A stretch of DNA of 64,000 nucleotides. Source: Escherichia phage FL04. Positions 1 through 64,000 of the stretch are shown here, one piece after another. Positions within the stretch are counted from its first letter, which is position 1. Every line of letters begins with the position of its first letter. The notes under the pieces were generated by a model. The model worked only from the letters and a program-made list of their open reading frames with translations. It did not search any database and was not told where the DNA came from. Position numbers and translations under genes: made by a program. The stretch is from the sequence record PP358550; one strand, written 5' to 3'.

Positions 1-216
1 GAACGCATTTTATCTAAACTCTATAAACGCTGTGACCGTGGAGTATCAGCAAAGAAATTAGAAACTTTCAAAGAATTGTCTTTCATCGAAGCTAAAAAGG
101 ATGGATTAATTTATCAGTTGACAGATGGTTATTGGTGCTATGATAATACTCGCTATGACGCCGCGACTGATGCATTAAAAACATGTAATGACCATCTTCG
201 CAAAACCAGTATTTGA
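1..216 (+). CDS. hypothetical protein, C-terminal fragment (gene starts upstream of window)
   Basis: Frame 1 open from window edge to TGA at 214-216, immediately followed by RBS and ATG of next gene. Confidence 0.4.
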   Translation, partial: ERILSKLYKRCDRGVSAKKLETFKELSFIEAKKDGLIYQLTDGYWCYDNTRYDAATDALKTCNDHLRKTSI

Positions 217-226
217 GGATTATATT

Positions 227-424
227 ATGAAGGTTAAAACATTGGCTGATATGGATGAGATCGAGACTCAAGTACACGCGGCGTTAGTCGGTTATGAGTT
301 CGGGCGATTCCTTAATAAGTTCCATGATTATAAATGCTTAAATTGTGGTGCTCATAACGTAATTGGTGCTTGCTGTATTAATCCTGTTATAGTACCATAT
401 AAAAGAAATGAAACAGAAGAGTGA
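227..424 (+). CDS. hypothetical small Cys-rich protein
   Basis: Track ORF 188..424 trimmed to ATG 227 preceded by GAGGATTATATT; CxxC-containing product. Confidence 0.55.
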   Translation: MKVKTLADMDEIETQVHAALVGYEFGRFLNKFHDYKCLNCGAHNVIGACCINPVIVPYKRNETEE

Positions 425-434
425 GGAATACAAG

Positions 435-869
435 ATGAAAAAGTTGATGGCTACATTTCATGATATGCGAGATCTACCAGGTTTAAAACATGTCGATTTT
501 CCTGTTACTATGGAAGTGTCGGAATATGACGGTTATCATGATATTCTGTTCATTAAAAATACTGAGTTTATCCGCTTAGGCGCTAAACCTGCTGTGCTAT
601 ACCCAGAAGGAAACCGGACAGCGGTCAGAAAAACAAATTCTGTTAAATTGTCATTTAGTTCAGATGTTGGCTTGGAACCCGCTTTCGGATATACTCCGGT
701 CGAGATCACAAAATCGAATACTTCTTTCGTGAAAGTTGGAGAGAAAACGCATATTTCAACTATGCCGAACGGTGCACAATATCTATGGTCCGATTTCTGC
801 CAGCGTTATGAGCGTTTATCATGGGCTACCCGCTTATGGTGTGTTGAGTATAAGGAGATCACAAAATGA
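435..869 (+). CDS. hypothetical protein
   Basis: Track ORF 408..869 trimmed to ATG 435 after GAGGAA RBS. Confidence 0.55.
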   Translation: MKKLMATFHDMRDLPGLKHVDFPVTMEVSEYDGYHDILFIKNTEFIRLGAKPAVLYPEGNRTAVRKTNSVKLSFSSDVGLEPAFGYTPVEITKSNTSFVKVGEKTHISTMPNGAQYLWSDFCQRYERLSWATRLWCVEYKEITK

Positions 870-1114
870 TCACCGGATATATTCCATATTCAACGACAAA
901 ACACATTATCGGATTTGAAAACATAGAAAAGTCTTGCTTTCCTCTCAAGGTTGAAGTAGACTTTATTACAGCGAACGGGTGGGCTTACGTTACCGTAGAA
1001 GAAATGAAGCGCATTGGTTGGGAAAATTGCATACACCTACCGCATCTTATCCTAGATGTTCGCGCTGGTGAAATTGATATTGATGGAAAGATCTATGGAG
1101 ATAATGTAAAATGA
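866..1114 (+). CDS. hypothetical protein
   Basis: ORF with AAGGAG RBS; stop/start overlap with neighbours typical of phage early operons. Confidence 0.5.
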   Translation: MITGYIPYSTTKHIIGFENIEKSCFPLKVEVDFITANGWAYVTVEEMKRIGWENCIHLPHLILDVRAGEIDIDGKIYGDNVK

Positions 1115-1314
1115 AAATTAAAATTGAAATTTTTGACGATGGTGGATATTCTTTCATGAAAGGTGTTAAACTTCCTATCATCGTGGAAGGCCGACCGTAT
1201 GGGCATGATTATGTTGTTGAAACGCAGGAATTACAAAAAGCTGGAGTACCGATTAAAGGTTATTCTCCTGAGTATAAATGGTGTTTTCTTAGCAAAGAAG
1301 CCTGGGAAGTGTAA
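1111..1314 (+). CDS. hypothetical protein, small tandem paralog family member
   Basis: 67 aa; shares MKIxIEIxD..GY(S/T)FM..VKLPIIVEGRP...WCF pattern with next ORF. Confidence 0.55.
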   Translation: MKIKIEIFDDGGYSFMKGVKLPIIVEGRPYGHDYVVETQELQKAGVPIKGYSPEYKWCFLSKEAWEV

Positions 1315-1332
1315 TCAATTGAGGATTATATT

Positions 1333-1590
1333 ATGAAGATTGAAATTATTGACCGTGCTGGGTATACTTTCATGGAAAAAGTTAAACTTCCTATCATTGT
1401 TGAAGGCCGCCCCTTATGTCAAGGATTTATGATAAAGACCAGAGAACTACGAAATGCGGGTGTTCCTGTTGAATCATGTTTCAGTGATGATTATGAATGG
1501 TGTTTCAGTGGTTTGCGTGCATATAAAGTAAAAGAAGCACGAAAAGCATCATGGTTTACTCGCTTTAATAACTGGTTGAGGAAACTGTGA
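1333..1590 (+). CDS. hypothetical protein, small tandem paralog family member
   Basis: 85 aa; GAGGATTATATT-ATG start; paralog of 1111..1314. Confidence 0.6.
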   Translation: MKIEIIDRAGYTFMEKVKLPIIVEGRPLCQGFMIKTRELRNAGVPVESCFSDDYEWCFSGLRAYKVKEARKASWFTRFNNWLRKL

Positions 1591-1928
1591 TGGATGAAAT
1601 GAAAATGTATATGATCCTAAGTGATTCAGGATACACCTTCTTACAGGGTATTGATAGTGACTCGCGTCCCATTGTATATGGAAAGGAACATCCGAACATT
1701 CCTGGGATCATTCTTGTTACGACAAGATCACTTCGTCGAGTGTCGGAAAGTCCATACCTACAAAACGTAAAGCAGGACCGAGAATGGGCTTTCGAGTTAG
1801 GTAAAGACCTTGTTGAGTGGGTAAACTGTGAAGACAAGAACCAACGAAATCATGAAAGGAAGATTGCACGAATTTCACAGAGAAGAAAACTTGATGAAAT
1901 CAAAAACCGGATTCTACAATCAATGTAA
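1590..1928 (+). CDS. hypothetical protein, divergent paralog
   Basis: ATG 1590 after GAGGA; SGYTFLQG motif resembles neighbours. Confidence 0.5.
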   Translation: MDEMKMYMILSDSGYTFLQGIDSDSRPIVYGKEHPNIPGIILVTTRSLRRVSESPYLQNVKQDREWAFELGKDLVEWVNCEDKNQRNHERKIARISQRRKLDEIKNRILQSM

Positions 1929-1947
1929 TAGGGTATTCATTGTCCTG

Positions 1948-2157
1948 ATGGAGTCAGAAAACTATCCCGAACTCTCTAAAACGCGTTTTCCGTGCGTTGT
2001 TGAAGCATATAAGGTAAATGCACCTGATAAACGGTTTATCGTGTCAGCGAGCGAAATAAAGCGGTTGGGGGCGATTCCGAAACATGATGAATATGTGTTT
2101 CGTAAGGTGTGCTCTGTACATCATTTTGATGTAGTGGTTAATTCACTAAAATCATAA
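1948..2157 (+). CDS. hypothetical protein (start uncertain)
   Basis: Track ORF 1828..2157 overlaps upstream gene; trimmed to ATG 1948; weak RBS. Confidence 0.35.
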   Translation: MESENYPELSKTRFPCVVEAYKVNAPDKRFIVSASEIKRLGAIPKHDEYVFRKVCSVHHFDVVVNSLKS

Positions 2158-2165
2158 AAAAGTTG

Positions 2166-2194
2166 TTGACAGGGGATCGGTGATCCCCTATACT
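2166..2194 (+). promoter_or_regulatory. sigma70-type promoter with GGGGATCGGTGATCCCC palindrome as 17-bp spacer
   Basis: TTGACA 2166-2171, spacer 17, TATACT 2189-2194; two GATC sites in spacer. Confidence 0.6.
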
Positions 2195-2236
2195 ACACAC
2201 ATCAAAACGAAACACACTTTCTTAAGGAGAATCAAA

Positions 2237-2515
2237 ATGAGCAACCTGTCTTTCGCTAAAGTAGAAATTTCTAAAACTCGCGGTGGCTTTAAAATCAAAA
2301 CTTCCAATATCACTTCCTGCCGTGGTTGCGTCCGGTTTGCGTTCGACTTGGCAGCGAAGCTGGGTATTAAAACCTTTACCGTTGAGAGCGGATCTAACTG
2401 GACCACTCTGATTGTTACTGCCGCTTGGATTAATGGCGAGTATGTGGAAAAAGCATACTTTGACATTTTCTATGACTATGAAGAAAAATGCTTTTATGCA
2501 CTGCAAGACATGTAA
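2237..2515 (+). CDS. hypothetical protein
   Basis: ATG 2237 after AAGGAGAATCAAA RBS, downstream of promoter; track ORF 2180 start runs through promoter. Confidence 0.55.
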   Translation: MSNLSFAKVEISKTRGGFKIKTSNITSCRGCVRFAFDLAAKLGIKTFTVESGSNWTTLIVTAAWINGEYVEKAYFDIFYDYEEKCFYALQDM

Positions 2516-2525
2516 GGAGGATAAT

Positions 2526-2834
2526 GTGACAACACAAGATATTGTTAATGTGCTTTATATCTGGACTACTGGTGCAATGATCTCGTATCTAGTATTCTGC
2601 TTGTACGCCAGATTCGACAAGGACACCAAAGAGGTCGATACAGGAGCATTTTGTATTGCTGCAATCGTATGGCCTATAACGTGGACCGTGGTTGATATTG
2701 TTATGTGTTATAAGGGAATGAAATGTTTTGGTTTGATGATTGCTGGTAAACCGGAAGCGAAGCCGCGCACGCATAAAGGATTCAGTCCAAAACCAGTCGA
2801 TGACGGTCGATATAAACCGGAAGAAGATTTTTAA
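2526..2834 (+). CDS. hypothetical small membrane protein
   Basis: GTG start after AAGGAGG RBS; two hydrophobic helices in translation. Confidence 0.45.
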   Translation: MTTQDIVNVLYIWTTGAMISYLVFCLYARFDKDTKEVDTGAFCIAAIVWPITWTVVDIVMCYKGMKCFGLMIAGKPEAKPRTHKGFSPKPVDDGRYKPEEDF

Positions 2835-2840
2835 AAACTG

Positions 2841-2869
2841 TTGACATGAAAATGCGGTTATCATATAAT
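2841..2869 (+). promoter_or_regulatory. sigma70-type promoter
   Basis: TTGACA 2841-2846, 17-bp spacer, TATAAT 2864-2869; GCGGT/ACCGC dyad flanks the -10. Confidence 0.55.
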
Positions 2870-2903
2870 GACCGCATCAAATGAACGATGTGAGGATTAT
2901 ATT

Positions 2904-3212
2904 ATGTTTATCTCTTCTGCTACTCCAGTTAAAGTTTACGGCGAAACTGTGTATCTTCCGGCTGGCTATCGCTATGTTATCGTTGACCGTCACGGTGTAG
3001 TGTATGCTTTTAAAGGCCGTCCGGTTGAGATTGATTCTGAATACGGTACATGGGGATATAAAGCCGCATACATGGATATTCCTGATTTGGGAGTACGCTT
3101 AGGAAGATTTGATAACAATGTTAAACCATGCTTGATTAAGTATGCATCCTATGGTAAAACTGTTAAACCAAATAGCGTCGGCTGGATTGATGACGGCGTT
3201 AATGTGAAATAA
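2904..3212 (+). CDS. hypothetical protein
   Basis: GAGGATTATATT-ATG start at 2904. Confidence 0.55.
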   Translation: MFISSATPVKVYGETVYLPAGYRYVIVDRHGVVYAFKGRPVEIDSEYGTWGYKAAYMDIPDLGVRLGRFDNNVKPCLIKYASYGKTVKPNSVGWIDDGVNVK

Positions 3213-3226
3213 TGTGAGGTGAATTT

Positions 3227-3520
3227 ATGCTGTCTACTCGTAAAATGGTTGTTGGTGTCGCTGAAAATGCTTTAGAAATCTCTGACGAGGCTTTGACCGT
3301 AGCTTATGTTCAACGTGAAGAATTACTATTGAAACACGCGGATCTATTGGTTGAACGGAAAGAGACTATGAAAGCTGGTAAAAGCACGCTCGCGATTGCC
3401 ATTAAACTATCTGATAGTGAAGATGAGATCGTGGAGATCCACACTAAGATCAAGGAAGTAGAAAAATACTCTGAAATGCTGCGACATAATCTTGATGAAT
3501 TAGGGGTAAATCATGGCTAA
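3227..3520 (+). CDS. hypothetical protein
   Basis: ORF with GAGGTGA RBS. Confidence 0.55.
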   Translation: MLSTRKMVVGVAENALEISDEALTVAYVQREELLLKHADLLVERKETMKAGKSTLAIAIKLSDSEDEIVEIHTKIKEVEKYSEMLRHNLDELGVNHG

Positions 3521-3734
3521 GTTACGATCTGGACGAGTTTTAACGCTGGCTGAACTGAAAGAAAAAGGTTTAGACCCTGATTCTGTCGGTATTAGACCTA
3601 TTAATTACATTCTGTTTCTAGAGGGTAAACTCTTTACTAATGCTCATCCAGCATTAAATGCACCACATTTTTATAAGTGTAATGACTTTAACGGTTATAT
3701 CGTTCCAGAATATTTCTTAGAATTTGATGATTAG
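3513..3734 (+). CDS. hypothetical protein
   Basis: ORF with AGGGG RBS, overlapping upstream stop. Confidence 0.5.
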   Translation: MAKLRSGRVLTLAELKEKGLDPDSVGIRPINYILFLEGKLFTNAHPALNAPHFYKCNDFNGYIVPEYFLEFDD

Positions 3735-4020
3735 TATAAAACACTCACCGACCGGAAAGGGGTCGGTGATCTTCAATGACGATAAACCGTTAATCTTAAT
3801 TCGTAATGGTGACTGGACATTGCATGATACCCGTGTTACTATCCATTCACCGCCTAAAGAGATTCAACGGGAATTGGTTAGGATCACCCTAACTGATAGG
3901 CATAAAGAGGCGGTAGGCTATTCTCTTTTGAAATTAGGTGTTGACTTTCCTTTCGAGTATACGCTAACATTCAGAGAGCAGTCAGTGAAGCTAACAGAGA
4001 TTCTATTCTCTGAGATATGA
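3727..4020 (+). CDS. hypothetical protein
   Basis: ATG 3727 (track start 3724 is TTG). Confidence 0.5.
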   Translation: MISIKHSPTGKGSVIFNDDKPLILIRNGDWTLHDTRVTIHSPPKEIQRELVRITLTDRHKEAVGYSLLKLGVDFPFEYTLTFREQSVKLTEILFSEI

Positions 4021-4030
4021 GGATTATATA

Positions 4031-4462
4031 ATGGTTTATCCAACTCCTAGTAAGATTTACATTGACGATACTCATTTTCTTGTTGAAATTATGGGTATAA
4101 AGTTTAGTGGTAATGTTAAAATTGTAGAATGGGAATTGCACGGTCAACCTGTAACCGATTATGACCATTACATTCCTTTTTTGGGTGATGACAATTTTGT
4201 CTCGTTTGACCATGAAGGTTACATGATCTTTGAACAGTCTGACGTACCGACCTATCTAGCAATGATGCAAATTCCTACGAAGGTTTCTGTTGCTGAGGGT
4301 GATTGCGATTGTTGCGGTTGGTATACTGTAACAGATATTAAGCTGCCATCCGGTAAAGAACTCTATAACGAAGACCATTTTGGAAACTGCAATTTTCCGT
4401 GTGATTGGGATGAATTTTTCGAACTGGTAGAGATTGAGCGAACTTATTTGAGGAAGGGATAA
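4031..4462 (+). CDS. hypothetical protein
   Basis: GAGGATTATATA-ATG start; Cys cluster CDCCGW. Confidence 0.55.
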   Translation: MVYPTPSKIYIDDTHFLVEIMGIKFSGNVKIVEWELHGQPVTDYDHYIPFLGDDNFVSFDHEGYMIFEQSDVPTYLAMMQIPTKVSVAEGDCDCCGWYTVTDIKLPSGKELYNEDHFGNCNFPCDWDEFFELVEIERTYLRKG

Positions 4463-5274
4463 TGAAGAAAGCATTAGGTTTAATTCCCTATACTGGCAAT
4501 AAGGAAAAGTTATTGCCAAGTGTTAGTAAGTATTTCCCTAAGCACTATAACCGCTTTGTTGATGCCTTTTGTGGCGGCTTGAGCGTGTCTCTGTACGTCG
4601 AAGGGGATGTGCTGGCTAATGACTATGATCACCGCTTAATTGAAGCGTACAAAGCTATTGACGAGTGTCCTGATCCGGTTTTTATGATCAAGCGGATTAT
4701 TGCCGAAAATGGTTTGTCTCGCGAAGATAAAGACGCTTACATGACATTCCGTAAGAAGTATAACGAGAATCCAGATCCGCTATCTCTGTTTGTTCTGATT
4801 CAGCACAGTTTTAGCAACATTAACCGACATAACCGGAAGGGCGAATTTAATGCTAATTTTGGTCGCCGGACTTTTAACGAAAACGCGGTAGAGCGTGTCC
4901 TGAATTTTAAAGAAGAAAACAAAGACGGTCGAATCAGTTTTACGTCTGGTCGTTATGACGAGATCGAGATCTTGCCAGGTGATTTCGTTTATTTGGACCC
5001 GCCGTACCTTATCACTTCTGCGGAATATAATAAGTTCTGGAGTGACGAGGAAGAGATTAAATTCTATCAGTGGGTAGAATCTATTATGGCGCGTGGTTTT
5101 CAGTTTGGTATAAGTAATGTCACGCATCATAAGGGAAAGGCAAATGATCATCTTCTTGACTTTATCAAGCGGAATGATTTAAACTGCGTCTTGTTGAATA
5201 AGACCTATTGCCTAGATCGTTCAGGTGGCAAGTCTTCTGATACGCAAGAAGTTTATGTAACTAACGTAGATTGA
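4462..5274 (+). CDS. dam: DNA adenine (GATC) methyltransferase Dam
   Basis: Translation closely matches T4 Dam (as recalled) end to end, including DPPY catalytic motif and FCGG SAM-binding motif. Confidence 0.9.
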   Translation: MKKALGLIPYTGNKEKLLPSVSKYFPKHYNRFVDAFCGGLSVSLYVEGDVLANDYDHRLIEAYKAIDECPDPVFMIKRIIAENGLSREDKDAYMTFRKKYNENPDPLSLFVLIQHSFSNINRHNRKGEFNANFGRRTFNENAVERVLNFKEENKDGRISFTSGRYDEIEILPGDFVYLDPPYLITSAEYNKFWSDEEEIKFYQWVESIMARGFQFGISNVTHHKGKANDHLLDFIKRNDLNCVLLNKTYCLDRSGGKSSDTQEVYVTNVD

Positions 5275-5282
5275 GGTATAAC

Positions 5283-5564
5283 ATGGTAGAAATTTTTGGT
5301 TTTGAAGGTTACAACTGTAAGTATTGCCAGAATGCAAAGCGCCTTTGTGAATCGCGTAAGATCCCTTACATCTACATTCCGGTTAATGATGGTGTTGACG
5401 AAAACGGTCGCCCTGTAAAGATTGATTCTGTCATTGCCGATATTCAGGATCGAGCAGGGGTAGAAGTTATTGCCACCATGCCGCAGATTTTCTATAATGG
5501 TGATTATATTGGTGGCTTTGATGAGTTCCGATCCTTTGTAGTCAAAAACAAGATTAATGGTTAA
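5283..5564 (+). CDS. nrdC: NrdC-like glutaredoxin/thioredoxin
   Basis: CKYCQNAKRL redox motif and TMPQIF..GGFD match T4 NrdC; sits upstream of gene 49 as in T4. Confidence 0.8.
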   Translation: MVEIFGFEGYNCKYCQNAKRLCESRKIPYIYIPVNDGVDENGRPVKIDSVIADIQDRAGVEVIATMPQIFYNGDYIGGFDEFRSFVVKNKING

Positions 5565-5588
5565 ATACCTTCTTTGGAGGGTGAATTT

Positions 5589-6062
5589 ATGTTACTGACT
5601 GCTAAGAGTGCTAAAGAGTACAAACAAGAACTATTCGAAAAACAGGGGGGCATTTGCCCCCTTTGTCAATTGCCACTTTTTGAGGATATGAGCAAAAACC
5701 ATCTTGACCATGATCATGATCTAGATGGGAAAGGGCAAGGCCGAGTAAGGGGATTGCTTCATTCGTGTTGCAACCGCCTAGAAGGATCGTTGACCGGAGA
5801 CTTTAAACGGTTTGGTGTTGGTGCTTTAGGTGCTGATTTCGTTGTTTGGGCTACAAACTATGTTAATTACATCAAAGGAGACTACACCAACAATCATTTA
5901 CATCCTCAATATGCTGTTGATAAAGTAAAACGATTTTCACGCTTGACACGCGCGGAGATGGTTGCTATTATGGACGCAGAGGGTTTCGATTACTGCGACG
6001 CTGATACACGAGAAGAAATCACGAAGAAGTATAAGAAACAATTCATACAAAGATTAAGATAG
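5589..6062 (+). CDS. 49: endonuclease VII (Holliday junction resolvase)
   Basis: HLDHDHD..G.VRGLLH.CCN motif and overall similarity to T4 gp49. Confidence 0.9.
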   Translation: MLLTAKSAKEYKQELFEKQGGICPLCQLPLFEDMSKNHLDHDHDLDGKGQGRVRGLLHSCCNRLEGSLTGDFKRFGVGALGADFVVWATNYVNYIKGDYTNNHLHPQYAVDKVKRFSRLTRAEMVAIMDAEGFDYCDADTREEITKKYKKQFIQRLR

Positions 6063-6065
6063 TAG

Positions 6066-6094
6066 TTGACAATAAGAAATGGGAGTAGTAAAAT
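6066..6094 (+). promoter_or_regulatory. sigma70-type promoter with GGGAGTA/TACTCCC dyad around -10
   Basis: TTGACA 6066-6071, spacer 17, TAAAAT 6089-6094; palindrome 6081-6100. Confidence 0.6.
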
Positions 6095-6125
6095 ACTCCC
6101 ATCTAATCAAGAAGGAGAATCAACA

Positions 6126-6398
6126 ATGCGTAAGATGTTTAAATCCGGTGTGGCCTATGTTTTTAAATCTGAGCAAGCACATAAAGACTTCTTAGATGAT
6201 GAATACGAAGGGGTGAAAGATACCTACGAAGTCATCAAGAATGGGTTTACTGTTCTTAAAGTGTCACCTGTTGGTTATGTAAGTGAAATAGCGGTTGATG
6301 GGAAAACATACACCGCTAAAGACTTTGACCCGCGTTGGGAATTTATGCTGCTTCCGTGTGAGCGCATTCTGTTCCGTGCTGTTCAATTAGTGAAATGA
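6126..6398 (+). CDS. hypothetical protein, multi-copy ~90-aa domain family (single domain)
   Basis: ATG 6126 after AAGGAGAATCAACA; shares G.YxF.......F...V..GF.VL.V...G.V..I..DG..YT pattern with at least 8 other genes. Confidence 0.6.
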   Translation: MRKMFKSGVAYVFKSEQAHKDFLDDEYEGVKDTYEVIKNGFTVLKVSPVGYVSEIAVDGKTYTAKDFDPRWEFMLLPCERILFRAVQLVK

Positions 6399-6412
6399 TA
6401 GAGGATTATATT

Positions 6413-6973
6413 ATGGTACAGAAAACGTATAAATTGTATCCGGCTAAGTCTTCAAATGATGCTGTTTTTGAACGAGGTCGTTATTACACTTTCCGTAGTG
6501 CAGAAACAGCCGCAGAATTTATCAAACGATGTCCGCAACATAATAAGTTCTTGTATGACGTGCTTTGTAACGGCTTTAAAGTTCTCACTGTTGATGCGAT
6601 GGGGCGTGTGTATCTGGTAGAAACTCATGGGTATGAAGGTGCATCTGTTCTGATTGCTGCAAACGAGCGCAAATACTTTAAACGCATCACTAAAAAGCAG
6701 TTTGAAGAAATGAAACCAGTTAAGAAAGAAGAATCTCTGGAAGATCTGATTAACTTGTTTGGTAAAGTTCGCTCTATCTCCTTTGCGATTGAAGATGACA
6801 TTACCGACAATAAAATCTTTATCAAGAACGCGGAAGACCTGAAAGAGTTCCTTATTGAAAATAGATCTCGACTGGAAACCTTTCTTGAAAGTGAAATTAT
6901 TCGACATGATACCTACGCTAAATTCAGCGCCGAGAAAGTGGAAGAACTGAAAGAGATTAAAAAGTCACTTTAA
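6413..6973 (+). CDS. hypothetical protein, multi-copy domain family (domain plus helical C-terminal tail)
   Basis: GAGGATTATATT-ATG start; contains NERKYFKRI motif. Confidence 0.6.
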   Translation: MVQKTYKLYPAKSSNDAVFERGRYYTFRSAETAAEFIKRCPQHNKFLYDVLCNGFKVLTVDAMGRVYLVETHGYEGASVLIAANERKYFKRITKKQFEEMKPVKKEESLEDLINLFGKVRSISFAIEDDITDNKIFIKNAEDLKEFLIENRSRLETFLESEIIRHDTYAKFSAEKVEELKEIKKSL

Positions 6974-6976
6974 CGC

Positions 6977-7005
6977 TTGACATGATGAAACGGGAGTAGT
7001 AAGAT
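6977..7005 (+). promoter_or_regulatory. sigma70-type promoter with GGGAGTA/TACTCCC dyad
   Basis: TTGACA 6977-6982, spacer 17, TAAGAT 7000-7005; palindrome 6992-7011. Confidence 0.6.
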
Positions 7006-7036
7006 ACTCCCATCTAAACAACGAGAGGATTATATT

Positions 7037-8215
7037 ATGGCTAAATTCTTTGAAGGTCATTACTATGCATTCCGTGAAGGCGGAAAAGATGAGTTTCTAG
7101 ACTTTTCTCGCTATTCAATTATTCTGACCGATGCTTCGCGCCGTGGTCATATTCGGGTTGCTGAAATCGTAGAAAAGGGCTTTAAAGTATTAGAAAAAGA
7201 TGACCACGGTCATGTTATTACTATTGAAGCTGGAGATGTAGTTTATTCCGCTAATGATATTGTTGATTATTGGGCTACTATGATTATGCACAATGAGCGT
7301 AAATACTTTAAACGCATCTCAAAAGAGGCATACGAAGCGATGAACAAGAAAGAGGATGCAATGCCGACTTACTTTGAAAAAGGTAAATGTTATTCGTTTA
7401 CCCCAGAAGGTTTGCAAGAATTTAAGCGATTCTGGGGAGAGCATGATCCAGATCACAAAGAAGCTATGAAACTTGTTGATTTTGTCGAATATGGCTTTTT
7501 AGTTGAAGAAGAATTGCACGGATCAGCTACCATGATCACCGCGAAAGGTGAAACTGTTAAGGCAGATCGTTTTTGTGATCAATGGAATTGCTTGTTTGAC
7601 GGTAGCGAATTTGAATACTTCGCGGAAATCACGAAACAACAATTTCATTCTATGCAAGCGGATGGTCAGAGATTTAAAGTAGGTGAACGCTACAAGCCAA
7701 ATCAGCATAATTTGCCATATTGGTTTACCGCTGAAACTGTATCAAGTCATGTTGTTGAAATTGTTCAAAAGCTGGGACAAGGATTTAAGGTGACTAAAGT
7801 AGATGATTATGGAAGTGTTGACGCGGTTGAAATTGATGGTGTAGAATATACACCGAAATCATTCGGGCTTTGCTGGTATCACCTGATCAGCAATGATGAA
7901 CGTTATAACTTTGTTGAACTGCCATCTGAACCGGAAGAAGCACTAGAAGATCATGATCATCTGTCTGAACTGGTTAAGCTGTTTGGTGATCTGCCGGATG
8001 GTGTAGGCGTGGCGGTAATGGGTGAAGGTGCTGTTATTCGAAACCTGAAAGACTTTAAAAAGTTCTTGATTGACATGCTGCCTAAACTTGATGATAATCT
8101 CGATACAGATATTCAGAATCGCAAAGAAATTGTTAAAGAGACTGAAAAAGAGATTGAAGAGATTCGAGCAATTCGCCAGAAGGTGAAAGCAGTAAAGAAA
8201 AAAGTTAGTGCTTGA
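7037..8215 (+). CDS. hypothetical protein, multi-copy domain family (three tandem domains plus C-terminal tail)
   Basis: 392 aa; internal repeats with HNERKYFKRI / EYFAEITKQQF / ERYNFVEL motifs. Confidence 0.65.
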   Translation: MAKFFEGHYYAFREGGKDEFLDFSRYSIILTDASRRGHIRVAEIVEKGFKVLEKDDHGHVITIEAGDVVYSANDIVDYWATMIMHNERKYFKRISKEAYEAMNKKEDAMPTYFEKGKCYSFTPEGLQEFKRFWGEHDPDHKEAMKLVDFVEYGFLVEEELHGSATMITAKGETVKADRFCDQWNCLFDGSEFEYFAEITKQQFHSMQADGQRFKVGERYKPNQHNLPYWFTAETVSSHVVEIVQKLGQGFKVTKVDDYGSVDAVEIDGVEYTPKSFGLCWYHLISNDERYNFVELPSEPEEALEDHDHLSELVKLFGDLPDGVGVAVMGEGAVIRNLKDFKKFLIDMLPKLDDNLDTDIQNRKEIVKETEKEIEEIRAIRQKVKAVKKKVSA

Positions 8216-8239
8216 CATGCGAAGGGAGTATGCTATAAT
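8212..8239 (+). promoter_or_regulatory. sigma70-type promoter with GGGAGTA/TACTCCC dyad
   Basis: TTGACA 8212-8217, spacer 16, TATAAT 8234-8239; palindrome 8224-8245. Confidence 0.6.
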
Positions 8240-8269
8240 ACTCCCACTTAACAACGAGAGGATTATATT

Positions 8270-8764
8270 ATGTGGGTACAAGATGTTTGGTATACTGTAA
8301 CTAAAGAAAACCTTGACGCATTCAGCGACCAATCTTGCGCTAATAGCTCAATTGCTGGTATACTTACTGATGTGTTTGGTGGTGTAGATAAAATTCGTTT
8401 TAAAGTTGTTGTTAATTCTATGGGGTGTGTAAAAGACCTATACACCGAAGATAAAGACCTTGATCTTGAACTTCGTCTTCGTATTGATAATGCAAGTCTA
8501 GGTTATTGGTTTGAAGATAACGAATATGAATACTTCACACCAGCAATTAAAGTTTTTGCGACTAAACTGGAAGCTGTACTGAATCTCCGACCAATTAATG
8601 TTGACGGTTACATTATCAAAAATATTCAGGATTGGGAGTTGTATCTAGATCAGGTTATCCGAAATAGTAAGCAGGATGCCGCTAATAAGAAGCGACAAGA
8701 GATTAAACAGCTTAAAGCTGAACTAGAAGCTAAAGAAAAAGAATTAGCAGAACTGGTAAAATAA
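8270..8764 (+). CDS. hypothetical protein with C-terminal coiled coil
   Basis: GAGGATTATATT-ATG start; KQLKAELEAKEKELAEL tail. Confidence 0.55.
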   Translation: MWVQDVWYTVTKENLDAFSDQSCANSSIAGILTDVFGGVDKIRFKVVVNSMGCVKDLYTEDKDLDLELRLRIDNASLGYWFEDNEYEYFTPAIKVFATKLEAVLNLRPINVDGYIIKNIQDWELYLDQVIRNSKQDAANKKRQEIKQLKAELEAKEKELAELVK

Positions 8765-8773
8765 CTATCAACG

Positions 8774-8796
8774 AGCGGGAGAAATCCCGCTTTTTC
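8774..8796 (+). terminator. rho-independent terminator
   Basis: GCGGGA-GAAA-TCCCGC hairpin followed by TTTTT. Confidence 0.6.
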
Positions 8797-8808
8797 ATAG
8801 GTGATACA

Positions 8809-10671
8809 ATGGAAAAACTAATCAAAGACATTACAGAGATCGCAACGGGTAAAGAAAACGAAGTGAGCAAAGAGAACGCGAACAAAGACGCGCGAACATT
8901 CCCGACACGTCGAGATCTGATTGCTGGCGCTGTGTCTAAACAGATTGCTAAAACCGTGTTACCTGAGCACATCTATAAAGCGCATGTAGACGGTGATATT
9001 CATTATCATGATATGGATTATGCACCAGCTATGCCGTTTACTAACTGCTGTCTTGTTAATCTCAAAGACATGTTAGAGAATGGTTTTAAATTGGGTAGCG
9101 CACAAATCGAAAGTCCGAAATCAATCGGCGTTGCTTGTGCTGTAACCGCTCAAATTATCGCACAGGTGGCAAGTCATCAATATGGCGGGACCACAATTGC
9201 AAACATCGATCAGGTTTTAGCGCCATACGTTGAGAAAACATATCATAAACACCTTGCTGATGCCGAAACCTACGGAATCAAAGCTGATACTCTCTATGCA
9301 CAAGAGAAGACAGAAAAAGAAACGCTAGACGGGTATCAAGCGTTGGAATATGAAATCAACACTTTGTTCTCCACCAACGGTCAAACGCCTTTTGTGACTT
9401 TAACCTTTGGTATGGGTACTAGCTGGGAAGAAAAACTGATTCAGAAAGCGATCCTGAAAGTTCGAACTAAAGGTTTAGGTAAAGATGGTATAACTCCGGT
9501 GTTTCCTAAGCTGGTGATGTTCTTAGAAGAAGGATTAAACCTTAAACCGGAAGATCCGAACTACGACATTAAGCAACTTGCATTGGAATGTTCTAGTAAG
9601 CGTCTTTACCCTGATTATATCTCTGCGAAGAATAACCGTAGTATCACTGGATCTAGTGTTCCGGTTAGCCCGATGGGTTGTCGTAGCTTCCTGGGTGTGT
9701 GGCATAATGAGAAAGGCGAAGAAGTATTAGACGGACGTAATAACTTAGGTGTTGTGACTCTGAATCTTCCGCGTATTGCCCTTATTGCCGCGCGTCGTGC
9801 TGGTAAAGCGTCTGTAATGCGCAGAATTGAGCTATTCGAACAAGAGCTAGCTAATCGTATGCCTATTTGCTTTGATGCGCTCATGAGTCGCGTAGACGCT
9901 TTAAAAGGGGCTAAAGCCAATGTTGCTCCGGTGCTGTATACAGAAGGTGCATTTTTCCGTATTCATCAAAACGATGAAATTTTGGAAGTGCTGAAAGATG
10001 GTCGCGCTAGTATCTCTCTTGGATATATTGGTTTACATGAGGTATTGAGCGTCCTGTTTGGTGTTCATCCGTTTGATTCGGAAGATGCGCAGCGATACGG
10101 TAAACATATTCTTAAGATCTTGCGTCATTATACTGAAAAATGGAAGGACGAAACCGGACTTGGGTTTAGTCTTTACGGTACGCCAGCCGAGAGCCTTTGC
10201 TATCGATTTAATCGACTGGACCGAGAGCAATTTGGTATTGTTAAGGGTGCTACCGATAAAGACTGGTACACCAACTCATTCCACCTTGACGTAGACCGGA
10301 AAGTCACTCCATTTGAGAAAATCGACTTTGAGAAAGATTATCACTGGCTGGCGTCCGGTGGCATGATCTCTTATGTTGAGTTCCCAGACATGAAAAACAA
10401 CCTGAAAGGTCTTGAAACTGTAGTGGACTATGCAATGGATAAATTGCACTACTTCGGTGTTAATACTCCTTCTGATGTGTGTCATGTATGCGGGTCTACT
10501 AAGGAAATGAGAGCGACCGAGTTTGGTTTTGTTTGTCCTGATTGCGGAAATGATAATCTGGAAAAGATGAATGTTATCCGTCGCGTTAGTGGATATCTTG
10601 GATCTGTTGATCTGCGTCCATTTAACCACGGGAAACATTCCGAGATGGTAAACCGCGTTAAGCACATGTAA
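8809..10671 (+). CDS. nrdD: anaerobic ribonucleoside-triphosphate reductase
   Basis: 620 aa; C-terminal Zn ribbon (CHVCGS...CPDCG) and glycyl-radical motif RVSGYLG. Confidence 0.95.
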   Translation: MEKLIKDITEIATGKENEVSKENANKDARTFPTRRDLIAGAVSKQIAKTVLPEHIYKAHVDGDIHYHDMDYAPAMPFTNCCLVNLKDMLENGFKLGSAQIESPKSIGVACAVTAQIIAQVASHQYGGTTIANIDQVLAPYVEKTYHKHLADAETYGIKADTLYAQEKTEKETLDGYQALEYEINTLFSTNGQTPFVTLTFGMGTSWEEKLIQKAILKVRTKGLGKDGITPVFPKLVMFLEEGLNLKPEDPNYDIKQLALECSSKRLYPDYISAKNNRSITGSSVPVSPMGCRSFLGVWHNEKGEEVLDGRNNLGVVTLNLPRIALIAARRAGKASVMRRIELFEQELANRMPICFDALMSRVDALKGAKANVAPVLYTEGAFFRIHQNDEILEVLKDGRASISLGYIGLHEVLSVLFGVHPFDSEDAQRYGKHILKILRHYTEKWKDETGLGFSLYGTPAESLCYRFNRLDREQFGIVKGATDKDWYTNSFHLDVDRKVTPFEKIDFEKDYHWLASGGMISYVEFPDMKNNLKGLETVVDYAMDKLHYFGVNTPSDVCHVCGSTKEMRATEFGFVCPDCGNDNLEKMNVIRRVSGYLGSVDLRPFNHGKHSEMVNRVKHM

Positions 10672-10676
10672 TTTTC

Positions 10677-10705
10677 AGCCGATCCGAAAGGGTCGGCTTT
10701 TTCGT
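10677..10705 (+). terminator. rho-independent terminator
   Basis: AGCCGATCC-GAAA-GGGTCGGCT hairpin plus T-run. Confidence 0.6.
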
Positions 10706-10714
10706 TTTGGGGTG

Positions 10715-10742
10715 TTGACAACCTGATTAGCTAATGTATAAT
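10715..10742 (+). promoter_or_regulatory. sigma70-type promoter (extended -10)
   Basis: TTGACA 10715-10720, spacer 16, TGTATAAT ending 10742. Confidence 0.55.
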
Positions 10743-10771
10743 GCTCACATCGAAAACAACGAGAGGACAAC

Positions 10772-11314
10772 ATGATGATGATGTTTTGTGTACTGAGCAA
10801 AGAAGTTAAACTTCGTAAACTGGAAATTGGCGATGGTGTTGTTGTTAAAATGCACGCTAGCACATTGGCTAGTTTTAATTTAAAGGAAAGTTTTTTTATT
10901 AGAGGAACGGTGGTTAATATCTGCTGGAGTCAATGCGAAGGAATCCGTAGCTTTTGCGTAATTGACGATGATAATAACCTGTATGTGATTCGCTATCATA
11001 ATAATTCTGTATTGGTCTATACCGACAATTCACGAGAATTATATACTCTTGAATTTGTTAAGCGTACTGATTGCGACCTATTTGTTCGTGCTTATGAAGA
11101 AGATGGCTGTTTTGCGACTGAAACAGAAACAAATGAATATGTTCCTATGGAAGTAGGGGCAGAAATTAAACACAAGATCACGGATCGTATTTTTAAGGTT
11201 GTGGCGGTTGCTCATACTCAATTTGTAGCGCAAGCGCCGGATGAAGAATTTATTATCTACAATATTGGTAATGCAAGTTCTCATTTTCATAATGTACTAT
11301 ATCGCGACCTTTGA
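10772..11314 (+). CDS. hypothetical protein
   Basis: ORF after AGAGGA RBS, in the nrdD-nrdG gap. Confidence 0.5.
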   Translation: MMMMFCVLSKEVKLRKLEIGDGVVVKMHASTLASFNLKESFFIRGTVVNICWSQCEGIRSFCVIDDDNNLYVIRYHNNSVLVYTDNSRELYTLEFVKRTDCDLFVRAYEEDGCFATETETNEYVPMEVGAEIKHKITDRIFKVVAVAHTQFVAQAPDEEFIIYNIGNASSHFHNVLYRDL

Positions 11315-11331
11315 TAATGTGTGAGGTGAAT

Positions 11332-11859
11332 ATGAAATCATTAAACCGTAAGCGTAAAGCACAACGACACAAAGAACGAGCTAAAAAGATTGCTATTGAA
11401 CTCTGTGAGCGTGAGGATAGCTATTTGTCTACTGGTCGTTTGTATACATTCCATGCATTGATTGATGGTAAGCCAGTGTTGCATAATCATGATTGCTTGG
11501 CACTGTTTCACGAGATCGAACCAATCCATCGTGAATGGGATGACAACAAAGCAAAAGGTCAATATTTCCTTACGTGTTCGTGTGGTCATGCTGGTTGTGC
11601 TGGATATTGGGAACCTGTTACTATCCGTGAGAAAAATGATGCCATTCAATGGGTCTCCCGTACCCGCGATGGTTATGATAAAGGGGTTGATGGTACTGGC
11701 GATAACGTAGTTTACTTTAATCGTGATTGGTATTATATGGCGCGATGTATGATCCTGTTTTATCTTGACTCGATGCCGTATGAATATTTCAGTTTCCAGA
11801 ATGGGACCGAACTGACAGGGAAGGAATGGTCTGAATACATTCGAAAAAATTTAAAATAA
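11332..11859 (+). CDS. hypothetical Cys/His-rich protein
   Basis: ATG 11332 after GAGGTGA; CSCGHAGCAGYW cluster. Confidence 0.5.
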   Translation: MKSLNRKRKAQRHKERAKKIAIELCEREDSYLSTGRLYTFHALIDGKPVLHNHDCLALFHEIEPIHREWDDNKAKGQYFLTCSCGHAGCAGYWEPVTIREKNDAIQWVSRTRDGYDKGVDGTGDNVVYFNRDWYYMARCMILFYLDSMPYEYFSFQNGTELTGKEWSEYIRKNLK

Positions 11860-11863
11860 ATGC

Positions 11864-11892
11864 TTGACGGGGATCGCGAGATCCCCTATACT
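11864..11892 (+). promoter_or_regulatory. sigma70-type promoter with GGGGATCGCGAGATCCCC palindrome in spacer
   Basis: TTGACG 11864-11869, spacer 17, TATACT 11887-11892; two GATC sites. Confidence 0.6.
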
Positions 11893-11934
11893 ATATTCAT
11901 CAAGACGAGATACAACTTTACAGGAGAATCAAAT

Positions 11935-12087
11935 ATGTGGACTTTACTGATTTGGGAAACTGAAAACGCACAAGTAGAAATCCGTGAATACGAATACCTA
12001 AGCCCAGCTTATCTATTGGCATCTCGCGGTGGTTACTATAAAGCGCAGATTGTAAACGAGTTCGGGGTAATTGAATATGAGTTCTGA
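11935..12087 (+). CDS. hypothetical small protein
   Basis: ATG 11935 after CAGGAGAATCAAAT RBS; overlaps nrdG start. Confidence 0.35.
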   Translation: MWTLLIWETENAQVEIREYEYLSPAYLLASRGGYYKAQIVNEFGVIEYEF

Positions 12088-12580
12088 TACATACGGCAAA
12101 CTACGCTATGCCGATATTAAAGATTGTGATATGGTTAACGGTGAGGGAGTGAGAGTCTCCCTTTACGTTACCGGATGTTCACACGCATGTGATGGTTGCT
12201 TTAATGCTAGCCTACTCAATCCTAAGAACGGGGAACCATTCACCGATGATACAATGGGATTGATTCTGGATCTGCTTAGACCTGGTTTTATTCAGGGGCT
12301 AACATTCTTAGGTGGCGATCCATTGTATAAACGCAATTTAAAGGGTGTACAGCGGATCATCGATGAAGTAAAATCATGGATGCCAAATAAAGATATTTGG
12401 CTATGGTCTGGTTATACCCTTGACCAATTGAATGATGAGCAAAGAAAAATTGTAGAATCAGTTGACATGTTCATCGATGGGCGTTATATTAAAGATATGC
12501 CGACGAAGAAGCCGTGGCGGGGGTCTGACAATCAAGTACAATACAAGATTGTTAATAGTATTCCAGTAAAAATTATTTGA
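12071..12580 (+). CDS. nrdG: anaerobic ribonucleotide reductase activating protein (radical SAM)
   Basis: CSHACDGC radical-SAM cysteine motif; size and context match T4 NrdG. Confidence 0.9.
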   Translation: MNMSSDTYGKLRYADIKDCDMVNGEGVRVSLYVTGCSHACDGCFNASLLNPKNGEPFTDDTMGLILDLLRPGFIQGLTFLGGDPLYKRNLKGVQRIIDEVKSWMPNKDIWLWSGYTLDQLNDEQRKIVESVDMFIDGRYIKDMPTKKPWRGSDNQVQYKIVNSIPVKII

Positions 12581-12590
12581 GGTGATTGCT

Positions 12591-13079
12591 ATGAAATGGG
12601 AATTGGGTAAGATGTACACTCTTGATGGTGATGAGAAGAAAGCAGAATTTACCAAATCTGAACTGTCAATCAACCGTCAAGTTGCTGAGTTTCTTGATGG
12701 ACGTCCTTTTACAGTCGAGGTTATGAGTAATGAGGGTCATGTTCTTGAAATCTCGTTAAGTGATGGTAAATGTATTTCTGTTCGAGACACTCCAATTGGT
12801 GCGCACGGTGCATGGTTTTGGGCTGGTGAACGTCGATTCTTTAAAGAAGTTAAAGAACCAGATCTAACTTTAGAACGTCTGGGTCTGCTTATGGAAGCCT
12901 ACGACATTCAGTTAATCGATAAGACGGGGTTACAACATAGTATTGCCAAAATTACTACCCTAGAAGGTATTAAGAGCGTTCTAAATGGTATGCCTAGCCG
13001 GATTGGTGCTATCCGCGAATACAAGCAAACGCGAGACCGTATGATCCAATTAGAATCACGTATCAAAAATGAGAGATAA
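12591..13079 (+). CDS. hypothetical protein, multi-copy domain family (domain plus helical tail)
   Basis: MKWELGKMYT...WFWAGERRFFKEV; first of four tandem family genes. Confidence 0.6.
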   Translation: MKWELGKMYTLDGDEKKAEFTKSELSINRQVAEFLDGRPFTVEVMSNEGHVLEISLSDGKCISVRDTPIGAHGAWFWAGERRFFKEVKEPDLTLERLGLLMEAYDIQLIDKTGLQHSIAKITTLEGIKSVLNGMPSRIGAIREYKQTRDRMIQLESRIKNER

Positions 13080-13083
13080 TATT

Positions 13084-13569
13084 ATGAAATGGGAAGAAGG
13101 TAAGACCTATGCGTTGGTTGGCGAATACGAAAAGCGTATTTTGCGTGATTGTTGGAGTTACGAACAAAGACCTAATATTGATGGTATGTTTACATATCTA
13201 GATAAACCATTTACTGTCGCTACGGTAGACCGTTGGGGTAATGTGCGTTCAATCTATAATCACGAAGGGGATTATATTAGTTCTATCGATATTGGTGATA
13301 ATATATGGTTTTCCGATGGTGACCGAGCGTGCTTCAAAGAAGTTTTATTACCTGGTCATGAATATGATCTAATAGACCTTCTCAAATTGGCGATGGATAA
13401 TTATAAAATTCGCTTTGAATGCAAATCACATGCGGCTATCGGTGCTAACGCCTTGCGTCATATCTCCAGTTTTGAAGAGTTGAAAGATTTTCTTGACAAA
13501 ATGCCGGAAAGAGTGCAAGCTATACAGGAAGCCGAGAAAGCATTAAACGAACTTGATAAAATCGGTTAA
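13084..13569 (+). CDS. hypothetical protein, multi-copy domain family
   Basis: MKWEEGKTY...DRACFKEV; tandem paralog. Confidence 0.6.
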   Translation: MKWEEGKTYALVGEYEKRILRDCWSYEQRPNIDGMFTYLDKPFTVATVDRWGNVRSIYNHEGDYISSIDIGDNIWFSDGDRACFKEVLLPGHEYDLIDLLKLAMDNYKIRFECKSHAAIGANALRHISSFEELKDFLDKMPERVQAIQEAEKALNELDKIG

Positions 13570-13581
13570 GGGGAATATATT

Positions 13582-14415
13582 ATGAAATGGGAAATTGGTA
13601 AAACTTACACCTGGAAAGATGAAAACGCTAAAACTGAGTTTATTACTAACGGAGAAGGTGTTCTTTCTCCACTTAACAGCGATATTAGTGCAGCTATTGG
13701 TGACAAGCCATTTACCATCATCGAGATCGAGGGTAACGGTTGGATTGATGCAATAGAGCTAGACGGTGTTTATCATACGGCGAAAACTGCTACAGGAAAA
13801 GACATTTGGACTGCAACATATTTCTTTAGTCCATTCGATAGAAAATTCTTTCGTGAAGTTGAAGAAGTTCCTCCTAAATGGGAAGTTGGTAAAACTTATA
13901 CTTGGAAAGATGAAGACGCAAAAGTGATGTTTTCTAGTATTGGTCATATTACCAATCGTAAAATTGCTGAGTGGATAGGAGATGATACTTTTACGGTATC
14001 TTCCGTTGATTCTGTTGGCATCGTTACTATGATCGACGTCAATAATGAGAGTGCTTGCGGAACATTTAATCCTCATTCAGCGGGTGTTGATGATGTTGAT
14101 GCTGTGTGGTTTGTTGAGCGTGAACGAAAATTCTTTCGTGAAGTTGAAGCAGTGAAAGAACCAGAAGAAAAGGTGAACGATGATTCTAAGATCGTTGGAC
14201 AGTTGAAACGTCTGTTTAGTAGTCGTTACGGCCTGACAATGGTTAAATTTGGCGAAGCAAATGAAGGTAAAACCTTTGAACGTTTCGATGATTTCATCGC
14301 AGCACTTGACAAGATGGACGAAATAATGCAAGATCGCCAGAAGATTAAAGACCTTCAAGAAGACATTAAACGTCGTGAAGTTGAATTTTTGATTGGTAAA
14401 GAGCGAGGATGGTAA
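13582..14415 (+). CDS. hypothetical protein, multi-copy domain family (two tandem domains plus tail)
   Basis: Two internal copies: KWE(I/V)GKTYTWKDE...RKFFREVE. Confidence 0.65.
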   Translation: MKWEIGKTYTWKDENAKTEFITNGEGVLSPLNSDISAAIGDKPFTIIEIEGNGWIDAIELDGVYHTAKTATGKDIWTATYFFSPFDRKFFREVEEVPPKWEVGKTYTWKDEDAKVMFSSIGHITNRKIAEWIGDDTFTVSSVDSVGIVTMIDVNNESACGTFNPHSAGVDDVDAVWFVERERKFFREVEAVKEPEEKVNDDSKIVGQLKRLFSSRYGLTMVKFGEANEGKTFERFDDFIAALDKMDEIMQDRQKIKDLQEDIKRREVEFLIGKERGW

Positions 14416-14416
14416 T

Positions 14417-14896
14417 ATGTTTGTTGTTGGTATGACCTATCAGTGGAAAAACGAGCGAGCGCGGAAAGTCTTTGCAACCAGTGTTGCAAATGATGCAATA
14501 GCAGACTTTATCGGTGACCGTACATTTAAAGTTATCGCTTTTGAAAAAATTGCGTCAGATATCGAATATGTTTCTGCGATTGAAATTGATGGAAAAACAT
14601 ACACCTGTCGAGATGTTGATGATGTACGGGAATACGCGCACAACTGGTTTTTGCAATCAGAAGAACGTTATTTTAAAGTGGTGTCGTCAGAACTGACTAC
14701 TGATGCAATGTTGGAACAATTCTTCAATAACTACGAAGTTTCTGTACGTCGCTATGGCGAAGAAGAAGTGTTTAAAATCGATGATTACAATCAGTTTAAA
14801 CGAGTATTCGCCACTAAGTTGCAGCGTGACTTTGAACGTGACCAACGGATCAAGGAACTGGAAGAAGAACTAGAAAGATTAAAGGCTGAGAAATGA
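14417..14896 (+). CDS. hypothetical protein, multi-copy domain family
   Basis: ATG 14417 after GAGGATGG; EERYFKVV motif; coiled-coil tail. Confidence 0.55.
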   Translation: MFVVGMTYQWKNERARKVFATSVANDAIADFIGDRTFKVIAFEKIASDIEYVSAIEIDGKTYTCRDVDDVREYAHNWFLQSEERYFKVVSSELTTDAMLEQFFNNYEVSVRRYGEEEVFKIDDYNQFKRVFATKLQRDFERDQRIKELEEELERLKAEK

Positions 14897-15162
14897 TCGA
14901 GATATACGGCATACCGAAAGAGGCTTATCATTGTTATGGTTGTATTAGTGCAATGAAGCTACTGGATGACCTGGGTATTCCGTATACACTTAAACCAGTA
15001 TTCAAGCAGGTCGGGGTTGACATTATTCCCGACCGTGATATGATTGAAGAACTGGCGTGGAGGCTGAACTCAAAGAGCCTCCGATTTGTATACCCCCAGA
15101 TATTCATTGACAACGAGCACATTGGAGGCTATAAAGAACTGAGGGCGATTTATGATTATTGA
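14893..15162 (+). CDS. nrdH: glutaredoxin-like protein
   Basis: CYGC redox motif, PQIF..GGY glutaredoxin signature; position after nrdG. Confidence 0.75.
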   Translation: MIEIYGIPKEAYHCYGCISAMKLLDDLGIPYTLKPVFKQVGVDIIPDRDMIEELAWRLNSKSLRFVYPQIFIDNEHIGGYKELRAIYDY

Positions 15163-15310
15163 GAATTTAGTTTCGGTATTCATTATTGCTTTATTTGCTA
15201 TAATGGCTTTACCGTTTAAGAAGTGTAAACACTGTAACGGAACAGGATTGCGTGGTGATGGGTGTTGCGCTCATTGTCACGGATCTGGTAAAGTAAGTAT
15301 CATTAAGTAA
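15152..15310 (+). CDS. small membrane-anchored protein with two CxxCxGxG zinc-finger motifs
   Basis: Not in ORF track (52 aa); GAGGG RBS 6 nt upstream; N-terminal hydrophobic helix then CKHCNGTG...CAHCHGSG. Confidence 0.4.
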   Translation: MIIENLVSVFIIALFAIMALPFKKCKHCNGTGLRGDGCCAHCHGSGKVSIIK

Positions 15311-15331
15311 TTCTTGAGTGAGGAATATATT

Positions 15332-15619
15332 ATGTTAGTACACAATGCAATCGCACACATGGTTTACTCTCGATTTGGGTGCATGGAAGAAATCAATATT
15401 ACCGACGCGGATTTAGATCTGATGCAAGTCGAAGGTCAGACATATCTGAAAAATAACGGCGTGAATATCGGTAAAGCGCGTGTGCGTGAATTGTTGGTTG
15501 AATATATTCTCTCTGAATTTGGCATTAGTGCTTTCGGTGTGAAAGAAATTGCACCTAAGCGCGAAATTTCTGATAAAATGATCAAGAAATGCCAGAAAGC
15601 ACGACGTAAGGGTTTCTAA
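15332..15619 (+). CDS. hypothetical protein
   Basis: ATG 15332 after GAGGAATATATT. Confidence 0.5.
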   Translation: MLVHNAIAHMVYSRFGCMEEINITDADLDLMQVEGQTYLKNNGVNIGKARVRELLVEYILSEFGISAFGVKEIAPKREISDKMIKKCQKARRKGF

Positions 15620-17088
15620 TGAAGATTGAAACATTAATCGCATTGCCAGCGGCGGGGAAAACTGATGCTATACTTTCCCACGTCCTAGAGACAAAAGAAA
15701 AAGCGGTTATTGCTTCGCCATCTCGTGTTTTAAGTGAACAATCTTACAATAAGTTTAAAAGAATGGGCGGTCGTGCTGTCTTGATTGATAGCACAAGACT
15801 AAGAAGCCTTAAGACAGTGCAAGCGTCGATAATGCAATCAGTTAAAGATGGTGCTGATGTGATATTCATTACACACACCGCGTTATCTAATATGGAACGT
15901 TCAAAAATGTTTGGTGAATATGCCCTTTACATTGATGAAGTTCCTCAACTGGTTGAATTTAATGAGTATCCGTTTAAGTCTAATCTTGAACTTATCACGA
16001 AGCATTGCGAACCAATCGCCGACGAATCGGAATGCCTACAGAACTTAGTTCTAAAAGACTCTGAGAAGTCCGCTATCAAAGAAAAGATAGAAAGTGCAAA
16101 GGATGGTACTGATATGATCGATTCTTCTCTTAGAGGGCTTTATGAGGCGTTATTAGAGAAGAAAATCAACGTTATGGTAAAACATAACGAAGGACACCGG
16201 AAGAATGGGTCGAAAATTGTTTTCTTGAACGATAACAAACACGGTACGTGGGGAGACTTTAAAAAGGTTACGATAGCATGTGCAAATCTCTTTGATACAT
16301 ATAGCGGGAAGTATCTACGATACTATGCAAATTGCGATTTTGTTCCGAGTGCGCTAGAATCCAGACTATATTTCAAAGAGTATAAAAATACAGATAGAGT
16401 TAATATCATCCTTATGACGGACTCCGAACGATGGTCGCGTCACCAGTCAGAAACAAACAATACCTTTGAACGTCTTGTTGATATGGTTAAAAATGAATGT
16501 GGTGATGACTTCATTTATACCGTGAATCGGGACCGTGAAGCGTGCACAAATGGTATTGGTGAGCGGATACCTTACGGGTCTTATGGTCTTAACTCTTACA
16601 TTCATCATAAAAATGTTGCTGTGATGTTCAGCTTTAACCCTCAACGATGGGAGATTGATATTTTAAAAGGTCTTGCTAATAGTTGTGATCTCCCAACAAA
16701 TGAGTTTTTGAAAGCGCGTCATGTGTCTGATTATCTGGAACCAGCATTTCAATTATGTTTGCGTTGTAACTTGAGAGACAACGAGAGCAAGGAGAATGTT
16801 AATCTATATGTTCCTGATTGGGCGTTGGTAGATTATCTAAAAACGTTTCTGCCTAATGCCAATGTAATAACAGATCGGATGATTTCGCTAGAATGTGGTG
16901 AGCGTAAAGGGCGAAAATCATTTAAAAAGATGTTCGATTTTAACGAGCAAGAGAATGCAAGATTTAACGGATTTAAGTACCGCATGAAGAAAAAAGGAAA
17001 AACTCTTGATCCGTCTGACGGTGAATCTGTAGAGATGGTTAGAGTGTGGATAACTAAGCAAAGAAAGTATAATGGTAATGGGGAATAG
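15619..17088 (+). CDS. P-loop NTPase of unknown function (possibly helicase-like)
   Basis: 489 aa; N-terminal Walker A-like ALPAAGKT and Walker B-like ALYIDEV; no confident T4 counterpart recalled. Confidence 0.65.
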   Translation: MKIETLIALPAAGKTDAILSHVLETKEKAVIASPSRVLSEQSYNKFKRMGGRAVLIDSTRLRSLKTVQASIMQSVKDGADVIFITHTALSNMERSKMFGEYALYIDEVPQLVEFNEYPFKSNLELITKHCEPIADESECLQNLVLKDSEKSAIKEKIESAKDGTDMIDSSLRGLYEALLEKKINVMVKHNEGHRKNGSKIVFLNDNKHGTWGDFKKVTIACANLFDTYSGKYLRYYANCDFVPSALESRLYFKEYKNTDRVNIILMTDSERWSRHQSETNNTFERLVDMVKNECGDDFIYTVNRDREACTNGIGERIPYGSYGLNSYIHHKNVAVMFSFNPQRWEIDILKGLANSCDLPTNEFLKARHVSDYLEPAFQLCLRCNLRDNESKENVNLYVPDWALVDYLKTFLPNANVITDRMISLECGERKGRKSFKKMFDFNEQENARFNGFKYRMKKKGKTLDPSDGESVEMVRVWITKQRKYNGNGE

Positions 17089-17128
17089 CCCGAAAGGGTT
17101 ATTTCCTAAATAATAGCGAGGGTGCGAA

Positions 17129-17662
17129 GTGTCTGATTATGTAAACAATAAAGAGCTTTACGAAGAAATTTGCCGTTGGAAACAACGAATTGCGGCAGAA
17201 GGTCGACAAGTGCCAATGAGCGATCAAATCGGCCTGGCAATTATGCAAATCTCTAAAAATCTATCACGGCGTTTTAACTTTTCTGGTTATAGTCAAACAT
17301 GGCGCGAAGAAATGATCGACGATGGAATCGAAGCGGCGGTCAAGGGTTTGATTAATTTTGACGAGACAAAGTATAAAAATCCTCATGCTTACATCACGCA
17401 AGCGTGCTTTAATGCTTTTGTACAGCGCATTAAAAAAGAGAGAACAGCGACAGCCGCAAAATACAAATATTTTGTGCATCATGTATATGACGAACGCGAC
17501 GCTGATATGTGCCAGATTGCTGATGAGGCATTCATACAGGACATTTACGATAAAATCAACAACTACGAGGAATCGGTCAATAAACCGAAAGCGCCAAAGG
17601 TTGAAGATGTATTGACCGAGGAATTGCCTAGCTTGGACCAATTTTATGAGATTGAAAATTAA
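17129..17662 (+). CDS. 55: late-transcription sigma factor gp55
   Basis: GTG start; translation closely matches T4 gp55 (YVNNKEL..., [50 protein letters not shown]). Confidence 0.9.
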
Positions 17663-17879
17663 CATTTCCCGTTTGCTGGAAGAAGCAGAGTTTGAAACTG
17701 ACCTTGTGCCGTATTTCGCCAAATTATTTTTGAGAGATTGCGGCGTTCCGGTGATTATCGATCCGTGCAATATCAAATCACCGGATCTTGAGGTCTTGAC
17801 GGGTACAATCTCACATAGCTATAATGTATCAGAAGATGAATTTTCTTTAATCATCGACTATATCCCAGAAGGAAAATAA
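17646..17879 (+). CDS. hypothetical protein
   Basis: ORF overlapping end of gene 55. Confidence 0.45.
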
Positions 17880-17880
17880 C

Positions 17881-18168
17881 ATGACTTACGATGAACAGCA
17901 TGACCAGATTGCAGTGAATGAAGTAGACAAAGTACAAGCAGAACTAGAGGCTAAAGCCGCTAAGAAAGCGGAAAAGATCTTGCGTAAGAACTCGCGAGAG
18001 ATTGCACGCCTTAAGCGGTGGGCTGAACAAGCTATCATCGATGATAATCGTGATGCGTATATCTACGCTATCGGAAAGTTACGTGATATCTACAAACAGC
18101 CACACACGCCAGAACTGCTTTCTGCTATGTGGATTAGTACACGGCAAACGGTATTAAGTATGCTGTAA
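17881..18168 (+). CDS. hypothetical protein
   Basis: ORF, start abuts upstream stop. Confidence 0.5.
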   Translation: MTYDEQHDQIAVNEVDKVQAELEAKAAKKAEKILRKNSREIARLKRWAEQAIIDDNRDAYIYAIGKLRDIYKQPHTPELLSAMWISTRQTVLSML

Positions 18169-18258
18169 TGGCTTTATAAGGGAGACTCTGAAAGGGGTTT
18201 CCTTTTTTATTTTTCTGTGATATAGTGAGAGCATCGAAAACGAAGAGAGGAAGAGACT

Positions 18259-19284
18259 ATGAAAATTTTGCTTTTAGGTGATCTGCATACTGGTATCGGT
18301 GGCGATGATCCGTGGGTGCATGAGTATATTCTTGATACCATCAAGAAAGCGGTTGAATACTCCAAAGAGCATAATATTAAGACATGGATTCAAACAGGGG
18401 ATTGGTTTGATTGCCGAAAAGCAATTACCCATGAAACCATGAAATTTAACCGCACTAAGGTCATCCCGTTACTGGAAGAGGCTGGTATTACTTGTTATAT
18501 AACGGTCGGGAATCATGATATGTTTAAACGAAACAAGATCCAGCCTAACGCACCGCGTGAAGTGTTAAGCCAGTATGATTGCATTAAGGTTATCGATAAA
18601 CCGGAAACAGTCACCTTTGATGGTGTATCATTTGATCTGTTCCCGTGGTTTTGTGATGACAATAAATCAGAGATTTTAGAGTTTATTCAAAACTCATTCA
18701 GCGAATATTGTGTAGGCCATTGGGAATTGTCCGGTTACTATTTCTATAAAGGGCTAAAATCCGAAGGTTATAGCGCGGACTTCCTAAAGAAATACCGTGA
18801 AGTGTTTTCTGGTCACTTTCATACTATCAGCGATGGCGGTAATGTAACATATATTGGTACACCATACACACTAACGGCGGGTGACGAAAACGATCCGCGT
18901 GGGTTTTGGGTATTCGATACCGATACACACAAAAAAGAGTTTATCCAGAATGACAAAACTTATCATGTGCGTATCACTTACCCGTCAGATGATAAAATCG
19001 ATGTAGAACGCTTTAAGGGGCTTAGTGTGCGTCTTATTGCAACGGTTGCTGATAATGGGTTAACTAAGTTAGAAAGCGCGTTAGAGGCCGTTGTACACAA
19101 GCTAAAAGTGGTCCATAAACTGGAGAGTAGCGCATCACAGGAAACAGGTGTTATTGAAGTTAAAAGCACTATTCAGATGGTATATGAATATCTGGAAGAA
19201 CAAAACCTAGAACCGGAAGAACTTGCGGCGGTCAAGCGTATTTCTGATGAACTTTTAGCCGAAGTAAATAGCGCAAAAAGTTAG
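18259..19284 (+). CDS. 47: recombination endonuclease subunit gp47 (Mre11-like)
   Basis: Phosphoesterase motifs (GDLH, GNHD, GHFH) and strong similarity to T4 gp47. Confidence 0.95.
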   Translation: MKILLLGDLHTGIGGDDPWVHEYILDTIKKAVEYSKEHNIKTWIQTGDWFDCRKAITHETMKFNRTKVIPLLEEAGITCYITVGNHDMFKRNKIQPNAPREVLSQYDCIKVIDKPETVTFDGVSFDLFPWFCDDNKSEILEFIQNSFSEYCVGHWELSGYYFYKGLKSEGYSADFLKKYREVFSGHFHTISDGGNVTYIGTPYTLTAGDENDPRGFWVFDTDTHKKEFIQNDKTYHVRITYPSDDKIDVERFKGLSVRLIATVADNGLTKLESALEAVVHKLKVVHKLESSASQETGVIEVKSTIQMVYEYLEEQNLEPEELAAVKRISDELLAEVNSAKS

Positions 19285-19313
19285 TTGACGCGGGGAGAAA
19301 TCCCCGTTATACT
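19285..19313 (+). promoter_or_regulatory. sigma70-type promoter with CGGGGA-GAAA-TCCCCG palindrome in spacer
   Basis: TTGACG 19285-19290, spacer 17, TATACT 19308-19313. Confidence 0.55.
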
Positions 19314-19338
19314 CTCTAAAAATTGATTGGAGGTTGTT

Positions 19339-19590
19339 ATGATTACTAATGCACTGAAAGAAATCAACGAAGGTTTATCGAAATTCACTACGATCCATGT
19401 ATTTGAGGTTGTGCGAGATGGTCAGTATATGCTATCATTTCGATCTAACTATGGTTTGTGGACTCATGACGAAATCCCATTTGATCGTGAAAATATCACC
19501 AAAGAGGGGCTAACAAACATCGTATCCCGTAAGGTTGCTGATATTACCCAGAATGTTATTGCGCGTGGATCTATGGGGTCTGTACGATGA
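19339..19590 (+). CDS. hypothetical protein
   Basis: ATG 19339 after GGAGG. Confidence 0.5.
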   Translation: MITNALKEINEGLSKFTTIHVFEVVRDGQYMLSFRSNYGLWTHDEIPFDRENITKEGLTNIVSRKVADITQNVIARGSMGSVR

Positions 19591-19904
19591 AAACACTTGC
19601 ACAAAAGGTAATGGAATTTAATGAGGCATTGCCTATGTTTGCTCGACGTAAGGGGATCTCCGTTGATGTATGGTATTCCAAAGAGCATGAAGAAGTTCGG
19701 ATGATGGTCGAAAAGCGACTCACTGATACTACTGTTAAGTGTAAGTTTCGTTCTATTCCTCGCGCGGAAATAGAATTTGATGAAAGCTATTACTTTACGC
19801 TGCGTCATGTGCTGAAACAAGCAGTGGATGAACTTTTAGAAGACCTGAAACAATATGAGATTGAACGAGGAACATATTATGAATACGACTATGGTCGCGG
19901 CTGA
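19587..19904 (+). CDS. hypothetical protein
   Basis: ORF with stop/start overlap. Confidence 0.5.
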   Translation: MKTLAQKVMEFNEALPMFARRKGISVDVWYSKEHEEVRMMVEKRLTDTTVKCKFRSIPRAEIEFDESYYFTLRHVLKQAVDELLEDLKQYEIERGTYYEYDYGRG

Positions 19905-20439
19905 TTCTGATTTGTTGGTAATGGAACATTTTATTAAATTGGTGCACACATACACACTAAAACAATCATATTACAAGAATCCGATCTATGGCTATCTGAA
20001 AGCGAATATTGATCGGACAGTTGTTAAGATGTGGTATGATGACGGCTACCGTCGTTACCTTAAAATCATTAATCCAAAAGAGTTGATGATAACTATGGAT
20101 ATTGGCGACTTTGTAAAAGACAAAGTAGAATCCATTATTAAGAGTGTGGTTGGTGAATATAATCCGATTGTATATGGTGCTTTCGTCCAGTGGAAACAAT
20201 CCAGCAAATATTATTTTCCTAATACTCCATTGACGCTAACAGGTTGGGTCTCTGTCATGCATAGCGGGGTATTCCTGGAAGCGTCAGAGACGATGTATAA
20301 AGGGTATATTCTCCCACATCGACTGGTGAAGTGTGATTACCGCTTGACTGTAGGTGAATTTCGCGATATTCTGGAACAACAAGCGGAAGACCTGCAAGGT
20401 GAAATTGAAGAATTTTTAGAGGAACATAAACTAAAATGA
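19879..20439 (+). CDS. hypothetical protein
   Basis: ATG 19879 after GAGGAACATATT. Confidence 0.5.
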   Translation: MNTTMVAADSDLLVMEHFIKLVHTYTLKQSYYKNPIYGYLKANIDRTVVKMWYDDGYRRYLKIINPKELMITMDIGDFVKDKVESIIKSVVGEYNPIVYGAFVQWKQSSKYYFPNTPLTLTGWVSVMHSGVFLEASETMYKGYILPHRLVKCDYRLTVGEFRDILEQQAEDLQGEIEEFLEEHKLK

Positions 20440-20699
20440 TTCTATCGATGACCTACCTTAGACACAGGGTTATAGAAGGTCTTCGCGAATATCTGGCATT
20501 GAATAAAGGGATTTACATTGATCCCTTTATGACATATGATCCGGCGACACTGGATTATGTGATCATGTTGCCAGATCGCAGAGACACATTAGTTAAAGTG
20601 AAGGCGGCAAGTGTTTACAACATTGATGAAGATGTGTTAGCATTTAATATTATGGAATGTGTGATTGCGGAGTGGATTAATGGCAAAGTTAAATTTTAA
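20436..20699 (+). CDS. hypothetical protein
   Basis: ORF; overlaps gene 46 start. Confidence 0.45.
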   Translation: MILSMTYLRHRVIEGLREYLALNKGIYIDPFMTYDPATLDYVIMLPDRRDTLVKVKAASVYNIDEDVLAFNIMECVIAEWINGKVKF

Positions 20700-22362
20700 A
20701 ACCTTGCGCTATCAAAATATAATGAGCGTGGGTGCTGAACCTGTTGAGATTCAGCTAGACGGATTCAAAAAGACGCTAATCACTGGTGTTAACGGTGCTG
20801 GTAAATCAACAATGATCGAGGCGCTTTGCTTTGTGTTGTTCGGTAAACCGTTTCGTAGTATCAAGAAAGGCCAATTGATTAACAGCGTCAACAAAAAGAA
20901 ACTGTTAGTCGAAGTCTGGTTTGAACTGGACGGGAAAGAGTTTTATATCAAACGTGGTCAAAAGCCGGAAGTATTCGAAGTGCATCGCGACGGTCAAAAG
21001 ATCGACGAGAGCGCAAGCACCAAAGACTTTCAGGAATATTTTGAAGGTATCATAGGCATGAATCTAGCCAGCTTCAAACAGATCGTTGTTTTAGGCACTG
21101 CTGGTTATGTTCCGTTTATGAGTCTTCCGGCAGCGGGTCGCCGTAAACTGGTCGAGGATTTGCTTGATATTGCTACGCTAGGCGAAATGGATAAACTGAA
21201 TAAAGCGTATGTGCGAGAGATTACCCAGAATATCCAAATGCAGGAAATGAAAGCTAATCACGTTCAGCAACAAATCAACACTCATAAAAAGTACATAGAA
21301 GACGCTAGCAAGGCGAGTGCCGAGAATCTCCAGCGTTTACAGAATATGTATGATAAAGAGGTGGAATCGGCTAAAGCATTTAAAGCCGAAGAAACTCGCT
21401 TGACCGATGAGCTATTGGCTGTTGTTATGCCGGAAGATCCTAGCGCAGCATTGGCTAAAATTAATACTGCTATCGCACAGATTGGTGCGCAGATCCAGAA
21501 CTTTGACCGTGTTATCCATATGCACGAGAAAGGCGGGATCTGTCCTACGTGCACACAACCGATCATTCAGGGTAATGATCAGACTGTACGCGAACAAAAA
21601 GCACAAGCGGAACATAAACTGTCTCTGATTGACGAGAAACGCGTAGAATACGCCGAGAAAGCAAATTCTTTCCAGGCAGCACAAACTAAGGTCTTGGAAA
21701 TTAAACGCGCTATAGAGTCACAGAGAGCGAATTTAACGGCATCTGTAGGTCGGGCTAAACAGATCCAGAAAGCAATTCAGGAATTACAAAAAGAAAGGGT
21801 TGACAATTCCGAAGAACTTGCTAAACTGGAACACGAACTGGTAGAGATTACTAATGAAAAATCAAAGCTAGTTCTTGAAAAATATCACCGTGGATTTGTA
21901 ACAGAAATGTTGAAGGATTCCGGTGTTAAGGCGTCTATCGTCAAGAAATATATTCCATATTTCAATGATCGGATTGCGTATTATCTTGATATTATGGAAG
22001 CGGATTATATCTTTACGCTAGATGAAGAGTTTAACGAAACAATCAAATCACGGGGGCGTGAATCGTTTTCGTATACATCATTCAGTCAAGGCGAAAAGGC
22101 ACGTATTGACCTTGCGATGCTCTTTACATGGCGTGATGTTGCTGGTAAAGTATCTGGTACTAATATTTCTTTGTTGGTACTCGACGAAATTTATGATGGG
22201 GCTACGGACGTTCAGGGCGTAAAAGCACTTGATTCCATCATTGACAAGTTAGATGATAACGTGTATATTATCAGCCATCGTGACCATAACCCTGATGATT
22301 TTAGCCGTCATCTCAAGATGGTTAAACGTGGGCGATTCACTGAAATGAATGTTAACATTTGA
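20680..22362 (+). CDS. 46: recombination endonuclease subunit gp46 (Rad50/SbcC-like ATPase)
   Basis: Walker A GVNGAGKST, central coiled coil, C-terminal signature/Walker B; strong match to T4 gp46. Confidence 0.95.
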   Translation: MAKLNFKTLRYQNIMSVGAEPVEIQLDGFKKTLITGVNGAGKSTMIEALCFVLFGKPFRSIKKGQLINSVNKKKLLVEVWFELDGKEFYIKRGQKPEVFEVHRDGQKIDESASTKDFQEYFEGIIGMNLASFKQIVVLGTAGYVPFMSLPAAGRRKLVEDLLDIATLGEMDKLNKAYVREITQNIQMQEMKANHVQQQINTHKKYIEDASKASAENLQRLQNMYDKEVESAKAFKAEETRLTDELLAVVMPEDPSAALAKINTAIAQIGAQIQNFDRVIHMHEKGGICPTCTQPIIQGNDQTVREQKAQAEHKLSLIDEKRVEYAEKANSFQAAQTKVLEIKRAIESQRANLTASVGRAKQIQKAIQELQKERVDNSEELAKLEHELVEITNEKSKLVLEKYHRGFVTEMLKDSGVKASIVKKYIPYFNDRIAYYLDIMEADYIFTLDEEFNETIKSRGRESFSYTSFSQGEKARIDLAMLFTWRDVAGKVSGTNISLLVLDEIYDGATDVQGVKALDSIIDKLDDNVYIISHRDHNPDDFSRHLKMVKRGRFTEMNVNI

Positions 22363-22579
22363 CAGAGTAACGCAGCCGGAGTTAGAATTGTATACCTTAA
22401 TCAATCTATATTCCGGTGAAGAATATGTAGTTAGTATGGGGGACATGAAAAACAGCATATACAGCGATGCAGACATAACAAAAATGTTGTCTTGTCGTCA
22501 TCATGAGTTTATGCTGGTCCCCAAATTTGATAAACTTGATTACCCTGATGCTGGGGTTGCAACAAACTTTAGAACGTGA
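22349..22579 (+). CDS. hypothetical protein
   Basis: ORF overlapping gene 46 stop. Confidence 0.4.
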   Translation: MLTFDRVTQPELELYTLINLYSGEEYVVSMGDMKNSIYSDADITKMLSCRHHEFMLVPKFDKLDYPDAGVATNFRT

Positions 22580-22585
22580 TATACT
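22556..22585 (+). promoter_or_regulatory. candidate sigma70-type promoter
   Basis: TTGCAA 22556-22561, spacer 18, TGATATACT ending 22585. Confidence 0.35.
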
Positions 22586-22609
22586 GATTTTATTTTGGAG
22601 ATTAATATT

Positions 22610-22987
22610 ATGACTACTTCCGCAAACCTGGCTAAAATTACTGTAGCAGACATTCAGAACAAGAAAACCAGTCTCGAATTTGACCGAGCAATGAACAAGA
22701 TCCGTAAAGCGTGGGTACTACAAATGCCGGAAAGCGAGAAAGCTAAAATGAAGGTTATCCCGCAGCAAGCACGCTTTGAACTGTACGCGCATATTGATGA
22801 TATGGTGCAAAAAGAATGGATCGCGGCAATGCGCAAGTATTACGATGATTCAATTGCTAAAGGCGCTAAAACTATTCGAGGTAAAGATATTCTCGAAAAG
22901 GGTTATCAGATTGACACTGATGAACTGCTGATTGAAGCCGCTAGCGTAGTAGTAACTCGTCTGATCGCAATTGCTGATGGGAAGTGA
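22610..22987 (+). CDS. hypothetical protein (positional equivalent of T4 rpbA region)
   Basis: ATG 22610 after GGAG; lies between genes 46 and 45. Confidence 0.5.
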   Translation: MTTSANLAKITVADIQNKKTSLEFDRAMNKIRKAWVLQMPESEKAKMKVIPQQARFELYAHIDDMVQKEWIAAMRKYYDDSIAKGAKTIRGKDILEKGYQIDTDELLIEAASVVVTRLIAIADGK

Positions 22988-22991
22988 TAGA

Positions 22992-23369
22992 ATGAAACGT
23001 ATGAGCTTAAAAGAACAAATGCTATTCATCCTACAAAATCGTAAATTATGTCATATTCCGTTTGACTATATCAAAGATAATGATGTAATGAACTACCGTC
23101 ACGGGATAGAATGTATTGAGTGGTATTTTGTCCTAGATAAATTTGTTGATGATGTAATTCGTCGTAAACTTGCGTTTGATGTTCGTGGTGATCTGGTATA
23201 TCTCGACGGCAAAAAGACCGCAAAGAATCCTGTTACTGTCTATGCTCTGCAACAATACTTGACAGCTTACATTGGATTGAAGTATACTCACTCTTCCGAC
23301 AAGGAAGCCGAGAAAAAATTTATCGAAAGAATGCTAAAGATTCAAAACGAGCACGAAGTAAACCCATAA
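22992..23369 (+). CDS. hypothetical protein
   Basis: ATG 22992; between genes 46 and 45. Confidence 0.5.
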   Translation: MKRMSLKEQMLFILQNRKLCHIPFDYIKDNDVMNYRHGIECIEWYFVLDKFVDDVIRRKLAFDVRGDLVYLDGKKTAKNPVTVYALQQYLTAYIGLKYTHSSDKEAEKKFIERMLKIQNEHEVNP

Positions 23370-23399
23370 TTAATTGATTAACATGATAAAGGTGATTTG

Positions 23400-24086
23400 A
23401 TGAAACTGACTAAAGAAACCATTGCTACCCTGAAAAACTTTTCCGCTATTAACCCAGGTATCATCCTGAAAAAAGGAAACGTCCTGATCACCAAAAACAT
23501 GACAAACGTTGTATATGGTGAAGCGACTCTGAATCAAGAACTGGAACACGAAATTGGGATCTATGATCTTAACTCTTTCTTGGGTATTCTGAATCTGGTA
23601 GGCGATGAAGCAGATATTACGGTTGATAACCGCACCGGAAACATTCGTGTGTCTAATGATCGTCTGAAAATTAATTATCCTGGTGCTAGTGCTGCCGCTA
23701 TCGTATCACCGAAAGGCCGAGTTACTCCACCTGCAAGCGATGTAGATTACGAACTGAGCAACGACGATCTGAAACAGCTTATGAAAATGAGCAATCAGCT
23801 TAAAGTGGATCGCCTTGAATTTCTTCCGATTGATGGTCGTCTGATGATCAAAGGCTGGGAAGAGATTGACAAAAATAATCCGAATGAGATGTTTTGTCTT
23901 GATATGGGCGAATATACCGGAACCGCAGACTTCCATTTCTTTATTCGTAAAGATAACATGAAACTGGTTGCTACTGACTTCGGAGATTACAAACTGAGCT
24001 TCACTCGCCGTAAGGCTGTATGGCTGGCAAGTGAAACCGTATCTTATATGATCGCGTGTGACCTTGACTCCAGCTACACCGACTAA
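23400..24086 (+). CDS. 45: sliding clamp gp45
   Basis: Translation matches T4 gp45 (MKL.K.T.A.LKNF..IN.GI.LK...). Confidence 0.9.
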   Translation: MKLTKETIATLKNFSAINPGIILKKGNVLITKNMTNVVYGEATLNQELEHEIGIYDLNSFLGILNLVGDEADITVDNRTGNIRVSNDRLKINYPGASAAAIVSPKGRVTPPASDVDYELSNDDLKQLMKMSNQLKVDRLEFLPIDGRLMIKGWEEIDKNNPNEMFCLDMGEYTGTADFHFFIRKDNMKLVATDFGDYKLSFTRRKAVWLASETVSYMIACDLDSSYTD

Positions 24087-24092
24087 TATAAT
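24064..24092 (+). promoter_or_regulatory. sigma70-type promoter for gene 44, within the 3' end of gene 45
   Basis: TTGACT 24064-24069, spacer 17, TATAAT 24087-24092; followed by leader palindrome GGGGAGT-N6-ACTCCCC 24099-24118. Confidence 0.45.
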
Positions 24093-24151
24093 GTTTGTGG
24101 GGAGTGTAAATACTCCCCGTTTTAATGATGTAATTTGTGAGAGGTGATTAT

Positions 24152-25126
24152 ATGCTGAGTGTTAATGAAAATGAGTTTCAGTGGGAACAGAAATACCGTC
24201 CGAAATCAATTTCTGAATGTATTCTGCCGGAAGCAGATAAAAAGATCTTCGCGCAGATTGTTAAGCAAGGCCGAATCCCTTCTATGATCCTGCATAGCCC
24301 ATCGCCGGGTACTGGTAAAACAACCGTTGCTAAGGCGCTTTGCGAAGATGTGGGTGTTGATTATCTGTTTGTTAACGGCGCAGATTGTAAGATTGATTTT
24401 ATCCGCGATGAGATTACACGCTTTGCGCAGAGTGTATCACTCGATGAAGAAAAACGAGAAAAAGGCAAAGTTGTTATTATCGATGAGTATGACCGAGCGG
24501 GGCTAGCTGATGCTCAAAGACACTTGCGTAGTTTCTCTGAGGCATACTCAAACAACGTGACATTCATTATCACAGCAAACGATCTAGAAGGTATTATCCC
24601 AGCGTTACGATCTCGATTTGATCCCATCACGTTTGGATCTCCGACTAAAGATGATCAGCTTCGCATGATGAAAGAAATGATCGTCCGGTGTAAAGCAATT
24701 CTTGATAAAGAAGGTGTACCAGTAGAAGAAATGCGCGTATTAGCGGAACTGGTTAAACAGAACTTCCCAGACTTCCGACGCGTAATGAAACTTTTGGACC
24801 GCTACGCTAAACATGGTAAAATTGATGCTGGCGTATTGAGCATGGTTATCGAAAGTAGCAATACCGAAGTAACCGATGTGGTGGAAGCACTTAAAACTAA
24901 ACAGTTTGCTAATGTGCGTAAACTTGCACCGCGATATACCAATACATACGCTCAATTTGTCAAGAAACTTTATAATGAGTTGTATACTCAAGTTAAGCCA
25001 GCTTCTATTATTCGTCTGACCGAGATTATCGGTGAAAATAATCAGATGTTTGCGCACGCGGCTGATAAAGAGATTCACATTGTCTTTTTGTTAATGCAAT
25101 TAATGGTTGAATTGGAGTTCGTATAA
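24152..25126 (+). CDS. 44: clamp loader large subunit gp44 (AAA+ ATPase)
   Basis: Walker A SPSPGTGKTT, DEYD box; strong match to T4 gp44. Confidence 0.95.
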   Translation: MLSVNENEFQWEQKYRPKSISECILPEADKKIFAQIVKQGRIPSMILHSPSPGTGKTTVAKALCEDVGVDYLFVNGADCKIDFIRDEITRFAQSVSLDEEKREKGKVVIIDEYDRAGLADAQRHLRSFSEAYSNNVTFIITANDLEGIIPALRSRFDPITFGSPTKDDQLRMMKEMIVRCKAILDKEGVPVEEMRVLAELVKQNFPDFRRVMKLLDRYAKHGKIDAGVLSMVIESSNTEVTDVVEALKTKQFANVRKLAPRYTNTYAQFVKKLYNELYTQVKPASIIRLTEIIGENNQMFAHAADKEIHIVFLLMQLMVELEFV

Positions 25127-25704
25127 TGTTAGGTCAATTTTTCGGTGAAGATGATACACAATTAAACGAGCATGAAATTGCATGGCGCTCTCGTGATTGG
25201 GAAAAGGTGTCTGAATTAGCTGACACATTCACCGAGAAAACCGACAATGCATTATTTGCTCTGATGGATCATATCACCTTAGATAAACAGCGCGTTAATG
25301 TTGGGAACAATTCTGCATATAACCAGAGATGGATTAATACCGCTCTTTCCCAGCACGCAGATTGCCTATATAGCGCGTATGTGATGAATTTAATCGGTCA
25401 TGGCCTCCCAGATCAAATGCATTTTGATTATCTCTTACAGAGTATTTCTAAGGGGAAACGATACGGTAAATGGGCTAAACTAACAGAAGAATTGGACCAA
25501 AAATTGGTTTTAATGGCAGTGGCGAAAGCATATTGTGTAAATATGGATGACGCCCGGTTTTATCTCGATTTGGCTAATGAAAAGGGATATATGGACAAGT
25601 TATTGAAGCACATTAAACCGTATGCGACCGATGAACTTTTGGCGGGTGTTACTAAGAATCAGACAGAAAGGAAACGACTTAAAAAGATTATAGAAAGGTG
25701 GTAA
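25126..25704 (+). CDS. 62: clamp loader small subunit gp62
   Basis: Similarity to T4 gp62; ATG overlaps gp44 stop (TAATG). Confidence 0.9.
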   Translation: MLGQFFGEDDTQLNEHEIAWRSRDWEKVSELADTFTEKTDNALFALMDHITLDKQRVNVGNNSAYNQRWINTALSQHADCLYSAYVMNLIGHGLPDQMHFDYLLQSISKGKRYGKWAKLTEELDQKLVLMAVAKAYCVNMDDARFYLDLANEKGYMDKLLKHIKPYATDELLAGVTKNQTERKRLKKIIERW

Positions 25705-25705
25705 A

Positions 25706-26068
25706 ATGATTGAAATTAATTTGATTAGTCCTGAAAACTTCCTTAAAATTAAGGAGACTTTAACCCGCTGCGGCATTGCCAACAATCGAGACAAGACGCT
25801 GTATCAGTCTTGTCATATTCTCCAGAAGAAAGGGCGCTATTACATCGTTCATTTCAAGGAGTTGTTGAAATTAGATGGTCGTAGTGTTAAAATGACGTGG
25901 GAAGATGAATTACGCCGTAATAACATTGCAAAACTTCTGGCGCAGTGGAATCTGTGTACCCTGATTGATAGTGATTTTGAAACTACCGAAGTTAATAATT
26001 TCCGTGTATTGTCTTTCAAACAGAAAGAAGAGTGGACGCTGATCGAGAAATATCAGATCGGACGATAA
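25706..26068 (+). CDS. regA: translational repressor RegA
   Basis: Near-identical stretches to T4 RegA (LYQSCHILQKKG.YYIVHFKE). Confidence 0.9.
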   Translation: MIEINLISPENFLKIKETLTRCGIANNRDKTLYQSCHILQKKGRYYIVHFKELLKLDGRSVKMTWEDELRRNNIAKLLAQWNLCTLIDSDFETTEVNNFRVLSFKQKEEWTLIEKYQIGR

Positions 26069-26089
26069 GATACTGATGGGATAGGGGTA

Positions 26090-26118
26090 TTGACAAACTA
26101 AGTCGATTCCCCTATAAT
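26090..26118 (+). promoter_or_regulatory. sigma70-type promoter upstream of gene 43
   Basis: TTGACA 26090-26095, spacer 17, TATAAT 26113-26118. Confidence 0.6.
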
Positions 26119-26150
26119 GAGTGTCTTTCGTAAGTGAAGGAGTTTATATT

Positions 26151-28829
26151 ATGTATTTTCTGTCATGTGAGCGAGTGGGTGATAAGATCTACGAGCGTTA
26201 TATTGATGATGCTGGACAAGAACAAGAGCGTTACGTTGAATATACGCCAACTTTATTTCATCATGCCGCGCCCGGTATGGTTACGAATTATAAAGATATC
26301 TATGGCAAGCCTTGCATTGCTAAAAAATTCCCATCTATGAACGAGGCCAACAAATGGCGTAAAAAGATGGGAGAAATGGGGCAGGAGGCACTAGGGATGG
26401 ATGATTTTATCATCTCCTATCTGTCCGATACATATAAAGGCGAGATTCGATATGACCGAAATAAAATCCGTGTAGCCTGGGTTGATATTGAGGTCACTGC
26501 ACCGGAATTTCCTAAACCAGAAGAAGCGAAATATCCTATCGATGCTATTACGCATTATGATTCCGTACATGATCGTTTCTTTGTATTTGATTTGAAAGGA
26601 AAAAACGGTGAAATCTGGGAAGCAAGCAAGTCTATTCTTCGACCTGATATTGTAGAGCGCGTTGTTTATAACGTCTATGACACAGAAGATGAATTGCTGT
26701 TAGAATACATCCGATTCTTTGAGGAAAACCGACCCGTTGGTTTCACTGGCTGGAACACAGAAACATTCGATATTCCATATATCATTAAACGTATCAGTAA
26801 TAAGTTCGGAAGTAGAACCGCTAACCGTCTAAGCCCATGCGGTAAGATTAAATCCCGAATCTCGCAGGATGATTTTGGCAACGAGCGTGAAGCATTTACG
26901 ATCATGGGGATCGAAAGCCTTGATTATATTGACCTGTACAAGAAATTTAGCTTTACGACTCAACCAACATATGCATTAGATTATGTTGCTGAATACGAGA
27001 CAGGAATCGGTAAGGTTGATTATGATGGTCCGTTAAAGAAATTGCGTGATGACAACCATCAACTTTACATCGATTATAACATCGGCGACGTTGATCGTGT
27101 GCTGGCGATTGATAAAAAGCGTGGATTTATCGATCTTGTGTATAGTCTATGTTTCTATGCAAAGATTAAATTTAACCATGTTTATAACCCGATGAAAGTA
27201 TGGGATGCTATTATCTTCGGATCTCTGAAAGCAGAGGGTAAAGTAGTACCGGAAAATAAGATACAGCCTAAGCAGACTTATCCTGGCGCATTCGTAAAAG
27301 AACCTGTACCGAATGCTTACCGTTGGATGATGAGCTTTGACTTAACAAGTCTGTACCCATCTATTATTCGACAGGTTAATATTTCTCCTGAAACAATCGC
27401 TGGATCTTTTGATGCTGCACCGATGCACGAGTATATCAATAAAACTGCACCACGTCCGAGTGATGAGTATTCTTGCTCGCCTAACGGATGGATGTATAGA
27501 AAAGATATTCACGGTATCGTACCGATTGAGATTAAAAAGGTATTCGATCAGCGTAAGCAGTACAAAAACATGATGTTGGCATGTGATCGCAATGCTGAAC
27601 TCTGTAAAGCGATTCTACACGATGAAAATCATGTTTATGGGGGAACCATTAGCTATAGCGTTGAAGTGCGTCACGACTTCGATGAAGCGTTTAAATCGAT
27701 GCTTTCTGAATTGAGCAAAGATGCCTTAGAGAAATTGCTGGAAGAATGTAAAGACGAGTCGATCTTGTGCAATACAAACCAGCTTTCTCGAAAAGTTTTG
27801 ATCAACTCCCTTTATGGTGCGTTGGGGAATCCTAAATTCCGTTTTTATGATCTCCGTAACGCTAGTGCGATCACACTGTTCGGTCAGCTTGCAATTCAGT
27901 GGATTGAGCGTAAGATTAACGAATACTTAAACGAGCTTTGCGGAACGACTGATTTTGCATATGTTCGTTATTGTGATACTGACTCCGTTTATGTGCTGGT
28001 TAACAATGTTATTGATAAGGTTGGCGGGGAAGACCGTTTCGACGATACCGAAAAACTTGTTGACTTCCTTGATAATTTCGGTAAACATCGAATGGAACCT
28101 ATTATCGACAAGGGATATCGCGAGTTATGCGAGTATATGAACAACTATGAGCACTTGATGTTTATGGACCGTGAGGCAATTGCTGGTCCTCCGTTGAAAT
28201 CTGCGGGTATCGGTGGATTCTGGACTGGTAAAAAGCGTTATGCTCTTAATGTTTGGGATATGGAAGGAACGCGCTTTGCTGAACCTAAGCTAAAAATCAT
28301 GGGCTTGGAAACGCAACGTAGCTCCACCCCTAAAGCATGTCAGAAATCACTGAAAGAATGTATTCGCCGTATGTTGCAGGAAGGTGAAGAGTCATTGCAG
28401 GAATACTACGGTATTTTTGAGCAAGAATTTAGAAAACTTGACTATCTTGATGTTGCTGCGGTATCATCTGCAAACAACCTACAGAAATACAGCGATTCAA
28501 ACGGGTATCCGATTAAGGGTTGTCCGTATGCGGTTAAGAGTGTATTGTGTTATAATCGTAATGCTCGAAAATTCGGACTAGACCCGATTCGTGAGGGTGA
28601 GAAGGTTATGATTGTACCGCTTAAAGACCGAAATCCGTTTGGAGAAATCTGTTTTGGTTGGTTGTCTGGTACTCGTATTCCACCAGAAATTGAATCAGAG
28701 GTGTTGAAGTGGTTGGACTGGCCTTTGTTGTTTAATAAGACTTTCGTCAAACCACTGGAGAACATTACCACGGCTGCAAAGCTGCAATATGAAAAAGTTG
28801 CTTCACTGACTGACCTGTTTGACATTTAA
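26151..28829 (+). CDS. 43: DNA polymerase (family B) gp43
   Basis: ATG 26151; exonuclease and polymerase motifs (FDIE, SLYPSIIRQVNISPET, YCDTDS) and end-to-end similarity to T4 gp43. Confidence 0.97.
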   Translation: MYFLSCERVGDKIYERYIDDAGQEQERYVEYTPTLFHHAAPGMVTNYKDIYGKPCIAKKFPSMNEANKWRKKMGEMGQEALGMDDFIISYLSDTYKGEIRYDRNKIRVAWVDIEVTAPEFPKPEEAKYPIDAITHYDSVHDRFFVFDLKGKNGEIWEASKSILRPDIVERVVYNVYDTEDELLLEYIRFFEENRPVGFTGWNTETFDIPYIIKRISNKFGSRTANRLSPCGKIKSRISQDDFGNEREAFTIMGIESLDYIDLYKKFSFTTQPTYALDYVAEYETGIGKVDYDGPLKKLRDDNHQLYIDYNIGDVDRVLAIDKKRGFIDLVYSLCFYAKIKFNHVYNPMKVWDAIIFGSLKAEGKVVPENKIQPKQTYPGAFVKEPVPNAYRWMMSFDLTSLYPSIIRQVNISPETIAGSFDAAPMHEYINKTAPRPSDEYSCSPNGWMYRKDIHGIVPIEIKKVFDQRKQYKNMMLACDRNAELCKAILHDENHVYGGTISYSVEVRHDFDEAFKSMLSELSKDALEKLLEECKDESILCNTNQLSRKVLINSLYGALGNPKFRFYDLRNASAITLFGQLAIQWIERKINEYLNELCGTTDFAYVRYCDTDSVYVLVNNVIDKVGGEDRFDDTEKLVDFLDNFGKHRMEPIIDKGYRELCEYMNNYEHLMFMDREAIAGPPLKSAGIGGFWTGKKRYALNVWDMEGTRFAEPKLKIMGLETQRSSTPKACQKSLKECIRRMLQEGEESLQEYYGIFEQEFRKLDYLDVAAVSSANNLQKYSDSNGYPIKGCPYAVKSVLCYNRNARKFGLDPIREGEKVMIVPLKDRNPFGEICFGWLSGTRIPPEIESEVLKWLDWPLLFNKTFVKPLENITTAAKLQYEKVASLTDLFDI

Positions 28830-28846
28830 GATAAAGTGTGTATAAT
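28819..28846 (+). promoter_or_regulatory. sigma70-type promoter (extended -10), inside 3' end of gene 43
   Basis: TTGACA 28819-28824, spacer 16, TGTGTATAAT ending 28846; GC-rich leader hairpin 28847-28873. Confidence 0.5.
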
Positions 28847-28890
28847 GGCGGGTGTTGGGTGACGATACCCGCCAATGTGAGAAATATATT

Positions 28891-29079
28891 ATGAGAGACA
28901 TTGAAAAGATTAAACGTGAACGTGAGGAAGGCATAGAGCACTTCAAGAAAGTTCATGGAAATCACAGCAACGAAGTATTTGTGACGATCGATGTTGATGC
29001 GATGAAAAAGTTAATTCAAGAGCACTACAAAGATCGAATAACAATGAAGCAATTAAAGTATTACGGATTAACTGAATAG
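28891..29079 (+). CDS. hypothetical protein
   Basis: ATG 28891 after GAGAAATATATT; occupies the slot where T4 has imm/42/beta-gt. Confidence 0.5.
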   Translation: MRDIEKIKREREEGIEHFKKVHGNHSNEVFVTIDVDAMKKLIQEHYKDRITMKQLKYYGLTE

Positions 29080-29090
29080 AGGTATTAATA

Positions 29091-30161
29091 ATGTCTGTAC
29101 TGGAAAAACTGAAAAAGAACTCTACCCTGAAAACTACTGCGGTACTGTCTAAATCCAGCTTCTTTAACGAAAAAACAAATACTCGCACTAAGATCCCGAT
29201 GCTGAATATTGCGTTTTCAGGTGATCTTAAAAAGGGCTTTCAATCTGGTCTGATTTTCTTTGCTGGTCCGTCTAAGCACTTTAAATCAAACATGGGATTA
29301 ACTTGTGTTAGTGCATACATGAAACAGAATCCTGATGCGGCGTGTTTGTTCTTTGATTCTGAGTTCGGTATTACACCCGCTTATCTTGAATCTATGGGTG
29401 TAGATCCTGATCGCGTGGTGCATGTTCCAATCAAGAACATCGAAGAACTTAAATTTGAAATCATGAACCAGCTTGAGCAAATTACCCGTGAAGATAAAGT
29501 GATCATCTTTATTGACTCAATCGGTAACTTAGCAAGTAAAAAAGAAGTTGAAGACGCGATTAATGAGAAATCCGCACAGGATATGACGCGAGCTAAAGCA
29601 CTTAAAGGCTTGTTCCGTATGGTGACGCCATATCTGACTATGAATGATATCCCGTGCATCGCTATTAACCACACTTACGAAACGCAAGAAATGTTTAGTA
29701 AGACCGTTATGTCCGGCGGTACGGGCGCGATGTATTCAGCCAATGAAGTTTTCATTATTGGTCGTCGTCAGCAGAAAGAAGGAACCGAAATTACTGGTTA
29801 TGATTTTATCCTGAATGCGGAAAAATCACGAACCGTTAAAGAAAAATCGAAGTTCCCGATTAGCGTAACATTTAGCGGTGGCATCGATCCTTATTCCGGC
29901 TTGCTGGAATTGGCTGTAGAGTTAGGCTGGGTAGTGAAACCGTCAAACGGCTGGTATTCCCGTTCAATCCTAAATACCGAGACCGGAGAGATGGAAACCG
30001 AAGAACGCAAGTTCCGTGCTAAAGAAACCAATAGCATTGAGTTCTGGAAACCACTTCTGACAAACGATAAGTTTAACGAAGCAATCAACGATCATTATAA
30101 GCTGGGGCAAGTGATCAGCGACGAAGCAGTTGACAAAGAAATCGAAGATATGTTAGCATAA
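29091..30161 (+). CDS. uvsX: recombinase UvsX (RecA-like)
   Basis: Strong similarity to T4 UvsX throughout (KIPMLNIAFSG, GPSKHFKSN, INHTYETQEMFSKTVM). Confidence 0.95.
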   Translation: MSVLEKLKKNSTLKTTAVLSKSSFFNEKTNTRTKIPMLNIAFSGDLKKGFQSGLIFFAGPSKHFKSNMGLTCVSAYMKQNPDAACLFFDSEFGITPAYLESMGVDPDRVVHVPIKNIEELKFEIMNQLEQITREDKVIIFIDSIGNLASKKEVEDAINEKSAQDMTRAKALKGLFRMVTPYLTMNDIPCIAINHTYETQEMFSKTVMSGGTGAMYSANEVFIIGRRQQKEGTEITGYDFILNAEKSRTVKEKSKFPISVTFSGGIDPYSGLLELAVELGWVVKPSNGWYSRSILNTETGEMETEERKFRAKETNSIEFWKPLLTNDKFNEAINDHYKLGQVISDEAVDKEIEDMLA

Positions 30162-30173
30162 CAATGGTAGTAA

Positions 30174-30195
30174 AGGGGCTACGTGCCCCTTTTTC
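30174..30195 (+). terminator. rho-independent terminator
   Basis: AGGGGC-TACGT-GCCCCT hairpin plus TTTTT. Confidence 0.6.
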
Positions 30196-30216
30196 ATATC
30201 TAGAGAGGATTATATT

Positions 30217-30534
30217 ATGGATAAGAAACCAACAAGTTTAGAAGAAGCACACAGCTTGATTCAAGAAGCAATGAAGACAGTTATCCAGGAACTGATAATT
30301 GTTGATGAAGAGGGAGAACATCATATTGTCTATATTCATAATGTTGAATACGATCCAGACACTAAAGGTATTGTGGTCGACTACTCCACGCCGTCAGATC
30401 GTGATGTGGTATATCCACACGTCATTAAGGCGTTAACCGCGCAGATCAAAGAAGCAGAAGAAAAGTTGAAAAAAGAAACTTTCTGGTATAAACTCAAGAC
30501 CTTTGTTATGCGTGTAGTTGGGGGCTATGTATGA
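30217..30534 (+). CDS. hypothetical protein (positional equivalent of T4 gene 40)
   Basis: GAGGATTATATT-ATG; hydrophobic C-terminus; lies between uvsX and 41. Confidence 0.5.
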   Translation: MDKKPTSLEEAHSLIQEAMKTVIQELIIVDEEGEHHIVYIHNVEYDPDTKGIVVDYSTPSDRDVVYPHVIKALTAQIKEAEEKLKKETFWYKLKTFVMRVVGGYV

Positions 30535-31943
30535 TTAAAACTATCTTTTCACAGTTGATTTACAATGGCGCATTCTTTACGAATGTATGGCCTCACCTTA
30601 AAGCGGACTACTTCACCGAAGACGAAGAAAAACTGATTTATAAGCTGATTAAAAAGCACGTAGACGAATATTCCAATATTCCTACGCCAACAGCATTACA
30701 GATTGCTTTAGACAAGGAGAGAGGCAATCAGACAACATATGAAGGGGCGAAAACTCTTCTTGATTCGCTTGAGAATACACCGGAAGACCTTGATTGGTTA
30801 ATGAAGGAAACCGAAAAATTTATTCGTGACCGTGCTATGTACAATGCAATGTCACGGGCGCTAGAGATTCAGGCGAACGCACAACTACCAAAAGAGAAAC
30901 AGAATAAGAAATTGCCGAGTGAGGGTGCTATTCCTGAGATCATGCAGGAAGCACTATCCATTACGTTTGATTCTGATGTAGGTCATGACTGGTTTAATGA
31001 CTTTGAAAAACGATTCTTGCTATATCAGACTAAGGCGAATAAGATCCCGTTTAAGCTGCCGATGTTGAATAAAATCACGAAAGGAGGGGCGGAAAGAAAA
31101 ACGCTAAATGTGTTGCTTGCTGGTGTAAACGTTGGTAAATCGCTTGGCTTGTGTTCTCTTGCTGCGGATTATATGGAATGTGGTTATGATGTATTGTATA
31201 TCTCAATGGAGATGGCAGAGCATGTAGTAGCAAAACGTATCGACGCAAACTTGCTTGACATTACATTAGATGAATTGGATAATGGTAATGTTTCTTTTGC
31301 GGAATATTCCGCACGTATGAAGCGTGTTAAGAATAAGAAGATCGGAGATCGTCCGGTTGGAAAATTGATGATCAAGCAGTATCCGACTGGTGGCGCGAAC
31401 TCCAATCACTTTGAGGCGTTAATGAATGAATTGCGACTCAAGAAACAGTTTAAACCTGATGTTGTGATTGTTGACTATCTGGGGATTTGCGCATCGTCTC
31501 GCTTGCGTGTATACTCTGAAAATAGTTACACACTAGTTAAGGCGATTGCGGAAGAACTGCGAGGTTTTTTTGTTAAGTGGGATGTTGTTGGTTGGACTGC
31601 GGCACAGACTACCCGTGCTGGTTGGGATGCTTCCGACCTTAACATGAGTGATACCGCTGAATCAGCAGGTCTTCCGGCTACAGCAGATTTTATGTTGGGT
31701 GTTATTGAAACCGAAGACCTGGCTAAAATGGGCGTCCAACTCATGAAGCAGATCAAGTCTCGTTACGGTGATAAGAACTATTATTCACGGTTTAACGTTG
31801 GTGTGAAAAAAGGCAATCAGCGTTGGTATGAAGTACCAAACCAGATCGCAGATCAGGAGAATGCACAAGTTAAACCACAAAGCGCACAGCAAGCCGAGAA
31901 ACGAGAAAAACTCGACGAGCTAGCAAATAACATGACTTTCTAA
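30531..31943 (+). CDS. 41: replicative DNA helicase gp41 (DnaB-like)
   Basis: Walker A GVNVGKSLGLCSLAADY and extensive similarity to T4 gp41. Confidence 0.95.
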   Translation: MIKTIFSQLIYNGAFFTNVWPHLKADYFTEDEEKLIYKLIKKHVDEYSNIPTPTALQIALDKERGNQTTYEGAKTLLDSLENTPEDLDWLMKETEKFIRDRAMYNAMSRALEIQANAQLPKEKQNKKLPSEGAIPEIMQEALSITFDSDVGHDWFNDFEKRFLLYQTKANKIPFKLPMLNKITKGGAERKTLNVLLAGVNVGKSLGLCSLAADYMECGYDVLYISMEMAEHVVAKRIDANLLDITLDELDNGNVSFAEYSARMKRVKNKKIGDRPVGKLMIKQYPTGGANSNHFEALMNELRLKKQFKPDVVIVDYLGICASSRLRVYSENSYTLVKAIAEELRGFFVKWDVVGWTAAQTTRAGWDASDLNMSDTAESAGLPATADFMLGVIETEDLAKMGVQLMKQIKSRYGDKNYYSRFNVGVKKGNQRWYEVPNQIADQENAQVKPQSAQQAEKREKLDELANNMTF

Positions 31944-31949
31944 TAAAAT

Positions 31950-31965
31950 GCGCCCTGCGGGGCGC
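31950..31965 (+). other. GC-rich tetraloop hairpin (weak terminator or RNA stability element)
   Basis: GCGCCC-TGCG-GGGCGC directly after gene 41 stop; no U-tract. Confidence 0.35.
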
Positions 31966-31993
31966 TGGTGAATGATTTGATAGGAGATATAAC

Positions 31994-32629
31994 ATGATCG
32001 CTAATGCTTTACCGCCAAAATGGATCGTAAGTCGCTTTTATACTCTCAAGGAAGGTAACGCACCTGATGGTCGTCCGATCCGAGATCTGTTTCTGGAGAT
32101 GACTACAGCCGAAGCACAGTTTTATAATGATCTGACAGACGATAAGCCATTTCTCGTAAATTCGGTGGACCTTGATGGCAATGTCACATCAATCATCACA
32201 CATGGTGGGGGAGTGAAAAATATTACTTCTCTGCGTGATCACGGTTGGGAAATTGCTTGTGTATTTCCTGCGGATGTACGCGGATTCTTTGATGAGGTAT
32301 CTGATATTAAAGTAAATGCACTGGAACCATATGACGAGATCCCACCACTGAAAGAAGAAAAAGAGTTGACACCAGAAGATGTAGATAGTACACTACACCC
32401 AGACCTATTTAAGAAGATTAGCGGTTTATGGACTGTTACCCTGTATCCAACCGCATTAGGTCTAGAATTGGGTATGCCAACTTATTCTGATATTGATAAC
32501 TGGAATAAGAGCATTGATAAAGAGGTTACAAGAGAGCGAAATAATGCTAAAATGCAACTTAAAGAGAAACGCAAAAATCTTGAACGACAACTGAAAGAAA
32601 CAAAACATTTGCTTTCTACATTCGATTGA
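31994..32629 (+). CDS. hypothetical protein, multi-copy domain family plus coiled-coil tail
   Basis: PKWIVSRFYTLKEG...VRGFFDEV shares family motifs. Confidence 0.55.
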   Translation: MIANALPPKWIVSRFYTLKEGNAPDGRPIRDLFLEMTTAEAQFYNDLTDDKPFLVNSVDLDGNVTSIITHGGGVKNITSLRDHGWEIACVFPADVRGFFDEVSDIKVNALEPYDEIPPLKEEKELTPEDVDSTLHPDLFKKISGLWTVTLYPTALGLELGMPTYSDIDNWNKSIDKEVTRERNNAKMQLKEKRKNLERQLKETKHLLSTFD

Positions 32630-32659
32630 TCTATAATGAAACTCTAAGGAGACTATATT

Positions 32660-33037
32660 ATGAAAAATATGATTACGCCGGAAGATGTAGCATTCAAAAC
32701 CGCATTCAACGGAGATATTCTTATTTTTATCGACGGTAAACACGCCGGAATGATTGAACCGGAAGGTCGCTGGGGTGTTGCTGAACTATATAACGTGGCG
32801 GGTGTAGAAGGTCATAAAACAGCACTTGTTTTCTTGTCAGATAAAGATCAAATGCGTCGAAAAATTGCTGCGCTCTATAATGAAGCAGTATATTTCTACG
32901 AACCGTTTCATCGTATTAAAACGATCTCCCGCGTGACTCGAAAAGATGTTAATGCTTGTGTTATCAAGATTGTAGAGAATCAGGATAAACTGACGAAAGA
33001 CCAGATTGTTGACTTACTGAAAGAGATTATTCTATGA
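32660..33037 (+). CDS. hypothetical protein
   Basis: AAGGAGACTATATT-ATG. Confidence 0.55.
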   Translation: MKNMITPEDVAFKTAFNGDILIFIDGKHAGMIEPEGRWGVAELYNVAGVEGHKTALVFLSDKDQMRRKIAALYNEAVYFYEPFHRIKTISRVTRKDVNACVIKIVENQDKLTKDQIVDLLKEIIL

Positions 33038-33210
33038 TTGGATTTAAACAGTTTGTTGAAGAAAATAAACTCAAAGAAGATATGACCGCTGGCGATGCTG
33101 GCGGCAATCCTGAGAAGATCGCAGCAGGGGAAACGAGCGGATCTATTACCAATCGTGGACCTAGTGTAGCGGGTAAAGAAAAACGCAAAAAGGAGAAAGA
33201 CGGTGCTTAG
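33034..33210 (+). CDS. hypothetical small protein
   Basis: 58-aa ORF (below track cutoff), ATGA overlap with upstream stop. Confidence 0.3.
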   Translation: MIGFKQFVEENKLKEDMTAGDAGGNPEKIAAGETSGSITNRGPSVAGKEKRKKEKDGA

Positions 33211-33361
33211 TATCATCATGTTTATCGTTGGCTTGCTGTCCGCTATTGTCGGTGTTGTTGTTTTCGGATTATCTGGACACAAAACAAAAACAGAAAAGTT
33301 ATCCGAGATCACAATGTATGTTGGTGTAGTTCTCATTCTGTTGTCGGTGGCGCTTAAATGA
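33203..33361 (+). CDS. hypothetical small hydrophobic (two-helix) peptide
   Basis: GTG start after AGGAG; 52 aa with two hydrophobic stretches. Confidence 0.35.
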   Translation: MLSIIMFIVGLLSAIVGVVVFGLSGHKTKTEKLSEITMYVGVVLILLSVALK

Positions 33362-33561
33362 TTACGATGAAATGTCTTAAAAGCACATATGCACTTTTTG
33401 AAGCCGGAAAAGAATATGAATTTACAGAACTTGATTCGGTAGGCCGTTTTCGTGTATTCTCTTACACATCGCCAGATGGTAGTGTCTACAAATTTGGCTT
33501 AGATGAGAACGGAGAGAATGAAAATGAAAGTGTGGGAACTTTCATGAAATTTGAGCTATAA
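33358..33561 (+). CDS. hypothetical protein
   Basis: 67-aa ORF between 41 and 61. Confidence 0.45.
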   Translation: MITMKCLKSTYALFEAGKEYEFTELDSVGRFRVFSYTSPDGSVYKFGLDENGENENESVGTFMKFEL

Positions 33562-33570
33562 GAGGTTAAT

Positions 33571-34599
33571 ATGATTTACTACGCAGATTATGAAATAGCG
33601 GAAAAAGCCATATACGGCGAACGAAATTTTAAACGGTTGCATACTAGCTCATTTACGCTGGTCTGTAGTTGTCCGATCTGCGGTGACTCAAAGAAAAATC
33701 ATACTCAAGCGCGATTCCGTATCTATACCTATAAGGATAGTTTGCGTTGCGGCTGTTTCAACTGTAACTACAATCAGCCGTTAGGTGAATTTCTCAAACA
33801 GTATAAGCCGGACCTATTCAGGGAATGGCTTATGGAACGACGGAAGGAACAAGGCGACCACAAGAACACCACGTTCAAGCCACTGAAAAAGGTAGAAAAG
33901 CCGGAGATTAAGAAAGTGCAAACATTGCCTTTCTGCGAGAGATTAGATACTCTTCCGGCTAATCATCCTATAATAAAGTATGTCAGTGATCGCTGTATTC
34001 CTCACGATAAATGGGATCTTCTGTATTTCACTAGAGAATGGCAAAAGGTAGCAAATCACATTAAGGCTGATACTTTCAAGAATCCACAACCTGAACCGCG
34101 TTTAGTGATTCCTATCTTTAACCGCGAGAACAAGATAGAATCCATTCAGGGGCGAGCATTGAGAAAGGATTACGGAAAGACCAAATATATGACGATTAAA
34201 ACTCATGAGTTAGCGAGTAAGGTCTATGGTCTTGAACGCGCCGATCCGAGTAAACCAGTGTATTTCTTAGAAGGTCCGATCGATTCATTGTTTATTGATA
34301 ACGGGTGTGCAATTACTGGCGGTACTTTGGGATTAGATGAAATCCCTTTCCCAGACCAGCGAGTGTTTGTACTTGATGCGGAACCACGGTCTGCCGATAC
34401 AATGCACCGACTGGAAAAGTTTATCAATGCAGGTGAAAAGATTGTATTGTGGGACCGTTGCCCGTGGCATTCTAAAGACGTTAACGCCATGATTCAGGAC
34501 GAGGGCGCTACACGCGACCAGATCATGGAATATATCAAAGAGAACACCGTACAAGGTCTGATGGCTAAAATGCGGTTTATGAAATATTGTAAATTTTAA
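33571..34599 (+). CDS. 61: DNA primase gp61
   Basis: N-terminal zinc ribbon CPICGDSKKN...C..C; Toprim-like region; 342 aa as in T4. Confidence 0.9.
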   Translation: MIYYADYEIAEKAIYGERNFKRLHTSSFTLVCSCPICGDSKKNHTQARFRIYTYKDSLRCGCFNCNYNQPLGEFLKQYKPDLFREWLMERRKEQGDHKNTTFKPLKKVEKPEIKKVQTLPFCERLDTLPANHPIIKYVSDRCIPHDKWDLLYFTREWQKVANHIKADTFKNPQPEPRLVIPIFNRENKIESIQGRALRKDYGKTKYMTIKTHELASKVYGLERADPSKPVYFLEGPIDSLFIDNGCAITGGTLGLDEIPFPDQRVFVLDAEPRSADTMHRLEKFINAGEKIVLWDRCPWHSKDVNAMIQDEGATRDQIMEYIKENTVQGLMAKMRFMKYCKF

Positions 34600-34613
34600 T
34601 TAATGAGGTGAAT

Positions 34614-35132
34614 ATGTCAGAATTTAATTCTTGTGCTGGTCTGGTTAACGAAAAAGATATTAACGCGGCTATCGCCGCATATCATCACGCTATTGCAGAA
34701 GGTAAAGATCCGTTTCAGGTGATGCTAGAAATGCAAACTGGTTTGCAGGTTGCATTATCAGAAAAATTTGATTGGGTCCCAAATCCAACTAAGCTAGAGA
34801 CTTGCGGTGAAATGCTGGATTGGATGCAGCGGATGGATGACGCTATCGCAGACGAAACACGAGAGCTTTACACATCGCTGGGTGGAATGTCCAATGGTAA
34901 AGATGCAAGTGCAATCTGGAAAATGTGGAAAAAGAACCACGGGGAAGCGCGAGCGCGTAAATTCTCTGAACTGTCACCGGAAGATCAGCTTGAAGTGAAA
35001 TTTGAATTTGTGGATGCGATCCACTTCATTCTGTCAAAGATGATCCCGCTGGGTATTGACGCTCAAGAACTCTTTATTCTGTACTATCTGAAAAATGCTG
35101 AAAACTTCGCCCGTCAAGAACGCGGCTACTAA
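34614..35132 (+). CDS. 56: dCTP pyrophosphatase (MazG-like) gp56
   Basis: ATG 34614; all-alpha NTP-PPase pattern (E..E..D, LYYLKNAENFARQ); position after 61 as in T4. Confidence 0.7.
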   Translation: MSEFNSCAGLVNEKDINAAIAAYHHAIAEGKDPFQVMLEMQTGLQVALSEKFDWVPNPTKLETCGEMLDWMQRMDDAIADETRELYTSLGGMSNGKDASAIWKMWKKNHGEARARKFSELSPEDQLEVKFEFVDAIHFILSKMIPLGIDAQELFILYYLKNAENFARQERGY

Positions 35133-35139
35133 AAATTAG

Positions 35140-35168
35140 TTGACACTACTCTATAATGGTTTTATTAT
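35140..35168 (+). promoter_or_regulatory. sigma70-type promoter
   Basis: TTGACA 35140-35145, spacer 17, TATTAT 35163-35168. Confidence 0.45.
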
Positions 35169-35201
35169 GCCTCCCGTCGAAAGATTGGAGGCTTTTTTAT
35201 T
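35169..35201 (+). terminator. hairpin plus T-tract that also contains the RBS of the downstream gene
   Basis: GCCTCC-N12-GGAGGC followed by TTTTTTATT; GGAGG lies in the 3' arm. Confidence 0.5.
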
Positions 35202-35705
35202 ATGCAATTTACACCAGAAGAACTTAACATCATTGATGAATTGATGAACTCTAAAGAAAATATCGATATGTCGATCCTTAATGGATTGATCGAAAAGACT
35301 GAACGGTTAGTGCATCATGAAGCCTTGTATCGCGGTGTGAGCAAAAGAGAAGGCCGTAAGCTGGATACCTTAATTGTAGGTGATTCTTTCGTTGTAGATC
35401 GTCCTATGAGCTTTACGCCACTGCAATCAACAGCAGAGGACTTTGCAACCGATGTTTATGCAACAGGAAAGATTATTGCAATAAAACCTACCAAGCCTTG
35501 CATGAATTATTACGAACATGCTATTGACCGAGTGGTGTCTAAAGAGTATGACAATCCGACTACTCGACTGTCTTTGTATGCTATGTTGGCAGATGAGCGC
35601 GAGTGCATATACAAGACAGGGACGACCATGATCCTTGATGAGATCGAGGAAGTTTACGCGTGTAATGGCGATCTGATAGAGATTTACAAATTTTCTTTAA
35701 TTTAA
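35202..35705 (+). CDS. hypothetical protein, candidate ADP-ribosyltransferase (ModA/ModB-like)
   Basis: 167 aa; R (LYRGVS), S-T (QSTAED) and E-x-E (DEIEEV) motifs in ART-like order; lies in the 56-dda interval where T4 encodes modA/modB. Confidence 0.5.
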   Translation: MQFTPEELNIIDELMNSKENIDMSILNGLIEKTERLVHHEALYRGVSKREGRKLDTLIVGDSFVVDRPMSFTPLQSTAEDFATDVYATGKIIAIKPTKPCMNYYEHAIDRVVSKEYDNPTTRLSLYAMLADERECIYKTGTTMILDEIEEVYACNGDLIEIYKFSLI

Positions 35706-35708
35706 GTG

Positions 35709-35737
35709 TTGACAGCACAAACCAGATAGACAATAAT
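35709..35737 (+). promoter_or_regulatory. candidate sigma70-type promoter
   Basis: TTGACA 35709-35714, spacer 17, weak -10 AATAAT. Confidence 0.35.
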
Positions 35738-35766
35738 ACACACATACCAACTAAGGAGAATCAATT

Positions 35767-36522
35767 ATGAAACTGTTTGCTTTTAAATCTAACGAAGAAT
35801 TGGCGCTGGTTGTTTTCCGGCTGAACTCTATCATGGCTGGCGCTTCACGTCGCAACAAAGACTTCTCTATGAGCTTAGTCACTGTTCGTAACATTTACCG
35901 TCAGACTCATTGTGTCTATTCAGGTGAGGCTTTCGGTGAAGGTGATGACGGACTCTCCTTAGAGCGCATTGATTGCAATCTGGGATATGTTGATGGCAAT
36001 GTAATTCCGGTTAAACTGAAATACAATTCTTTCCGTGGCAATCACACTATCGAATCTCTTAAAGAGATCCAAGAACTAGGAACTAACGGTAAACTTTCTG
36101 ATGATGAAATTGCCCTACGTGCGAAGTACATCGAGTGGATCGAACTTAACGAGAATCGCATCAAAAATCAGGAAATGGCAATCGAAGAAAAGAAATTAGC
36201 AATCGAGCGCCACAAAAAGCACAACGAACCGGAGAAAGCAGAGGCAGCCGAGCGAGCGATTAAAAATACTCTCTTCCGTATGGAAGAACGTTATCAGAAA
36301 ATTGCAGATCTCAAGCAAGCCCTTAGCGAAATCAACAAGAAAGAAGAAAAACTTAAGGCTATTGCAAACAATACCGAAATCGTGCTAAAATATACCAGCG
36401 TTTTGATTGAATCTCTTTCTAAGTATGAGAACTTAACGCCAGCACAAAAAGAACGCGTGAAATACGGGCTTCCGATTGATGCGTCGTGGATTGAATTGAT
36501 GAAAGCGAAGGTAGGTTTATAA
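35767..36522 (+). CDS. hypothetical protein (position and size comparable to T4 srd)
   Basis: 251 aa; C-terminal half predicted coiled coil. Confidence 0.5.
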   Translation: MKLFAFKSNEELALVVFRLNSIMAGASRRNKDFSMSLVTVRNIYRQTHCVYSGEAFGEGDDGLSLERIDCNLGYVDGNVIPVKLKYNSFRGNHTIESLKEIQELGTNGKLSDDEIALRAKYIEWIELNENRIKNQEMAIEEKKLAIERHKKHNEPEKAEAAERAIKNTLFRMEERYQKIADLKQALSEINKKEEKLKAIANNTEIVLKYTSVLIESLSKYENLTPAQKERVKYGLPIDASWIELMKAKVGL

Positions 36523-36836
36523 TGCATGTATTTGCTGTATGTTATCGTGATAAAGACGGATTCTTTCAATACTCAGTGGACGCGAAAGGTCGCGTCCTAA
36601 CTTGCGAAACACATGATGCTGCGTTAGCGTCAATGTGTGATCAGATAGATTATTGTGAGAGTCTATTGGCGGGTGAACCGAAATACAAGGTTGTACCTAA
36701 ACGAAAATTTGGCATAATCCGGTCTTCTGAAATTGTTCGGGATGGTATAGAATATAAAATTCCTGAATATGAAAAAGAACGGGTACGGCGAGAACTCAAT
36801 ACTATCTGTGTTCGCAAGGTGAGGATTTTAGGATAA
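36522..36836 (+). CDS. hypothetical protein
   Basis: ORF immediately upstream of dda. Confidence 0.5.
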   Translation: MHVFAVCYRDKDGFFQYSVDAKGRVLTCETHDAALASMCDQIDYCESLLAGEPKYKVVPKRKFGIIRSSEIVRDGIEYKIPEYEKERVRRELNTICVRKVRILG

Positions 36837-38227
36837 TGAGCAGAGTATTAACTTTCGATATGTTAACAGACGGGCAAAAACATGCTTTTGATGTTCTAAT
36901 GAAACGCATTGAACAAAAGAAGCATACAACTGTCCGGGGTGCGGCGGGTACTGGTAAAACCGCAATGATGAAATTCATTGTTCAGGAAATGGTCCGCCGT
37001 GGTGTAACTGGTGTGGTTTTGGCAACGCCTACCCACCAGGCTAAAAAAGTTTTGAGTAAAGCGGTAGGTCGTCAAGCATTTACTTTACATGCACTACTGC
37101 GACTAAACCCGACCAACTATGAAGATACTCAAGTATTTGAGCAAAAAGATACTCCTAAGCTAGATGATGTTCAGATCATCATTGTTGATGAAGCGAGTAT
37201 GGTCGATAAGAAACTATTTGATATTCTCATGAAGAGTATCAACGGTCGAATTGTTATTATTGCCGTGGGTGATCTGTACCAGTTACGACCAGTTGATCCG
37301 AGCGGTGCAACGTCGATCTCTCCTTTCTTCACCGATGAAAGGTTTCAGAATGTAGAACTTACAGAGATTAAACGATCTAATGCGCCAATAATTGATGTGG
37401 CGACCGCTGTCCGTAATGGTAAATGGGTATTCGAAAAGCAGTGCGGTAACGAGGGTGTATTCCATAGCTCAACTCTGCCGGAGTTTATGAAGCATTATTT
37501 CGAAACCGTTAAAACGCCGGAAGACCTTCTAGAAAACCGTATTCTGGCCTACACTAACAAGAGCGTCGAAAAACTCAATGAAATTGTGCGTAAGCGCGTT
37601 TATAACACCGATGAACCAGTGATTGTAGATGAAATTCTGGTTACTCAGGAACCATTGATCGAATATCTGCGAGATGAACGCGGGAAGAAGATTCCCAATG
37701 TTATTTTTAACAATGGTGAGATGATCCGAGTTAAAGAGGTCATCCCGCGTGAATTTACATTACGTTGCACGGGTGTAGATCCGCAACCAGTTTTAGGATA
37801 TACTCTGAAAGTGGAAAGCGTCGATGATGACGAAGACAAAGAAATCCTAAATCAGAAAGTCGGTTTAGATGCAGTCGGAATAACTACAGATAAACCAGAT
37901 TTAGTAGAAATCAACATTCTGACAGAACAACGTCAGAAGAACATTTTCTCTATCTATCTGAATACGGTCGCCGGACAATATCGCGAAATGAAGAAAGAGA
38001 ATCCGAATTTTAAACCGGATTGGGATTCTTTCTGGACGATGAAGCGTATGTTCTTGAATGTAAAAGCATTACCAGCTTGCACTATTCATAAGTCACAAGG
38101 AATCAGCGTAGACCGCGTGTTCCTGTATACCCCTTGCATGTGTACAGATAATGTTGACTTTGAATTGGCAATGCAGTTATTATATGTGGGTGTTACCCGT
38201 GCACGGTATCGTGTAGACTATATTTGA
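36836..38227 (+). CDS. dda: SF1 DNA helicase Dda
   Basis: Walker A GAAGTGKT, strong similarity to T4 Dda across the length. Confidence 0.95.
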   Translation: MSRVLTFDMLTDGQKHAFDVLMKRIEQKKHTTVRGAAGTGKTAMMKFIVQEMVRRGVTGVVLATPTHQAKKVLSKAVGRQAFTLHALLRLNPTNYEDTQVFEQKDTPKLDDVQIIIVDEASMVDKKLFDILMKSINGRIVIIAVGDLYQLRPVDPSGATSISPFFTDERFQNVELTEIKRSNAPIIDVATAVRNGKWVFEKQCGNEGVFHSSTLPEFMKHYFETVKTPEDLLENRILAYTNKSVEKLNEIVRKRVYNTDEPVIVDEILVTQEPLIEYLRDERGKKIPNVIFNNGEMIRVKEVIPREFTLRCTGVDPQPVLGYTLKVESVDDDEDKEILNQKVGLDAVGITTDKPDLVEINILTEQRQKNIFSIYLNTVAGQYREMKKENPNFKPDWDSFWTMKRMFLNVKALPACTIHKSQGISVDRVFLYTPCMCTDNVDFELAMQLLYVGVTRARYRVDYI

Positions 38228-38238
38228 GGAATATTATT

Positions 38239-38406
38239 ATGATTATGCGAAGTATCCCAGAATTTGACGAAGTGAAAGTATCGTATCATGGCGAATGTGT
38301 ATACATGCATTTCAGGTGGGGTAACTACGGATGGGGTATATCTGGAATCAGCGAGGCCGATTGTATTAATTCCATGATAGATCACTTCACTAAGCGGGGT
38401 TACTGA
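38239..38406 (+). CDS. hypothetical small protein
   Basis: ATG 38239 after GAGGAATATTATT. Confidence 0.4.
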   Translation: MIMRSIPEFDEVKVSYHGECVYMHFRWGNYGWGISGISEADCINSMIDHFTKRGY

Positions 38407-38407
38407 T

Positions 38408-38647
38408 ATGATGATTATTGATGAACTTGATAAACTGTTATGTTTAGATGCCATCGTAACATTCCATCGTGATAAAATTCACGCTGATTATGCACAACAT
38501 GTAATGTCTTTTCGACATAAAGTACAGTCGGTACAGGCGATGGAAAGTTTACTGATTAATGTTTGCAATTATCGGTCAACCAAATGCAATCTAGTGTTAG
38601 ATAAAAACGATCTGGAGTTATTCCGGCACATCGCGGAGGATATTTAA
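38408..38647 (+). CDS. hypothetical protein
   Basis: ORF. Confidence 0.5.
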   Translation: MMIIDELDKLLCLDAIVTFHRDKIHADYAQHVMSFRHKVQSVQAMESLLINVCNYRSTKCNLVLDKNDLELFRHIAEDI

Positions 38648-38648
38648 A

Positions 38649-39317
38649 ATGCTTCCAGTGGATTTAATGATTGACTTTGAAAGTTTAGGTTATCCGCCTG
38701 ATGGGGCGGTTATCAATATGGCGGCAATCGGATTTAAAGAAGATCCGCACAATCCACCTACATTTAAAGAACTGGTCGACAATTCCTTTCTGGTAAAATT
38801 TGATATTCCTTCCCAGAAAGGTGTAAGGGTGTTTGATCATGGTGTGGTTGAATGGTGGAAGAATACCGCCTCAGAAGGCATGAGAAAGCAATTAATCACA
38901 AATGGTACGGAAGTATCAACTAAAGAAGGTTTAGCGCGTTTTAACGCATTCTGTGAAGCCGTAGGAGTAGATCCGGTTAAATCCGTAATGTGGTCACGCG
39001 GTAATGCGTTTGATATTCCGTTACTAGTTGATATGATCCGCCGTGCACACAATACACGAGAGACGTTCAGCCTTGAACCTGTGCGATTCTGGAATATCCG
39101 AGATGTTCGCACCGCCATTGAGCGTACATTGATGCATCGCGGGATGTGTGAGTGTCCGTTACCAATGGGTACGCTAGATGGTTTTATCGCACATGATGCA
39201 ATTCATGATTGCGCTCGCGATATTCTTATGCTAATCTATGCACAACGTTATGCTATGGGTCTGGAAGACCTACCAGAAAATCCAGATCCAAATTCAGTTA
39301 AGAAACAAAGGGGATAA
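38649..39317 (+). CDS. dexA: exonuclease A (DnaQ-like 3'-5' exonuclease)
   Basis: Strong similarity to T4 DexA (IDFE..G, KFD..SQKG, EWWKN, TLDGF.AHD.IHDCA.DILM..YA.RYAMGLED). Confidence 0.9.
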   Translation: MLPVDLMIDFESLGYPPDGAVINMAAIGFKEDPHNPPTFKELVDNSFLVKFDIPSQKGVRVFDHGVVEWWKNTASEGMRKQLITNGTEVSTKEGLARFNAFCEAVGVDPVKSVMWSRGNAFDIPLLVDMIRRAHNTRETFSLEPVRFWNIRDVRTAIERTLMHRGMCECPLPMGTLDGFIAHDAIHDCARDILMLIYAQRYAMGLEDLPENPDPNSVKKQRG

Positions 39318-39318
39318 T

Positions 39319-39492
39319 ATGCCATTATACGATTATTCTTGTGAAGAACACGGTCAATTTCAGAAAATCCGCAAAATTTCCGAACGTGAAAAGGCAGAAT
39401 GCCCTGAATGTGGTAAAGAATGCAAACAGGGATTAACTGCCCCGCGCGGTATTAATGGCGGGTACTATGATAAAAATGTGCGCGTGTCATGA
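39319..39492 (+). CDS. small zinc-ribbon protein
   Basis: ATG 39319 after GGGGATAAT; C..H ... CPEC arrangement. Confidence 0.5.
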   Translation: MPLYDYSCEEHGQFQKIRKISEREKAECPECGKECKQGLTAPRGINGGYYDKNVRVS

Positions 39493-39595
39493 GTCATATA
39501 CTTGACAATCACTCAATTTTTAATATGATTGTTGCAGCCGTCTTTGTGGCGGTTGCAGTAAGTTATGGTTATGTTATGTATTGGAGAGAGAAAAA

Positions 39596-40324
39596 GTGAA
39601 CATCAAAAAGTTTATTGTTGATGTTCTGGAGGCGAAAAGCGGAAATAGACTAAACTCAAATCTTTTTAAAGAAAATAAAATTCCAGAAATGGAAAAATTG
39701 TATCCTGCGGAATTTCAGATTATAAGGAATGAGTTTAAGTTCTGTAATGGAGGTCTCAGAAATCAACAACCATATAACGAGGCTGTTTATAGATTGCGCC
39801 ACGGAATAACAGGAAGAGTTAAATGTGCAAGATGCCCAAATCCTGTAAATTATCATACATACTCTAGAGGCTATCATAAATTTTGCTGTTCTCGTTGCGC
39901 ATCGTTGGACCAGGCACAAAACATAAAGATTGAACGAGAATGCGCTAAATGTGGTAAACCATTTGTTGCAATAAACGTATCTCAAAAGTATTGTTCTGAT
40001 GAGTGTCGATTGTTCGAGAAGCGAGAGCGAGAACTAGATAGGCCATATCATCATGCCGAAAATGGTATAAAAATATCAAAAAGAGAAGCGTTAGAAATTT
40101 TAGGCAGAGTTGACAATTGCGAGATATGCGGTGTAAAATTCATAAATGAACGATGCGGCGTGAGAAAACGCCAAAAGTGGAAACATCTTGACCATAATCA
40201 TAAGACTGGTAAGATAAGAGGTGTTCTTTGTGGAAAATGTAATGCCGGATTAGGGATGTTCAAAGACGATCCTCAAAGATTATATGCGGCATTGGAATAC
40301 CTGAAACGAACTGACGGAGAATGA
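39596..40324 (+). CDS. HNH-type endonuclease with Endonuclease VII-like catalytic domain and N-terminal multi-CxxC region
   Basis: GTG start after GGAGAGAG; C-terminal HLDHNHKTGKIRGVLCGKCN matches EndoVII motif; several CxxC pairs; visibly AT-richer than flanks. Confidence 0.7.
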   Translation: MNIKKFIVDVLEAKSGNRLNSNLFKENKIPEMEKLYPAEFQIIRNEFKFCNGGLRNQQPYNEAVYRLRHGITGRVKCARCPNPVNYHTYSRGYHKFCCSRCASLDQAQNIKIERECAKCGKPFVAINVSQKYCSDECRLFEKRERELDRPYHHAENGIKISKREALEILGRVDNCEICGVKFINERCGVRKRQKWKHLDHNHKTGKIRGVLCGKCNAGLGMFKDDPQRLYAALEYLKRTDGE

Positions 40325-40330
40325 TATAAT

Positions 40331-42154
40331 ATGTCTGAATTTTTGCTGTTAGATGATCGCGCTCACTGTCTTAAGAGACCTTCAATGTACATCGGGTCAA
40401 CGACTTATGAATCACACAATCGTTTCCTATTTGGAAAATGGACCAAAGTTTCATACGTTCCTGGTCTAGTTAAAATTATTGATGAAATTATCGACAATTC
40501 TGTAGACGAGGCGATCCGCACTAATTTTGAGTACGCTAATGTTATTAGTGTGGATATAAAAGATAACATTGTGTCAGTAACAGATAATGGTCGCGGTATT
40601 CCGCAACATATTGTTACGACGCCAGAAGGGAAACAGATTCCACAACCAGTTGCTGCATGGACACGAGCTAAAGCAGGGTCTAACTTTGATGATACAAATC
40701 GTGTTACTATGGGTATGAATGGGATCGGAAGCGCGCTCACATCATTTTTCTCGTCCTGGTTTACTGGTGTGACGTGTGACGGAGAGAATGAACTGACCGT
40801 TCAATGTACCAATGGTGCAGAAAATATTAGCTGGTCATCTAAGCCGTCAAAACTGAAAGGAACTAAGGTTACGTTCTGCCCCGATTTCGATCATTTTGAA
40901 GGTATGATCATGTCACAAGAAATTTCAGATGTAATTTGTGACCGTATGTATTCCTTAAGTGTAATCTTTCCTAAGATCACGTTTAAGTTTAATGGCAAAA
41001 AGATAACCAGCAAATTCAAGGATTATGCTAAACTATACAATGATGATCCGTTTGTCATTGAAGATAAAAACTTTTCACTTGCCCTAGTTCCTGCGGTTGA
41101 AGGTGAAGGTTTTAAATCAGTATCATTTGCTAATGGTCTGTTTACCAAAAACGGGGGAACACACGTTGATTATGTGACAGATGATCTTTGTGAAGAGATT
41201 GTAAAACGAATCAAGAAAGAATATAAGGTTGATGTTACTAAAGCTGCGGTTAAGTCTGGATTGACCTGTATTCTTATTGTTCGTGAATTGCCAAACCTCC
41301 GTTTTGATTCACAGACAAAAGAACGATTGACTAATCCAACTGGTGATATCAAGCGTCATATTGATCTTGATTTTAAAAAACTGGCTAAAGTCATTGCGAA
41401 GAAAGAAAACATTATCATGCCTATTATTGCTGTAGTCCTGGCACGCAAAGAGGCAGCAGATAAAGCGGCAGCGACTAAGGCAGCAAAGGCAGCGAAACGG
41501 GCTAAGGTGGCAAAACACGTTAAAGCTAACCTTATTGGAACTGACGCAGAAACTACCCTGTTTTTGACGGAAGGTGATTCCGCGATCAACTATCTGATCT
41601 CTGTACGTGATCAAGATTTACATGGCGGTTTCCCGTTGCGAGGCAAAACTCTTACAACGTGGGAACAACCGGAGGCAAAGATCGTTAAGAACGCCGAAAT
41701 TTTTAACATCATGGCGATCACTGGCTTGCAATTTGGTGTTGATGCATTGGAAGTTATGCAATACAAAAATATTGCGATTATGACAGACGCTGATACTGAC
41801 GGGATTGGGTCTATTAAGCCTAGTCTGATCTCTTTCTTTGCACGTTGGCCTGAATTGTTCGAAGATGGACGAATCCGGTTTATCAAAACACCTATTATCA
41901 TTGCGGAACCAAAGAAAGGTGATGATGTTCGATGGTATTATGACCTAGAAGATTTTGAGAACGACCGAGATAATATCAAAGGTTATAGCATTCGATATAT
42001 CAAAGGGTTAGCATCGCTTACAGAATCAGATTATCATCGCGTGATCAACGATCCTGTAATGGAAATCATCACGTTACCGGAAAACTATAAAGAGCTATTC
42101 GATTTGCTCTATAGTGAAGATGCAGATCAGCGCAAAATTTGGATGCAATCATAA
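40331..42154 (+). CDS. 39: DNA topoisomerase II large subunit (GyrB-like), fused 39+60 type
   Basis: 607 aa; ATPase motifs (IDNSVDE, GRGIP, GLHG); continuous ORF without the T4 gene 60 split. Confidence 0.95.
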   Translation: MSEFLLLDDRAHCLKRPSMYIGSTTYESHNRFLFGKWTKVSYVPGLVKIIDEIIDNSVDEAIRTNFEYANVISVDIKDNIVSVTDNGRGIPQHIVTTPEGKQIPQPVAAWTRAKAGSNFDDTNRVTMGMNGIGSALTSFFSSWFTGVTCDGENELTVQCTNGAENISWSSKPSKLKGTKVTFCPDFDHFEGMIMSQEISDVICDRMYSLSVIFPKITFKFNGKKITSKFKDYAKLYNDDPFVIEDKNFSLALVPAVEGEGFKSVSFANGLFTKNGGTHVDYVTDDLCEEIVKRIKKEYKVDVTKAAVKSGLTCILIVRELPNLRFDSQTKERLTNPTGDIKRHIDLDFKKLAKVIAKKENIIMPIIAVVLARKEAADKAAATKAAKAAKRAKVAKHVKANLIGTDAETTLFLTEGDSAINYLISVRDQDLHGGFPLRGKTLTTWEQPEAKIVKNAEIFNIMAITGLQFGVDALEVMQYKNIAIMTDADTDGIGSIKPSLISFFARWPELFEDGRIRFIKTPIIIAEPKKGDDVRWYYDLEDFENDRDNIKGYSIRYIKGLASLTESDYHRVINDPVMEIITLPENYKELFDLLYSEDADQRKIWMQS

Positions 42155-42157
42155 CAC

Positions 42158-42185
42158 TTGACATACAAGGGAGATTCTCTATAAT
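42158..42185 (+). promoter_or_regulatory. sigma70-type promoter with dyad GGGAGAtTCtC/GaGTCTCCC around -10
   Basis: TTGACA 42158-42163, spacer 16, TATAAT 42180-42185; palindrome 42169-42196. Confidence 0.55.
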
Positions 42186-42219
42186 GGGAGTCTCCCTTTT
42201 CTTTTATGAGGATTTAATA

Positions 42220-42519
42220 ATGAGCAAAAAGAATAACATGATGATGAGTATGGCAAAGTTCATGGAAGCAGACCTGATCAAAAATACAGTACAGCATGAA
42301 CGCCAGAGAGAAGCCGCAGTGATTGCAGAACAAGGTTTTCAGGTTATCCACAATCCACCTAAAGACACGGTTAAATCGAAATACAGAGACGATCTGAAAG
42401 ACCATGAAGTACGGGAACTGGTTAATGATCTGCGTGACATTGCCATCAAATATCATGGTTATCAGTGCTTACGAGAACTGATCGCAGAGCGAGTAATGGA
42501 TGCATTGAAAAAAGATTAA
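42220..42519 (+). CDS. hypothetical protein
   Basis: ATG 42220 after GAGGATTTAATA. Confidence 0.55.
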   Translation: MSKKNNMMMSMAKFMEADLIKNTVQHERQREAAVIAEQGFQVIHNPPKDTVKSKYRDDLKDHEVRELVNDLRDIAIKYHGYQCLRELIAERVMDALKKD

Positions 42520-42526
42520 AAATCTG

Positions 42527-42555
42527 TTGACACTGGATCGGGGATATATCATAAT
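42527..42555 (+). promoter_or_regulatory. sigma70-type promoter with GGGGA/TCCCC dyad
   Basis: TTGACA 42527-42532, spacer 17, CATAAT 42550-42555; GATC at 42536-42539. Confidence 0.5.
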
Positions 42556-42585
42556 GTCCCCATCGAAAACAAAAGGTTGACTTAT

Positions 42586-42780
42586 ATGAAACCGTTTAAG
42601 AATGAAGAAACTCAAAAATTTTGTGAAAAAATTGCAGAAATCTACTTGACAGGGAATAAGGAAAAAGCTAATATTATGTTCAAAGAGTCGGTTTCCATGA
42701 TGAAAGTAGCACGCTGGGAACTGATCGCAATGCAAGACCAAATTCGTTATCTAGTAACAAAGGAGAATCAAAATGCGTAA
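42586..42780 (+). CDS. hypothetical protein
   Basis: ATG 42586. Confidence 0.45.
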   Translation: MKPFKNEETQKFCEKIAEIYLTGNKEKANIMFKESVSMMKVARWELIAMQDQIRYLVTKENQNA

Positions 42781-42967
42781 CCATTACATCGAACTGGCAA
42801 GCCGTAAAGTTTCAGACCTGAAAGGCGTAATTGCTTACTATGAAGAAGTCCTGAAAAACAAAATTGCTGATTGGGAACGTAAAGAATACAGCAAGTGCTT
42901 AGAGAAAAGCCGCGCTGAACTGGTTGACGCAGAAGCCCATCTGCAATGGGTAATTGAAAATGTATAA
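42773..42967 (+). CDS. hypothetical protein
   Basis: AAGGAGAATCAAA-ATG. Confidence 0.5.
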   Translation: MRNHYIELASRKVSDLKGVIAYYEEVLKNKIADWERKEYSKCLEKSRAELVDAEAHLQWVIENV

Positions 42968-42978
42968 GGAGTAGAAAA

Positions 42979-43236
42979 ATGAGTCGAAGTTTTGATTTTA
43001 TGATCGCCAAGTGTCATCGAGAAAAGAAATCGATGGACCTGTTTATGAAATGTCTGAGGTATGAATATGCACACCTTCGTAAACACAAAATTGATCCGCA
43101 AGTTTCCTACGAAAACATCAAGAAATATGCGAAAGAAGTGATTGACAACGATTGCACCGTGACATATAATGCGTTTATTGATTTATGGGCGTGGGATGTA
43201 ATCTACGCAGAGATGGACAAAGAAGATTTTAATTAA
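42979..43236 (+). CDS. hypothetical protein
   Basis: AAGGAG RBS. Confidence 0.5.
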   Translation: MSRSFDFMIAKCHREKKSMDLFMKCLRYEYAHLRKHKIDPQVSYENIKKYAKEVIDNDCTVTYNAFIDLWAWDVIYAEMDKEDFN

Positions 43237-43250
43237 GTGAGGATTATATT

Positions 43251-45359
43251 ATGAAAATGCATATTGATAATGAAGAAGTATTTGGCAGTGACTTGAGCGG
43301 TGCGGTTGATTTTTCTCTGAAAGCAAGTAGCAAGGCTTTTATGGTGCTTTCTAAAAACACTTATCAATATTGTGAACGTGCTTGTGTCCGTGAGTATTCA
43401 TGTAATGCCACCGACACCCACAAAGAAGCCGGAACCTTAGATCGTCCGTTTGACATTCATTTACCGACTGCAATCGAACCGTATTTTTCTGTGCGCGATT
43501 ATGGTACTGGTATTCCGTCTAAGAAAGAATTAGAACAACTGTTTACGGTTTACTTTGAATCAACAAAAGACCAGACTAATGATTATATCGGATCTTTTGG
43601 TTTAGGTGCGAAGTCTGCTTATAGCTATACCGACACCTTTACAATCGTAAACTATTACAATGGTCGCGCTTATGGCTTTACGGCATTTGTGCAAAACTCT
43701 ATGCCGAAAATGGTGCAGATTTTCGACGAACCGACCTGTGAAGACAATGGTCTGAAAATCACTATTCCGGTGAAAGAAAAAGACATTCAGACATGGCATC
43801 GAGAAGCGCAATTTGTACTGCGTCATTTTGGGGAACACAAACCGAATATCAATGCAATCGAAATTAATTATTTCCCTAGCTTTGATAATTATTATGTTTG
43901 TAATGGGCGTGATAACGATTCCTATGTAGTATATGCAATCATGGGTAAGATCCAGTATCCGATCCCGTATGAATATGTTCGCGGAACATGGTTAGAAGCT
44001 GTAAACCGCCAGCACCAGACCATTTACATTAATTTTGAGTTGGGTGATCTAGACCTTATGCCATCGCGTGAAGAAGTTCACTTGTCAATTGAGACTAAAG
44101 CGAACATCGAAAAACGCATTGCAGAAATCAATGAAATGATGTTGGAAAAGGTTAAAGAAAAGATCGCCAACATTAAAACAGAGCGTAAACTTGCGCAATT
44201 TATGAGCGAGTATTCATCGACTCAACGCAATATTATTAGCAAGATGGGTAAGATCGGACAATGGGATGATCCGGTAGCAATCTATAATAAGTTTGTGAAT
44301 GCGGGTAAAGATTCGCCTAATGACGTAGAAGGTCAGGTGTATACTCTGTATCGTACTCGTCACACAATCAGTAAATTGCGCCCTGCTTTCGTTAGCAGTC
44401 AATACAACATTACGCATTTTGTATGGATGCATAAAGAAGATATTCTGTGTGTAATTGATGATACCGATAAACCGAAACTGCGTGCACTGACTCTTAACGG
44501 CATGGTCCAGGAATACGGAATCAATAAAAAGGTACTGGTGTTCCGTCAGCGCAACGAAAAACATATGGAGACTTTCGAGTACATCAAACAGTATTATGAT
44601 GATTCTGAAATGACCGTGATTAAGGTATCAGAGGCCGATGATCTGCGTGCTAAAGCAGTTAAACCGGAGAAGACCGAGCGTACACAACGTGAAGCTACTC
44701 CCAAGCTGCCTAACGTGTATATTATGGAAAAGATTGGTGACAGTTGGCATAAAACCAGCCATCACATGAAAGCGGCAGAGATTCGCGAGTTATCAGGCTT
44801 GCACATGTTCCGCGTAGGTGATGCATTCGAAAGCCGTAGTCGTAAATCGATCTATAGTGAAAATACATTACATACGGCGCTTGACTACTTCGGGGTAACA
44901 AAGTATATTATTACTCGAAACGAGACACAAAAATATCTCGTTGACGAACAATTGGAATGTGCGCTAGAATTTGTTCGCGGTAAGCTGGCTGGTCTGGCTA
45001 AGAAGGTTAAGACCAATCATCTGGGGTATGGCGAATATCTGGGTGTGATCACTATGTTGTTTCATGACGATGAACTAGAACGCTGTGTTCCAGAATTTAT
45101 TGACAGACTGTACGGTCGTCATTATAATAAAGAGGTTTCCAAGTTACTCCTTCGTACTCGTTGGATTATGGACGAAGAAACTAAAAAGATCTGTGATGAA
45201 AAATTCACGGCAGCAAACGAACGAATTAAAGCAGTTTGTGCGAAGTTTAAAGAGAATAGCCCGTTACTGTATGATATTGTAGATAACTGGTATCGTATTC
45301 TGCACAACGACAAACGCGCACAAGACTTTATGAAACTGGTTAAGAATGTTAAATTTTAA
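43251..45359 (+). CDS. rIIA: rIIA protein (membrane-associated, GHKL ATPase-like N-domain)
   Basis: 702 aa; GSFGLGAKSAYSYTDTF and IMGKIQYPI regions match T4 rIIA; lies after gene 39 as in T4. Confidence 0.85.
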   Translation: MKMHIDNEEVFGSDLSGAVDFSLKASSKAFMVLSKNTYQYCERACVREYSCNATDTHKEAGTLDRPFDIHLPTAIEPYFSVRDYGTGIPSKKELEQLFTVYFESTKDQTNDYIGSFGLGAKSAYSYTDTFTIVNYYNGRAYGFTAFVQNSMPKMVQIFDEPTCEDNGLKITIPVKEKDIQTWHREAQFVLRHFGEHKPNINAIEINYFPSFDNYYVCNGRDNDSYVVYAIMGKIQYPIPYEYVRGTWLEAVNRQHQTIYINFELGDLDLMPSREEVHLSIETKANIEKRIAEINEMMLEKVKEKIANIKTERKLAQFMSEYSSTQRNIISKMGKIGQWDDPVAIYNKFVNAGKDSPNDVEGQVYTLYRTRHTISKLRPAFVSSQYNITHFVWMHKEDILCVIDDTDKPKLRALTLNGMVQEYGINKKVLVFRQRNEKHMETFEYIKQYYDDSEMTVIKVSEADDLRAKAVKPEKTERTQREATPKLPNVYIMEKIGDSWHKTSHHMKAAEIRELSGLHMFRVGDAFESRSRKSIYSENTLHTALDYFGVTKYIITRNETQKYLVDEQLECALEFVRGKLAGLAKKVKTNHLGYGEYLGVITMLFHDDELERCVPEFIDRLYGRHYNKEVSKLLLRTRWIMDEETKKICDEKFTAANERIKAVCAKFKENSPLLYDIVDNWYRILHNDKRAQDFMKLVKNVKF

Positions 45360-45370
45360 GAGGTGATATT

Positions 45371-45502
45371 ATGACTAAACTGACCGCTATCCAGAAAGAA
45401 ACCATCCGTAAACAATACGCTCGCGGCTTGACTAAAGGCGAACTGGCACGAATCTATAATGTATCAGACCGCACAATCCGCAAGGTTGTAGAAGCAAAAT
45501 AA
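45371..45502 (+). CDS. small helix-turn-helix DNA-binding protein
   Basis: 43-aa ORF below track cutoff; AAGAGGTGATATT-ATG; GLTKGELARIYNVSDRTIRKV is a classic HTH. Confidence 0.5.
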   Translation: MTKLTAIQKETIRKQYARGLTKGELARIYNVSDRTIRKVVEAK

Positions 45503-45514
45503 TTCTGGTATAAT
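45486..45514 (+). promoter_or_regulatory. candidate promoter (extended -10) for rIIB
   Basis: TTGTAG, spacer 17, TGGTATAAT ending 45514; GC-rich dyad 45524-45542 in leader. Confidence 0.4.
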
Positions 45515-45564
45515 GATGTGAATCGGGCGGCGATAGTCGCCCAACTAATAGAGGAATGAATACT

Positions 45565-46557
45565 ATGACTAAAGCAAAAATCACCGTCTCTGACCGTAAC
45601 GTTCAATGCCTGGATTCTGCGAAACAAATCAAACTGGCTAAACAGTGGGGCGAAGGTAAGTTTACTACCCGCGAAGCACTTGCGGCAGCATTTGGTGTAT
45701 CTCGTCGCACTGCCTCCCGTGTATTACTGATTCAGAAAGACGCAGTAGCGGAAGGTCGCCAGGCACTAGAAAAACGTAAAGCACGCCGTAAAACCAGTAA
45801 AGGAAAAGGCGGTGAACGCGCAAAAAAGCCCGTGACTACTTCCTCAAAAATCGTAGCAATAGCCTCAACTAAGTTTATTACTATTACATGCGGTGACATT
45901 GTTTATACTGCTGATCCGTCGCATGTTAACTTTAATGAAGCACTGGAAGCGATTAAACATAATGATTTCATCAAAGCTATTACGCTGATTGACATTAAGA
46001 AAGCGGTTGAAGTATATTATCACGGCGCTTTCCGTATCGAAAATGGTATTGTGTATTATCATAATATTGTTCTTGATAATAATCTGACTCGTCGAGTTGT
46101 GGAGTCGATTAAAGAGAATAAGCCATATACGCACTATCTGAACTTCTTTGAGAAGTGCAAGAAAAACCCTAGCCGTAAGGCCGTAGATCGTCTATTTGAC
46201 TTCTTAGAGCACAACGACATTGAGATCGTGGAAGATGGTTGTTTCTATGCATGGAAACGTGTTGATGTTGATTATAAAGATTTCTTTACGCATACGTTTG
46301 ATAATAGCCCAGGTCGCACGGTTAAAATGAAGCGTAAAGACGTGGACCCAGATGATGATCGCACTTGCTCTAATGGACTCCACGTTGCAGCGAAACACTA
46401 TATTCCGCACTATGGCGGTGGACGAGGCCGAATCATTAAATGTAAAGTTGATCCGCGTCACGTTGTAAGTATCCCGAAAGATTATGCGAATGCCAAAATG
46501 CGCTGTCATCGTTACTATGTGGTTGAAGATGTGACCGAAGGGTTTAGCCATTACTAA
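45565..46557 (+). CDS. rIIB: rIIB protein
   Basis: Extended identity to T4 rIIB in C-terminal two-thirds (KAVDRLFDFL, TFDNSPGRTVKM, CSNGLHVA, DPRHVVSIPKDYANAKMR, VVEDVTEGF). Confidence 0.9.
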   Translation: MTKAKITVSDRNVQCLDSAKQIKLAKQWGEGKFTTREALAAAFGVSRRTASRVLLIQKDAVAEGRQALEKRKARRKTSKGKGGERAKKPVTTSSKIVAIASTKFITITCGDIVYTADPSHVNFNEALEAIKHNDFIKAITLIDIKKAVEVYYHGAFRIENGIVYYHNIVLDNNLTRRVVESIKENKPYTHYLNFFEKCKKNPSRKAVDRLFDFLEHNDIEIVEDGCFYAWKRVDVDYKDFFTHTFDNSPGRTVKMKRKDVDPDDDRTCSNGLHVAAKHYIPHYGGGRGRIIKCKVDPRHVVSIPKDYANAKMRCHRYYVVEDVTEGFSHY

Positions 46558-46571
46558 CAGAGGAATTAATT

Positions 46572-46898
46572 ATGATTGATATGAAAGTTACTTGCGAAAG
46601 TGCACATGTTGAAGTTGAAAGTAGCCAATATTCATTGCGTCCGTCCGGTCGCGTTACTGTGACTATGGATGATGTTGATTTGGTTAATAATGTTAGTGTT
46701 GAAGATATCGTTAATGAGTATGATCATAGCGAACTGCTAGACGCAATTCCTGAACATGTTGTGATCCAGCACGTAGTAAGCAATAATGATCCATCGACTT
46801 TCATTAAAGAATATGGCGCTGATGAAATGCTCGATGAAATTGGTGAAAAGATTGTTATTGCATGGCTTGAAAACAACGGTTATACTGTAGAACAATAA
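46572..46898 (+). CDS. hypothetical acidic protein
   Basis: AGAGGAATTAATT-ATG. Confidence 0.5.
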   Translation: MIDMKVTCESAHVEVESSQYSLRPSGRVTVTMDDVDLVNNVSVEDIVNEYDHSELLDAIPEHVVIQHVVSNNDPSTFIKEYGADEMLDEIGEKIVIAWLENNGYTVEQ

Positions 46899-46905
46899 TC
46901 AACAT

Positions 46906-46929
46906 AGGCCGCTTTGCGCGGCCTTTCTT
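46906..46929 (+). terminator. rho-independent terminator
   Basis: GGCCGC-loop-GCGGCC hairpin followed by TTTCTT. Confidence 0.5.
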
Positions 46930-46943
46930 AGAGGGAATACATT

Positions 46944-47237
46944 ATGACGGTCACGGTTATTACCAAATACGACGACGAAAATGTGATTTACGGTGATGTG
47001 GTTGTTGTTCACGGTCGTAGCATGAAAGTTACTGGTAATTGTAAAGATGGTGCTATTATTTGCGGTGAATTGGTGAGAACAGTCAATCCTATCACCGACG
47101 AACAAAAGCGAGTCATTATCAGAAAACTTAAAGACAGTGGATATTGTAACGTCGTGGTGATTCAAGAAAAAATTGAAGTAGGCCAGTTATACACAAATCA
47201 GAAAACAATTCCAGTATCAATGATGAAAGGCGGTTAA
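46944..47237 (+). CDS. hypothetical protein
   Basis: AGAGGGAATACATT-ATG. Confidence 0.5.
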   Translation: MTVTVITKYDDENVIYGDVVVVHGRSMKVTGNCKDGAIICGELVRTVNPITDEQKRVIIRKLKDSGYCNVVVIQEKIEVGQLYTNQKTIPVSMMKGG

Positions 47238-47239
47238 TA

Positions 47240-47602
47240 ATGCTAGGTCATTCTAAAATAGAAGATTGCTCATTCAGAGCAATGAAAGATGATTTTTCGG
47301 TCCTGTACGCGTCTATCCGAGAGTTGTTTGTAGATTTTAAGCAATTCAGGGAATACAAAGGCGTTAAGATGCGGGAGTGGGTATTCTGGCCTTTCTATAT
47401 CATTACTCTGTTTTCTATGGTATTTTGTTTTGTCGGGATCACTATCGCTAGTTTTGTCACTTGCGTTTTCCTGATTATCAGGTGTATCATGTTTGCTTTG
47501 ATTGCTGCCCCGTTTATTGTGTCAATCCTTCCGTTAAAATGGCTATTGGATTGGGCTGATAAATCTGATAAAGTAAAGAATGTGATTTGTAAGCGTGTAT
47601 GA
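47240..47602 (+). CDS. hypothetical membrane protein
   Basis: Two to three hydrophobic helices in translation. Confidence 0.5.
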   Translation: MLGHSKIEDCSFRAMKDDFSVLYASIRELFVDFKQFREYKGVKMREWVFWPFYIITLFSMVFCFVGITIASFVTCVFLIIRCIMFALIAAPFIVSILPLKWLLDWADKSDKVKNVICKRV

Positions 47603-47609
47603 GGTGAAG

Positions 47610-48956
47610 ATGAATAAATCAGTTACTTACCGCAGCCTTGAAAGCATTGTACATAATGAAGCTAAGGAATATGCGATCTATTCTGCCGAGGAACGCGGGA
47701 TTCCTCAATTAGTAGATGGGCTTAAACCAGTGCAACGCTTTGTTATGGAATGTGCTTTGCAAAAGAGTAAAGGCGACCGTAAGAAATTCCGTAAGATGGC
47801 AGATATTGGATCTGGTGTTGCTGAATTGGGGTATCACCACGGCGAAACTAATGCCGTAGAAGCCGGATCACTCATGGCGAATACATGGAGCAATAATACT
47901 CCACTGCTTGACGGTCAAGGTAACTTCGGATCTCGTTTAGTCCAGAAAGCAGGTGCAGCACGTTATATCTTTGCTCGTGTGCATGAAAACTTCTTTAAAA
48001 TCTATAAAGATATGAATTGCGCACCTAAGCACGAAGATCTGGAACACATCCCGCCAGCGTTCTACTTGCCAGTTGTGCCAATGGTATTGGCTAATGGTAT
48101 TAGTGGTATTGCTACAGGGTATAAAACTGACATTTTACCGCATTCACTGGAAAGCCTCATTGAATGCACAGAGCTAGCACTTGCCGGAAAACTGGATAAA
48201 GAACCTAGTGTTCAATTCCCGAAATTCACGGGTAAAGTTATCCCGCGAGATGATCGCGATGGTGTGATTCTTGAGGGTACATATGAACTAAACGGAAAGA
48301 CTAAGCTGACAATATCAGAAGTTCCTTATAAGTTCGACCGTGAGGAATATGTAGCGGTACTGGATGCACTGGAAGAAAAAGATCTGATTGTCTCATATAA
48401 TGACCGTTGCTCTAAGGACGGATTCAGATTTGAAGTAACACTGAAACGCGATTATTTCAAAAGCGAAGATGAATCCGCTCGACATGAGCAAATCATGAAG
48501 GATTTTAAACTAACGCAGTTAGTAGCCCAGAATATCGTAGTGGTTAATGAACGTGGTTTAGTAGAAGTATTCGAGAAAGCGAGCGATCTGATCCGTCGAT
48601 TCGTCGAAATCCGATTAGGGTATGTCGATAAACGCATTGAATTGATGCAAGCGGAAACGCTGGAAGCATACAATTATGCAATGGCTAAAGCCGAATTTAT
48701 CGATCGCGTAATTAAGGGCGAAATCGAGCTACAGGGCAAGAAAAAGGCCGAGGTAATGCAATCCATCAATGGACATGAAAAACTGCGTCCATACGCCGAT
48801 AAGCTAGTTTCTATGCCATTGTATAGCGTTACTCAAGAAGAGTATGATCGACTGGTCAAAGATGCCGATAAACATCATAGTGAATATGAGTATTGGACAA
48901 AGACGACCGCAATGAAGGAATATAAGAAAGATCTTAAAGAACTTAAGAAGGGTTGA
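47610..48956 (+). CDS. 52: DNA topoisomerase II medium subunit (GyrA-like) gp52
   Basis: ATG 47610 after GAGGTGA; strong similarity to T4 gp52 (GLKPVQRFV, LLDGQGNFGSR, ARYIFARV, HIPPAFYLP). Confidence 0.95.
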   Translation: MNKSVTYRSLESIVHNEAKEYAIYSAEERGIPQLVDGLKPVQRFVMECALQKSKGDRKKFRKMADIGSGVAELGYHHGETNAVEAGSLMANTWSNNTPLLDGQGNFGSRLVQKAGAARYIFARVHENFFKIYKDMNCAPKHEDLEHIPPAFYLPVVPMVLANGISGIATGYKTDILPHSLESLIECTELALAGKLDKEPSVQFPKFTGKVIPRDDRDGVILEGTYELNGKTKLTISEVPYKFDREEYVAVLDALEEKDLIVSYNDRCSKDGFRFEVTLKRDYFKSEDESARHEQIMKDFKLTQLVAQNIVVVNERGLVEVFEKASDLIRRFVEIRLGYVDKRIELMQAETLEAYNYAMAKAEFIDRVIKGEIELQGKKKAEVMQSINGHEKLRPYADKLVSMPLYSVTQEEYDRLVKDADKHHSEYEYWTKTTAMKEYKKDLKELKKG

Positions 48957-49156
48957 TTATGAAAGAATATCCAGAAGGCGGTTATATTGCATTTCTGTAC
49001 AACAATAAAAAGATTGTGCCAATTGTCGTTGAAACACTGGAAGAATCCAACCGGATCACCAGTGAATCTCTGAGCAAATTAGCAGAAATGACAAACACGC
49101 CAGAACACAGAGCAAAGATCGACAGCTTGATGAAAGAATTATCAGAGAGGAAATAA
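48953..49156 (+). CDS. hypothetical protein
   Basis: ORF with ATGA overlap. Confidence 0.5.
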   Translation: MIMKEYPEGGYIAFLYNNKKIVPIVVETLEESNRITSESLSKLAEMTNTPEHRAKIDSLMKELSERK

Positions 49157-49159
49157 ATT

Positions 49160-49555
49160 ATGACTGAACGACGCATCACTTCAAATGGTTTGGGTACTCA
49201 TCATGCATGGATGGTTGACCCAGACAAAAATCCTTATAAACTTTACGATACAACAATTAAACCGTGGAATAATGGTGTGTGGAAAACACCACCCACAACA
49301 GCACCTATTATGACTGATCCGAAACCGATTAGCCCGATGGCGGAACCAGTACAGATCAAGCCGTTACCTTACCAGATAACGACGAATAGCATCACCAACA
49401 AACAAGAAAATGATATTGATATGATCTACGAGATGATTAAACTTTGGCGTGATGTTTATCTGGGTGTTCTATGCAACACAGATAAAAGTGCACATGCGGC
49501 AGCGGTGCTGGCATCTCATGCAGTAGACGAAGCCAAAAAGAAATTTAGTAAGTAA
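49160..49555 (+). CDS. hypothetical protein
   Basis: ORF. Confidence 0.5.
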   Translation: MTERRITSNGLGTHHAWMVDPDKNPYKLYDTTIKPWNNGVWKTPPTTAPIMTDPKPISPMAEPVQIKPLPYQITTNSITNKQENDIDMIYEMIKLWRDVYLGVLCNTDKSAHAAAVLASHAVDEAKKKFSK

Positions 49556-49564
49556 CTGACTATT

Positions 49565-49596
49565 AAGCCGATCCTTGTGGTCGGCTTTTTTATTTG
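49565..49596 (+). terminator. rho-independent terminator
   Basis: AAGCCGATCC-TTG-TGGTCGGCTT hairpin plus TTTTTTATTT. Confidence 0.7.
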
Positions 49597-49605
49597 AAAA
49601 GTTGT

Positions 49606-49634
49606 TTGACTTCCATAATCCAGCATTGCATAAT
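49606..49634 (+). promoter_or_regulatory. sigma70-type promoter
   Basis: TTGACT 49606-49611, spacer 17, CATAAT 49629-49634. Confidence 0.5.
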
Positions 49635-49665
49635 ACACACAGTGAAACAAAAAGGAGATTCAAAA

Positions 49666-49872
49666 ATGAAAGTACGTTGCATTGAAACCGATCACATCAA
49701 TTATAGCTTTGGTGTCGGGTGTGATTATGATGTTGATGTATTCACGGACAATAGCGGAAACACATTTGATGTAGTTCATGGTGACTATATTTGGTTTTAC
49801 TTTGACAAACAACAACTTACTGCAACCAAACGAAACGGTGATCCGGTAGCAAAATTTGAAATAATCGAATAA
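49666..49872 (+). CDS. hypothetical protein
   Basis: ATG 49666 after AAAGGAGATTCAAAA. Confidence 0.5.
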   Translation: MKVRCIETDHINYSFGVGCDYDVDVFTDNSGNTFDVVHGDYIWFYFDKQQLTATKRNGDPVAKFEIIE

Positions 49873-49878
49873 AATCTA

Positions 49879-49907
49879 TTGACACTGAATAATGGGAGTA
49901 GTAATAT
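49879..49907 (+). promoter_or_regulatory. sigma70-type promoter with GGGAGTA/TACTCCC dyad
   Basis: TTGACA 49879-49884, spacer 17, TAATAT 49902-49907; palindrome 49894-49913. Confidence 0.6.
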
Positions 49908-49938
49908 ACTCCCATTCCAAACAAAAGGAGAATCAAAG

Positions 49939-50211
49939 ATGAGCAACGAAAACAGCAAAGTGTTAGCAATTGCAAATAAAGTAGGTTACTGGAAATGCTG
50001 GGATGATATGGAGAAATTAGGCGGTCGCTATCTCGATAACTTAGAGTTGCATTATTGCCAAGCGCGTAATGCAGAAGTTGCTGGAGTAGCAATTGAAGAT
50101 ATCCCGTCTAAGGTCTTCGGATTCTCTAAAGATGATACTCTAGAATATGTTTTCAAGGCTGTTATGGATCAAGCATGGGAAGACGCAGAGACACGCGCTC
50201 TTGATTGGTGA
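49939..50211 (+). CDS. hypothetical protein
   Basis: ATG 49939 after AAAGGAGAATCAAAG. Confidence 0.5.
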   Translation: MSNENSKVLAIANKVGYWKCWDDMEKLGGRYLDNLELHYCQARNAEVAGVAIEDIPSKVFGFSKDDTLEYVFKAVMDQAWEDAETRALDW

Positions 50212-50215
50212 TAAT

Positions 50216-50386
50216 ATGAACTGGTATAAAATTTGGAAAAATCAGGTGGAGGCTTATCTAGGGTATAAGCCCACCGACAAAGAATTACTTGATGCAATGT
50301 ATGAAGACGGACTAAATCCGAAAGTAGCCGCGCAAGAATACGCGGAATGGGTGAAGGTCGAAGATAACCTAAAGAGGAAACTATGA
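50216..50386 (+). CDS. hypothetical small protein
   Basis: ATG 50216; track ORF 50147 overlaps upstream gene. Confidence 0.4.
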   Translation: MNWYKIWKNQVEAYLGYKPTDKELLDAMYEDGLNPKVAAQEYAEWVKVEDNLKRKL

Positions 50387-50607
50387 AGAAAATGATTGCG
50401 ATTGCTTTGTTGGCGAGCGCATGTACTGTAAATGCTAACACCGCAGCGATGGTCGCGGCTGTAACTGCCGCAAATGCTTCCGTTATGGCATCGCAAGAGG
50501 CAGCACGCCAGCAAGCACAACAAGAAGCCAAGCGAAAAGCACATGAGGCGACGAAAAATTTTCACGAAAATAACAAAAAACTAGTTGACGCCAAAGGTCA
50601 TCGGTAG
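50383..50607 (+). CDS. small secreted protein, probable lipoprotein
   Basis: N-terminal signal peptide MKKMIAIALLASAC with lipobox-like ASAC, then Ala/Gln-rich mature part. Confidence 0.5.
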   Translation: MKKMIAIALLASACTVNANTAAMVAAVTAANASVMASQEAARQQAQQEAKRKAHEATKNFHENNKKLVDAKGHR

Positions 50608-50613
50608 TATTAT
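50585..50613 (+). promoter_or_regulatory. sigma70-type promoter with degenerate dyad
   Basis: TTGACG 50585-50590, spacer 17, TATTAT 50608-50613; right arm TACTCCC 50613-50619. Confidence 0.5.
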
Positions 50614-50647
50614 ACTCCCATACCGAAACGAACTGGAGGAAATAAAA

Positions 50648-50890
50648 ATGGTTAAAGTGAATGTTATCGAAGTTGCACTGTACGACGCTGGGATCTTCCT
50701 GAATGAAAAAGAAGCTGCCGTGCTCGATGAACTGAAAACTGTTTTTGTTCCTGTAGTCGAAGACGATGAAGCAATCAAAATCGCTTCTCGTAAACTGTCC
50801 CGCGAAGCATTCGACATGATTGATCCGGTTTTCAAAGTTATGCACGAATGCGCGGTTATGATGACCGAAGAAGAAGCGAAAAATTTCTAA
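50648..50890 (+). CDS. hypothetical acidic protein
   Basis: ATG 50648 after GGAGGAAATAAAA. Confidence 0.5.
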   Translation: MVKVNVIEVALYDAGIFLNEKEAAVLDELKTVFVPVVEDDEAIKIASRKLSREAFDMIDPVFKVMHECAVMMTEEEAKNF

Positions 50891-50897
50891 AAACTAG

Positions 50898-50926
50898 TTG
50901 ACGTAAAGATAAGGGAGTAGTAATAT
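50898..50926 (+). promoter_or_regulatory. sigma70-type promoter with GGGAGTA/TACTCCC dyad
   Basis: TTGACG 50898-50903, spacer 17, TAATAT 50921-50926; palindrome 50913-50932. Confidence 0.6.
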
Positions 50927-50955
50927 ACTCCCATACCAAACGAAAGGAGAATCAC

Positions 50956-51168
50956 ATGAAATCTATTGAGCAAGTAGTGACTGAATTTATGAGCTACGAA
51001 GGAAACCGCATCTTTGGACGTTCTCAAGTTCGCGAGATCGTAGAAGAAGTTGCGGGAGAGTTTGCGGAATCTGGTCACGTTATCACGCAAGAACGTAAAG
51101 AAGAAGCAGTAAGCCAGATCATGGCTATGCAGAAAATGCGTATTAATGCACGAGCGGGTAAAAATTAA
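50956..51168 (+). CDS. hypothetical protein
   Basis: AAAGGAGAATCAC-ATG. Confidence 0.5.
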   Translation: MKSIEQVVTEFMSYEGNRIFGRSQVREIVEEVAGEFAESGHVITQERKEEAVSQIMAMQKMRINARAGKN

Positions 51169-51178
51169 AAAATAGTTG

Positions 51179-51207
51179 TTGACAGGGGATCGCCGATCCC
51201 CTATAAT
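51179..51207 (+). promoter_or_regulatory. sigma70-type promoter with GGGGATCGCCGATCCCC palindrome as spacer
   Basis: TTGACA 51179-51184, spacer 17, TATAAT 51202-51207; two GATC sites. Confidence 0.6.
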
Positions 51208-51238
51208 GAACTCATCAAGACAACGAAGGAGAATCAAA

Positions 51239-51394
51239 ATGAAACATACTCACAAATTAATGGTTAAATTTGAAGGCGCTAAGGGATATGAACGTTACGG
51301 TGTATTCTTCTCTGAGGATGATGCATGGGATGCTGGTTTGGCGACGTTCGCCGAGCACAACAACATTGAAGACTTTACTGTAGAAGAAATTTAA
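51239..51394 (+). CDS. hypothetical small protein
   Basis: ATG 51239 after AAGGAGAATCAAA; track ORF start 51176 runs through promoter. Confidence 0.45.
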   Translation: MKHTHKLMVKFEGAKGYERYGVFFSEDDAWDAGLATFAEHNNIEDFTVEEI

Positions 51395-51401
51395 AAAGTA
51401 T

Positions 51402-51430
51402 TTGACATCGGATTAAGGGAGTAGTAAGAT
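51402..51430 (+). promoter_or_regulatory. sigma70-type promoter with GGGAGTA/TACTCCC dyad
   Basis: TTGACA 51402-51407, spacer 17, TAAGAT 51425-51430; palindrome 51417-51436. Confidence 0.6.
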
Positions 51431-51464
51431 ACTCCCATCAAGACAAAACACTGAGGAATATATT

Positions 51465-52211
51465 ATGAAAAACATTATCGCTGCTATCGTTCTTTCTGCT
51501 ACTGCTTTCGGTGCTAACGCTGCGTCCTTTGATTGCGCTAAAGCTACTACCAAATCAGAGAAGTTTATTTGTGCTAATGAGTCTATCTCCGCACTGGACT
51601 CTAAACTTCATGAGGTGTATGTTAAGGCTGTTAAGATTGATCCGTCTCTGAAACAAGAGCAACGAAACTGGAATAAAACTGTTCGTGATACAATGATCAA
51701 TATCGGGCAGATTCAGCCACTGGAGGCTGTATATAACGCTCAAATCCAAAACTTGATGAATGTATTACCTAAAGAAGAAAGCGATTCAGAGACTTCTGCG
51801 AAGGTTGAAGAAGAACAACCGAAACAGGAAGCAAAAGTGGTAGAAGAACCGAAGGTCGAAACTTTTACCTATCAATGCACCGTTCGTTATGAGTGGAGTA
51901 TGAAAGATGGAATTTCCACAAAAATTAAAGAGGCTCCACTGTATGCAAAATATGGAAACCAGCCAGGGGATCTTAAAGTAACCATTAAAAATGGGAAGAT
52001 GGTTGATTTTGTATACATTGATGAATACAACGTACACAAAGCAAACGTACAAGAAACCGTTATGACTAAAGGCGGGTTTTATAAGAATGTTGGCAAGAAA
52101 GATCTATATGAATACTCCGTTTTCGAACCAAACGACGGAACTATTCGATTTGAAAAACGTCATCCTACATTCGGTGGCGCAATTGATGTAGATCAATACG
52201 TTTGCAAGTAA
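51465..52211 (+). CDS. secreted (periplasmic) protein with possible LprI/DUF1311-like N-terminal domain
   Basis: Signal peptide MKNIIAAIVLSATAFGANA; then C..A.T..E.FIC...S...LD..L..VY pattern; GAGGAATATATT-ATG. Confidence 0.6.
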   Translation: MKNIIAAIVLSATAFGANAASFDCAKATTKSEKFICANESISALDSKLHEVYVKAVKIDPSLKQEQRNWNKTVRDTMINIGQIQPLEAVYNAQIQNLMNVLPKEESDSETSAKVEEEQPKQEAKVVEEPKVETFTYQCTVRYEWSMKDGISTKIKEAPLYAKYGNQPGDLKVTIKNGKMVDFVYIDEYNVHKANVQETVMTKGGFYKNVGKKDLYEYSVFEPNDGTIRFEKRHPTFGGAIDVDQYVCK

Positions 52212-52222
52212 GAGGTTAAATT

Positions 52223-52495
52223 ATGCAATTCAATAACATGAAGATTACAAAAGATTGGTGGAAGGCGATGCAAGATACTCCAGAAACCAAATTAAGCGAG
52301 ACAACAACCACAATACAAGTTGATTACGAAGATCCGAAAGACATATACAGAGAGCTTATAAAAGCTGGAAACTATCAAACACCAGATGGCCTTATTGACA
52401 TGATGGTTAAAGGTCTGTATAGTGGTAAAAATCCAGATATTTTACCGTGGTACGAGGGATATTTTAAAACATATCGTGACCACAACCGAAAATAA
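52223..52495 (+). CDS. hypothetical protein
   Basis: ORF after GAGG RBS. Confidence 0.45.
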   Translation: MQFNNMKITKDWWKAMQDTPETKLSETTTTIQVDYEDPKDIYRELIKAGNYQTPDGLIDMMVKGLYSGKNPDILPWYEGYFKTYRDHNRK

Positions 52496-52518
52496 TTTGT
52501 TGACGTGAGGATTATATT

Positions 52519-52710
52519 ATGGTAATTTTTAATCGTGATGGTATTATAGTTCGACAGCATCCATTCCTTGAATACTATCAGGTTGAACAATGGGGATATG
52601 GAGATTGCAACCGCTCATACGGTCAAAGCTGGGGATACCGTACAGTTTTTGAATCAACTAATATTGACAAAGTACGACAGAAAGTTTTAGAACTTCTTAA
52701 CGATAAGTGA
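52519..52710 (+). CDS. hypothetical protein
   Basis: GAGGATTATATT-ATG. Confidence 0.45.
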   Translation: MVIFNRDGIIVRQHPFLEYYQVEQWGYGDCNRSYGQSWGYRTVFESTNIDKVRQKVLELLNDK

Positions 52711-52720
52711 GGATTACATC

Positions 52721-53089
52721 ATGGAAATTCAAAACAATTACGAAAAATGTGTTATTATCAATGATCTGCAACGTCAATTGCATCATTACGAAACCGATTA
52801 TAAAACAGCAACCAAAACCGGAAAGCTGAAAGTGTGGGAAGTCTGGTATAACCGGAACTATCTGGGAAGCATCCACAAACTTGATCGCAGTGATGTTTAT
52901 ACAATGCATGTGGGCGCGTGTGGCGAATCGGATGTAGCATCTAATTTCATGGAAGCACTTGCATTCTATGTAGAATATCTGGTAGACTATATCGAGTTGG
53001 AAGAGGAAGTGGTAGAATTGCTTCCTCCACCGGAAGAAGCGCCGGAAGCAACGATCCTGAAAGCATTAAAGAAAATCTTTGTTAAGTGA
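52721..53089 (+). CDS. hypothetical protein
   Basis: GAGGATTACATC-ATG. Confidence 0.5.
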   Translation: MEIQNNYEKCVIINDLQRQLHHYETDYKTATKTGKLKVWEVWYNRNYLGSIHKLDRSDVYTMHVGACGESDVASNFMEALAFYVEYLVDYIELEEEVVELLPPPEEAPEATILKALKKIFVK

Positions 53090-53097
53090 GGTGAACT

Positions 53098-53430
53098 ATG
53101 AAAAATGTACTGATTGTGTGGGAACTGATTCCAGAAACTACTGAATTATATATGGTACAGGTTGATAATAAAGAATTTGAAATTCTGAAACGCGTCAACT
53201 GCAAATATATTAACATTGATGACATGACCCCAGAAATGGACTATGTAAACTATGCTCTCATGCAGCCTAGTTGGATTATGGATGAAACCAAAGCAGACGC
53301 CGAATCGCTGGGTGTGCCGGAAGAAGTATTAGCGAAATGGCATCAATTCAAAGTTGAAATAAAAGAGGGTGAACCGTTTATTCCTAGCGGTATGATCGAT
53401 GCGGTGATTGTAACAGGTTTTCATCTGTAA
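53098..53430 (+). CDS. hypothetical protein
   Basis: GAGGTGAACT-ATG. Confidence 0.5.
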   Translation: MKNVLIVWELIPETTELYMVQVDNKEFEILKRVNCKYINIDDMTPEMDYVNYALMQPSWIMDETKADAESLGVPEEVLAKWHQFKVEIKEGEPFIPSGMIDAVIVTGFHL

Positions 53431-53442
53431 GGACATTATACA

Positions 53443-53775
53443 ATGTTTAACTATGACAAATATGAATCATGGAAAGCGACCGAATTGAAAGAGGCAGCGC
53501 GGTTAATCACACCGCGTCTTTATCCGGTGTTGTTTAGCGCCGATAAAGTAACAAGGGAAGTAAACGAGGCTCTATCGGTTTTAGGCTATCTGATCGATAA
53601 AGTAGAGAAAACATCGGTATTCACAAATAGTGTAGAATATACCCGGTATCGAGTGTTTTTAGATTCCTTGCTCGTTGTCATTAAGGCACTAAATGATCAT
53701 AACTACACCATGAACATGACGAAAATAATCGACGAAGCAAGAATTATGACAGAGAATATTTTCGGTAAATTTTGA
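53443..53775 (+). CDS. hypothetical protein (paralog of 53890..54213)
   Basis: C-terminal DEARIMTENIFGKF matches NDARKLAENVYGKF of neighbour. Confidence 0.5.
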   Translation: MFNYDKYESWKATELKEAARLITPRLYPVLFSADKVTREVNEALSVLGYLIDKVEKTSVFTNSVEYTRYRVFLDSLLVVIKALNDHNYTMNMTKIIDEARIMTENIFGKF

Positions 53776-53889
53776 TTATGAAAGATGATGAATCATTGAA
53801 AATTGCACTGGTTATGCTATTACAAGGTATAGAATTAGCAAACCACGAAAAAATGTTGACACAACAGCGTGAAATTATGAGAGGTGATT

Positions 53890-54213
53890 ATGATCGAGTT
53901 TGAAATTGACAACTTTCACGAAAAAGCAGAAGACCTAACCAAAATTTTGATTAGTCGAGGTGCATATAATACGAAAGATATTATAAAAGAAGTTAATGTA
54001 GCGATGGACGCGATCCGAAAGGAATTTAAACATATTTCAGCGATTGGAGAAAATGGTCATCTTGAAGATGTTGAGCTGGTAGCACTGCGACGCTATTACT
54101 TCTTTGTTGATTGCATCATTGATCTAGCTAAAAATTATAGTCATTACATGAAAGATATTGTAAACGATGCACGTAAGTTGGCAGAGAATGTTTACGGGAA
54201 GTTTCCAGAATGA
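53890..54213 (+). CDS. hypothetical protein (paralog of 53443..53775)
   Basis: ATG 53890 after AGAGG; shared C-terminal motif. Confidence 0.5.
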   Translation: MIEFEIDNFHEKAEDLTKILISRGAYNTKDIIKEVNVAMDAIRKEFKHISAIGENGHLEDVELVALRRYYFFVDCIIDLAKNYSHYMKDIVNDARKLAENVYGKFPE

Positions 54214-54458
54214 AATTAGAACAAGCGATTGTATACTTTGAGATGGGCTATGATATTGCTCGTGTAGAGTGGGAAGATGGTGATTTTGTCCGATTGATTG
54301 ATCTTCCAGAAACAGCTATTGCACTGGTCAAAGTAGAAAACGGCATACAACGAAATTACGCGTTTTCTGACGAAGACAAACAAGCCGATGACTGGTACGC
54401 TACCTGTTTTCATCATACAGCGTCAAAATGTGATTCAGGGGCTTCTATGCGCCAATAA
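54210..54458 (+). CDS. hypothetical protein
   Basis: ORF, last plus-strand gene before convergent terminator. Confidence 0.45.
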   Translation: MKLEQAIVYFEMGYDIARVEWEDGDFVRLIDLPETAIALVKVENGIQRNYAFSDEDKQADDWYATCFHHTASKCDSGASMRQ

Positions 54459-54462
54459 AAAG

Positions 54463-54490
54463 AAGGGGAGGCCGAAAGGCTTCCCCTTTA
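54463..54490. terminator. bidirectional rho-independent terminator between convergent early and late units
   Basis: AAGGGGAGGCC-GAAA-GGCTTCCCCTT hairpin flanked by A-run (5') and T-run (3'). Confidence 0.7.
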
Positions 54491-54492
54491 AG

Positions 54493-55149
54493 TTATCTAA
54501 TCCTTCCGAGGATTCTGGCAGATTGATTGCAAAGAGTATCTAAATTCTCAATGTCAATATCCGGTTTATTCTTCCATGAAATGGCGATACTACCAGAATA
54601 GACATTATCGAGATTGAATATAGGACAAGAATACATGAAACCTATATCGATATTCTCTAATTTCTTTTCTCTTGATGGAATATACTGGAAATCTTTATCG
54701 GTAAAATAGGATTTACCTAAAAGATGCCTACGATATTCTTCACTCGTTTTATTGATAGGGAATCCGCCTAAATTTTTTTCATCGATTGTATGCGGTAGCT
54801 TTCCTTCATATGCCACCAAATCAACAAAATAGTTTAGGTTTTTCGGACGAAAACTAAAAACAGCAGAAAAATCGGCATCAGCCGACACATGAACTATCTG
54901 TAACTGCTCCTGTGCTGCATTATCAAAATTGCGGTCTTTCTCTACCTGGAGAACGTGAGCATAAGTCTCATAACGAGTCTCTTTATACAAGGCAAATAAC
55001 TCGTTTTTACTATAGACGACAAATGCTAATATGGACAACACGACGGCAGCAAAAACACGAAGTACGAGCAACTCCGTGCTTTTAGTTGTGAAAATAGCGC
55101 GCAGGACATTTGAGATAGCAAAGTCTTTCCCTTTTTCAGAAACTTGCAT
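54493..55149 (-). CDS. t: holin T
   Basis: 218 aa, same length as T4 T; strong similarity (LEQLQIVH.S..ADFSAV.SFRPKNLNYFVD..AYEGKLP, MYSCP.FNLDN.Y.G, ARILGR). Confidence 0.95.
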   Translation of the reverse strand: MQVSEKGKDFAISNVLRAIFTTKSTELLVLRVFAAVVLSILAFVVYSKNELFALYKETRYETYAHVLQVEKDRNFDNAAQEQLQIVHVSADADFSAVFSFRPKNLNYFVDLVAYEGKLPHTIDEKNLGGFPINKTSEEYRRHLLGKSYFTDKDFQYIPSREKKLENIDIGFMYSCPIFNLDNVYSGSIAISWKNKPDIDIENLDTLCNQSARILGRIR

Positions 55150-55182
55150 ATAATGCCCTAAGATAACTATGACAGTGTACTC

Positions 55183-55422
55183 TTATTTAGGTACTTGACT
55201 ATCACTATTTTTATTTTGCTCGTTGCTATCTTCTGACTGATCTTTATTAAACTCCTTATAAAGTTCTTCCACAAAACGATCATCAATTGGCGTATTGGTA
55301 TAAGCCGCAAGACGACGAGCGCAATAGAAGAAAATTTTAGTGAGCATCTTTTCACTAATTAACTTTGACAATAATTTCATTCCGAAATTAGACAAAGCAC
55401 CAATGACGATATTATAGACCAT
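55183..55422 (-). CDS. hypothetical late protein adjacent to holin
   Basis: 79 aa; AAGGAG RBS 8 nt upstream of ATG; amphipathic N-terminus, acidic C-terminus. Confidence 0.5.
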   Translation of the reverse strand: MVYNIVIGALSNFGMKLLSKLISEKMLTKIFFYCARRLAAYTNTPIDDRFVEELYKEFNKDQSEDSNEQNKNSDSQVPK

Positions 55423-55472
55423 AGCCGTTTCTCCTTAGTAGTTTCCCCTTCCGTGGGAGTTTTCCTTAATTC

Positions 55473-55480
55473 TTTTTATA
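55473..55480 (-). promoter_or_regulatory. candidate T4-type late promoter (TATAAAAA)
   Basis: One mismatch to TATAAATA, about 50 bp upstream of the 79-aa ORF. Confidence 0.3.
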
Positions 55481-55487
55481 ATTGCGT

Positions 55488-56270
55488 CTAAACAGCCGGT
55501 CCGTAAATAGCTCCGCGATTTTGCCACGTTGGAGAAGACCCTATAACAGCATATCCAGAATCGCCGCCATTATATTCAGATCCTTGACCACGAATATTAC
55601 ATCTACCTCCTGCGGCGCCTACCTCACCACCGCTTCCACCATTATAGATACCGTTCACGGACCCCGAACCGGGCGCATAAAGAGTACCAGCAGTTGCGCC
55701 TGATTGCATATCAATAGATCCGCCCGGCGCACCAAACGGACGCCCACCGCCACCGCCAAAGGTTAATCTCATTTGTGAAAAAGGAGAATAATACCCACCA
55801 CCGCCACCGCCACCGCCACCTGCAATAGCTCCACCATTATTAATTCTTAGTCTCCCACCAATATCATTTTGAATACAATGCCCACCGGCTGATCCAGGAC
55901 CATTGCTACCGCCATTCCCGCCACGACCATACATCGTTACGCCATGTATATTCAACTGAACATATTCATTCGGTGTATCTCCGTACATAAAGAATAAAGG
56001 AACATCTTTAGAATATGATACTAAATCTCCAGTGATATTAAACACTATAGGTGTACTACCTGCTTCAAAGCATCTATCACGGAACCACTGACCGTTGAAG
56101 TTATGGTCTGCACCAAGTGTATGAATAATTTCTCGCGAGCGACCTGCAAATTGACTCATCCAGCAAGGAACACCCAATCTTAATTGACCAGCCGCTTGAC
56201 TCATCCATCTTTGTCCTGTTTCATTTGCGGCTGAACTTCCAATCCAACCAGGAACACCAACTACTGCCAT
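55488..56270 (-). CDS. 38: long tail fiber tip adhesin gp38 (T2-type, glycine-rich motifs)
   Basis: 260 aa with multiple poly-Gly blocks ([26 protein letters not shown]) between conserved segments; position after gene 37. Confidence 0.8.
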
Positions 56271-56285
56271 AATTTATACTCCAAA

Positions 56286-56300
56286 GGGGGCGTTGCCCCC
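56286..56300 (-). other. GC-rich RNA hairpin between genes 37 and 38
   Basis: GGGGGC-AAC-GCCCCC on the mRNA strand, directly upstream of gp38 RBS. Confidence 0.4.
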
Positions 56301-56306
56301 TTGTTG

Positions 56307-59105
56307 TTAGAATTTAAAATATTTACTAATTTTGCGAGCAATTTTAGTAAAGAGAGGCGTTTTCAATTCTTTAATTTCTTCACTCATTTCCTGAATAGCC
56401 TTAATTAAAAGAGCATTCACAGCGGAGTTAGAAATTGTCAGAACATCAGATCCATCAACTTCAACTTTAGACACAGCTTCCGGTAATTCTTTTTCAAGAT
56501 CCTGAGCAATAATACCAACTTCGCGTTTAATCACGCTACGATCTTTAATAGACTTAACTTTATCGTAAGTATAAACTTTCAGTCGGCAAACTTTTTCGAC
56601 CGCTCCATATTCTAATTCTTCTTTATTAATCTTGAGACGGGAGTCAGAACGAATATACACATCGCTAAAGCTACCATTTCCTGGTGTATAAAAGAATCCA
56701 TCATGATGGAATTCAAATATAGCTTGTGGGTGTCCAGCATCAGGAGAAGCCTCCGTGGATCCGACGCGAATGATTGCTTGCCCCCACTGTGATGGAATAC
56801 GACGCATACCAAAGTCAACAGCGGTGCTATATCCTTGATTGGTTATAACGCTTCTTGCTTTAAGAATAGGATAATAACTATCTTGACCAACATAACCATG
56901 ATCAACGAATAATGGAGCTTCTACTCGCCATTGGTTGCCCCAATCACCCGGTTGTCTAGCAATCCATCCAGAACCGTTAATGTGTACACGGTCGCGGTTA
57001 ACGTTAACCATTAAGGTATTTTGCGGGTTTAACGCAATCTCACCATTGTTTGTTATATGTACTGCCGCCTGAGTAGCATAGCTATAAAATGCTAGCGAAT
57101 TATCAGCACCACCTTTACCAATATACCAGTTACCATTCCCGTCTACGTCACCGCGAATATGCAAAGCGTTGCTGGCTGTAGTCGATAATACAATAGCATC
57201 ACCCGGACGTTTAATAGTCAATCGACCAGTTGATTCAACTTCACCAAAGAATTTAGTTTTAATTGCACCAGTCGCTAAAGTACGTTCAGTGGAAAAATGA
57301 GCGCCTTTACTATCTTCTAACTGAATAATGTTATCACGAGCGTTATTGCTATCACCCCAATGATTAAACCGGAAATAATCGCGTGATTGCTTACCACCCG
57401 CTTCAAACGTCAGCGTACCTTTACTTAAATTAACATCACCGCTAAAGGTAGCAGCAAGAGAACCGCCTTTTAATACTAAAGCGTTAGCACCGCTAGTGCC
57501 ACCCAAAGTAACATCGCCAGTTTTTAATTGATAGCGGAAAGGTCTATTTGTATTAAAGTTTCCATCTTGATCATTTTCGTCGGTGGAAAGAATATAAAGA
57601 CTTTCACCATCATTACGGAAAATTGTGCCAAATTTACCGCCATACATACGGAATGCATTAGATGAGCGGAATTTAACTTCTGTTTTAAATGTGGTAGTGT
57701 TATTAAGGTTAACAGTAGAGTTAAAATTGGTAGGAGCACCGAAGTTAACAGCACCATTAAAATCTTGTTGAGCTGTCCATGTGTGGCGACCATCTTCAAG
57801 AACAACACGGCGGACTGTGTAAGTTCTATTTCCAGAATTACCGAACACACGAACGACAAAATAACGGTAGTTTGTCTGGGATACAGTACCGCGCCAAACC
57901 TGAACAGTACGCCCTGTGCTAGTGTGTTCACTAGGACCAACGGAAAACATAACCAGGTTTCCGTCAATCGTCCCCCAATCCATATTTGCTGGCATGTTCT
58001 TTATTTTGTTCAAAGGAACGCTAAACATACTACCAGGAACAAAATCAAAGGTTTGCCAATCTAACTCCGCTAATTGAGCTTTAATACCACCCATACCCAA
58101 AGTAATTGGAAGAGAATAAGATGTATATACTTCGTTCCATACACCCCACGCACCACCAGTATATGCACGCTCAAAAATACGATCGCGAGTAGTTGCACCC
58201 GTTCCGGCAGTAGTAAATTTTTGGAAAATAGCACCACCAGAAGCACGCTGTTTAACTTCCAGCAAACCAACAATAACGGCTGGTAAACCTTCACCAGTAG
58301 GACAGTTAATAACGGCATCAGTGCCTAAAATGTTATATAACCCAGGAGTTTTAAAATCATTCAGATCTCCATCATAGAAAGTCGCTGGTGTGCCATGACC
58401 AACCTGCTTCCATTCCTCCCACTTAGGTGCACTAGCATCCCATGCAGCAGCGAGACAACGAGTATAAACCATACCCATGCGGGTAGTATAACGCTGCGTT
58501 CTTGTGTAGAAACCACCTTCAAATATTTCTAAAAATCCTTGTGCGGCTGATCCTTCTTCTGGATAATGGCGATCAAATGATGCGATTGCGCTTGAACTGT
58601 TTCTCCATAAGCCACAATGTTCTAATTCTCCCAAGCTATCAAGGTCAATCGTTTGTGAAAGTGGACGAGTTGACGCTTGAACATTACGCCACACACCCCA
58701 TGGACCATCTACACCATTCCATTTCGCAGACAAAGAACGGATATAAACGTTACCAGACCGAACAGTATAACGCTGAGTGCCAGCAAATTGACCAGCCACA
58801 AATACTTCTAATACACCTACAGCATTCTCTTCTGGGAATTTATTTGCTGGCTGCGCATTTGTTGAAGTTGATTTAGACCAAACGCCAGTAAATTTACCAG
58901 TAGGTCCATAATTATCTAAATTTGCATCAGATGGCAACTCACCGCGAAAGTGTCCCAAAGTAATTACATTATTGCTGTCATCTTTTGTATATAGTTCTCG
59001 ATCCGCTAGGTTAATAGCAAGTTCACCCGGAGTTAGAATATTCGCATCCGGCTTGCGACCTGCCGTACTTGTTCTTTTAAATTGGATTCTCTGTAAATCT
59101 GCCAT
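56307..59105 (-). CDS. 37: long tail fiber distal subunit gp37 with C-terminal intramolecular chaperone domain
   Basis: 932 aa, beta-rich Gly/Asn/Thr-rich repeats; C-terminus has YIRSDSRLKINKEEL autoprocessing-type motif and helical tail. Confidence 0.85.
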   Translation of the reverse strand: MADLQRIQFKRTSTAGRKPDANILTPGELAINLADRELYTKDDSNNVITLGHFRGELPSDANLDNYGPTGKFTGVWSKSTSTNAQPANKFPEENAVGVLEVFVAGQFAGTQRYTVRSGNVYIRSLSAKWNGVDGPWGVWRNVQASTRPLSQTIDLDSLGELEHCGLWRNSSSAIASFDRHYPEEGSAAQGFLEIFEGGFYTRTQRYTTRMGMVYTRCLAAAWDASAPKWEEWKQVGHGTPATFYDGDLNDFKTPGLYNILGTDAVINCPTGEGLPAVIVGLLEVKQRASGGAIFQKFTTAGTGATTRDRIFERAYTGGAWGVWNEVYTSYSLPITLGMGGIKAQLAELDWQTFDFVPGSMFSVPLNKIKNMPANMDWGTIDGNLVMFSVGPSEHTSTGRTVQVWRGTVSQTNYRYFVVRVFGNSGNRTYTVRRVVLEDGRHTWTAQQDFNGAVNFGAPTNFNSTVNLNNTTTFKTEVKFRSSNAFRMYGGKFGTIFRNDGESLYILSTDENDQDGNFNTNRPFRYQLKTGDVTLGGTSGANALVLKGGSLAATFSGDVNLSKGTLTFEAGGKQSRDYFRFNHWGDSNNARDNIIQLEDSKGAHFSTERTLATGAIKTKFFGEVESTGRLTIKRPGDAIVLSTTASNALHIRGDVDGNGNWYIGKGGADNSLAFYSYATQAAVHITNNGEIALNPQNTLMVNVNRDRVHINGSGWIARQPGDWGNQWRVEAPLFVDHGYVGQDSYYPILKARSVITNQGYSTAVDFGMRRIPSQWGQAIIRVGSTEASPDAGHPQAIFEFHHDGFFYTPGNGSFSDVYIRSDSRLKINKEELEYGAVEKVCRLKVYTYDKVKSIKDRSVIKREVGIIAQDLEKELPEAVSKVEVDGSDVLTISNSAVNALLIKAIQEMSEEIKELKTPLFTKIARKISKYFKF

Positions 59106-59138
59106 TTTATAAAATCCTTAACGGTTGTTAGAATAATA

Positions 59139-59167
59139 TTATTTAGAAAAGCGGGGATAATCCCCGC
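59139..59167 (-). terminator. hairpin plus U-tract between genes 36 and 37
   Basis: GCGGGGA-TTA-TCCCCGC then TTTTCT on the mRNA strand. Confidence 0.5.
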
Positions 59168-59172
59168 TAGAA

Positions 59173-60663
59173 TTAGAAAGTACCAAAATCAATTACCGCA
59201 TTAAGCGGAACAGCGCCAACATCATCAGGAGTTGGTTTGTGTCCTTCGTGGTATAATTCAAATGTATCGGTGTCCTGAGTATTGTTGCGTGATTTAACGA
59301 AAATAATTTTAGAATCATGTGTGATGCCTAGTTTCTCGTGCGCTTTAATATCACTAACACGATGAATCATTGCTGTGCCATCTAAGCTATTAAGTCCAGC
59401 GTAGCAATTATCACCATTATAGTTAGCTTTTGCGGTACGAACGCCGTTTGCCGCCGGAACAGTTAACGGTCCTGTCATGGTATCGCCAGTTACGTTAACA
59501 TAGCGAATATCAGCCAATTTACGGTGATCTACATAGTTCCATGCAGTCCATGATTCATTAGAACACGAACGCCAGCACATCGGATGGTCAATAGATTCAG
59601 GATAATACACCTGAACAATTCGACGAGTACCGACCGCATCTTCTGGGCGATATACCATCAAAACGCCGTTATAATAGCTATCAGACGGTTTATTAGTACC
59701 TGATCCAGCATTTTCCACACGATAGATACCGCGATTAATAAGAGTGTTCCAATCAACGTTTCCAATGATTGTTGGATTTGCTACCATTGATTTTTTCTCA
59801 AAGTAGCTCAAACGAACCAATTCATTCGGACCAGCAGGATCGTTTGTCGCCAACATTCTAGGCGCTTGCAAGTTACCTTCCATAATATCACCAGCACGTT
59901 TAACCTGTGCATCATTGGTGACATTACCTAGTCCAACATCGGCTTTAGTTGGTTTATTGTTGGTGTGATAAAAACGACCTTCTTTGCCATTAACAAAAAT
60001 GGTAGGCTCATCTTTGCTACGGAATACCAACGTATCAAGAACGTTACCATAATAGATCTTAGTCGCATCAAAATTAATTAAATCACGTTCCCTTGCAATT
60101 AATTTCGAATCAACCGATAGTTTAACAGTGACAGTGTTTAAATTATATGTTCCTGTGAGAGTATCACCGCGACGAGACACCAAATCTAAATCATTATTCG
60201 TTGGTTTATTAACAGGGCTATAGACGCGTTGACCTGTGTCTTTAATGGTTGTCCCTTCGATAGTCCCTTTAGACTTAAATTCGCCCGTTGTGGTGTCAAT
60301 ATACGCCATAATAACGCCATCACGGGCATTAACAAAGCCTATTGACTTCCATGAATGCAAACCCCAGCTTACGCCGTCAAAATTAGCAGCGTCGCTCTGA
60401 CCTTTAAAGATACCATTCTTTTTGGTTTCCCCAGCCGATGCGCTACCTACGCTTAAACCTTCCTCGAAATGAACTTGCTTTTGAAATGTGCCACCTTCGG
60501 ATGCACTAACAGCATCAAAATCGGTAGCCGAAGGTCTATCAAAAGCGGTATAGATTTTATGACCTTTGTAGAAAAGCTGATCCCCCGCTGGCTGGATCGT
60601 CAAGTTTCCTTGCGTCCAAATGGGAGATCCACCTACAGTAGATCCATATTTCAAATCTGCCAT
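59173..60663 (-). CDS. 36: long tail fiber protein (gp36-position)
   Basis: 496-aa ORF in the slot between gp35 and gp37 homologs; GAGG RBS; larger than T4 gp36. Confidence 0.55.
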   Translation of the reverse strand: MADLKYGSTVGGSPIWTQGNLTIQPAGDQLFYKGHKIYTAFDRPSATDFDAVSASEGGTFQKQVHFEEGLSVGSASAGETKKNGIFKGQSDAANFDGVSWGLHSWKSIGFVNARDGVIMAYIDTTTGEFKSKGTIEGTTIKDTGQRVYSPVNKPTNNDLDLVSRRGDTLTGTYNLNTVTVKLSVDSKLIARERDLINFDATKIYYGNVLDTLVFRSKDEPTIFVNGKEGRFYHTNNKPTKADVGLGNVTNDAQVKRAGDIMEGNLQAPRMLATNDPAGPNELVRLSYFEKKSMVANPTIIGNVDWNTLINRGIYRVENAGSGTNKPSDSYYNGVLMVYRPEDAVGTRRIVQVYYPESIDHPMCWRSCSNESWTAWNYVDHRKLADIRYVNVTGDTMTGPLTVPAANGVRTAKANYNGDNCYAGLNSLDGTAMIHRVSDIKAHEKLGITHDSKIIFVKSRNNTQDTDTFELYHEGHKPTPDDVGAVPLNAVIDFGTF

Positions 60664-60696
60664 AAAGTAACCTCAAAAATTAGTTATAGTTCCGAG

Positions 60697-60704
60697 TATT
60701 TATA
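60697..60704 (-). promoter_or_regulatory. T4-type late promoter TATAAATA
   Basis: Exact TATAAATA on minus strand about 34 bp upstream of gp36 ATG. Confidence 0.6.
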
Positions 60705-60821
60705 GAATGTTAACAAAATATCGCTTCGCGACGTGCCGTAGGCACTGACTAATTTTTAACCGAAACAAATTTCTATTATTCTAAAGATCTTTCTTCGTTT
60801 TGGTTACATTTTAACCAACTG

Positions 60822-60854
60822 TATAAAAATAAAGCCGACCACATGGATCGGCTT
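60822..60854 (-). terminator. rho-independent terminator after gene 35
   Basis: AAGCCGATCC-ATG-TGGTCGGCTT hairpin then TATTTTTATA on the mRNA strand. Confidence 0.7.
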
Positions 60855-60864
60855 GTTAAAAATG

Positions 60865-62004
60865 TTAATCAACATCGAACTCTTTAAAGTTGTTGGATGT
60901 GATGTGTTTATTATCTCTAGGCAGTTTAAGAAGACTCATTACAGGGTTAGTAAAATCACCGTTATCCTGAATATGAGTTGTTCTAACACCATTAACACCA
61001 AATGAAGTAGGACCAGTAGTTTTGACGACTCCACTGATCGGCGTTATTAGTATGTTTCTAATTTTAACAATACCTTCATTGGAGTTGGTTGGATATCTGA
61101 TACAACCAGTTACTACACTATCAACTCCTTCCGGTACGGTATAGACGGCTTCAAACTTTTCCCATTGGTCTTTTTTGCTGGCATTGTATCGAACACCAGT
61201 TTGATATTGTCCATCGGTGAAGTAGTTGTGATAGAAACGCGCTGTTACGTTGGCTGCGGCTGCGGCACTATCACGGAACAATTCAAAGGATATTGATAGT
61301 TTGTCACCTGCCTTTATGTTAAAATCCTCAAGTGGGGCGCTGGTCTCATCATGAGGCCATTGTATTAGCTCGAAATGTTCGGCATCTTCGCTAACATACT
61401 CAACCGGATAATCTAAAAATCGTTGTGGTGTTCCTGTTATAGCAAGATCATCTATAGTATCATAGACTTTCTCAATTTGTATAGATGAATCTTGTCCTTC
61501 CCCGTTGGTCGCTTGCATCCCTTCACACACAATTTTACCCATTTTAGTAGAATAAATTGCTGCATAGGATACACGAGGCATTTGCTGTAGCAAAATGTGA
61601 TTCGGGAATGATACAGATCCCATCTTAGAAAATACAACATCACTTATCGGATCTGCAAACAATTCTCCATGCGTTGCCATCGCAATGATATAGTCACCTT
61701 TCAGCAAAGAAAGATAATCACGCATTGCCAAAACAGCACCGCGACCATAGAATACCTTTTCTTCGTGTAGTTGTCCAGTTGGAGTAAGAACTTTAAAATT
61801 TAGGCCATTTTCATAGCCAGTGCCAACGATCTCCACTCCATTAAATCTAATCCTTGCTGGTTTGGTAGAATCCGCATTAGATCCGCGTACTTCCAGCTTA
61901 TACATCACAGAGTTATTTTCTGAAATGCTGGTAAATGTCGCAGAGTCTTCGTCGAAATGCGCAAACCTAATTCCAGTGTTGCGTAATTCTATATCTTGTG
62001 TCAT
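60865..62004 (-). CDS. 35: long tail fiber hinge protein (gp35-position)
   Basis: 379 aa (T4 gp35 is 372 aa), located between gp34 and gp36 positions. Confidence 0.55.
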   Translation of the reverse strand: MTQDIELRNTGIRFAHFDEDSATFTSISENNSVMYKLEVRGSNADSTKPARIRFNGVEIVGTGYENGLNFKVLTPTGQLHEEKVFYGRGAVLAMRDYLSLLKGDYIIAMATHGELFADPISDVVFSKMGSVSFPNHILLQQMPRVSYAAIYSTKMGKIVCEGMQATNGEGQDSSIQIEKVYDTIDDLAITGTPQRFLDYPVEYVSEDAEHFELIQWPHDETSAPLEDFNIKAGDKLSISFELFRDSAAAAANVTARFYHNYFTDGQYQTGVRYNASKKDQWEKFEAVYTVPEGVDSVVTGCIRYPTNSNEGIVKIRNILITPISGVVKTTGPTSFGVNGVRTTHIQDNGDFTNPVMSLLKLPRDNKHITSNNFKEFDVD

Positions 62005-62016
62005 AATAACCCCATA

Positions 62017-62032
62017 GGGGGCTTTCGCCCCC
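62017..62032 (-). other. GC-rich GNRA-tetraloop hairpin between genes 34 and 35
   Basis: GGGGGC-GAAA-GCCCCC on the mRNA strand, between gp34 stop and gp35 start. Confidence 0.4.
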
Positions 62033-62038
62033 CTTTAA

Positions 62039-64000
62039 TTAGTCTTCCCAGATAAAGTCTACGGTACGAGTCAGATTATTGGCGATGATTTTAACATTAC
62101 CAACTTTGATCCAATCACGAACCGTCATAGAGTTCATTAAACCACCTTCTGCAACTACTGCCCCGATTTCCTGAGCGGTAGGCTTATTCTGTTTGGTGTA
62201 AATTTCACCCCATGCGGTCCATTGACCACCAGTACCGGAACGGATATAATGTTTATGAGTACCATCAGGGGACCAAAGCTGGGTAAGCCCGTCCTCGTCA
62301 GTACCCCATTGCATCAGAGTACCGTTTTTCTTCTCTGGATAAGTTTCTTTGATGTTCTGGGTAGTAACTCGCATATTCCAGAAACCGATGTTACCGATTG
62401 CCGGAGCGGTTGCCGCGCTAGCTTCATGCTTAACAGAAACAATAGGCGCATTATCCATAGTCAGCTTACCGACCATTGTATCGCCAGCATTCTTAACAAA
62501 CTGACGGTTAAGAACTTCGTCAGCGTTTCCTGCGTGTACGATCTGATATTTCTGTCCGGAGATCTCTGTAGTTAACGTTTGAGAACCTGCCTTGATGTTA
62601 ACACTTCCACCGTGACCGATATTCAGCATACCATCTGGGGAACGAGTCATTGCCGGATTAGACTGGTCAACAATGTATAAACCGCCTTGTTTCGCATACA
62701 GGTTACGACCTGCAATAAAGTCTCTATATGCTGTCGCGTCGCCATTGTGTTCCATAGCAAAGGCGTAATGCTCGACGACTCCACCATCATTGATTTTACC
62801 GAAAGCAATAGCATCACTATCAACAACTTGCGCTGTTCCAGTACCACCAACGATAATAGACCAAGAGTTTTTCATGCCTTCCGATGCGGTTGTGCCATGC
62901 AGAGTAATTCCGGTGTGACCGTCAACTCCACGCTCCCCCAACACCAGATGACCATTACTCGGAACATCGGTCGAGTTCTTAGTCACAGACAGAGTTTCAA
63001 AGGAACCTGATTTTAAGCACTCTAAATCGCCCTTCACGTTAACGTTTTTATTAAACGTGTAATTGCTCTCTATGATCTGGTCAATGTCTCTACGCGCCCA
63101 TTTAGCGGCCTCTACGTTACCCAATTTCAAACTATTCTGAGCGGTTGCCATCTTAGGTAAGAAATTAGCAAGTGCGTAGTTTAATCCTTTCGGAGTTACC
63201 GCAATCCCGTCATGCTGGTAGTTTCCTAGCTCTTGAGTAGAACCTTGCAGATTATCACCAACAAAACAGTTTTCCTGAGTAGCAACTTTCAAGAAACCAC
63301 GACGCGCTTCGGTTGCTTTCCATGTATCCTCTGTCTGAACAACATATTTGAAGTTCTTCGGAGAAATTGCTACATTAGCCAGTGCACCAGCCACGGTTTC
63401 GGCTTGAGTACCAACTCGGATAATACCTTCTTTACCTTCGGTGGCCTTTTTGCCTTGCAGCTTTTTAGGAGTGATGATTGTAGTATCATCTTGACCAGCA
63501 TCCGTAAGCTGAGTAGTAGCAACTTTAGCGACACCTTTTGTGTCTTCGGTTGCATCCAGACCGCTGATCATGATACCTTGCCACAAATCACCAGTAAGGT
63601 TAAGCCCCTGAGTCGGATCTACTTTCAAACGCTGTGCATTCTCAAAGAAGGTTTTAATCTTCAATGGGGTAGAAATGCGAGCATCGTCACGACCTGCGTC
63701 AAATTCCGACTGAGTTGCAATTTCTGCTAAACCGTGTAAAGTTTCCGTAGCACGGCGAGTATGCAGTTTTTTAGGTGTGATAATATGGTTATCACTTTGG
63801 CCTAAGTTAGTTTCTTCCTGCGTAGCAATTTCAGCGATACCAGTACGGGATTCGGTAGCAGTACGCTTGGTTAACGTGCGAGTAGTGATCAGCAATGCAT
63901 CTTGCGGGGTTGATTCAGTAGCCCCTTGCACTTCCGCGTCAGTTGCCAGATACCCAACACCACGAGAAGTTTCAGTAGCTTTAACTTCGTTGATGTTTTG
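62039..64000 (-). CDS. 34: long tail fiber proximal subunit gp34, C-terminal part (5' end beyond window)
   Basis: Frame stays open to window edge; repeated T(E/R)..G.AEIATQ-type motifs; first gene of the 34-38 operon. Confidence 0.8.
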   Translation of the reverse strand, partial: QNINEVKATETSRGVGYLATDAEVQGATESTPQDALLITTRTLTKRTATESRTGIAEIATQEETNLGQSDNHIITPKKLHTRRATETLHGLAEIATQSEFDAGRDDARISTPLKIKTFFENAQRLKVDPTQGLNLTGDLWQGIMISGLDATEDTKGVAKVATTQLTDAGQDDTTIITPKKLQGKKATEGKEGIIRVGTQAETVAGALANVAISPKNFKYVVQTEDTWKATEARRGFLKVATQENCFVGDNLQGSTQELGNYQHDGIAVTPKGLNYALANFLPKMATAQNSLKLGNVEAAKWARRDIDQIIESNYTFNKNVNVKGDLECLKSGSFETLSVTKNSTDVPSNGHLVLGERGVDGHTGITLHGTTASEGMKNSWSIIVGGTGTAQVVDSDAIAFGKINDGGVVEHYAFAMEHNGDATAYRDFIAGRNLYAKQGGLYIVDQSNPAMTRSPDGMLNIGHGGSVNIKAGSQTLTTEISGQKYQIVHAGNADEVLNRQFVKNAGDTMVGKLTMDNAPIVSVKHEASAATAPAIGNIGFWNMRVTTQNIKETYPEKKNGTLMQWGTDEDGLTQLWSPDGTHKHYIRSGTGGQWTAWGEIYTKQNKPTAQEIGAVVAEGGLMNSMTVRDWIKVGNVKIIANNLTRTVDFIWED

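Follow-up and report, generated by a model that had tools for sequence, protein, structure and literature searches.

Why does a nuclease-like gene stand directly in front of the gene for the topoisomerase II large subunit in some RB49-like phages, and is it there as a working part of the phage or as a mobile element? We addressed this question in a 64,000-nt stretch of DNA from Escherichia phage FL04 (sequence record PP358550; "the window" below means this whole stretch), which is a segment of a Krischvirus (RB49-like, Straboviridae) genome. A first-pass annotation, made from the letters of the sequence, had marked an ORF at 39596 to 40324 and had proposed that it is a free-standing homing endonuclease gene beside an uninterrupted gene 39. 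The features of the locus are collected in Table 1.

Table 1. Features of the endonuclease and gene 39 locus, in window positions
Feature	Position	Strand	Description	Basis
36-aa upstream ORF (RB49p006.1 homologue)	39489..39599	+	last 7 codons rewritten by the insert	
Promoter-like site TTGACA-16-TATGAT (11/12) and stem-loop	39502..39561	+		consensus scan only
Inserted segment	39579..40330	+	752 nt replacing 13 nt (AAGAGGTTTAATA)	junctions against ORF-less G37-3 and RB49
Endonuclease ORF	39596..40324	+	242 aa, GTG start, stop (TGA) included	Pfam, PHROG, Krischvirus comparison
Helix and treble-clef zinc-finger module	39755..39910	+	aa ~54-105; C77, C80, C97/98, C101	
Second zinc finger (treble-clef)	39941..40006	+	aa 116-137; C116, C119, C133, C137	sequence, AF2
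Beta-beta-alpha-metal nuclease core	40112..40306	+	aa 173-237	Pfam, alignment, PDB match, AF2
Gene 39, topoisomerase II large subunit	40331..42154	+	607 aa, unsplit "39+60" form	Pfam, PHROG, relatives' annotation
Divergent "X-type" tract of gene 39	40334..41014	+	gene nt 4-684, ~78% identical to the RB49 allele	

Both ends of the ORF proved to be as annotated, and its start codon is a GTG. The ORF listing also offers an earlier start, a TTG at 39581; we prefer 39596 because homologues begin at the equivalent position. A Shine-Dalgarno sequence (GGAGAGAG, 39583-39590) lies 5' of the GTG, which overlaps the TGA of the conserved 36-aa upstream ORF as GTGA, and gene 39 begins 6 nt past the endonuclease stop codon. 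Gene 39 is intact, as had been claimed, with four Pfam domains (HATPase_c, DNA_gyraseB, Toprim, and TOPRIM_C). The remark that the ORF is visibly richer in AT than its flanks was right in direction and too strong in wording: its GC content of 37.3% lies 1.6 sd below the 40.5% average of the window (sd 2.0% for pieces of 729 nt), and 3.9% of pieces of that size do not exceed it. GC3 falls to 0.29, where the adjoining genes have 0.35-0.39; the lowering is real and modest. The ORF is under purifying selection (dN/dS of 0.10-0.21 against the window copy), and it is intact in all seven sampled Krischvirus carriers as well as in loci L067 and L068.

The gene is optional within the genus. A megablast search with positions 38600-42200 returned 58 Krischvirus records at 93-99% identity; the ORF is present in 12 (MIZ2-6, Skers, G2248, PHB13, JK32, G5211, E26, and JEP8) and absent from the other 46, among them RB49, Phi1, JSE, and GEC-3S. 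All carrier copies are full length, with 96.7-98.8% protein identity, and the boundaries of the insert are identical in all of them. Duplicate GenBank/RefSeq entries stand among the 58 records and the MIZ phages are near-identical isolates, so the independent carriers number about nine plus the window. The first-pass annotation had proposed comparing this junction in related phages, holding that conservation of the ORF in all of them would speak against its reading; the comparison instead gave a clean presence/absence pattern, with 752 nt set against 13 nt, which is the pattern of an optional gene that intronless homing calls for. By identity ranking, the carriers do not form a clade in other parts of the genome: over an 8-kb replication-gene block, the closest relative of the window is LF73P4, which lacks the ORF, and the carriers range over ranks 5 to 53. 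At least two ICTV species (RB49 and gec3s) include carriers, and the type phages of both are without the ORF. A scan of IMG/VR with the ORF protein gave distant C-terminal matches only and no new loci of its family, and a scan with gp39 gave a range of T4-like loci and no Krischvirus carriers.

The insert lies between the 36-aa upstream ORF and the start codon of gene 39, that is, in the 5' leader of gene 39. It brings new ribosome-binding sites for both the endonuclease gene and gene 39 and swaps the second codon of gene 39, which reads TCT in place of AGT. In MIZ4 and MIZ5, a 2-nt deletion joins the 36-aa upstream ORF to the endonuclease ORF. A transposon or insertion sequence was considered and rejected, there being no terminal inverted repeats or target-site duplication at 39579 and 40330. 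Also rejected was a hairpin over the start codon (39598-39626) as a regulatory element, with z=-1.1 against shuffles and no conservation in homologues.

Left of the insert, a promoter-like site (39502-39529) is followed by a stem-loop, and the pair, which is also found in ORF-less phages, ends 18 nt before the insert begins. It is the likely source of a transcript that would carry the endonuclease gene together with gene 39; the consensus scan found 16 promoter-like sites where 11.8 were expected, so single sites of this kind serve as leads only. Another such site, TTGACA-18-TAAAAT (40110-40139), falls within the endonuclease ORF and might serve gene 39. The T4 late-promoter sequence (TATAAATA) and the MotA box have no matches in 38500-42400. 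The layout of promoter and stem-loop resembles the PeSL elements of RB49 and phi1, which have been proposed to drive cassette shuffling in those phages (PMC2839356). Free-standing endonuclease genes of T4 typically start with GUG, overlap the ORF that precedes them, and are inserted without a promoter, and the ORF agrees with that expression pattern in its GTG start, its overlap, and its promoterless site (PMC2988022).

The carriers differ from most other Krischvirus phages in more than the insert. The window is 97-99% identical to RB49 nearly throughout, a figure that rises to 99.6-100% across the 580 nt bordering the insert on its left, whereas the first ~700 nt of gene 39 are ~78% identical. 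This X-type tract is defined by 153 diagnostic sites in gene 39 nt 4-684, whose states, like the right end of the tract, are the same in all sampled carriers. It occurs in 13 records, comprising 12/12 carriers and a single one of the 46 non-carriers, G37-3 (Fisher p=1.5e-11, ignoring relatedness). The first 120 nt of gene 39 are invariant in four sampled non-carriers. We presume the tract to be a co-converted flank that may contain the target region. Its donor lineage is unsampled, since outside the 13 records nothing closer than ~78% was found (other Krischvirus) and the next-best phages reach 65%; loci L067 and L068 were considered as donors and ruled out. The shared right end of the 684-nt tract in all Krischvirus carriers implies that the X-type chimera arose once, and its later spread could have proceeded by ordinary recombination in this highly mosaic genus. 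A sub-variant in E26 and JEP8 diverges from the window by 7% within the tract; inside the ORF, the same two phages differ from the window by ~5% in the 3' two-thirds and by almost nothing in the 5' third, and this unevenness points to recombination within the ORF as well.

G37-3, which has the X-type tract without the ORF, shows that the tract is not strictly dependent on the endonuclease gene. An X-type allele may thus also be susceptible to the enzyme, and a simple idea that the tract equals immunity is weakened accordingly. This phage and the carrier G5211 belong to one collection of isolates from German manure. From about nt 290 of gene 39 through the downstream HNH_3 ORF, a span of 2250 nt, only 2 positions distinguish the two; 12 positions do so within the opening ~190 nt of gene 39, and of the pair G5211 alone has the ORF. 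A divergent tract of ~190-290 nt in otherwise near-identical loci indicates what is probably a short conversion tract anchored at the ORF, and with it a recent gain or loss.

A second genus has the same arrangement. Full-length homologues with 41-45% identity lie directly upstream of gene 39 in the Gaprivervirus phages VR7, VR26, RZ, and TH15, and most Gaprivervirus genomes, for example VR25, are without one, so the gene is optional there too. Its left neighbour is 39.1 in Gaprivervirus and the 36-aa ORF in Krischvirus. The VR7 cassette sits between the promoter region of gene 39 and the gene, with the native ribosome-binding site replaced; directly to its left lie a hairpin and a sequence that, by inspection, resembles a MotA-box middle promoter, and the VR7 insertion point is functionally the same as that of the window. 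Gene 39 again differs next to the insert. VR7 and VR25 differ in codons 3-19 (~57 nt), mostly by synonymous changes that include two TCN-to-AGC serine switches, and are ~97% identical thereafter; VR26 and RZ are 60-80% identical to VR25 over the first ~1200 nt. Tracts that start at the beginning of gene 39 therefore have lengths of ~57 nt (VR7/VR25), ~190-290 nt (G5211/G37-3), 684 nt (X-type/RB49-type), and ~1200 nt (VR26 and RZ against VR25). These natural variants provide indirect support for co-conversion of the flank, for which general recombination is the alternative cause.

Metagenomic contigs extend the pattern. A 169-kb contig has a 61% homologue between a Zn-ribbon (39.2-like) gene and gene 39, and two short contigs have, next to gene 39, a 76% homologue and a 180-aa copy (P0003) with a 62-aa internal deletion that removes a zinc finger, the second of the two in the ORF protein, and one pair of zinc ligands of the nuclease domain. 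Across Gaprivervirus and these three contigs, the homologues in the gene 39 slot range from 41 to 76% identity. The slot is also filled by genes of other kinds: GIY-YIG/NUMOD3 endonuclease genes in Gaprivervirus P479 and locus L022, and, at locus L038, a DUF7487 protein of a "homing endonuclease" PHROG that contains the zinc-finger module described below.

The first-pass annotation had seen an endonuclease VII core at the C terminus of the ORF protein and had suggested a domain search to check it. That search found Endonuclease_7 (PF02945) at aa 173-237 (E=5.3e-16; 58.7 bits, cut-off 23.6), and the core is common to the ORF protein and gene 49. The catalytic motif HLDHNHKTGKIRGVLCGKCN occupies aa 197-216 (nt 40184-40243) and contains D199, H200, H202, R208, and N216, the residues for which the DHHRN family is named; the zinc ligands of the domain are C175/C178 and C212/C215, in CxxC pairs that begin at aa 175 and 212. 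All of these residues fall in invariant or nearly invariant columns of a 70-sequence alignment. The label "HNH/EndoVII-type" can be refined: the protein has the Endo VII motif of the DHHRN family, but the classical HNH models of Pfam give no match, Endonuclease_7 alone passing E<=0.01. PHROG places it in both "endonuclease VII" and "HNH endonuclease" families, and the protein is a member of the wider beta-beta-alpha-metal superfamily. Its best PDB match is Hpy99I (E=1.8e-9; T4 Endo VII reaches 0.005), which also ranks first in a Foldseek search with the AlphaFold model, and PADLOC matches it to a Type II REase model (E=4e-10).

The remainder of the protein is rich in cysteine pairs. "Several N-terminal CxxC pairs" had been noted; the pairs exist (CxxC at aa 77, 98, and 116, and CxxxC at aa 133) and lie in the middle of the protein rather than at the strict N terminus. 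The AlphaFold model has a mean pLDDT of 70.7 and is confident for aa ~110-240 only (76-92 in the nuclease core and 82-86 in the second zinc finger), and we accordingly make no claim about the fold of the N-terminal 110 residues. The helix and zinc-finger module at aa ~54-105 is presumed to be a DNA-recognition module. It matches five tandem repeats in protein P0125 (BLASTP E=1e-7 to 8e-4) and recurs three to five times in large multi-repeat proteins, which have Vsr/MTES_1575-type or HNH-type nuclease ends and PHROG "homing endonuclease" matches. A "beads on a string" arrangement of DNA-binding zinc fingers is known in other phage homing endonucleases, and the modules of the ORF protein agree with that layout (PMC10448857). 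The second finger has weak DUF2116/YacG/treble-clef matches.

The first finger likewise bears some likeness to YacG, a gyrase inhibitor (Pfam E=0.018, NCBIfam E=0.0046, and weak Foldseek matches), which seemed suggestive because of the adjoining GyrB-like gene. We rejected a functional link and read the likeness as one of fold, since the finger also hits generic treble-clef families and is widespread, in tandem copies, among many unrelated proteins. The full architecture is rare: it is confined to about seven clusters (50% identity) out of 1.84 billion representative proteins, and only four clusters with it were found in a search of 5.8 billion proteins.

The window also encodes a true endonuclease VII. 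The frame at 5589-6062, previously named as the bona fide gene 49, contains both Endonuclease_7 and the dimerisation domain of T4 Endo VII (PF09124), the latter being absent from the ORF protein according to Pfam. The core HLDH.H...RG.L..CN is all that gp49 and the ORF protein have in common, and the ORF does not have the layout of T4 gp49, in which the catalytic domain is N-terminal, the dimerisation domain follows, and the gene is a core gene.

Taken together, these observations identify the ORF as a probable free-standing homing endonuclease gene in the DHHRN family, resident in the 5' untranslated leader of gene 39 in Krischvirus. The proposal of the first-pass annotation is thus supported, by the optional ORF, the linked divergent tract, the reuse of the slot, purifying selection, and the prediction already made for VR7. 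From sequence we infer nuclease activity, a target site, and active mobility for its product. The endonuclease gene would be the first cistron of the gene 39 message, transcribed from the upstream promoter; its translation, coupled to the 36-aa upstream ORF through the GTG start and the GTGA overlap, would be weak. During mixed infection, the enzyme would nick or cut the early portion of gene 39 in an allele without the ORF. The VR7/VR25 and G5211/G37-3 pairs point to a cut within the first tens to hundreds of nucleotides of the gene, and its likeliest site would be the first ~60 nt, which encode the conserved motif LSD.EH..KR.GMYIG. The break would be resected and then repaired from the carrier genome, a process that would copy the endonuclease gene and a variable length of adjoining gene 39 into the recipient, and the carrier's own allele would be shielded by sequence differences at the cut site.

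The alternative that survives best, though we regard it as improbable, is that the ORF is passive cargo. On this view the nuclease would serve some other end, for instance rivalry with phages infecting the same cell or destruction of host or foreign DNA, and its gene would owe its movement to general T4-like recombination or PeSL exchange, with no part played by cleavage of gene 39. The promoter-like site and stem-loop beside the left edge of the insert would offer such a route of non-homing exchange, yet no second PeSL is found at the right, where the exchanged block ends within the coding sequence of gene 39. Exchange of a general kind is also favoured by mosaic patches elsewhere in the window (for example 12501-13500 and 14001-15000) that have no matched endonuclease gene adjoining, and by the single right endpoint of the 684-nt tract in all carriers; against this, conversion tracts of several lengths share one anchor point, homologues of 41-61% identity stay beside gene 39 despite a different left neighbour, and unrelated GIY-YIG endonuclease genes occupy the same slot.

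Still more doubtful is a relic: a former homing endonuclease gene, decaying or domesticated, that has lost its mobility and persists through linkage to gene 39 or through co-option for a phage function. Decay of this kind can be seen among the relatives, in the internally deleted metagenomic copy P0003 and in the altered start region of MIZ4 and MIZ5, and a published account treats the mobA gene of T4 itself as a pseudogene (10.1101/2022.08.31.505936). In Krischvirus, however, the copy of the window and every other one sampled are full length, retain every catalytic residue, and show the constraint expressed in their dN/dS, and the G5211/G37-3 pair points to a recent gain or loss. Finally, a second junction-resolving or repair enzyme, that is, a gp49 paralogue serving phage recombination or packaging, is very unlikely: the Endo VII motif is shared with gp49 and several GenBank records label the ORF "endonuclease VII" or "recombination endonuclease", but the protein has no dimerisation domain and carries zinc fingers before a C-terminal motif, it matches Hpy99I better than T4 Endo VII, it is missing from the 46 of 58 relatives that all have the gene 49 region, and a published tree puts the VR7 homologue in the endonuclease clade, outside the resolvase clade (PMC6083498).

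If the ORF is a homing endonuclease gene, a broader conjecture can be made, which we offer tentatively and hold to be less likely than the identification itself by a wide measure. The leader and first codons of gene 39 may constitute a homing slot shared across Straboviridae and used by at least two unrelated nuclease families (Endo VII-motif and GIY-YIG), with the Endo VII-motif lineage recognising the DNA that encodes KRPGMYIG. This is a nearly universal N-terminal ATPase motif, so that, were the conjecture true, genus boundaries could be crossed, and 60-1200 nt of the coding region of the ATPase domain would have been overwritten repeatedly, yielding functional chimeric topoisomerases in nature. 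HNH-type endonuclease genes are found at other positions beside or inside gene 39. G5211 has gene 39 flanked by the endonuclease ORF on one side and an HNH_3/AP2 ORF on the other, a bracketing that resembles the "HEG-island" arrangement of Barth et al. 2023.

The ORF belongs to a described family of homing endonucleases and is not a new type of element or principle. Its value is as a well-delimited natural example in the DHHRN family, whose one characterised member is F-CphI. G5211 and G37-3 form a near-isogenic carrier/non-carrier pair at the gene 39 locus that can be used as test material, two very different non-carrier alleles (RB49-type and X-type) are available, and a second genus offers the same arrangement. 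Part of an essential topoisomerase gene travels with a selfish gene, and this travelling segment bears on phylogenies and recombination maps of phages that are studied for therapy.

Among known nucleases, Hpy99I (PDB 3fc3), a sequence-specific double-strand cutter, provides the best match to the nuclease domain in both sequence and fold and has the same motif. Unlike the ORF protein, it works in bacterial restriction alongside a methylase, its N-terminal domain is of another kind, and it does not home. The DHHRN family itself was defined from F-CphI of cyanophage S-PM2 by the motif CX2-4C ... D-H-x-H ... R ... CX2C-N, which corresponds to D40, H41, H43, R54, and N62 of Endo VII together with the zinc ligands and lacks the central Asn of H-N-H (Fang et al. 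2018, PMC6083498). The ORF protein has this motif in full (C175-x2-C178, D199, H200, H202, R208, C212-x2-C215-N216). It has the layout of the endonuclease clade as well, with the motif at the C terminus (aa 173-237 of 242), no PF09124, and a separate gp49 in the genome. In F-CphI, the D, H, H, R, and N residues and the two Cys pairs are needed for activity, as judged by mutagenesis (PMC6083498). Like the ORF, the F-CphI gene is free-standing and adjoins its conserved target in the genome of a T4-like phage, and the protein has a C-terminal Endo VII motif (PMC6083498). F-CphI differs in that its target is psbA and it acts jointly with a group I intron by which its own genome is shielded, whereas there is no intron here and any protection would rest on sequence differences; compared by description, its motif at residues 71-129 makes it a shorter protein.

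The T4 system supplies the closest models for movement. The Seg and Mob endonucleases of T4 cut in a neighbouring conserved gene, so that flanking markers are co-converted, and the ORF resembles SegF, SegG, and MobE, known for "intronless homing" with marker exclusion, in being an optional gene among conserved genes (PMC2988022). The nuclease family is different, and homing is here predicted from sequences; Seg-like GIY-YIG genes do fill the gene 39 slot in P479 and L022. T4 mobA, which the first-pass annotation had brought in for comparison, correctly according to the literature, is a free-standing gene at 60.1/39 with gene 39 as its target, and MobA, like MobE, is a nicking enzyme (PMC2988022). 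It shares with the ORF a GUG start and overlap with an upstream ORF (PMC2988022; 10.1101/2022.08.31.505936). MobA is, however, a classical HNH enzyme, described as having its HNH domain joined to a DNA-binding region at the C terminus, where the ORF has the Endo VII motif; and mobA is inserted within its target (codons ~466-473), splitting 39 from 60, together with a 50-nt translational bypass cassette, unlike the insert of the window, which lies in the leader and leaves gene 39 whole.

The nearest parallel by architecture and site is VR7 gp6 (VR7ORF006c), which has been called a probable free-standing homing endonuclease of the endonuclease clade (Fang et al. 2018, PMC6083498). Together with its counterparts in VR26, RZ, and TH15, it shares with the ORF the full-length architecture at 41-45% identity, the site upstream of gene 39, and optional occurrence within the genus; it differs in belonging to another genus and subfamily and in the lengths of the linked tracts, ~57 nt in VR7 and ~1200 nt in VR26 and RZ.

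The endonuclease ORF has variant forms in relatives of the window phage (table). MIZ4 and MIZ5 both lack 2 nt of the GA-rich ribosome-binding region, equivalent to window 39584-39585, and as a result the endonuclease ORF continues the reading frame of the 36-aa upstream ORF. The metagenomic locus L069 carries a copy, protein P0003, that looks degenerate and recombinant: an internal deletion has cost it the second zinc finger, the linker and the first of the nuclease domain's Cys pairs, and its 5' third is divergent while the 3' end and gene 39 are window-type. The left junction of this copy is unlike that of the window, and AAGAGGTTTAA is kept there.

Features in the window and in loci of related phages
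Feature	Source	Coordinates	Remarks
Upstream ORF fused to endonuclease ORF	MIZ4 (L058)	2390-3223	Annotated as a single 277-aa hypothetical protein
Internally deleted endonuclease copy	Metagenomic scaffold (L069)	61-603	P0003, 180 aa
GIY-YIG + NUMOD3 ORF upstream of gene 39	P479 (L066)	2230-3027	Plus I-TevI DNA-binding domain
GIY-YIG + NUMOD3 ORF upstream of gene 39	L022	5310-5987	
DUF7487 protein upstream of gene 39	L038	5037-5990	Zinc-finger module in common; "homing endonuclease" PHROGs matches
RB49p040, HNH/AP2 endonuclease ORF	RB49 (L008)	26380-26934	Between gene 47 and a-gt.4
HNH_3 + AP2 endonuclease ORF directly 3' of gene 39	G5211 (L003)	5057-5620	
HNH_3 + AP2 endonuclease ORF directly 3' of gene 39	G37-3 (L004)	4318-4881	
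Promoter consensus TTGACA-16-TATAAT just 3' of gene 39	Window	42158-42198	Perfect (12/12); overlaps a 13-bp stem-loop, then a T-run

Pfam, NCBIfam and Foldseek each match the first zinc finger (aa 74-105; window 39815-39910) weakly, below threshold, to the gyrase inhibitor YacG, and it is curious that a YacG-like finger should adjoin a GyrB-like gene, gene 39. The resemblance most likely reflects nothing beyond a generic treble-clef fold, because the first-zinc-finger unit is a common tandem repeat in other proteins.

Different endonuclease genes occupy the slot immediately 5' of gene 39 in other T4-like phages. Many Krischvirus records, including MIZ4/5, G5211, JSE, ECD7, Sf20 and KFS-EC, align as two pieces over the gene 43 region (window 24000-32000), where their annotation lists a DNA polymerase in split form along with an HNH or homing endonuclease; the gene is uninterrupted in the window. 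RB49p040 appears to be a further endonuclease gene that is optional within Krischvirus. A tblastn search of the window with the RB49 protein found no match to it, and no gene is annotated in the corresponding slot of G37-3 (L009 28001-28093).

Elsewhere in the window, identity to RB49 falls to 78-90%, against a background of 97-99%, at 12501-13500, 14001-15000 and 38001-38500, with further patches in the same range at 2501-3000, 4001-4500 and 6501-7000. When four endonuclease proteins of related phages were compared with the window by tblastn, no match fell near these divergent patches.

On the downstream side, G5211 has an HNH_3 + AP2 ORF, so that in this phage an endonuclease gene stands on either side of gene 39; according to the G5211 annotation note, JSE also carries this ORF directly 3' of gene 39. 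The window is without it, the matching junction lying at approximately 42127-42157. With its promoter consensus and stem-loop, the stretch that follows gene 39 in the window is a textbook example of the PeSL-type elements described in RB49/phi1.

Follow-up and report, generated by a model that had tools for sequence, protein, structure and literature searches.

The rIIA and rIIB genes are among the most famous loci in genetics. In the 64-kb window analysed here, meaning the whole stretch of 64,000 nucleotides, an open reading frame of 43 codons lies between them, and this arrangement raises the question of whether so short a frame is a gene and, if it is, what its product does beside its two neighbours. 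The window is that of a Krischvirus, an RB49/Phi1-like phage of the T4 type. The rII functions counter RexAB and trigger gasdermin-type defence systems (bioRxiv 10.1101/2023.05.28.542683).

The open reading frame and its expression signals

Features of the rII locus, in window coordinates, are as follows.
43251-45359, + strand: rIIA, 702 aa, the upstream gene of the operon (phrog_612 RIIA, E 2.9e-188; weak GHKL ATPase matches).
45358-45366, + strand: Shine-Dalgarno sequence AAGAGGTGA of the 43-codon frame, read directly.
45371-45502, + strand: gene for a 43-residue helix-turn-helix (HTH) protein, RB49/Phi1 ORF274 family, phrog_15481; ATG to TAA, 43 codons, encoding MTKLTAIQKETIRKQYARGLTKGELARIYNVSDRTIRKVVEAK.
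45486-45514, + strand: sigma70-type promoter with extended -10, TTGTAG-17 nt-TGgTATAAT, read directly.
45525-45542, + strand: stem-loop GGGCGGC-GATA-GTCGCCC, 7 bp with one G-T/G-U pair, from the MFE fold.
45565-46557, + strand: rIIB, 330 aa from the ATG at 45565 as in the annotation of relatives (Phi1, Sf20); phrog_609, E 3e-106.

An earlier sequence-only reading had placed an unannotated HTH protein between rIIA and rIIB, behind a strong ribosome-binding site. The location was confirmed, with both flanking genes identified by PHROG profiles. The frame starts 11 nt past the rIIA stop codon (TAA, 45357-45359), which is overlapped by its Shine-Dalgarno sequence, and the core of the latter, GAGGTGAT, is a perfect 8-nt complement to the 3' end of 16S rRNA with a gap of 7 nt from GAGG to the ATG. 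Equivalents are found 10-11 nt past the rIIA stop in two diverged lineages of relatives, L003 (TGAGGTGA) and L012 (GAGAGGTAA), while that of a third, L002, is weaker (GGTGA).

The gene is, on the other hand, already annotated in relatives. It is phi1p274/ORF274 of phage Phi1 (YP_001469618.1) and Sf20_gp142, the latter with an InterPro homeobox-like note that reads 'DNA-binding, homeobox domain-like; similar to RB49 gp274', and related GenBank records, where annotated, list it almost without exception as a hypothetical protein. It has a family of its own, phrog_15481, to which the window's protein aligns over positions 1-43 of 43 (E 3e-34), and 58 Krischvirus phage records contain the protein at 95-100% identity and in an unchanged position. 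No functional study of ORF274 or of the rIIB HTH was found in the literature searched, only a passing classification in which rIIB is listed among phage-specific transcription factors and suggested, without test, as a negative regulator (PMC7824862).

Two sigma70-type promoters lie 5' of the frame, at 43142-43170 and 45100-45128. The second, within rIIA, has a 12/12 consensus match and is absent as a conserved element in the relatives compared. These upstream promoters and the coupling to rIIA fit early expression of the gene, and the protein may be made early together with rIIA by translational coupling. A candidate promoter inside the frame itself (TTGACT...TATAAT) was rejected because its spacer is 21 nt. 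The promoter at 45486-45514 overlaps the last codons and the stop of the frame and would give rIIB a transcript of its own; it was missed by the promoter scan because its -35 hexamer matches at just 3 of 6 positions. It is the same in L002, reads TTGACA-17-TACAAT in L003 and is degenerate in L012. The stem-loop sits between the frame and the rIIB ribosome-binding site and is part of the MFE fold of 45495-45575 (-18 kcal/mol, z -2.5). Stem-loops of 7-9 bp and unrelated sequence occupy the equivalent place in L003 (z -4.6), L012 (z -3.2) and L002 (z -1.1). The open reading frame list also gives an alternative rIIB start at 45556, for a product of 333 aa.

Conservation of the gene

The sequence-only reading had proposed conservation in relatives as a check, and this was found. 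The order rIIA, an ORF of 43 or 45 aa, and rIIB is kept in four diverged lineages, namely the window, L003, L012/L013 and L002, so that the frame recurs at the same position in three lineages besides the window, with dN/dS values of 0.13, 0.33 and 0.18 at a nearly saturated dS of 0.8-1.6. The last 23 residues barely vary, with a single K-to-R replacement despite many synonymous changes, among them a serine codon changed from TCA to AGC. Helix 2, the turn and helix 3 are near-constant across relatives, TKGELAR[I/V]YNVSDRTIR[K/R]VVE. Cross-lineage identities are 84, 77 and 73% for the 43-residue protein, 44, 42 and 38% for rIIA, 64 and 57% for rIIB, 73 and 67% for gp52, and 79% for gp39; the rII locus of RB49-like phages thus contains a third gene far better conserved than rIIA and rIIB and about on par with topoisomerase subunits. 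By these substitution patterns the frame is a real gene under purifying selection, beyond what chance would give.

An unimportant product was considered as well, the frame being then a chance ORF, a decaying 5' fragment of rIIB, or a leader ORF modulating the downstream stem-loop and rIIB expression. The ORF is indeed very short, lies just 5' of the promoter and stem-loop, and has one truncated variant of 32 aa in databases (P0109). Regulation could account for some of the DNA conservation, given that the -35 region is overlapped by the 3' end of the ORF. Nevertheless, dN/dS is far under 1 at saturated synonymous sites, a protein segment stays near-constant under varying codons, all four lineages keep to a length of 43-45 aa, the HTH fold described below is confident, and the protein is better conserved than rIIA and rIIB, all of which makes an unimportant product very improbable.

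A scan of IMG/VR for relatives gave only two Krischvirus contigs, apart from L011, which proved a false lead, its HTH being unrelated and Xre-like. Two stand-alone homologues (P0203 and P0147) are on contigs of ~2 kb, whose gene context is uninformative.

Fold and family of the 43-residue protein

The product has a computed mass of 5.0 kDa and pI of 10.4, with 11 K+R among its 43 residues. The earlier description of a textbook HTH is upheld: Pfam CENP-B_N matched with 26.0 bits (gathering score 21.2), the remaining Pfam HTH families staying under their own cut-offs, and the AlphaFold2 model (pLDDT 90.7) has three helices, at 6-18, 22-28 and 33-41, which use up the whole chain and leave no visible dimerisation element. 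Its best Foldseek matches are the DNA-bound HTHs of IstA, gamma-delta resolvase, CENP-B and NarL (TM 0.72-0.79), that of IstA superposing at TM 0.79 and rmsd 1.0 A; a sequence search of the PDB with the family profile gave no match below E 0.2. As modelled, the protein folds as a three-helix HTH, predicted to be of the DNA-binding type.

Several known classes were tried and rejected. For region 4 of Sigma-70 or the C-terminal domain of an ECF sigma factor, Sigma70_r4 reached 21.1 bits, below its cut-off of 24.1, and there is no region 2 or 3; NCBIfam gave just sub-threshold generic HTH matches, with sigma models far under their cut-offs. For a late activator of the Mor/C type, Mor reached 17.6 bits, below its cut-off of 24.9, in a match confined to positions 60-93, the HTH part. 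In phrog_836 and phrog_532, likewise, the C-terminal HTH alone matches.

A closer relative is found in the next gene. The rIIB protein consists of an N-terminal three-helix HTH (about residues 21-59 in the 333-aa numbering), followed by a long helix, a basic linker that is disordered, and at the C-terminus the conserved rIIB domain; PF26926 was matched on rIIB homologues. Its AlphaFold2 model (pLDDT 84) has helices of 12, 7 and 10 residues in the HTH, the pattern of the 43-residue protein, and a fold search of the rIIB model in the PDB gave no meaningful match. For an HMM, the N-terminal 70 residues were taken from 45 rIIB proteins of other T4-like phages, picked by their C-terminal domain, independently of the 43-codon frame, and with the window's clade excluded. 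This HMM scored the 43-residue protein at 39.5 bits (E 2e-11), against 25.2 bits for the N-terminus of the window's own rIIB, and the rest of the window's 1026 six-frame segments stayed at or below 8 bits. Against the independently chosen rIIB set the protein gave 37-45 bits. In a tblastn search of 50,697 phage records its top matches outside Krischvirus are rIIB 5' ends (52.5% identity over 39 aa), and in phrog_609 it aligns to the identical profile columns as the rIIB N-terminus. The relation is visible by profiles only, BLASTP detecting no similarity between the 43-residue protein and the window's own rIIB.

The HTH stands at the start of 48 of 70 rIIB homologues, and rIIB begins 0-14 nt past rIIA in a Klebsiella phage and in Bp7, the place that in the window is taken by the 43-codon frame with its start 11 nt past the rIIA stop. 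The clade also multiplies the module, the rIIB of L002 containing it in three tandem copies.

Identification of the frame as rIIB (PF26926) proper was rejected, as it ends after the HTH and the rIIB domain is encoded by the next gene (45565-46557). Fusion of the two by readthrough or frameshift was also discarded: the frames differ in all lineages, and a stop codon, a promoter and a stem-loop intervene. Nor was a separate small HTH gene found beside an HTH-less rIIB in the three distant phages checked, in all of which rIIB comes straight after rIIA. The module is accordingly dispensable for the core rII system, and a rule of an HTH supplied in trans does not hold.

Homing endonucleases, of which T4-type genomes contain many in intergenic positions, provide the other group of relatives. 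When 1.84 billion protein representatives were searched with the family profile, the best single-domain matches were small stand-alone proteins and the HTHs at the C-terminus of NUMOD4/HNH_3 and GIY-YIG endonucleases, the latter reaching 48.8 bits. Those with NUMOD4 and HNH_3 are P0094 (48.8 bits), P0112, P0170 and P0178, and those with GIY-YIG or T5orf172 are P0145, P0164 and P0086; rIIB N-termini scored 24-33 bits with this profile. Profile comparison accordingly places the 43-residue protein in the same HTH family as the N-terminal domain of T4-type rIIB and the tails of HNH and GIY-YIG homing endonucleases.

These matches make a decayed-endonuclease or an independent origin of the gene possible. 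A free-standing homing endonuclease (HNH or GIY-YIG, of the mob/seg type) could formerly have lain between rIIA and rIIB, and the gene would then be what domestication has left of it, the HTH tail alone, now acting as a DNA-binding protein unrelated to rII, for example a target-site occupier or a generic regulator. Besides the NUMOD4+HNH_3 and GIY-YIG/T5orf172 C-terminal HTHs being the closest single-domain matches outside the family, and the wealth of such endonucleases in T4-type genomes, an HNH_3 gene adjoins rIIB in one distant phage (L031). However, the start of the ORF coincides exactly with that of the HTH module, 11 nt past the rIIA stop and with a strong Shine-Dalgarno sequence; no nuclease catalytic domain is present in it or between rIIA and rIIB, and no nuclease-derived sequence is left in any of the four lineages. 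The top matches were moreover selected by similarity from 1.84 billion proteins, while the rIIB set, chosen independently, still gives 37-45 bits, and conservation at the level of core replication genes is unusual for such a remnant. An endonuclease origin of this kind appears unlikely.

Promoter palindromes and the role of the protein

The sequence-only reading had also made the protein a candidate for recognising the palindromes embedded in early promoters. Both dyads that it named are real: GGGAGTA-N6-TACTCCC occurs in 5 copies against 0.07 expected, and GGGGATC-N3-GATCCCC in 2 against 0.02. They are published cassettes, the promoter-early stem-loops (PeSLs) of RB49/Phi1 described by Arbiol et al. 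2010 (PMC2839356), where the stem-loop was shown to act in termination or attenuation and also to serve as a site of recombination, and where PeSLs were found to flank small genes and mediate their shuffling. The same paper makes no mention of rII or of the 43-codon frame (PMC2839356).

A small early regulator binding the PeSL dyads (GGGAGTA-N6-TACTCCC and GGGGAT-N5-ATCCCC), which would repress or modulate early promoters or aid PeSL recombination, agrees with a very basic protein of DNA-binding fold and with the strong over-representation of the dyads. The PeSL authors speculated about a specific DNA-binding protein that might recognise the GGGG...CCCC stem (PMC2839356), and the TTGACA-GGGGAT-N5-ATCCCC class keeps both its sequence and its spacing in the window, L002 and L012 (all three lineages with enough sequence), each of which has the ORF.

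The pattern of variation tends to speak against it. At least four different palindrome stem sequences coexist within the 64-kb window, and the stems with the -10 in the loop change with compensation in relatives that carry the ORF, GGGGCTA/TAGCCCC and GGGTGTAT/ATACACCC replacing the window's GGGAGTA/TACTCCC, with a difference seen between the window and L002; this fits selection on a hairpin and not on a duplex operator, and the recognition helix meanwhile stays near-constant. The TTGACA-GGGGAT-N5-ATCCCC class further occurs in Salmonella jumbo phages of ~350 kb and in IMG/VR contigs of 174-366 kb, in which no close homologue of the 43-codon frame was found. Matches of at least 60% identity in phage records are confined to Krischvirus, close homologues in IMG/VR to two Krischvirus-like contigs, and no free-standing copy was found outside Krischvirus in the 50,697 phage records searched by tblastn, whereas PeSLs are reported in T4/PST and KVP40/nt-1 (PMC4122927). 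Last, the modelled chain would offer no visible dimerisation element for a dyad, and the PeSL stem-loops already have a demonstrated role as terminators or attenuators. Variable stems, and dyads in phages with no close ORF homologue, leave the role of palindrome reader therefore unsupported, though binding may still occur: the protein probably neither reads the promoter palindromes nor acts as a dyad-specific regulator of PeSL promoters, and the regulator in the form set out above seems quite unlikely.

The explanation that we prefer, and to which we give about even weight, is that in RB49-like (Krischvirus-clade) phages the frame serves as a third, functional rII gene, encoding a minimal, basic, monomeric tri-helical HTH. 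The gene may have arisen through a rearrangement, mediated by PeSLs, that duplicated the HTH module at the 5' end of rIIB or detached it, and its product, as a free-standing nucleic-acid-binding module, might do in trans what the rIIB N-terminal HTH does, namely contact DNA for the rII system. A bolder version, possible though rather improbable, is a trans-acting 'third rII cistron', in which the ancestral DNA-binding head of rIIB was split off by a PeSL insertion and would now link phage or host DNA to a membrane-associated rIIA/rIIB complex, or else the protein is the long-postulated helper that binds the PeSL stem. If either were true, it would be a synthesisable 5-kDa handle on the target of the rIIB HTH and hence on the rII mechanism. 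High conservation together with membership of the HTH family of the rIIB head suggests that this head can be separated from rIIB as a module and that its partner is under strong constraint, and a peptide of 43 residues can readily be synthesised and tried against DNA or protein partners. For annotation, the frame should be entered as a real gene, and the promoter palindromes are already explained in print as PeSLs.

Among known systems, the frame is the same gene as RB49/Phi1 ORF274 (Sf20_gp142, PHROG 15481), with no difference. PeSLs are cis elements and the frame is a protein-coding gene; the promoter at 45486-45514 and the stem-loop at 45525-45542 form a PeSL-like unit, of the same design as the cassettes of RB49/Phi1. 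The simple tri-helical HTHs of resolvase, IS21 IstA and CENP-B share the fold of the 43-residue protein, but resolvase/Hin and CENP-B gain affinity from an N-terminal minor-groove arm or a second HTH, and it has neither. With HNH (NUMOD4/HNH_3) and GIY-YIG endonucleases it has the HTH tail in common, the catalytic domain being theirs alone. To the N-terminal HTH of T4-type rIIB, upstream of PF26926, it is linked by the three-helix module, by the position right after rIIA and by the motif L-x2-x-Q-K-x2-I ... G-x-[ST]-K-x-[EQ]-L-A-x2-[YF]-x-V-S-x-[RD]-T-I-[RG]-[RK]-V; it differs from T4-type rIIB in being free-standing, without the linker or the C-terminal rIIB domain, and in another reading frame.

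A conserved helix-turn-helix gene between rIIA and rIIB

The interval between rIIA and rIIB carries a small ORF, with the product MTKLTAIQKETIRKQYARGLTKGELARIYNVSDRTIRKVVEAK, which the sequence-only reading had presented as an unannotated helix-turn-helix (HTH) gene with a strong ribosome-binding site. The features of the region are as follows.

43142-43170, 12/12 sigma70 consensus promoter (TTGACA-17-TATAAT) upstream of rIIA
43251-45359, + strand, rIIA, upstream neighbour (phrog_612, E 3e-188)
45100-45128, 12/12 sigma70 consensus promoter (TTGACA-17-TATAAT) inside the rIIA 3' end, ~245 nt before the small ORF
45358-45366, + strand, Shine-Dalgarno of the small ORF, AAGAGGTGA, read from the sequence
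45371-45502, + strand, small ORF, 43 codons, ATG 45371 to TAA 45500-45502
45486-45514, + strand, sigma70-type extended -10 promoter (TTGTAG 45486-45491, 17-nt spacer, TGgTATAAT ending 45514), overlapping the last codons and stop of the small ORF
45525-45542, + strand, stem-loop GGGCGGC-GATA-GTCGCCC, between the small ORF and the rIIB Shine-Dalgarno
45565-46557, + strand, rIIB, downstream neighbour (phrog_609, E 3e-106)

The ORF and its strong start signal were borne out, the core GAGGTGAT of the Shine-Dalgarno being an 8-nt perfect complement to the 16S rRNA 3' end, with GAGG spaced 7 nt from the ATG. As this Shine-Dalgarno overlaps the rIIA stop codon (TAA 45357-45359), translational coupling of the small ORF to rIIA is plausible. 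The term unannotated applies only to the ORF track used in that reading. Fifty-eight phage records, all RB49-like Krischvirus (RB49, Phi1, Sf20, JEP8 and others), match the region at 95-99.4% identity, and the gene is annotated in those that have annotation, as phi1p274/ORF274, 'hypothetical protein', in Phi1 and as Sf20_gp142, 'DNA-binding, homeobox domain-like; similar to phage RB49 gp274', in Sf20. It also has its own PHROG family, phrog_15481 (full-length match, E 3e-34), labelled function unknown, and is thus already known as an annotated hypothetical protein. One 32-aa database entry, P0109 (MTKLTAIQKETIRFHFSRGLTKCDVSRMYNFS), shares the first 13 residues and then diverges, and looks frameshifted or mis-assembled.

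The HTH assignment was upheld by a match to Pfam CENP-B_N (26.0 bits, gathering score 21.2) and by a three-helix AlphaFold2 model (helices 6-18, 22-28 and 33-41; pLDDT 90.7; six-sequence alignment); Sigma70_r4, HTH_28, HTH_7, Mor and others gave sub-threshold matches confined to the HTH. The best PDB match by Foldseek was the IS21 IstA N-terminal HTH (TM 0.79, rmsd 1.0 A), followed by gamma-delta resolvase, CENP-B and NarL/LuxR-type domains, all top matches being DNA-bound simple HTHs, with E-values that are non-significant because the domain is so small. A PDB sequence search found no solved structure among the sequence relatives. The protein is small and basic (5.0 kDa, pI 10.4, 11 K+R vs 4 D+E).

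A search of 5.8 billion proteins gave five clusters, all of 43 aa and 69-98% identical to the small ORF; the order rIIA - small ORF - rIIB was found on their contigs and on that of a relative with a 45-aa version. Conservation in relatives, which the sequence-only reading had suggested examining, extends to the same locus in three lineages outside Krischvirus, represented by contigs L003/L004, L012/L013 and L002, where the gene starts 4-11 nt past the rIIA stop. Its dN/dS (Nei-Gojobori) was 0.13 for the window vs L003, 0.33 for the window vs L002 and 0.18 for L003 vs L002, at dS values of 0.8-1.6, so that synonymous sites are near saturation. The segment TKGELAR(I/V)YNVSDRTIR(K/R)VVE is nearly invariant despite codon variation, e.g. 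serine TCA to AGC. By these comparisons the small ORF is a real gene, under purifying selection and fixed between rIIA and rIIB, and its identity values place it among the best conserved genes of its neighbourhood.

Amino acid identity to the window of genes in diverged relatives.
Small ORF: L012 84%, L003 77%, L002 73%
rIIA: L012 44%, L003 42%, L002 38%
rIIB: L012 64%, L002 57%
gp52 (topoisomerase subunit): L012 73%, L002 67%
gp39 (topoisomerase subunit): L012 79%

Promoters and palindromes

The 12/12 promoters lying upstream make early expression of the small ORF together with rIIA likely, the one at 45100-45128 not being conserved in the diverged relatives. On the 3' side the order is promoter, stem-loop, rIIB Shine-Dalgarno and rIIB ATG 45565. 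This promoter is retained in L002, has the form TTGACA-17-TACAAT with the -10 in the loop in L003, and is degenerate in L012. All four lineages have a stem-loop of 7-9 bp at the same place, with sequences that are unrelated. The unit at 45486-45542 has the design of the published promoter-early stem-loop (PeSL) elements and is PeSL-like. A mechanical ORF call puts the rIIB start at ATG 45556, inside the Shine-Dalgarno AGAGGAATG; ATG 45565, annotated in relatives, gives 330 aa with proper Shine-Dalgarno spacing and is probably the true start.

The sequence-only reading had further proposed that the small protein recognises palindromes embedded in promoters. The palindromes are real: the window has 5 copies of GGGAGTA-N6-TACTCCC and 2 of GGGGATC-N3-GATCCCC, both far above chance, and all copies sit inside TTGACA...-10 promoters just upstream of a gene. 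They are the PeSLs known from RB49 and Phi1, in which a strong sigma70-like promoter is paired with a stem-loop, an efficient terminator when placed in a reporter, and which are also recombination sites that shuffle small genes (PMC2839356; PMC4122927). A DNA-binding protein targeting the GGGG...CCCC stem was a speculation of the PeSL authors, whose paper does not mention rII or the small ORF (PMC2839356).

Two promoter classes were distinguished. In one, the 17-bp spacer is taken up exactly by a G-rich dyad (TTGACA-GGGGAT-N5-ATCCCC-TATAMT); a conserved dyad in this position is unusual among sigma70 promoters, and an RNA hairpin in transcripts from the same promoter does not account for it. 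In the other, the -10 hexamer (TAAAAT, TAAGAT, TAATAT or TATAAT) sits in the loop closed by a GGGAGTA(T)/(A)TACTCCC stem.

Sites of the two promoter classes.
Spacer dyad: window 2166, 11864, 19285, 51179; L002 1554; L012 2466, 8427, 8899; further contigs L016, L018, L021
-10 in loop: window 6066, 6977, 8212, 49879, 50898, 51402

Recognition by the small protein would agree with the spacer dyad, whose sequence and spacing are kept in the window, L002 and L012, but the same class also occurs in large IMG/VR contigs (174, 360 and 366 kb) as well as in the Salmonella jumbo phages 7t3, Munch, SE_PL and PHA46 (~350 kb), whereas matches of >=60% identity to the small ORF were confined to Krischvirus among 50,697 phage records, and close homologues in IMG/VR to two Krischvirus-like contigs. 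Moreover, at least 4 stem sequences are found among the PeSLs of the window, which number at least 10, and the -10-in-loop stems of L002 are GGGGCTA/TAGCCCC and GGGTGTAT/ATACACCC, not GGGAGTA/TACTCCC, while the recognition helix is nearly unchanged (one K-to-R); such compensatory changes are the signature of hairpin selection. The modelled protein also appears to lack a dimerisation element. The link between the gene and the palindromes, already explained as PeSLs, is therefore weak, and we regard such recognition as quite improbable.

Relation to the rIIB N-terminal domain

An N-terminal HTH is present in 48 of 70 rIIB homologues, that is all T4-type ones bar a truncated entry, and missing from the 21 most distant. 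An HMM of the rIIB head (residues 1-70 of 45 rIIB proteins, the small ORF's own clade left out) was run on the six-frame translation of the window (1026 segments), and gave 39.5 bits (E 2e-11) for the small ORF and 25.2 bits for the window's own rIIB N-terminus, with no other segment above 8 bits. In tblastn against the 50,697 phage records the first matches beyond the Krischvirus copies were rIIB 5' ends of Klebsiella, Serratia, Enterobacter and Escherichia T4-like phages (identity up to 52.5% over 39 residues), and phrog_609, a rIIA-rIIB fusion profile, puts the small ORF and the rIIB N-terminus on the same columns. The gap from the rIIA stop to the start of rIIB is 0 nt in a Klebsiella phage and 14 nt in Bp7, so that the small ORF lies where the rIIB start and HTH are found elsewhere. 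In L002 the 459-aa rIIB (P0009, L002 4685-6064) has three tandem N-terminal HTH repeats besides the separate small ORF, and is the only one of the 70 homologues with more than one HTH.

The AF2 model of the window's rIIB shows an N-terminal HTH at 21-59 (pLDDT 96-97) with the helix pattern of the small ORF; after it come one long helix, a linker (81-96) that is disordered and very basic, and a C-terminal domain. This alpha/beta domain is predicted with confidence, and Foldseek found no meaningful PDB match to it (best E 0.35).

The module is widespread: searching 1.84 billion representatives exhaustively with HMMER gave 304 matches at E<=1e-3. The top single-domain matches were C-terminal HTH tails of NUMOD4/HNH_3 and GIY-YIG homing endonucleases; stand-alone proteins of 49-60 aa also scored highly, and many matches have 4-7 tandem copies. 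In the metagenomic proteins P0076-P0088 these ~40-residue copies are separated by short basic linkers, and some are fused to GIY-YIG/HNH-type nucleases. With a rIIB-derived profile small ORFs scored 37-45 bits vs a maximum of 42 and a median of 22 for generic HTHs, at the top of the generic range and not clearly above it. Since these ranges overlap, the module is widespread and pairwise BLASTP of the small ORF with the rIIB of its own phage gave no match, the similarity places the small ORF in the same family as the rIIB head and goes no further; from its position and the clade's repeat expansion we infer derivation from that head by duplication or fission, although the small ORF may instead descend from a homing endonuclease that has decayed.

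Proposed role in the rII locus

As a best estimate, the rIIB 5' HTH module would have been separated or duplicated through PeSL-mediated rearrangement to give the small ORF, whose product would be made early, alongside rIIA, and may serve the rII system as a free-standing nucleic-acid-binding head. In three distant phages an HTH-less rIIB comes straight after rIIA and no small HTH gene accompanies the pair; the HTH is dispensable for the core rII pair. In T4, deletion r1589 takes out the first segment of rIIB (B1 region of Crick et al. 1961), which is said to be dispensable for B function on K(lambda), and Manoil, Sinha and Alberts reportedly found the rII proteins in membrane and DNA-protein complexes in 1977. 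rIIB has been listed among phage-specific transcription factors, with a suggested negative regulatory role (PMC7824862); the phage requires it to counter RexAB, and it sets off a gasdermin system (bioRxiv 10.1101/2023.05.28.542683).

The small ORF is an already annotated gene, one of the small phage HTH proteins, encoding a basic three-helix HTH of the rIIB-head/homing-endonuclease-tail family; the analysis adds the evidence for purifying selection, an unusually high conservation relative to rIIA and rIIB, and a tie to the N-terminal domain of rIIB by both family and position.

Follow-up and report, generated by a model that had tools for sequence, protein, structure and literature searches.

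A small accessory early gene of Krischvirus phages encodes a product that is most likely a secreted periplasmic helix and not a lipoprotein

On balance, we lean toward the view that a 74-codon open reading frame (ORF) in Escherichia phage FL04 is an accessory early gene of Krischvirus, and that its product is exported, cleaved by signal peptidase I (SPI), and left in the periplasm as a single-helix peptide that acts at the level of the cell envelope. The gene resides in a 64-kb stretch of DNA (hereafter the window) from a Krischvirus, an RB49-like T4-type coliphage. An initial annotation had given the correct coordinates (50383-50607, plus strand) and protein sequence for this ORF, and had classed it as a small early gene, which agrees with the sigma-70 promoter at 49879 that heads its transcription unit. 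The same annotation proposed that the product is a lipoprotein, and it is on this point that our interpretation departs from it. Judged from the conservation patterns described below, the protein is most likely an SPI-processed periplasmic helix of approximately 48 to 56 amino acids rather than a lipoprotein.

The 2-kb region around the candidate gene is shared at 90-99% identity with 58 phage records, which are Krischvirus without exception. Gene order at the locus runs from rIIB through several small ORFs to the gp52 topoisomerase subunit gene, and then through many small ORFs to the holin gene t on the opposite strand. The features that define the candidate gene and its immediate surroundings are the following.

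49879-49907, plus strand: sigma-70 early promoter within a PeSL-type cassette (TTGACA-17-TAATAT), located by promoter scan and cassette alignment; drives a unit of three genes, of which the candidate is the last
49939-50211, plus strand: first gene of the unit (90 aa, phrog_7287)
50216-50386, plus strand: second gene of the unit (56 aa, phrog_8655); its TGA stop overlaps the candidate ATG (ATGA)
50373-50378, plus strand: Shine-Dalgarno sequence AGAGGA, read from the sequence; GAGG lies 5 nt upstream of the candidate ATG
50383-50607, plus strand: candidate coding sequence, with ATG at 50383 and TAG at 50605-50607; 74 aa when the read-through tail is counted; MKKMIAIALLASACTVNANTAAMVAAVTAANASVMASQEAARQQAQQEAKRKAHEATKNFHENNKKLVDAKGHR
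50575-50580, plus strand: run of six A residues; the common allele has five, which brings the cassette TAG into frame and gives a 66-aa protein
50581-50607, plus strand: read-through tail LVDAKGHR and its stop, whose codons belong to the -35 hexamer and spacer of the downstream promoter; other phages have a different tail here or none
50585-50613, plus strand: downstream sigma-70 promoter cassette (TTGACG-17-TATTAT), which serves the next gene
50648-50890, plus strand: next gene (80 aa), absent along with the candidate from reference RB49

Counting from the promoter at 49879, the candidate is the third cistron and, judging from this promoter sequence, is an early gene controlled by host sigma-70. 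Host sigma-70 RNA polymerase would therefore be expected to transcribe it after infection as the last member of a small operon, and the ATGA overlap suggests that its translation may be coupled to that of the 56-aa gene. The protein encoded in the window is identical to the phage FL04 protein WWP71632.1 (P0008).

We regard the candidate as a real gene because its dN/dS value is low in its own frame and exceeds 1 in the shifted frames, and because a Shine-Dalgarno sequence and an ATGA overlap precede it. Specifically, comparison with the most divergent homolog (83% amino acid identity) by the Nei-Gojobori method yields a dN/dS of 0.136, with 17 synonymous and 11 non-synonymous changes, whereas the shifted frames give values of 1.3-5.4 in the same comparison. 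The only other low value (0.19) comes from the antiparallel frame in codon register, and that frame contains a stop. Across all pairs of homologs the candidate has dN/dS values of 0.07-0.18, and the ORF is intact in 27 of 27 full-length copies. The candidate is a genuine gene under purifying selection.

Antisense ORFs also cover this locus, including reading frames of 120 and 103 aa in the window and one of 227 aa in L007/L008. We considered these as possible genes and have instead treated them as mechanical, because they are not conserved as ORFs and they run opposite to the promoters and Shine-Dalgarno sites, all of which point the same way.

The region is hyperplastic, in that its small genes are parted by mobile promoter cassettes. 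A promoter scan places sigma-70 cassettes between the small ORFs at 49879, 50585, 50898, 51179 and 51402, and their alignment reveals four common elements: an AT-rich AAAAAnTAG sequence, a TTGAC hexamer, a stem-loop spanning the -10 element (GGGAGTAGTAATATACTCCC), and a Shine-Dalgarno site. By these shared sequence features, the repeated cassettes are PeSL elements of the RB49/phi1 type, whose promoter and terminator activities have been demonstrated experimentally (PMC2839356).

One consequence of this organization is visible at the 3′ end of the gene, which, as initially annotated, overlaps a downstream promoter: the last 23 nt of the coding sequence lie within the cassette at 50585-50613. 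The gene of most relatives terminates as AAT AAC AAA AAC TAG directly before TTGACG, and its stop is the cassette-borne TAG just upstream of the -35 element. DNA comparison of the A-run among the window, L001, L002 and L004-L008 reveals that FL04 carries six A residues instead of five, and therefore its frame skips the cassette TAG and ends at the TAG beside the -10 element. Elsewhere in the family the C-terminal tails read NKN, NKK or TKITKN before the stop, or K-K-[A/L/E/V]-VDAKGHR. Because these tails vary between phages, we conclude that the last eight residues of the 74-aa form do not belong to the functional protein.

The remaining codons appear to specify three segments.

50383-50436, plus strand: predicted Sec signal peptide, codons 1-18, with n-region MKK, h-region MIAIALLASA and c-region CTVNA; SPI is predicted to cut after VNA18
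50413-50424, plus strand: lipobox-like A-S-A-C at codons 11-14, which is atypical and varies among relatives
50437-50580, plus strand: mature core, codons 19-66; invariant Ala-rich NTAAMVAAVTAANASV, then a polar Gln/Glu/Lys segment with a net basic charge

An N-terminal export signal had been proposed for this protein, and the layout MKK, MIAIALLASA, VNA/NT (the slash marks the predicted cut) bears this out at the level of sequence. Our assignment of export and of the cleavage site is based on rules of thumb and on conservation. By rule, the N-terminus has what Sec export and SPI cleavage call for, namely a basic n-region, an h-region within the range of about 7-15 residues (mean Kyte-Doolittle hydropathy of 2.49 over 10 residues), and small or aliphatic residues at -3 and -1. 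A valine at -3 is compatible with the tolerance of LepB for aliphatic residues at this position, as in the I-E-A site of T4 RI (PMC8385771). At 18 residues the signal peptide is rather short. As for conservation, the sequence VNA/NT (V16-N17-A18/N19-T20) is unchanged in all 24 distinct sequences of the family. The product would thus carry a short Sec-type signal peptide that directs export, and cleavage after Ala18 would free a Cys-free, Pro-free, net-basic peptide into the periplasm, with a predicted length of 48 aa for the 66-aa allele and 56 aa for the FL04 allele.

The competing explanation that survives best, though we consider it doubtful, is that the product of the ASAC allele really is a lipoprotein of the outer membrane. 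According to this proposal, Lgt would lipidate Cys14, LspA would cut before it, and Thr at +2 would route the protein to the outer membrane, where it could mask a receptor or block entry in the manner of Llp and Cor. The ASAC motif at codons 11-14 and the Ala/Gln-rich segment are indeed present as the initial annotation described; A-S-A precedes Cys14 after an MKK n-region and a hydrophobic stretch, ASAC is retained in 17 of the 24 distinct sequences, and the protein is close in size to Llp and Cor. The candidate passes a permissive PROSITE-style pattern at that pattern's minimum length, but Cys14 lies outside positions 15-35, where the PROSITE lipoprotein rule itself requires the Cys. The permissive pattern is rare, being matched by just 3 of the 705 ATG-initiated ORFs of at least 40 aa in the window, among which the candidate alone has a plausible gene context. 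Because a Cys preceded by small residues fits this permissive pattern, the ASAC allele may be lipidated in vivo, and the other alleles cannot be. Pfam lipid-attachment-site models were also tried as a lipobox test and are uninformative, because they miss the positive controls Lpp and the RB49 o-spanin as well.

Against this explanation stand the details of the motif. Lipoboxes are defined as [LVI] at -3, [ASTVI] at -2, [GAS] at -1 and an invariant Cys at +1, in signal peptides that average 16-26 residues (PMC4728403, PMC8689077). In FL04, Ala11 at -3 falls outside [LVI] and the DOLOP-style pattern fails, and only 13 residues precede Cys14; Ala13 at -1 is within [GAS], and is Val in three natural alleles. 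Furthermore, although the lipobox Cys is invariant by definition, 4 of the 24 distinct sequences have VS[ST]F, with no Cys, and another 3 have ASVC, with Val at -1. These are not damaged genes. An ASVC-type allele (P0009) is present on 9 contigs, and the alleles that lack Cys occur as intact ORFs, with the same synteny from rIIB through gp52 to the holin gene, on several independent contigs, including a 175-kb one. Counting against our own interpretation, these Cys-less alleles form a single clade, 83% identical to the FL04 protein.

The distribution of substitutions is likewise informative. Residues 11-15 are the least conserved and fastest-evolving part of the protein, accounting for 4 of the 11 replacements relative to the divergent lineage, whereas residues 16-34 have accumulated 8 synonymous and 0 non-synonymous changes in the same comparison. 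A lipoprotein is expected to have a fixed Cys and a freely varying tether, and in sequence the candidate exhibits the opposite, with a rapidly evolving supposed lipobox and an invariant supposed tether (VNANTAAM...). This pattern is as expected if residues 11-15 are the tolerant end of an h-region and VNA/ is an SPI site. Because the lipobox-like motif is not conserved, the product most likely reaches the periplasm by ordinary secretion, and because VNA/NT is conserved and Cys14 is not, export followed by cleavage after Ala18 is its most likely fate.

The more specific suggestion that the protein belongs with the superinfection-exclusion lipoproteins Cor and Llp also fares poorly. T5 Llp and phi80/N15 Cor resemble the candidate in size class, in early or accessory status and in envelope location, which for the candidate is a prediction. 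However, Llp and Cor are genuine lipoproteins whose target is FhuA, whereas the candidate has an atypical and unconserved lipobox and exhibits no similarity to any Pfam or PHROG family. RB49-like phages use OmpA and O-antigens as receptors, and FhuA is not mentioned among them (PMC9569957).

If the signal peptide is removed as predicted, the mature part that remains has a composition of 27-29% Ala and 9-10% Gln, with no Pro, no Cys, and a net charge of +3 to +4. AlphaFold2 returns one continuous helix for residues 2-72 (pLDDT 77, pTM 0.34) from an alignment of only five near-identical sequences, and the mature peptide is accordingly predicted by this model to be a single alpha-helix. Its Ala-rich N-terminal half is under very strong purifying selection. 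Along this helix, ten small residues recur at i+4 without a break (A21, A25, A29, S33, S37, A41, A45, A49, A53 and T57). A run of this kind is matched by 1 of 20,000 composition-preserving shuffles, in a test that was picked after the pattern had been seen. The stripe is kept in every full-length allele, with changes there limited to A21S and A41T, and a natural deletion of four codons preserves its register. This sequence pattern suggests that the stripe packs tightly against a second helix, either that of another copy of the peptide or that of a target.

Small-residue stripes are also compatible with a second alternative, an unlikely one in our estimation, in which the signal peptide remains uncleaved or residues 4-36 associate with the membrane, and the product is a small inner-membrane protein, for instance one that modulates the holin or membrane integrity. 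AxxxA-type motifs are typical of membrane helix packing, residues 20-36 are invariant and moderately hydrophobic (mean Kyte-Doolittle hydropathy of 1.48), and the GenBank record of phage W115 names the protein a 'putative membrane protein'. Transmembrane-level hydrophobicity, however, is absent from every 19-residue window of the candidate: the maximum Kyte-Doolittle value is 1.51, and simple Hessa sums are at least +4 kcal/mol. In addition, Asn17, Asn19 and Asn31 break the hydrophobic stretch, the -3/-1 cleavage site just past the h-region is well formed and never varies, and RB49 already has rI and the t holin. The h-region, being short and strongly hydrophobic, fits a cleavable signal better than it fits an anchor.

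We next consider how the gene is distributed. Presence or absence was scored over the 58 Krischvirus records that have gp52 at 95% identity or more, and the full gene is present in 27 of these, a remnant comprising only the 3′ portion in 4, and no trace in the other 27. The candidate is thus an accessory gene within Krischvirus, and KMB43 is one of the phages that carry it besides FL04. Reference RB49 has neither the candidate nor the next gene, and in this phage the stop codon of the upstream gene adjoins the promoter cassette that leads into the gene after next. In phage 011D4, an in-frame internal deletion has fused the upstream gene to the last 20 codons of the candidate. This history of gain and loss fits the pattern of PeSL-mediated shuffling described by Arbiol et al. 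(PMC2839356). Within Krischvirus the candidate has the features of a PeSL-bounded ORFan, with flanking cassettes, presence/absence junctions that fall at cassettes, and no homologs elsewhere.

The last of these features was established with a range of searches. The candidate protein has no match in Pfam (no meaningful family at E ≤ 1) or PHROGs (E ≤ 0.1), searches of NCBIfam and PADLOC give nothing meaningful, and a profile compared with PDB sequences gives nothing below E = 0.7. A word-indexed search of 5.8 billion proteins recovers four clusters, each of which is the candidate protein itself, and an exhaustive profile search of 1.84 billion representatives recovers the family plus one repeat-protein artefact. 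The latter (P0022) is a 651-aa tandem-repeat protein that we rejected as a homolog because its score builds up from seven low-complexity matches, each of them weak. IMG/VR scans, both by protein and by a degenerate DNA pattern of the invariant core, yield nothing usable, and a metagenome scan adds just two further near-identical copies. The protein is restricted to Krischvirus, with no relatives beyond the genus.

A gene with this distribution might be functionless cargo of a mobile promoter cassette that persists by hitch-hiking. Its roughly 50:50 presence and absence, the cassette junctions, the internal deletion in some phages, its ORFan status and its freely frameshifted C-terminus could all be read in this way. 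Cargo is nevertheless quite improbable given the strong purifying selection noted above, which is evident in all pairs and in the run of codons 16-34, given the intact ORF in every full-length copy, and given the survival of the i+4 stripe through a four-codon deletion.

Least credible of all is the proposal that the candidate is an Rz1-like o-spanin of the lysis system. Nothing favors it except that the protein is small and has a Cys behind its hydrophobic N-terminus, and it is refuted because RB49 carries a canonical pseT.3/pseT.2 pair elsewhere; moreover, the candidate has an early promoter, does not occur in about half of Krischvirus, and has no Pro, no Cys past residue 14 and no neighboring i-spanin. 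The two RB49 spanin genes are adjacent at 128.6-129.4 kb, about 30 kb from the candidate locus. The pseT.3 product is the i-spanin, with its transmembrane domain in an N-terminal extension of the annotated ORF, and the pseT.2 product is the o-spanin, with a canonical ALSSC (LSSC) lipobox, additional Cys residues and a mature domain rich in Pro. The genes beside the candidate, in keeping with the initial remark that no i-spanin is evident nearby, encode small soluble ORFans on early promoters.

Among characterized phage proteins, T4 Spackle (Sp, gp61.3), a periplasmic inhibitor of the gp5 tail lysozyme, offers an instructive comparison with the secreted peptide that we favor. Both are small early proteins of T4-type phages that begin with MKK, and both are non-essential, the candidate being dispensable for growth. 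Both have a Sec signal peptide in which a lipobox-like Cys precedes a cleavage site of the AxA type (...FALASCAAQPAMA/G in Sp), and an all-helical mature part of roughly 50-75 aa, the signal peptide and the helix being predictions in the case of the candidate. Importantly, the Spackle signal peptide (MKKFIFATIFALASCAAQPAMA/G) contains a lipobox-like LASC, yet its authors report a soluble periplasmic protein of 75 aa. LASC is an even better lipobox-like motif than that of the candidate, and by analogy Spackle offers a precedent for a non-lipoprotein interpretation. The two proteins differ in other respects. The Pfam model T4_Spackle (PF25676) matches Sp at 1.6e-44 (150.9 bits) and has no match to the candidate at E ≤ 10. 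Moreover, Sp is a compact, disulfide-bonded helical bundle, whereas the mature candidate has no Cys and is predicted to form one long helix.

Two other helical envelope proteins merit comparison. T4 RI antiholin is a small periplasmic helical protein with a cleavable signal peptide and an aliphatic residue at -3 (I-E-A/; PMC8385771), features that are predicted for the candidate as well. Unlike rI, which occupies a conserved position beside tk, the candidate is optional, and the two proteins have no similarity. We also considered whether an antiholin role might be a vacant niche for the candidate, and rejected this idea because RB49 already has an rI gene (RB49p086). The Braun lipoprotein Lpp of E. 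coli, an alanine-zipper helix, is like the candidate in its length, its helical mature part and its regular stripe of small residues. However, BLASTP gives no alignment between the two at E ≤ 100, the Pfam models LPP and Alanine_zipper match Lpp and not the candidate, the candidate's small-residue period is 4 instead of the heptad (7) of Lpp, and a C-terminal Lys is not conserved in the candidate family. We set aside the idea of an Lpp mimic on the strength of the missing BLASTP and Pfam similarity and the unconserved Lys.

What, then, might the peptide do? For an early secreted accessory peptide of a T4-type phage, our best guess is an envelope-level conflict with other phages or with the host, either superinfection exclusion or interference with an envelope component; a block of superinfecting phages like that of Spackle or Imm would be one example. 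That the function is superinfection exclusion specifically is a guess to which we assign a rather low likelihood. Also unlikely in its full form is a scenario in which the mature product is a novel non-lipidated, secreted envelope effector, a single helix of about 50 residues whose invariant Ala-rich half and i+4 stripe would together zip onto a periplasmic or membrane target helix, and which would serve Krischvirus as a superinfection-exclusion or anti-defence factor. Possible targets for such a zipper include the entry machinery of an incoming phage, the OmpA/peptidoglycan tether, and a host defence located in the envelope.

Annotations of RB49 name neither sp nor imm. A tblastn search of the window and the complete RB49 genome, with T4 Sp, Imm and RI as queries, produced no credible match, the best being inside gene 41 at E = 0.069. 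This search is weak evidence for the absence of Sp and Imm, because it missed the annotated rI of RB49 as well.

A close parallel for the gene, as distinct from the protein, is found in the ORFans that PeSLs flank in RB49 and phi1 (Arbiol et al., 2010; PMC2839356). As described in the portions of that report that deal with them, these are likewise small ORFans in a hyperplastic region, bounded by promoter cassettes, present in some genomes and absent from others with junctions at the cassettes, and preceded by genes that take their stop codon from a cassette. The candidate differs from them in that it is missing from the reference RB49 sequence and is not discussed in those portions of the report. 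It is a previously unseen, genus-restricted case of a familiar class, that of small PeSL-flanked early ORFans with an export signal.

These findings have several implications for the annotation and biology of such phages. First, a lipobox-like Cys in a short phage signal peptide is insufficient for a lipoprotein call, given that T4 Spackle has the same layout. Second, in PeSL-rich regions a promoter cassette may supply the final codons of a gene together with its stop, and C-terminal tails can therefore be artefacts of single-base slippage. Third, should the candidate prove to be an envelope effector that is secreted, the few phage proteins known to act early in the periplasm (Sp, RI, Imm, Llp and Cor) would gain a new sequence family, and the candidate would provide a handle on how RB49-like phages exclude competitors. 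Some RB49-like phages are in therapeutic use. About half of the natural isolates do not have the gene, and these offer ready-made comparisons.

Along the predicted single helix of the 74-aa early ORF (window 50383-50607, + strand), ten small residues follow one another at i+4 spacing with no break, an arrangement that was reached in 1 of 20,000 shuffles. All full-length alleles keep this stripe, and a natural 4-codon deletion leaves it in register.

Window 50443-50553: i+4 small-residue stripe, codons 21-57 of the 74-aa ORF
Window 49839-51470: five PeSL-type (promoter/stem-loop) cassettes, at 49879, 50585, 50898, 51179 and 51402
Phage 011D4 record 1345-1563: 72-aa fusion ORF, in-frame deletion
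Metagenome copies L007 1900-2583 and L008 1836-2519, - strand: 227-aa antisense ORF

In phage 011D4, the in-frame deletion has fused the 56-aa gene that precedes the 74-aa ORF with the final 20 codons of the latter, yielding a chimera that ends in ...EATKNFHENNKKAVDAKGHR; phiS, PHB13 and E26 carry remnants that resemble this fusion. Within a cassette, the conserved ‘AAAAACTAGTTGAC’ provides the stop codon for whichever gene lies before that cassette. These cassettes are dense, with five in 1.6 kb, and the one 3′ of the 74-aa ORF has a degenerate stem-loop arm (GGTAGTA versus GGGAGTA). The antisense ORF covers the 74-aa ORF and its neighbours in both metagenome copies. In the window it is fragmented, and coding-strand codon usage most likely accounts for it as a side effect.

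T4 record 2759-3052: sp gene (Spackle)
RB49 record 28606-29420: pseT.2 and pseT.3
Window 31596-31790, + strand: tblastn match of T4 Spackle, gene 41 helicase region
Relative L004 7943-8191: 82-aa ORF adjoining the holin gene (precomputed annotation)

The signal peptide of T4 Spackle contains L-A-S-C, a canonical-looking lipobox, seven residues before the point where cleavage releases a 75-aa mature periplasmic protein, and thus a lipobox-like Cys is not diagnostic in a short phage signal peptide. For the RB49 spanin genes, the reference start of pseT.3 seems too far downstream, because the transmembrane segment MSKLIYIVIISVLLGVGG sits in an in-frame extension upstream of it, and that of pseT.2 seems too far upstream, because the lipoprotein signal begins internally at MFKKAHKNF...ALSSC. 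The Spackle match within the helicase region reaches 27% across 74 aa, with E = 0.069 against a tiny database; it is weak and probably due to chance. Separately, the 82-aa ORF has a weak precomputed Pfam match to Tad2-like (anti-Thoeris) proteins, and its window counterpart is expected a few kb beyond the 3′ end of the 74-aa ORF.

Window 51465-52211, + strand: 248-aa LprI-domain protein, signal peptide and Pfam match

This protein, kept across the genus Krischvirus (RB49p262 in RB49), has an N-terminal signal peptide of typical form, MKNIIAAIVLSATAFGANA|AS, and its Pfam LprI lysozyme-inhibitor domain, at 24.1 bits, exceeds the gathering score (22). For a Spackle-like role, that is, blocking the tail lysozyme of an incoming phage, it would, if secreted, lysozyme-inhibitor-like and early, make a more direct candidate than the 74-aa ORF.
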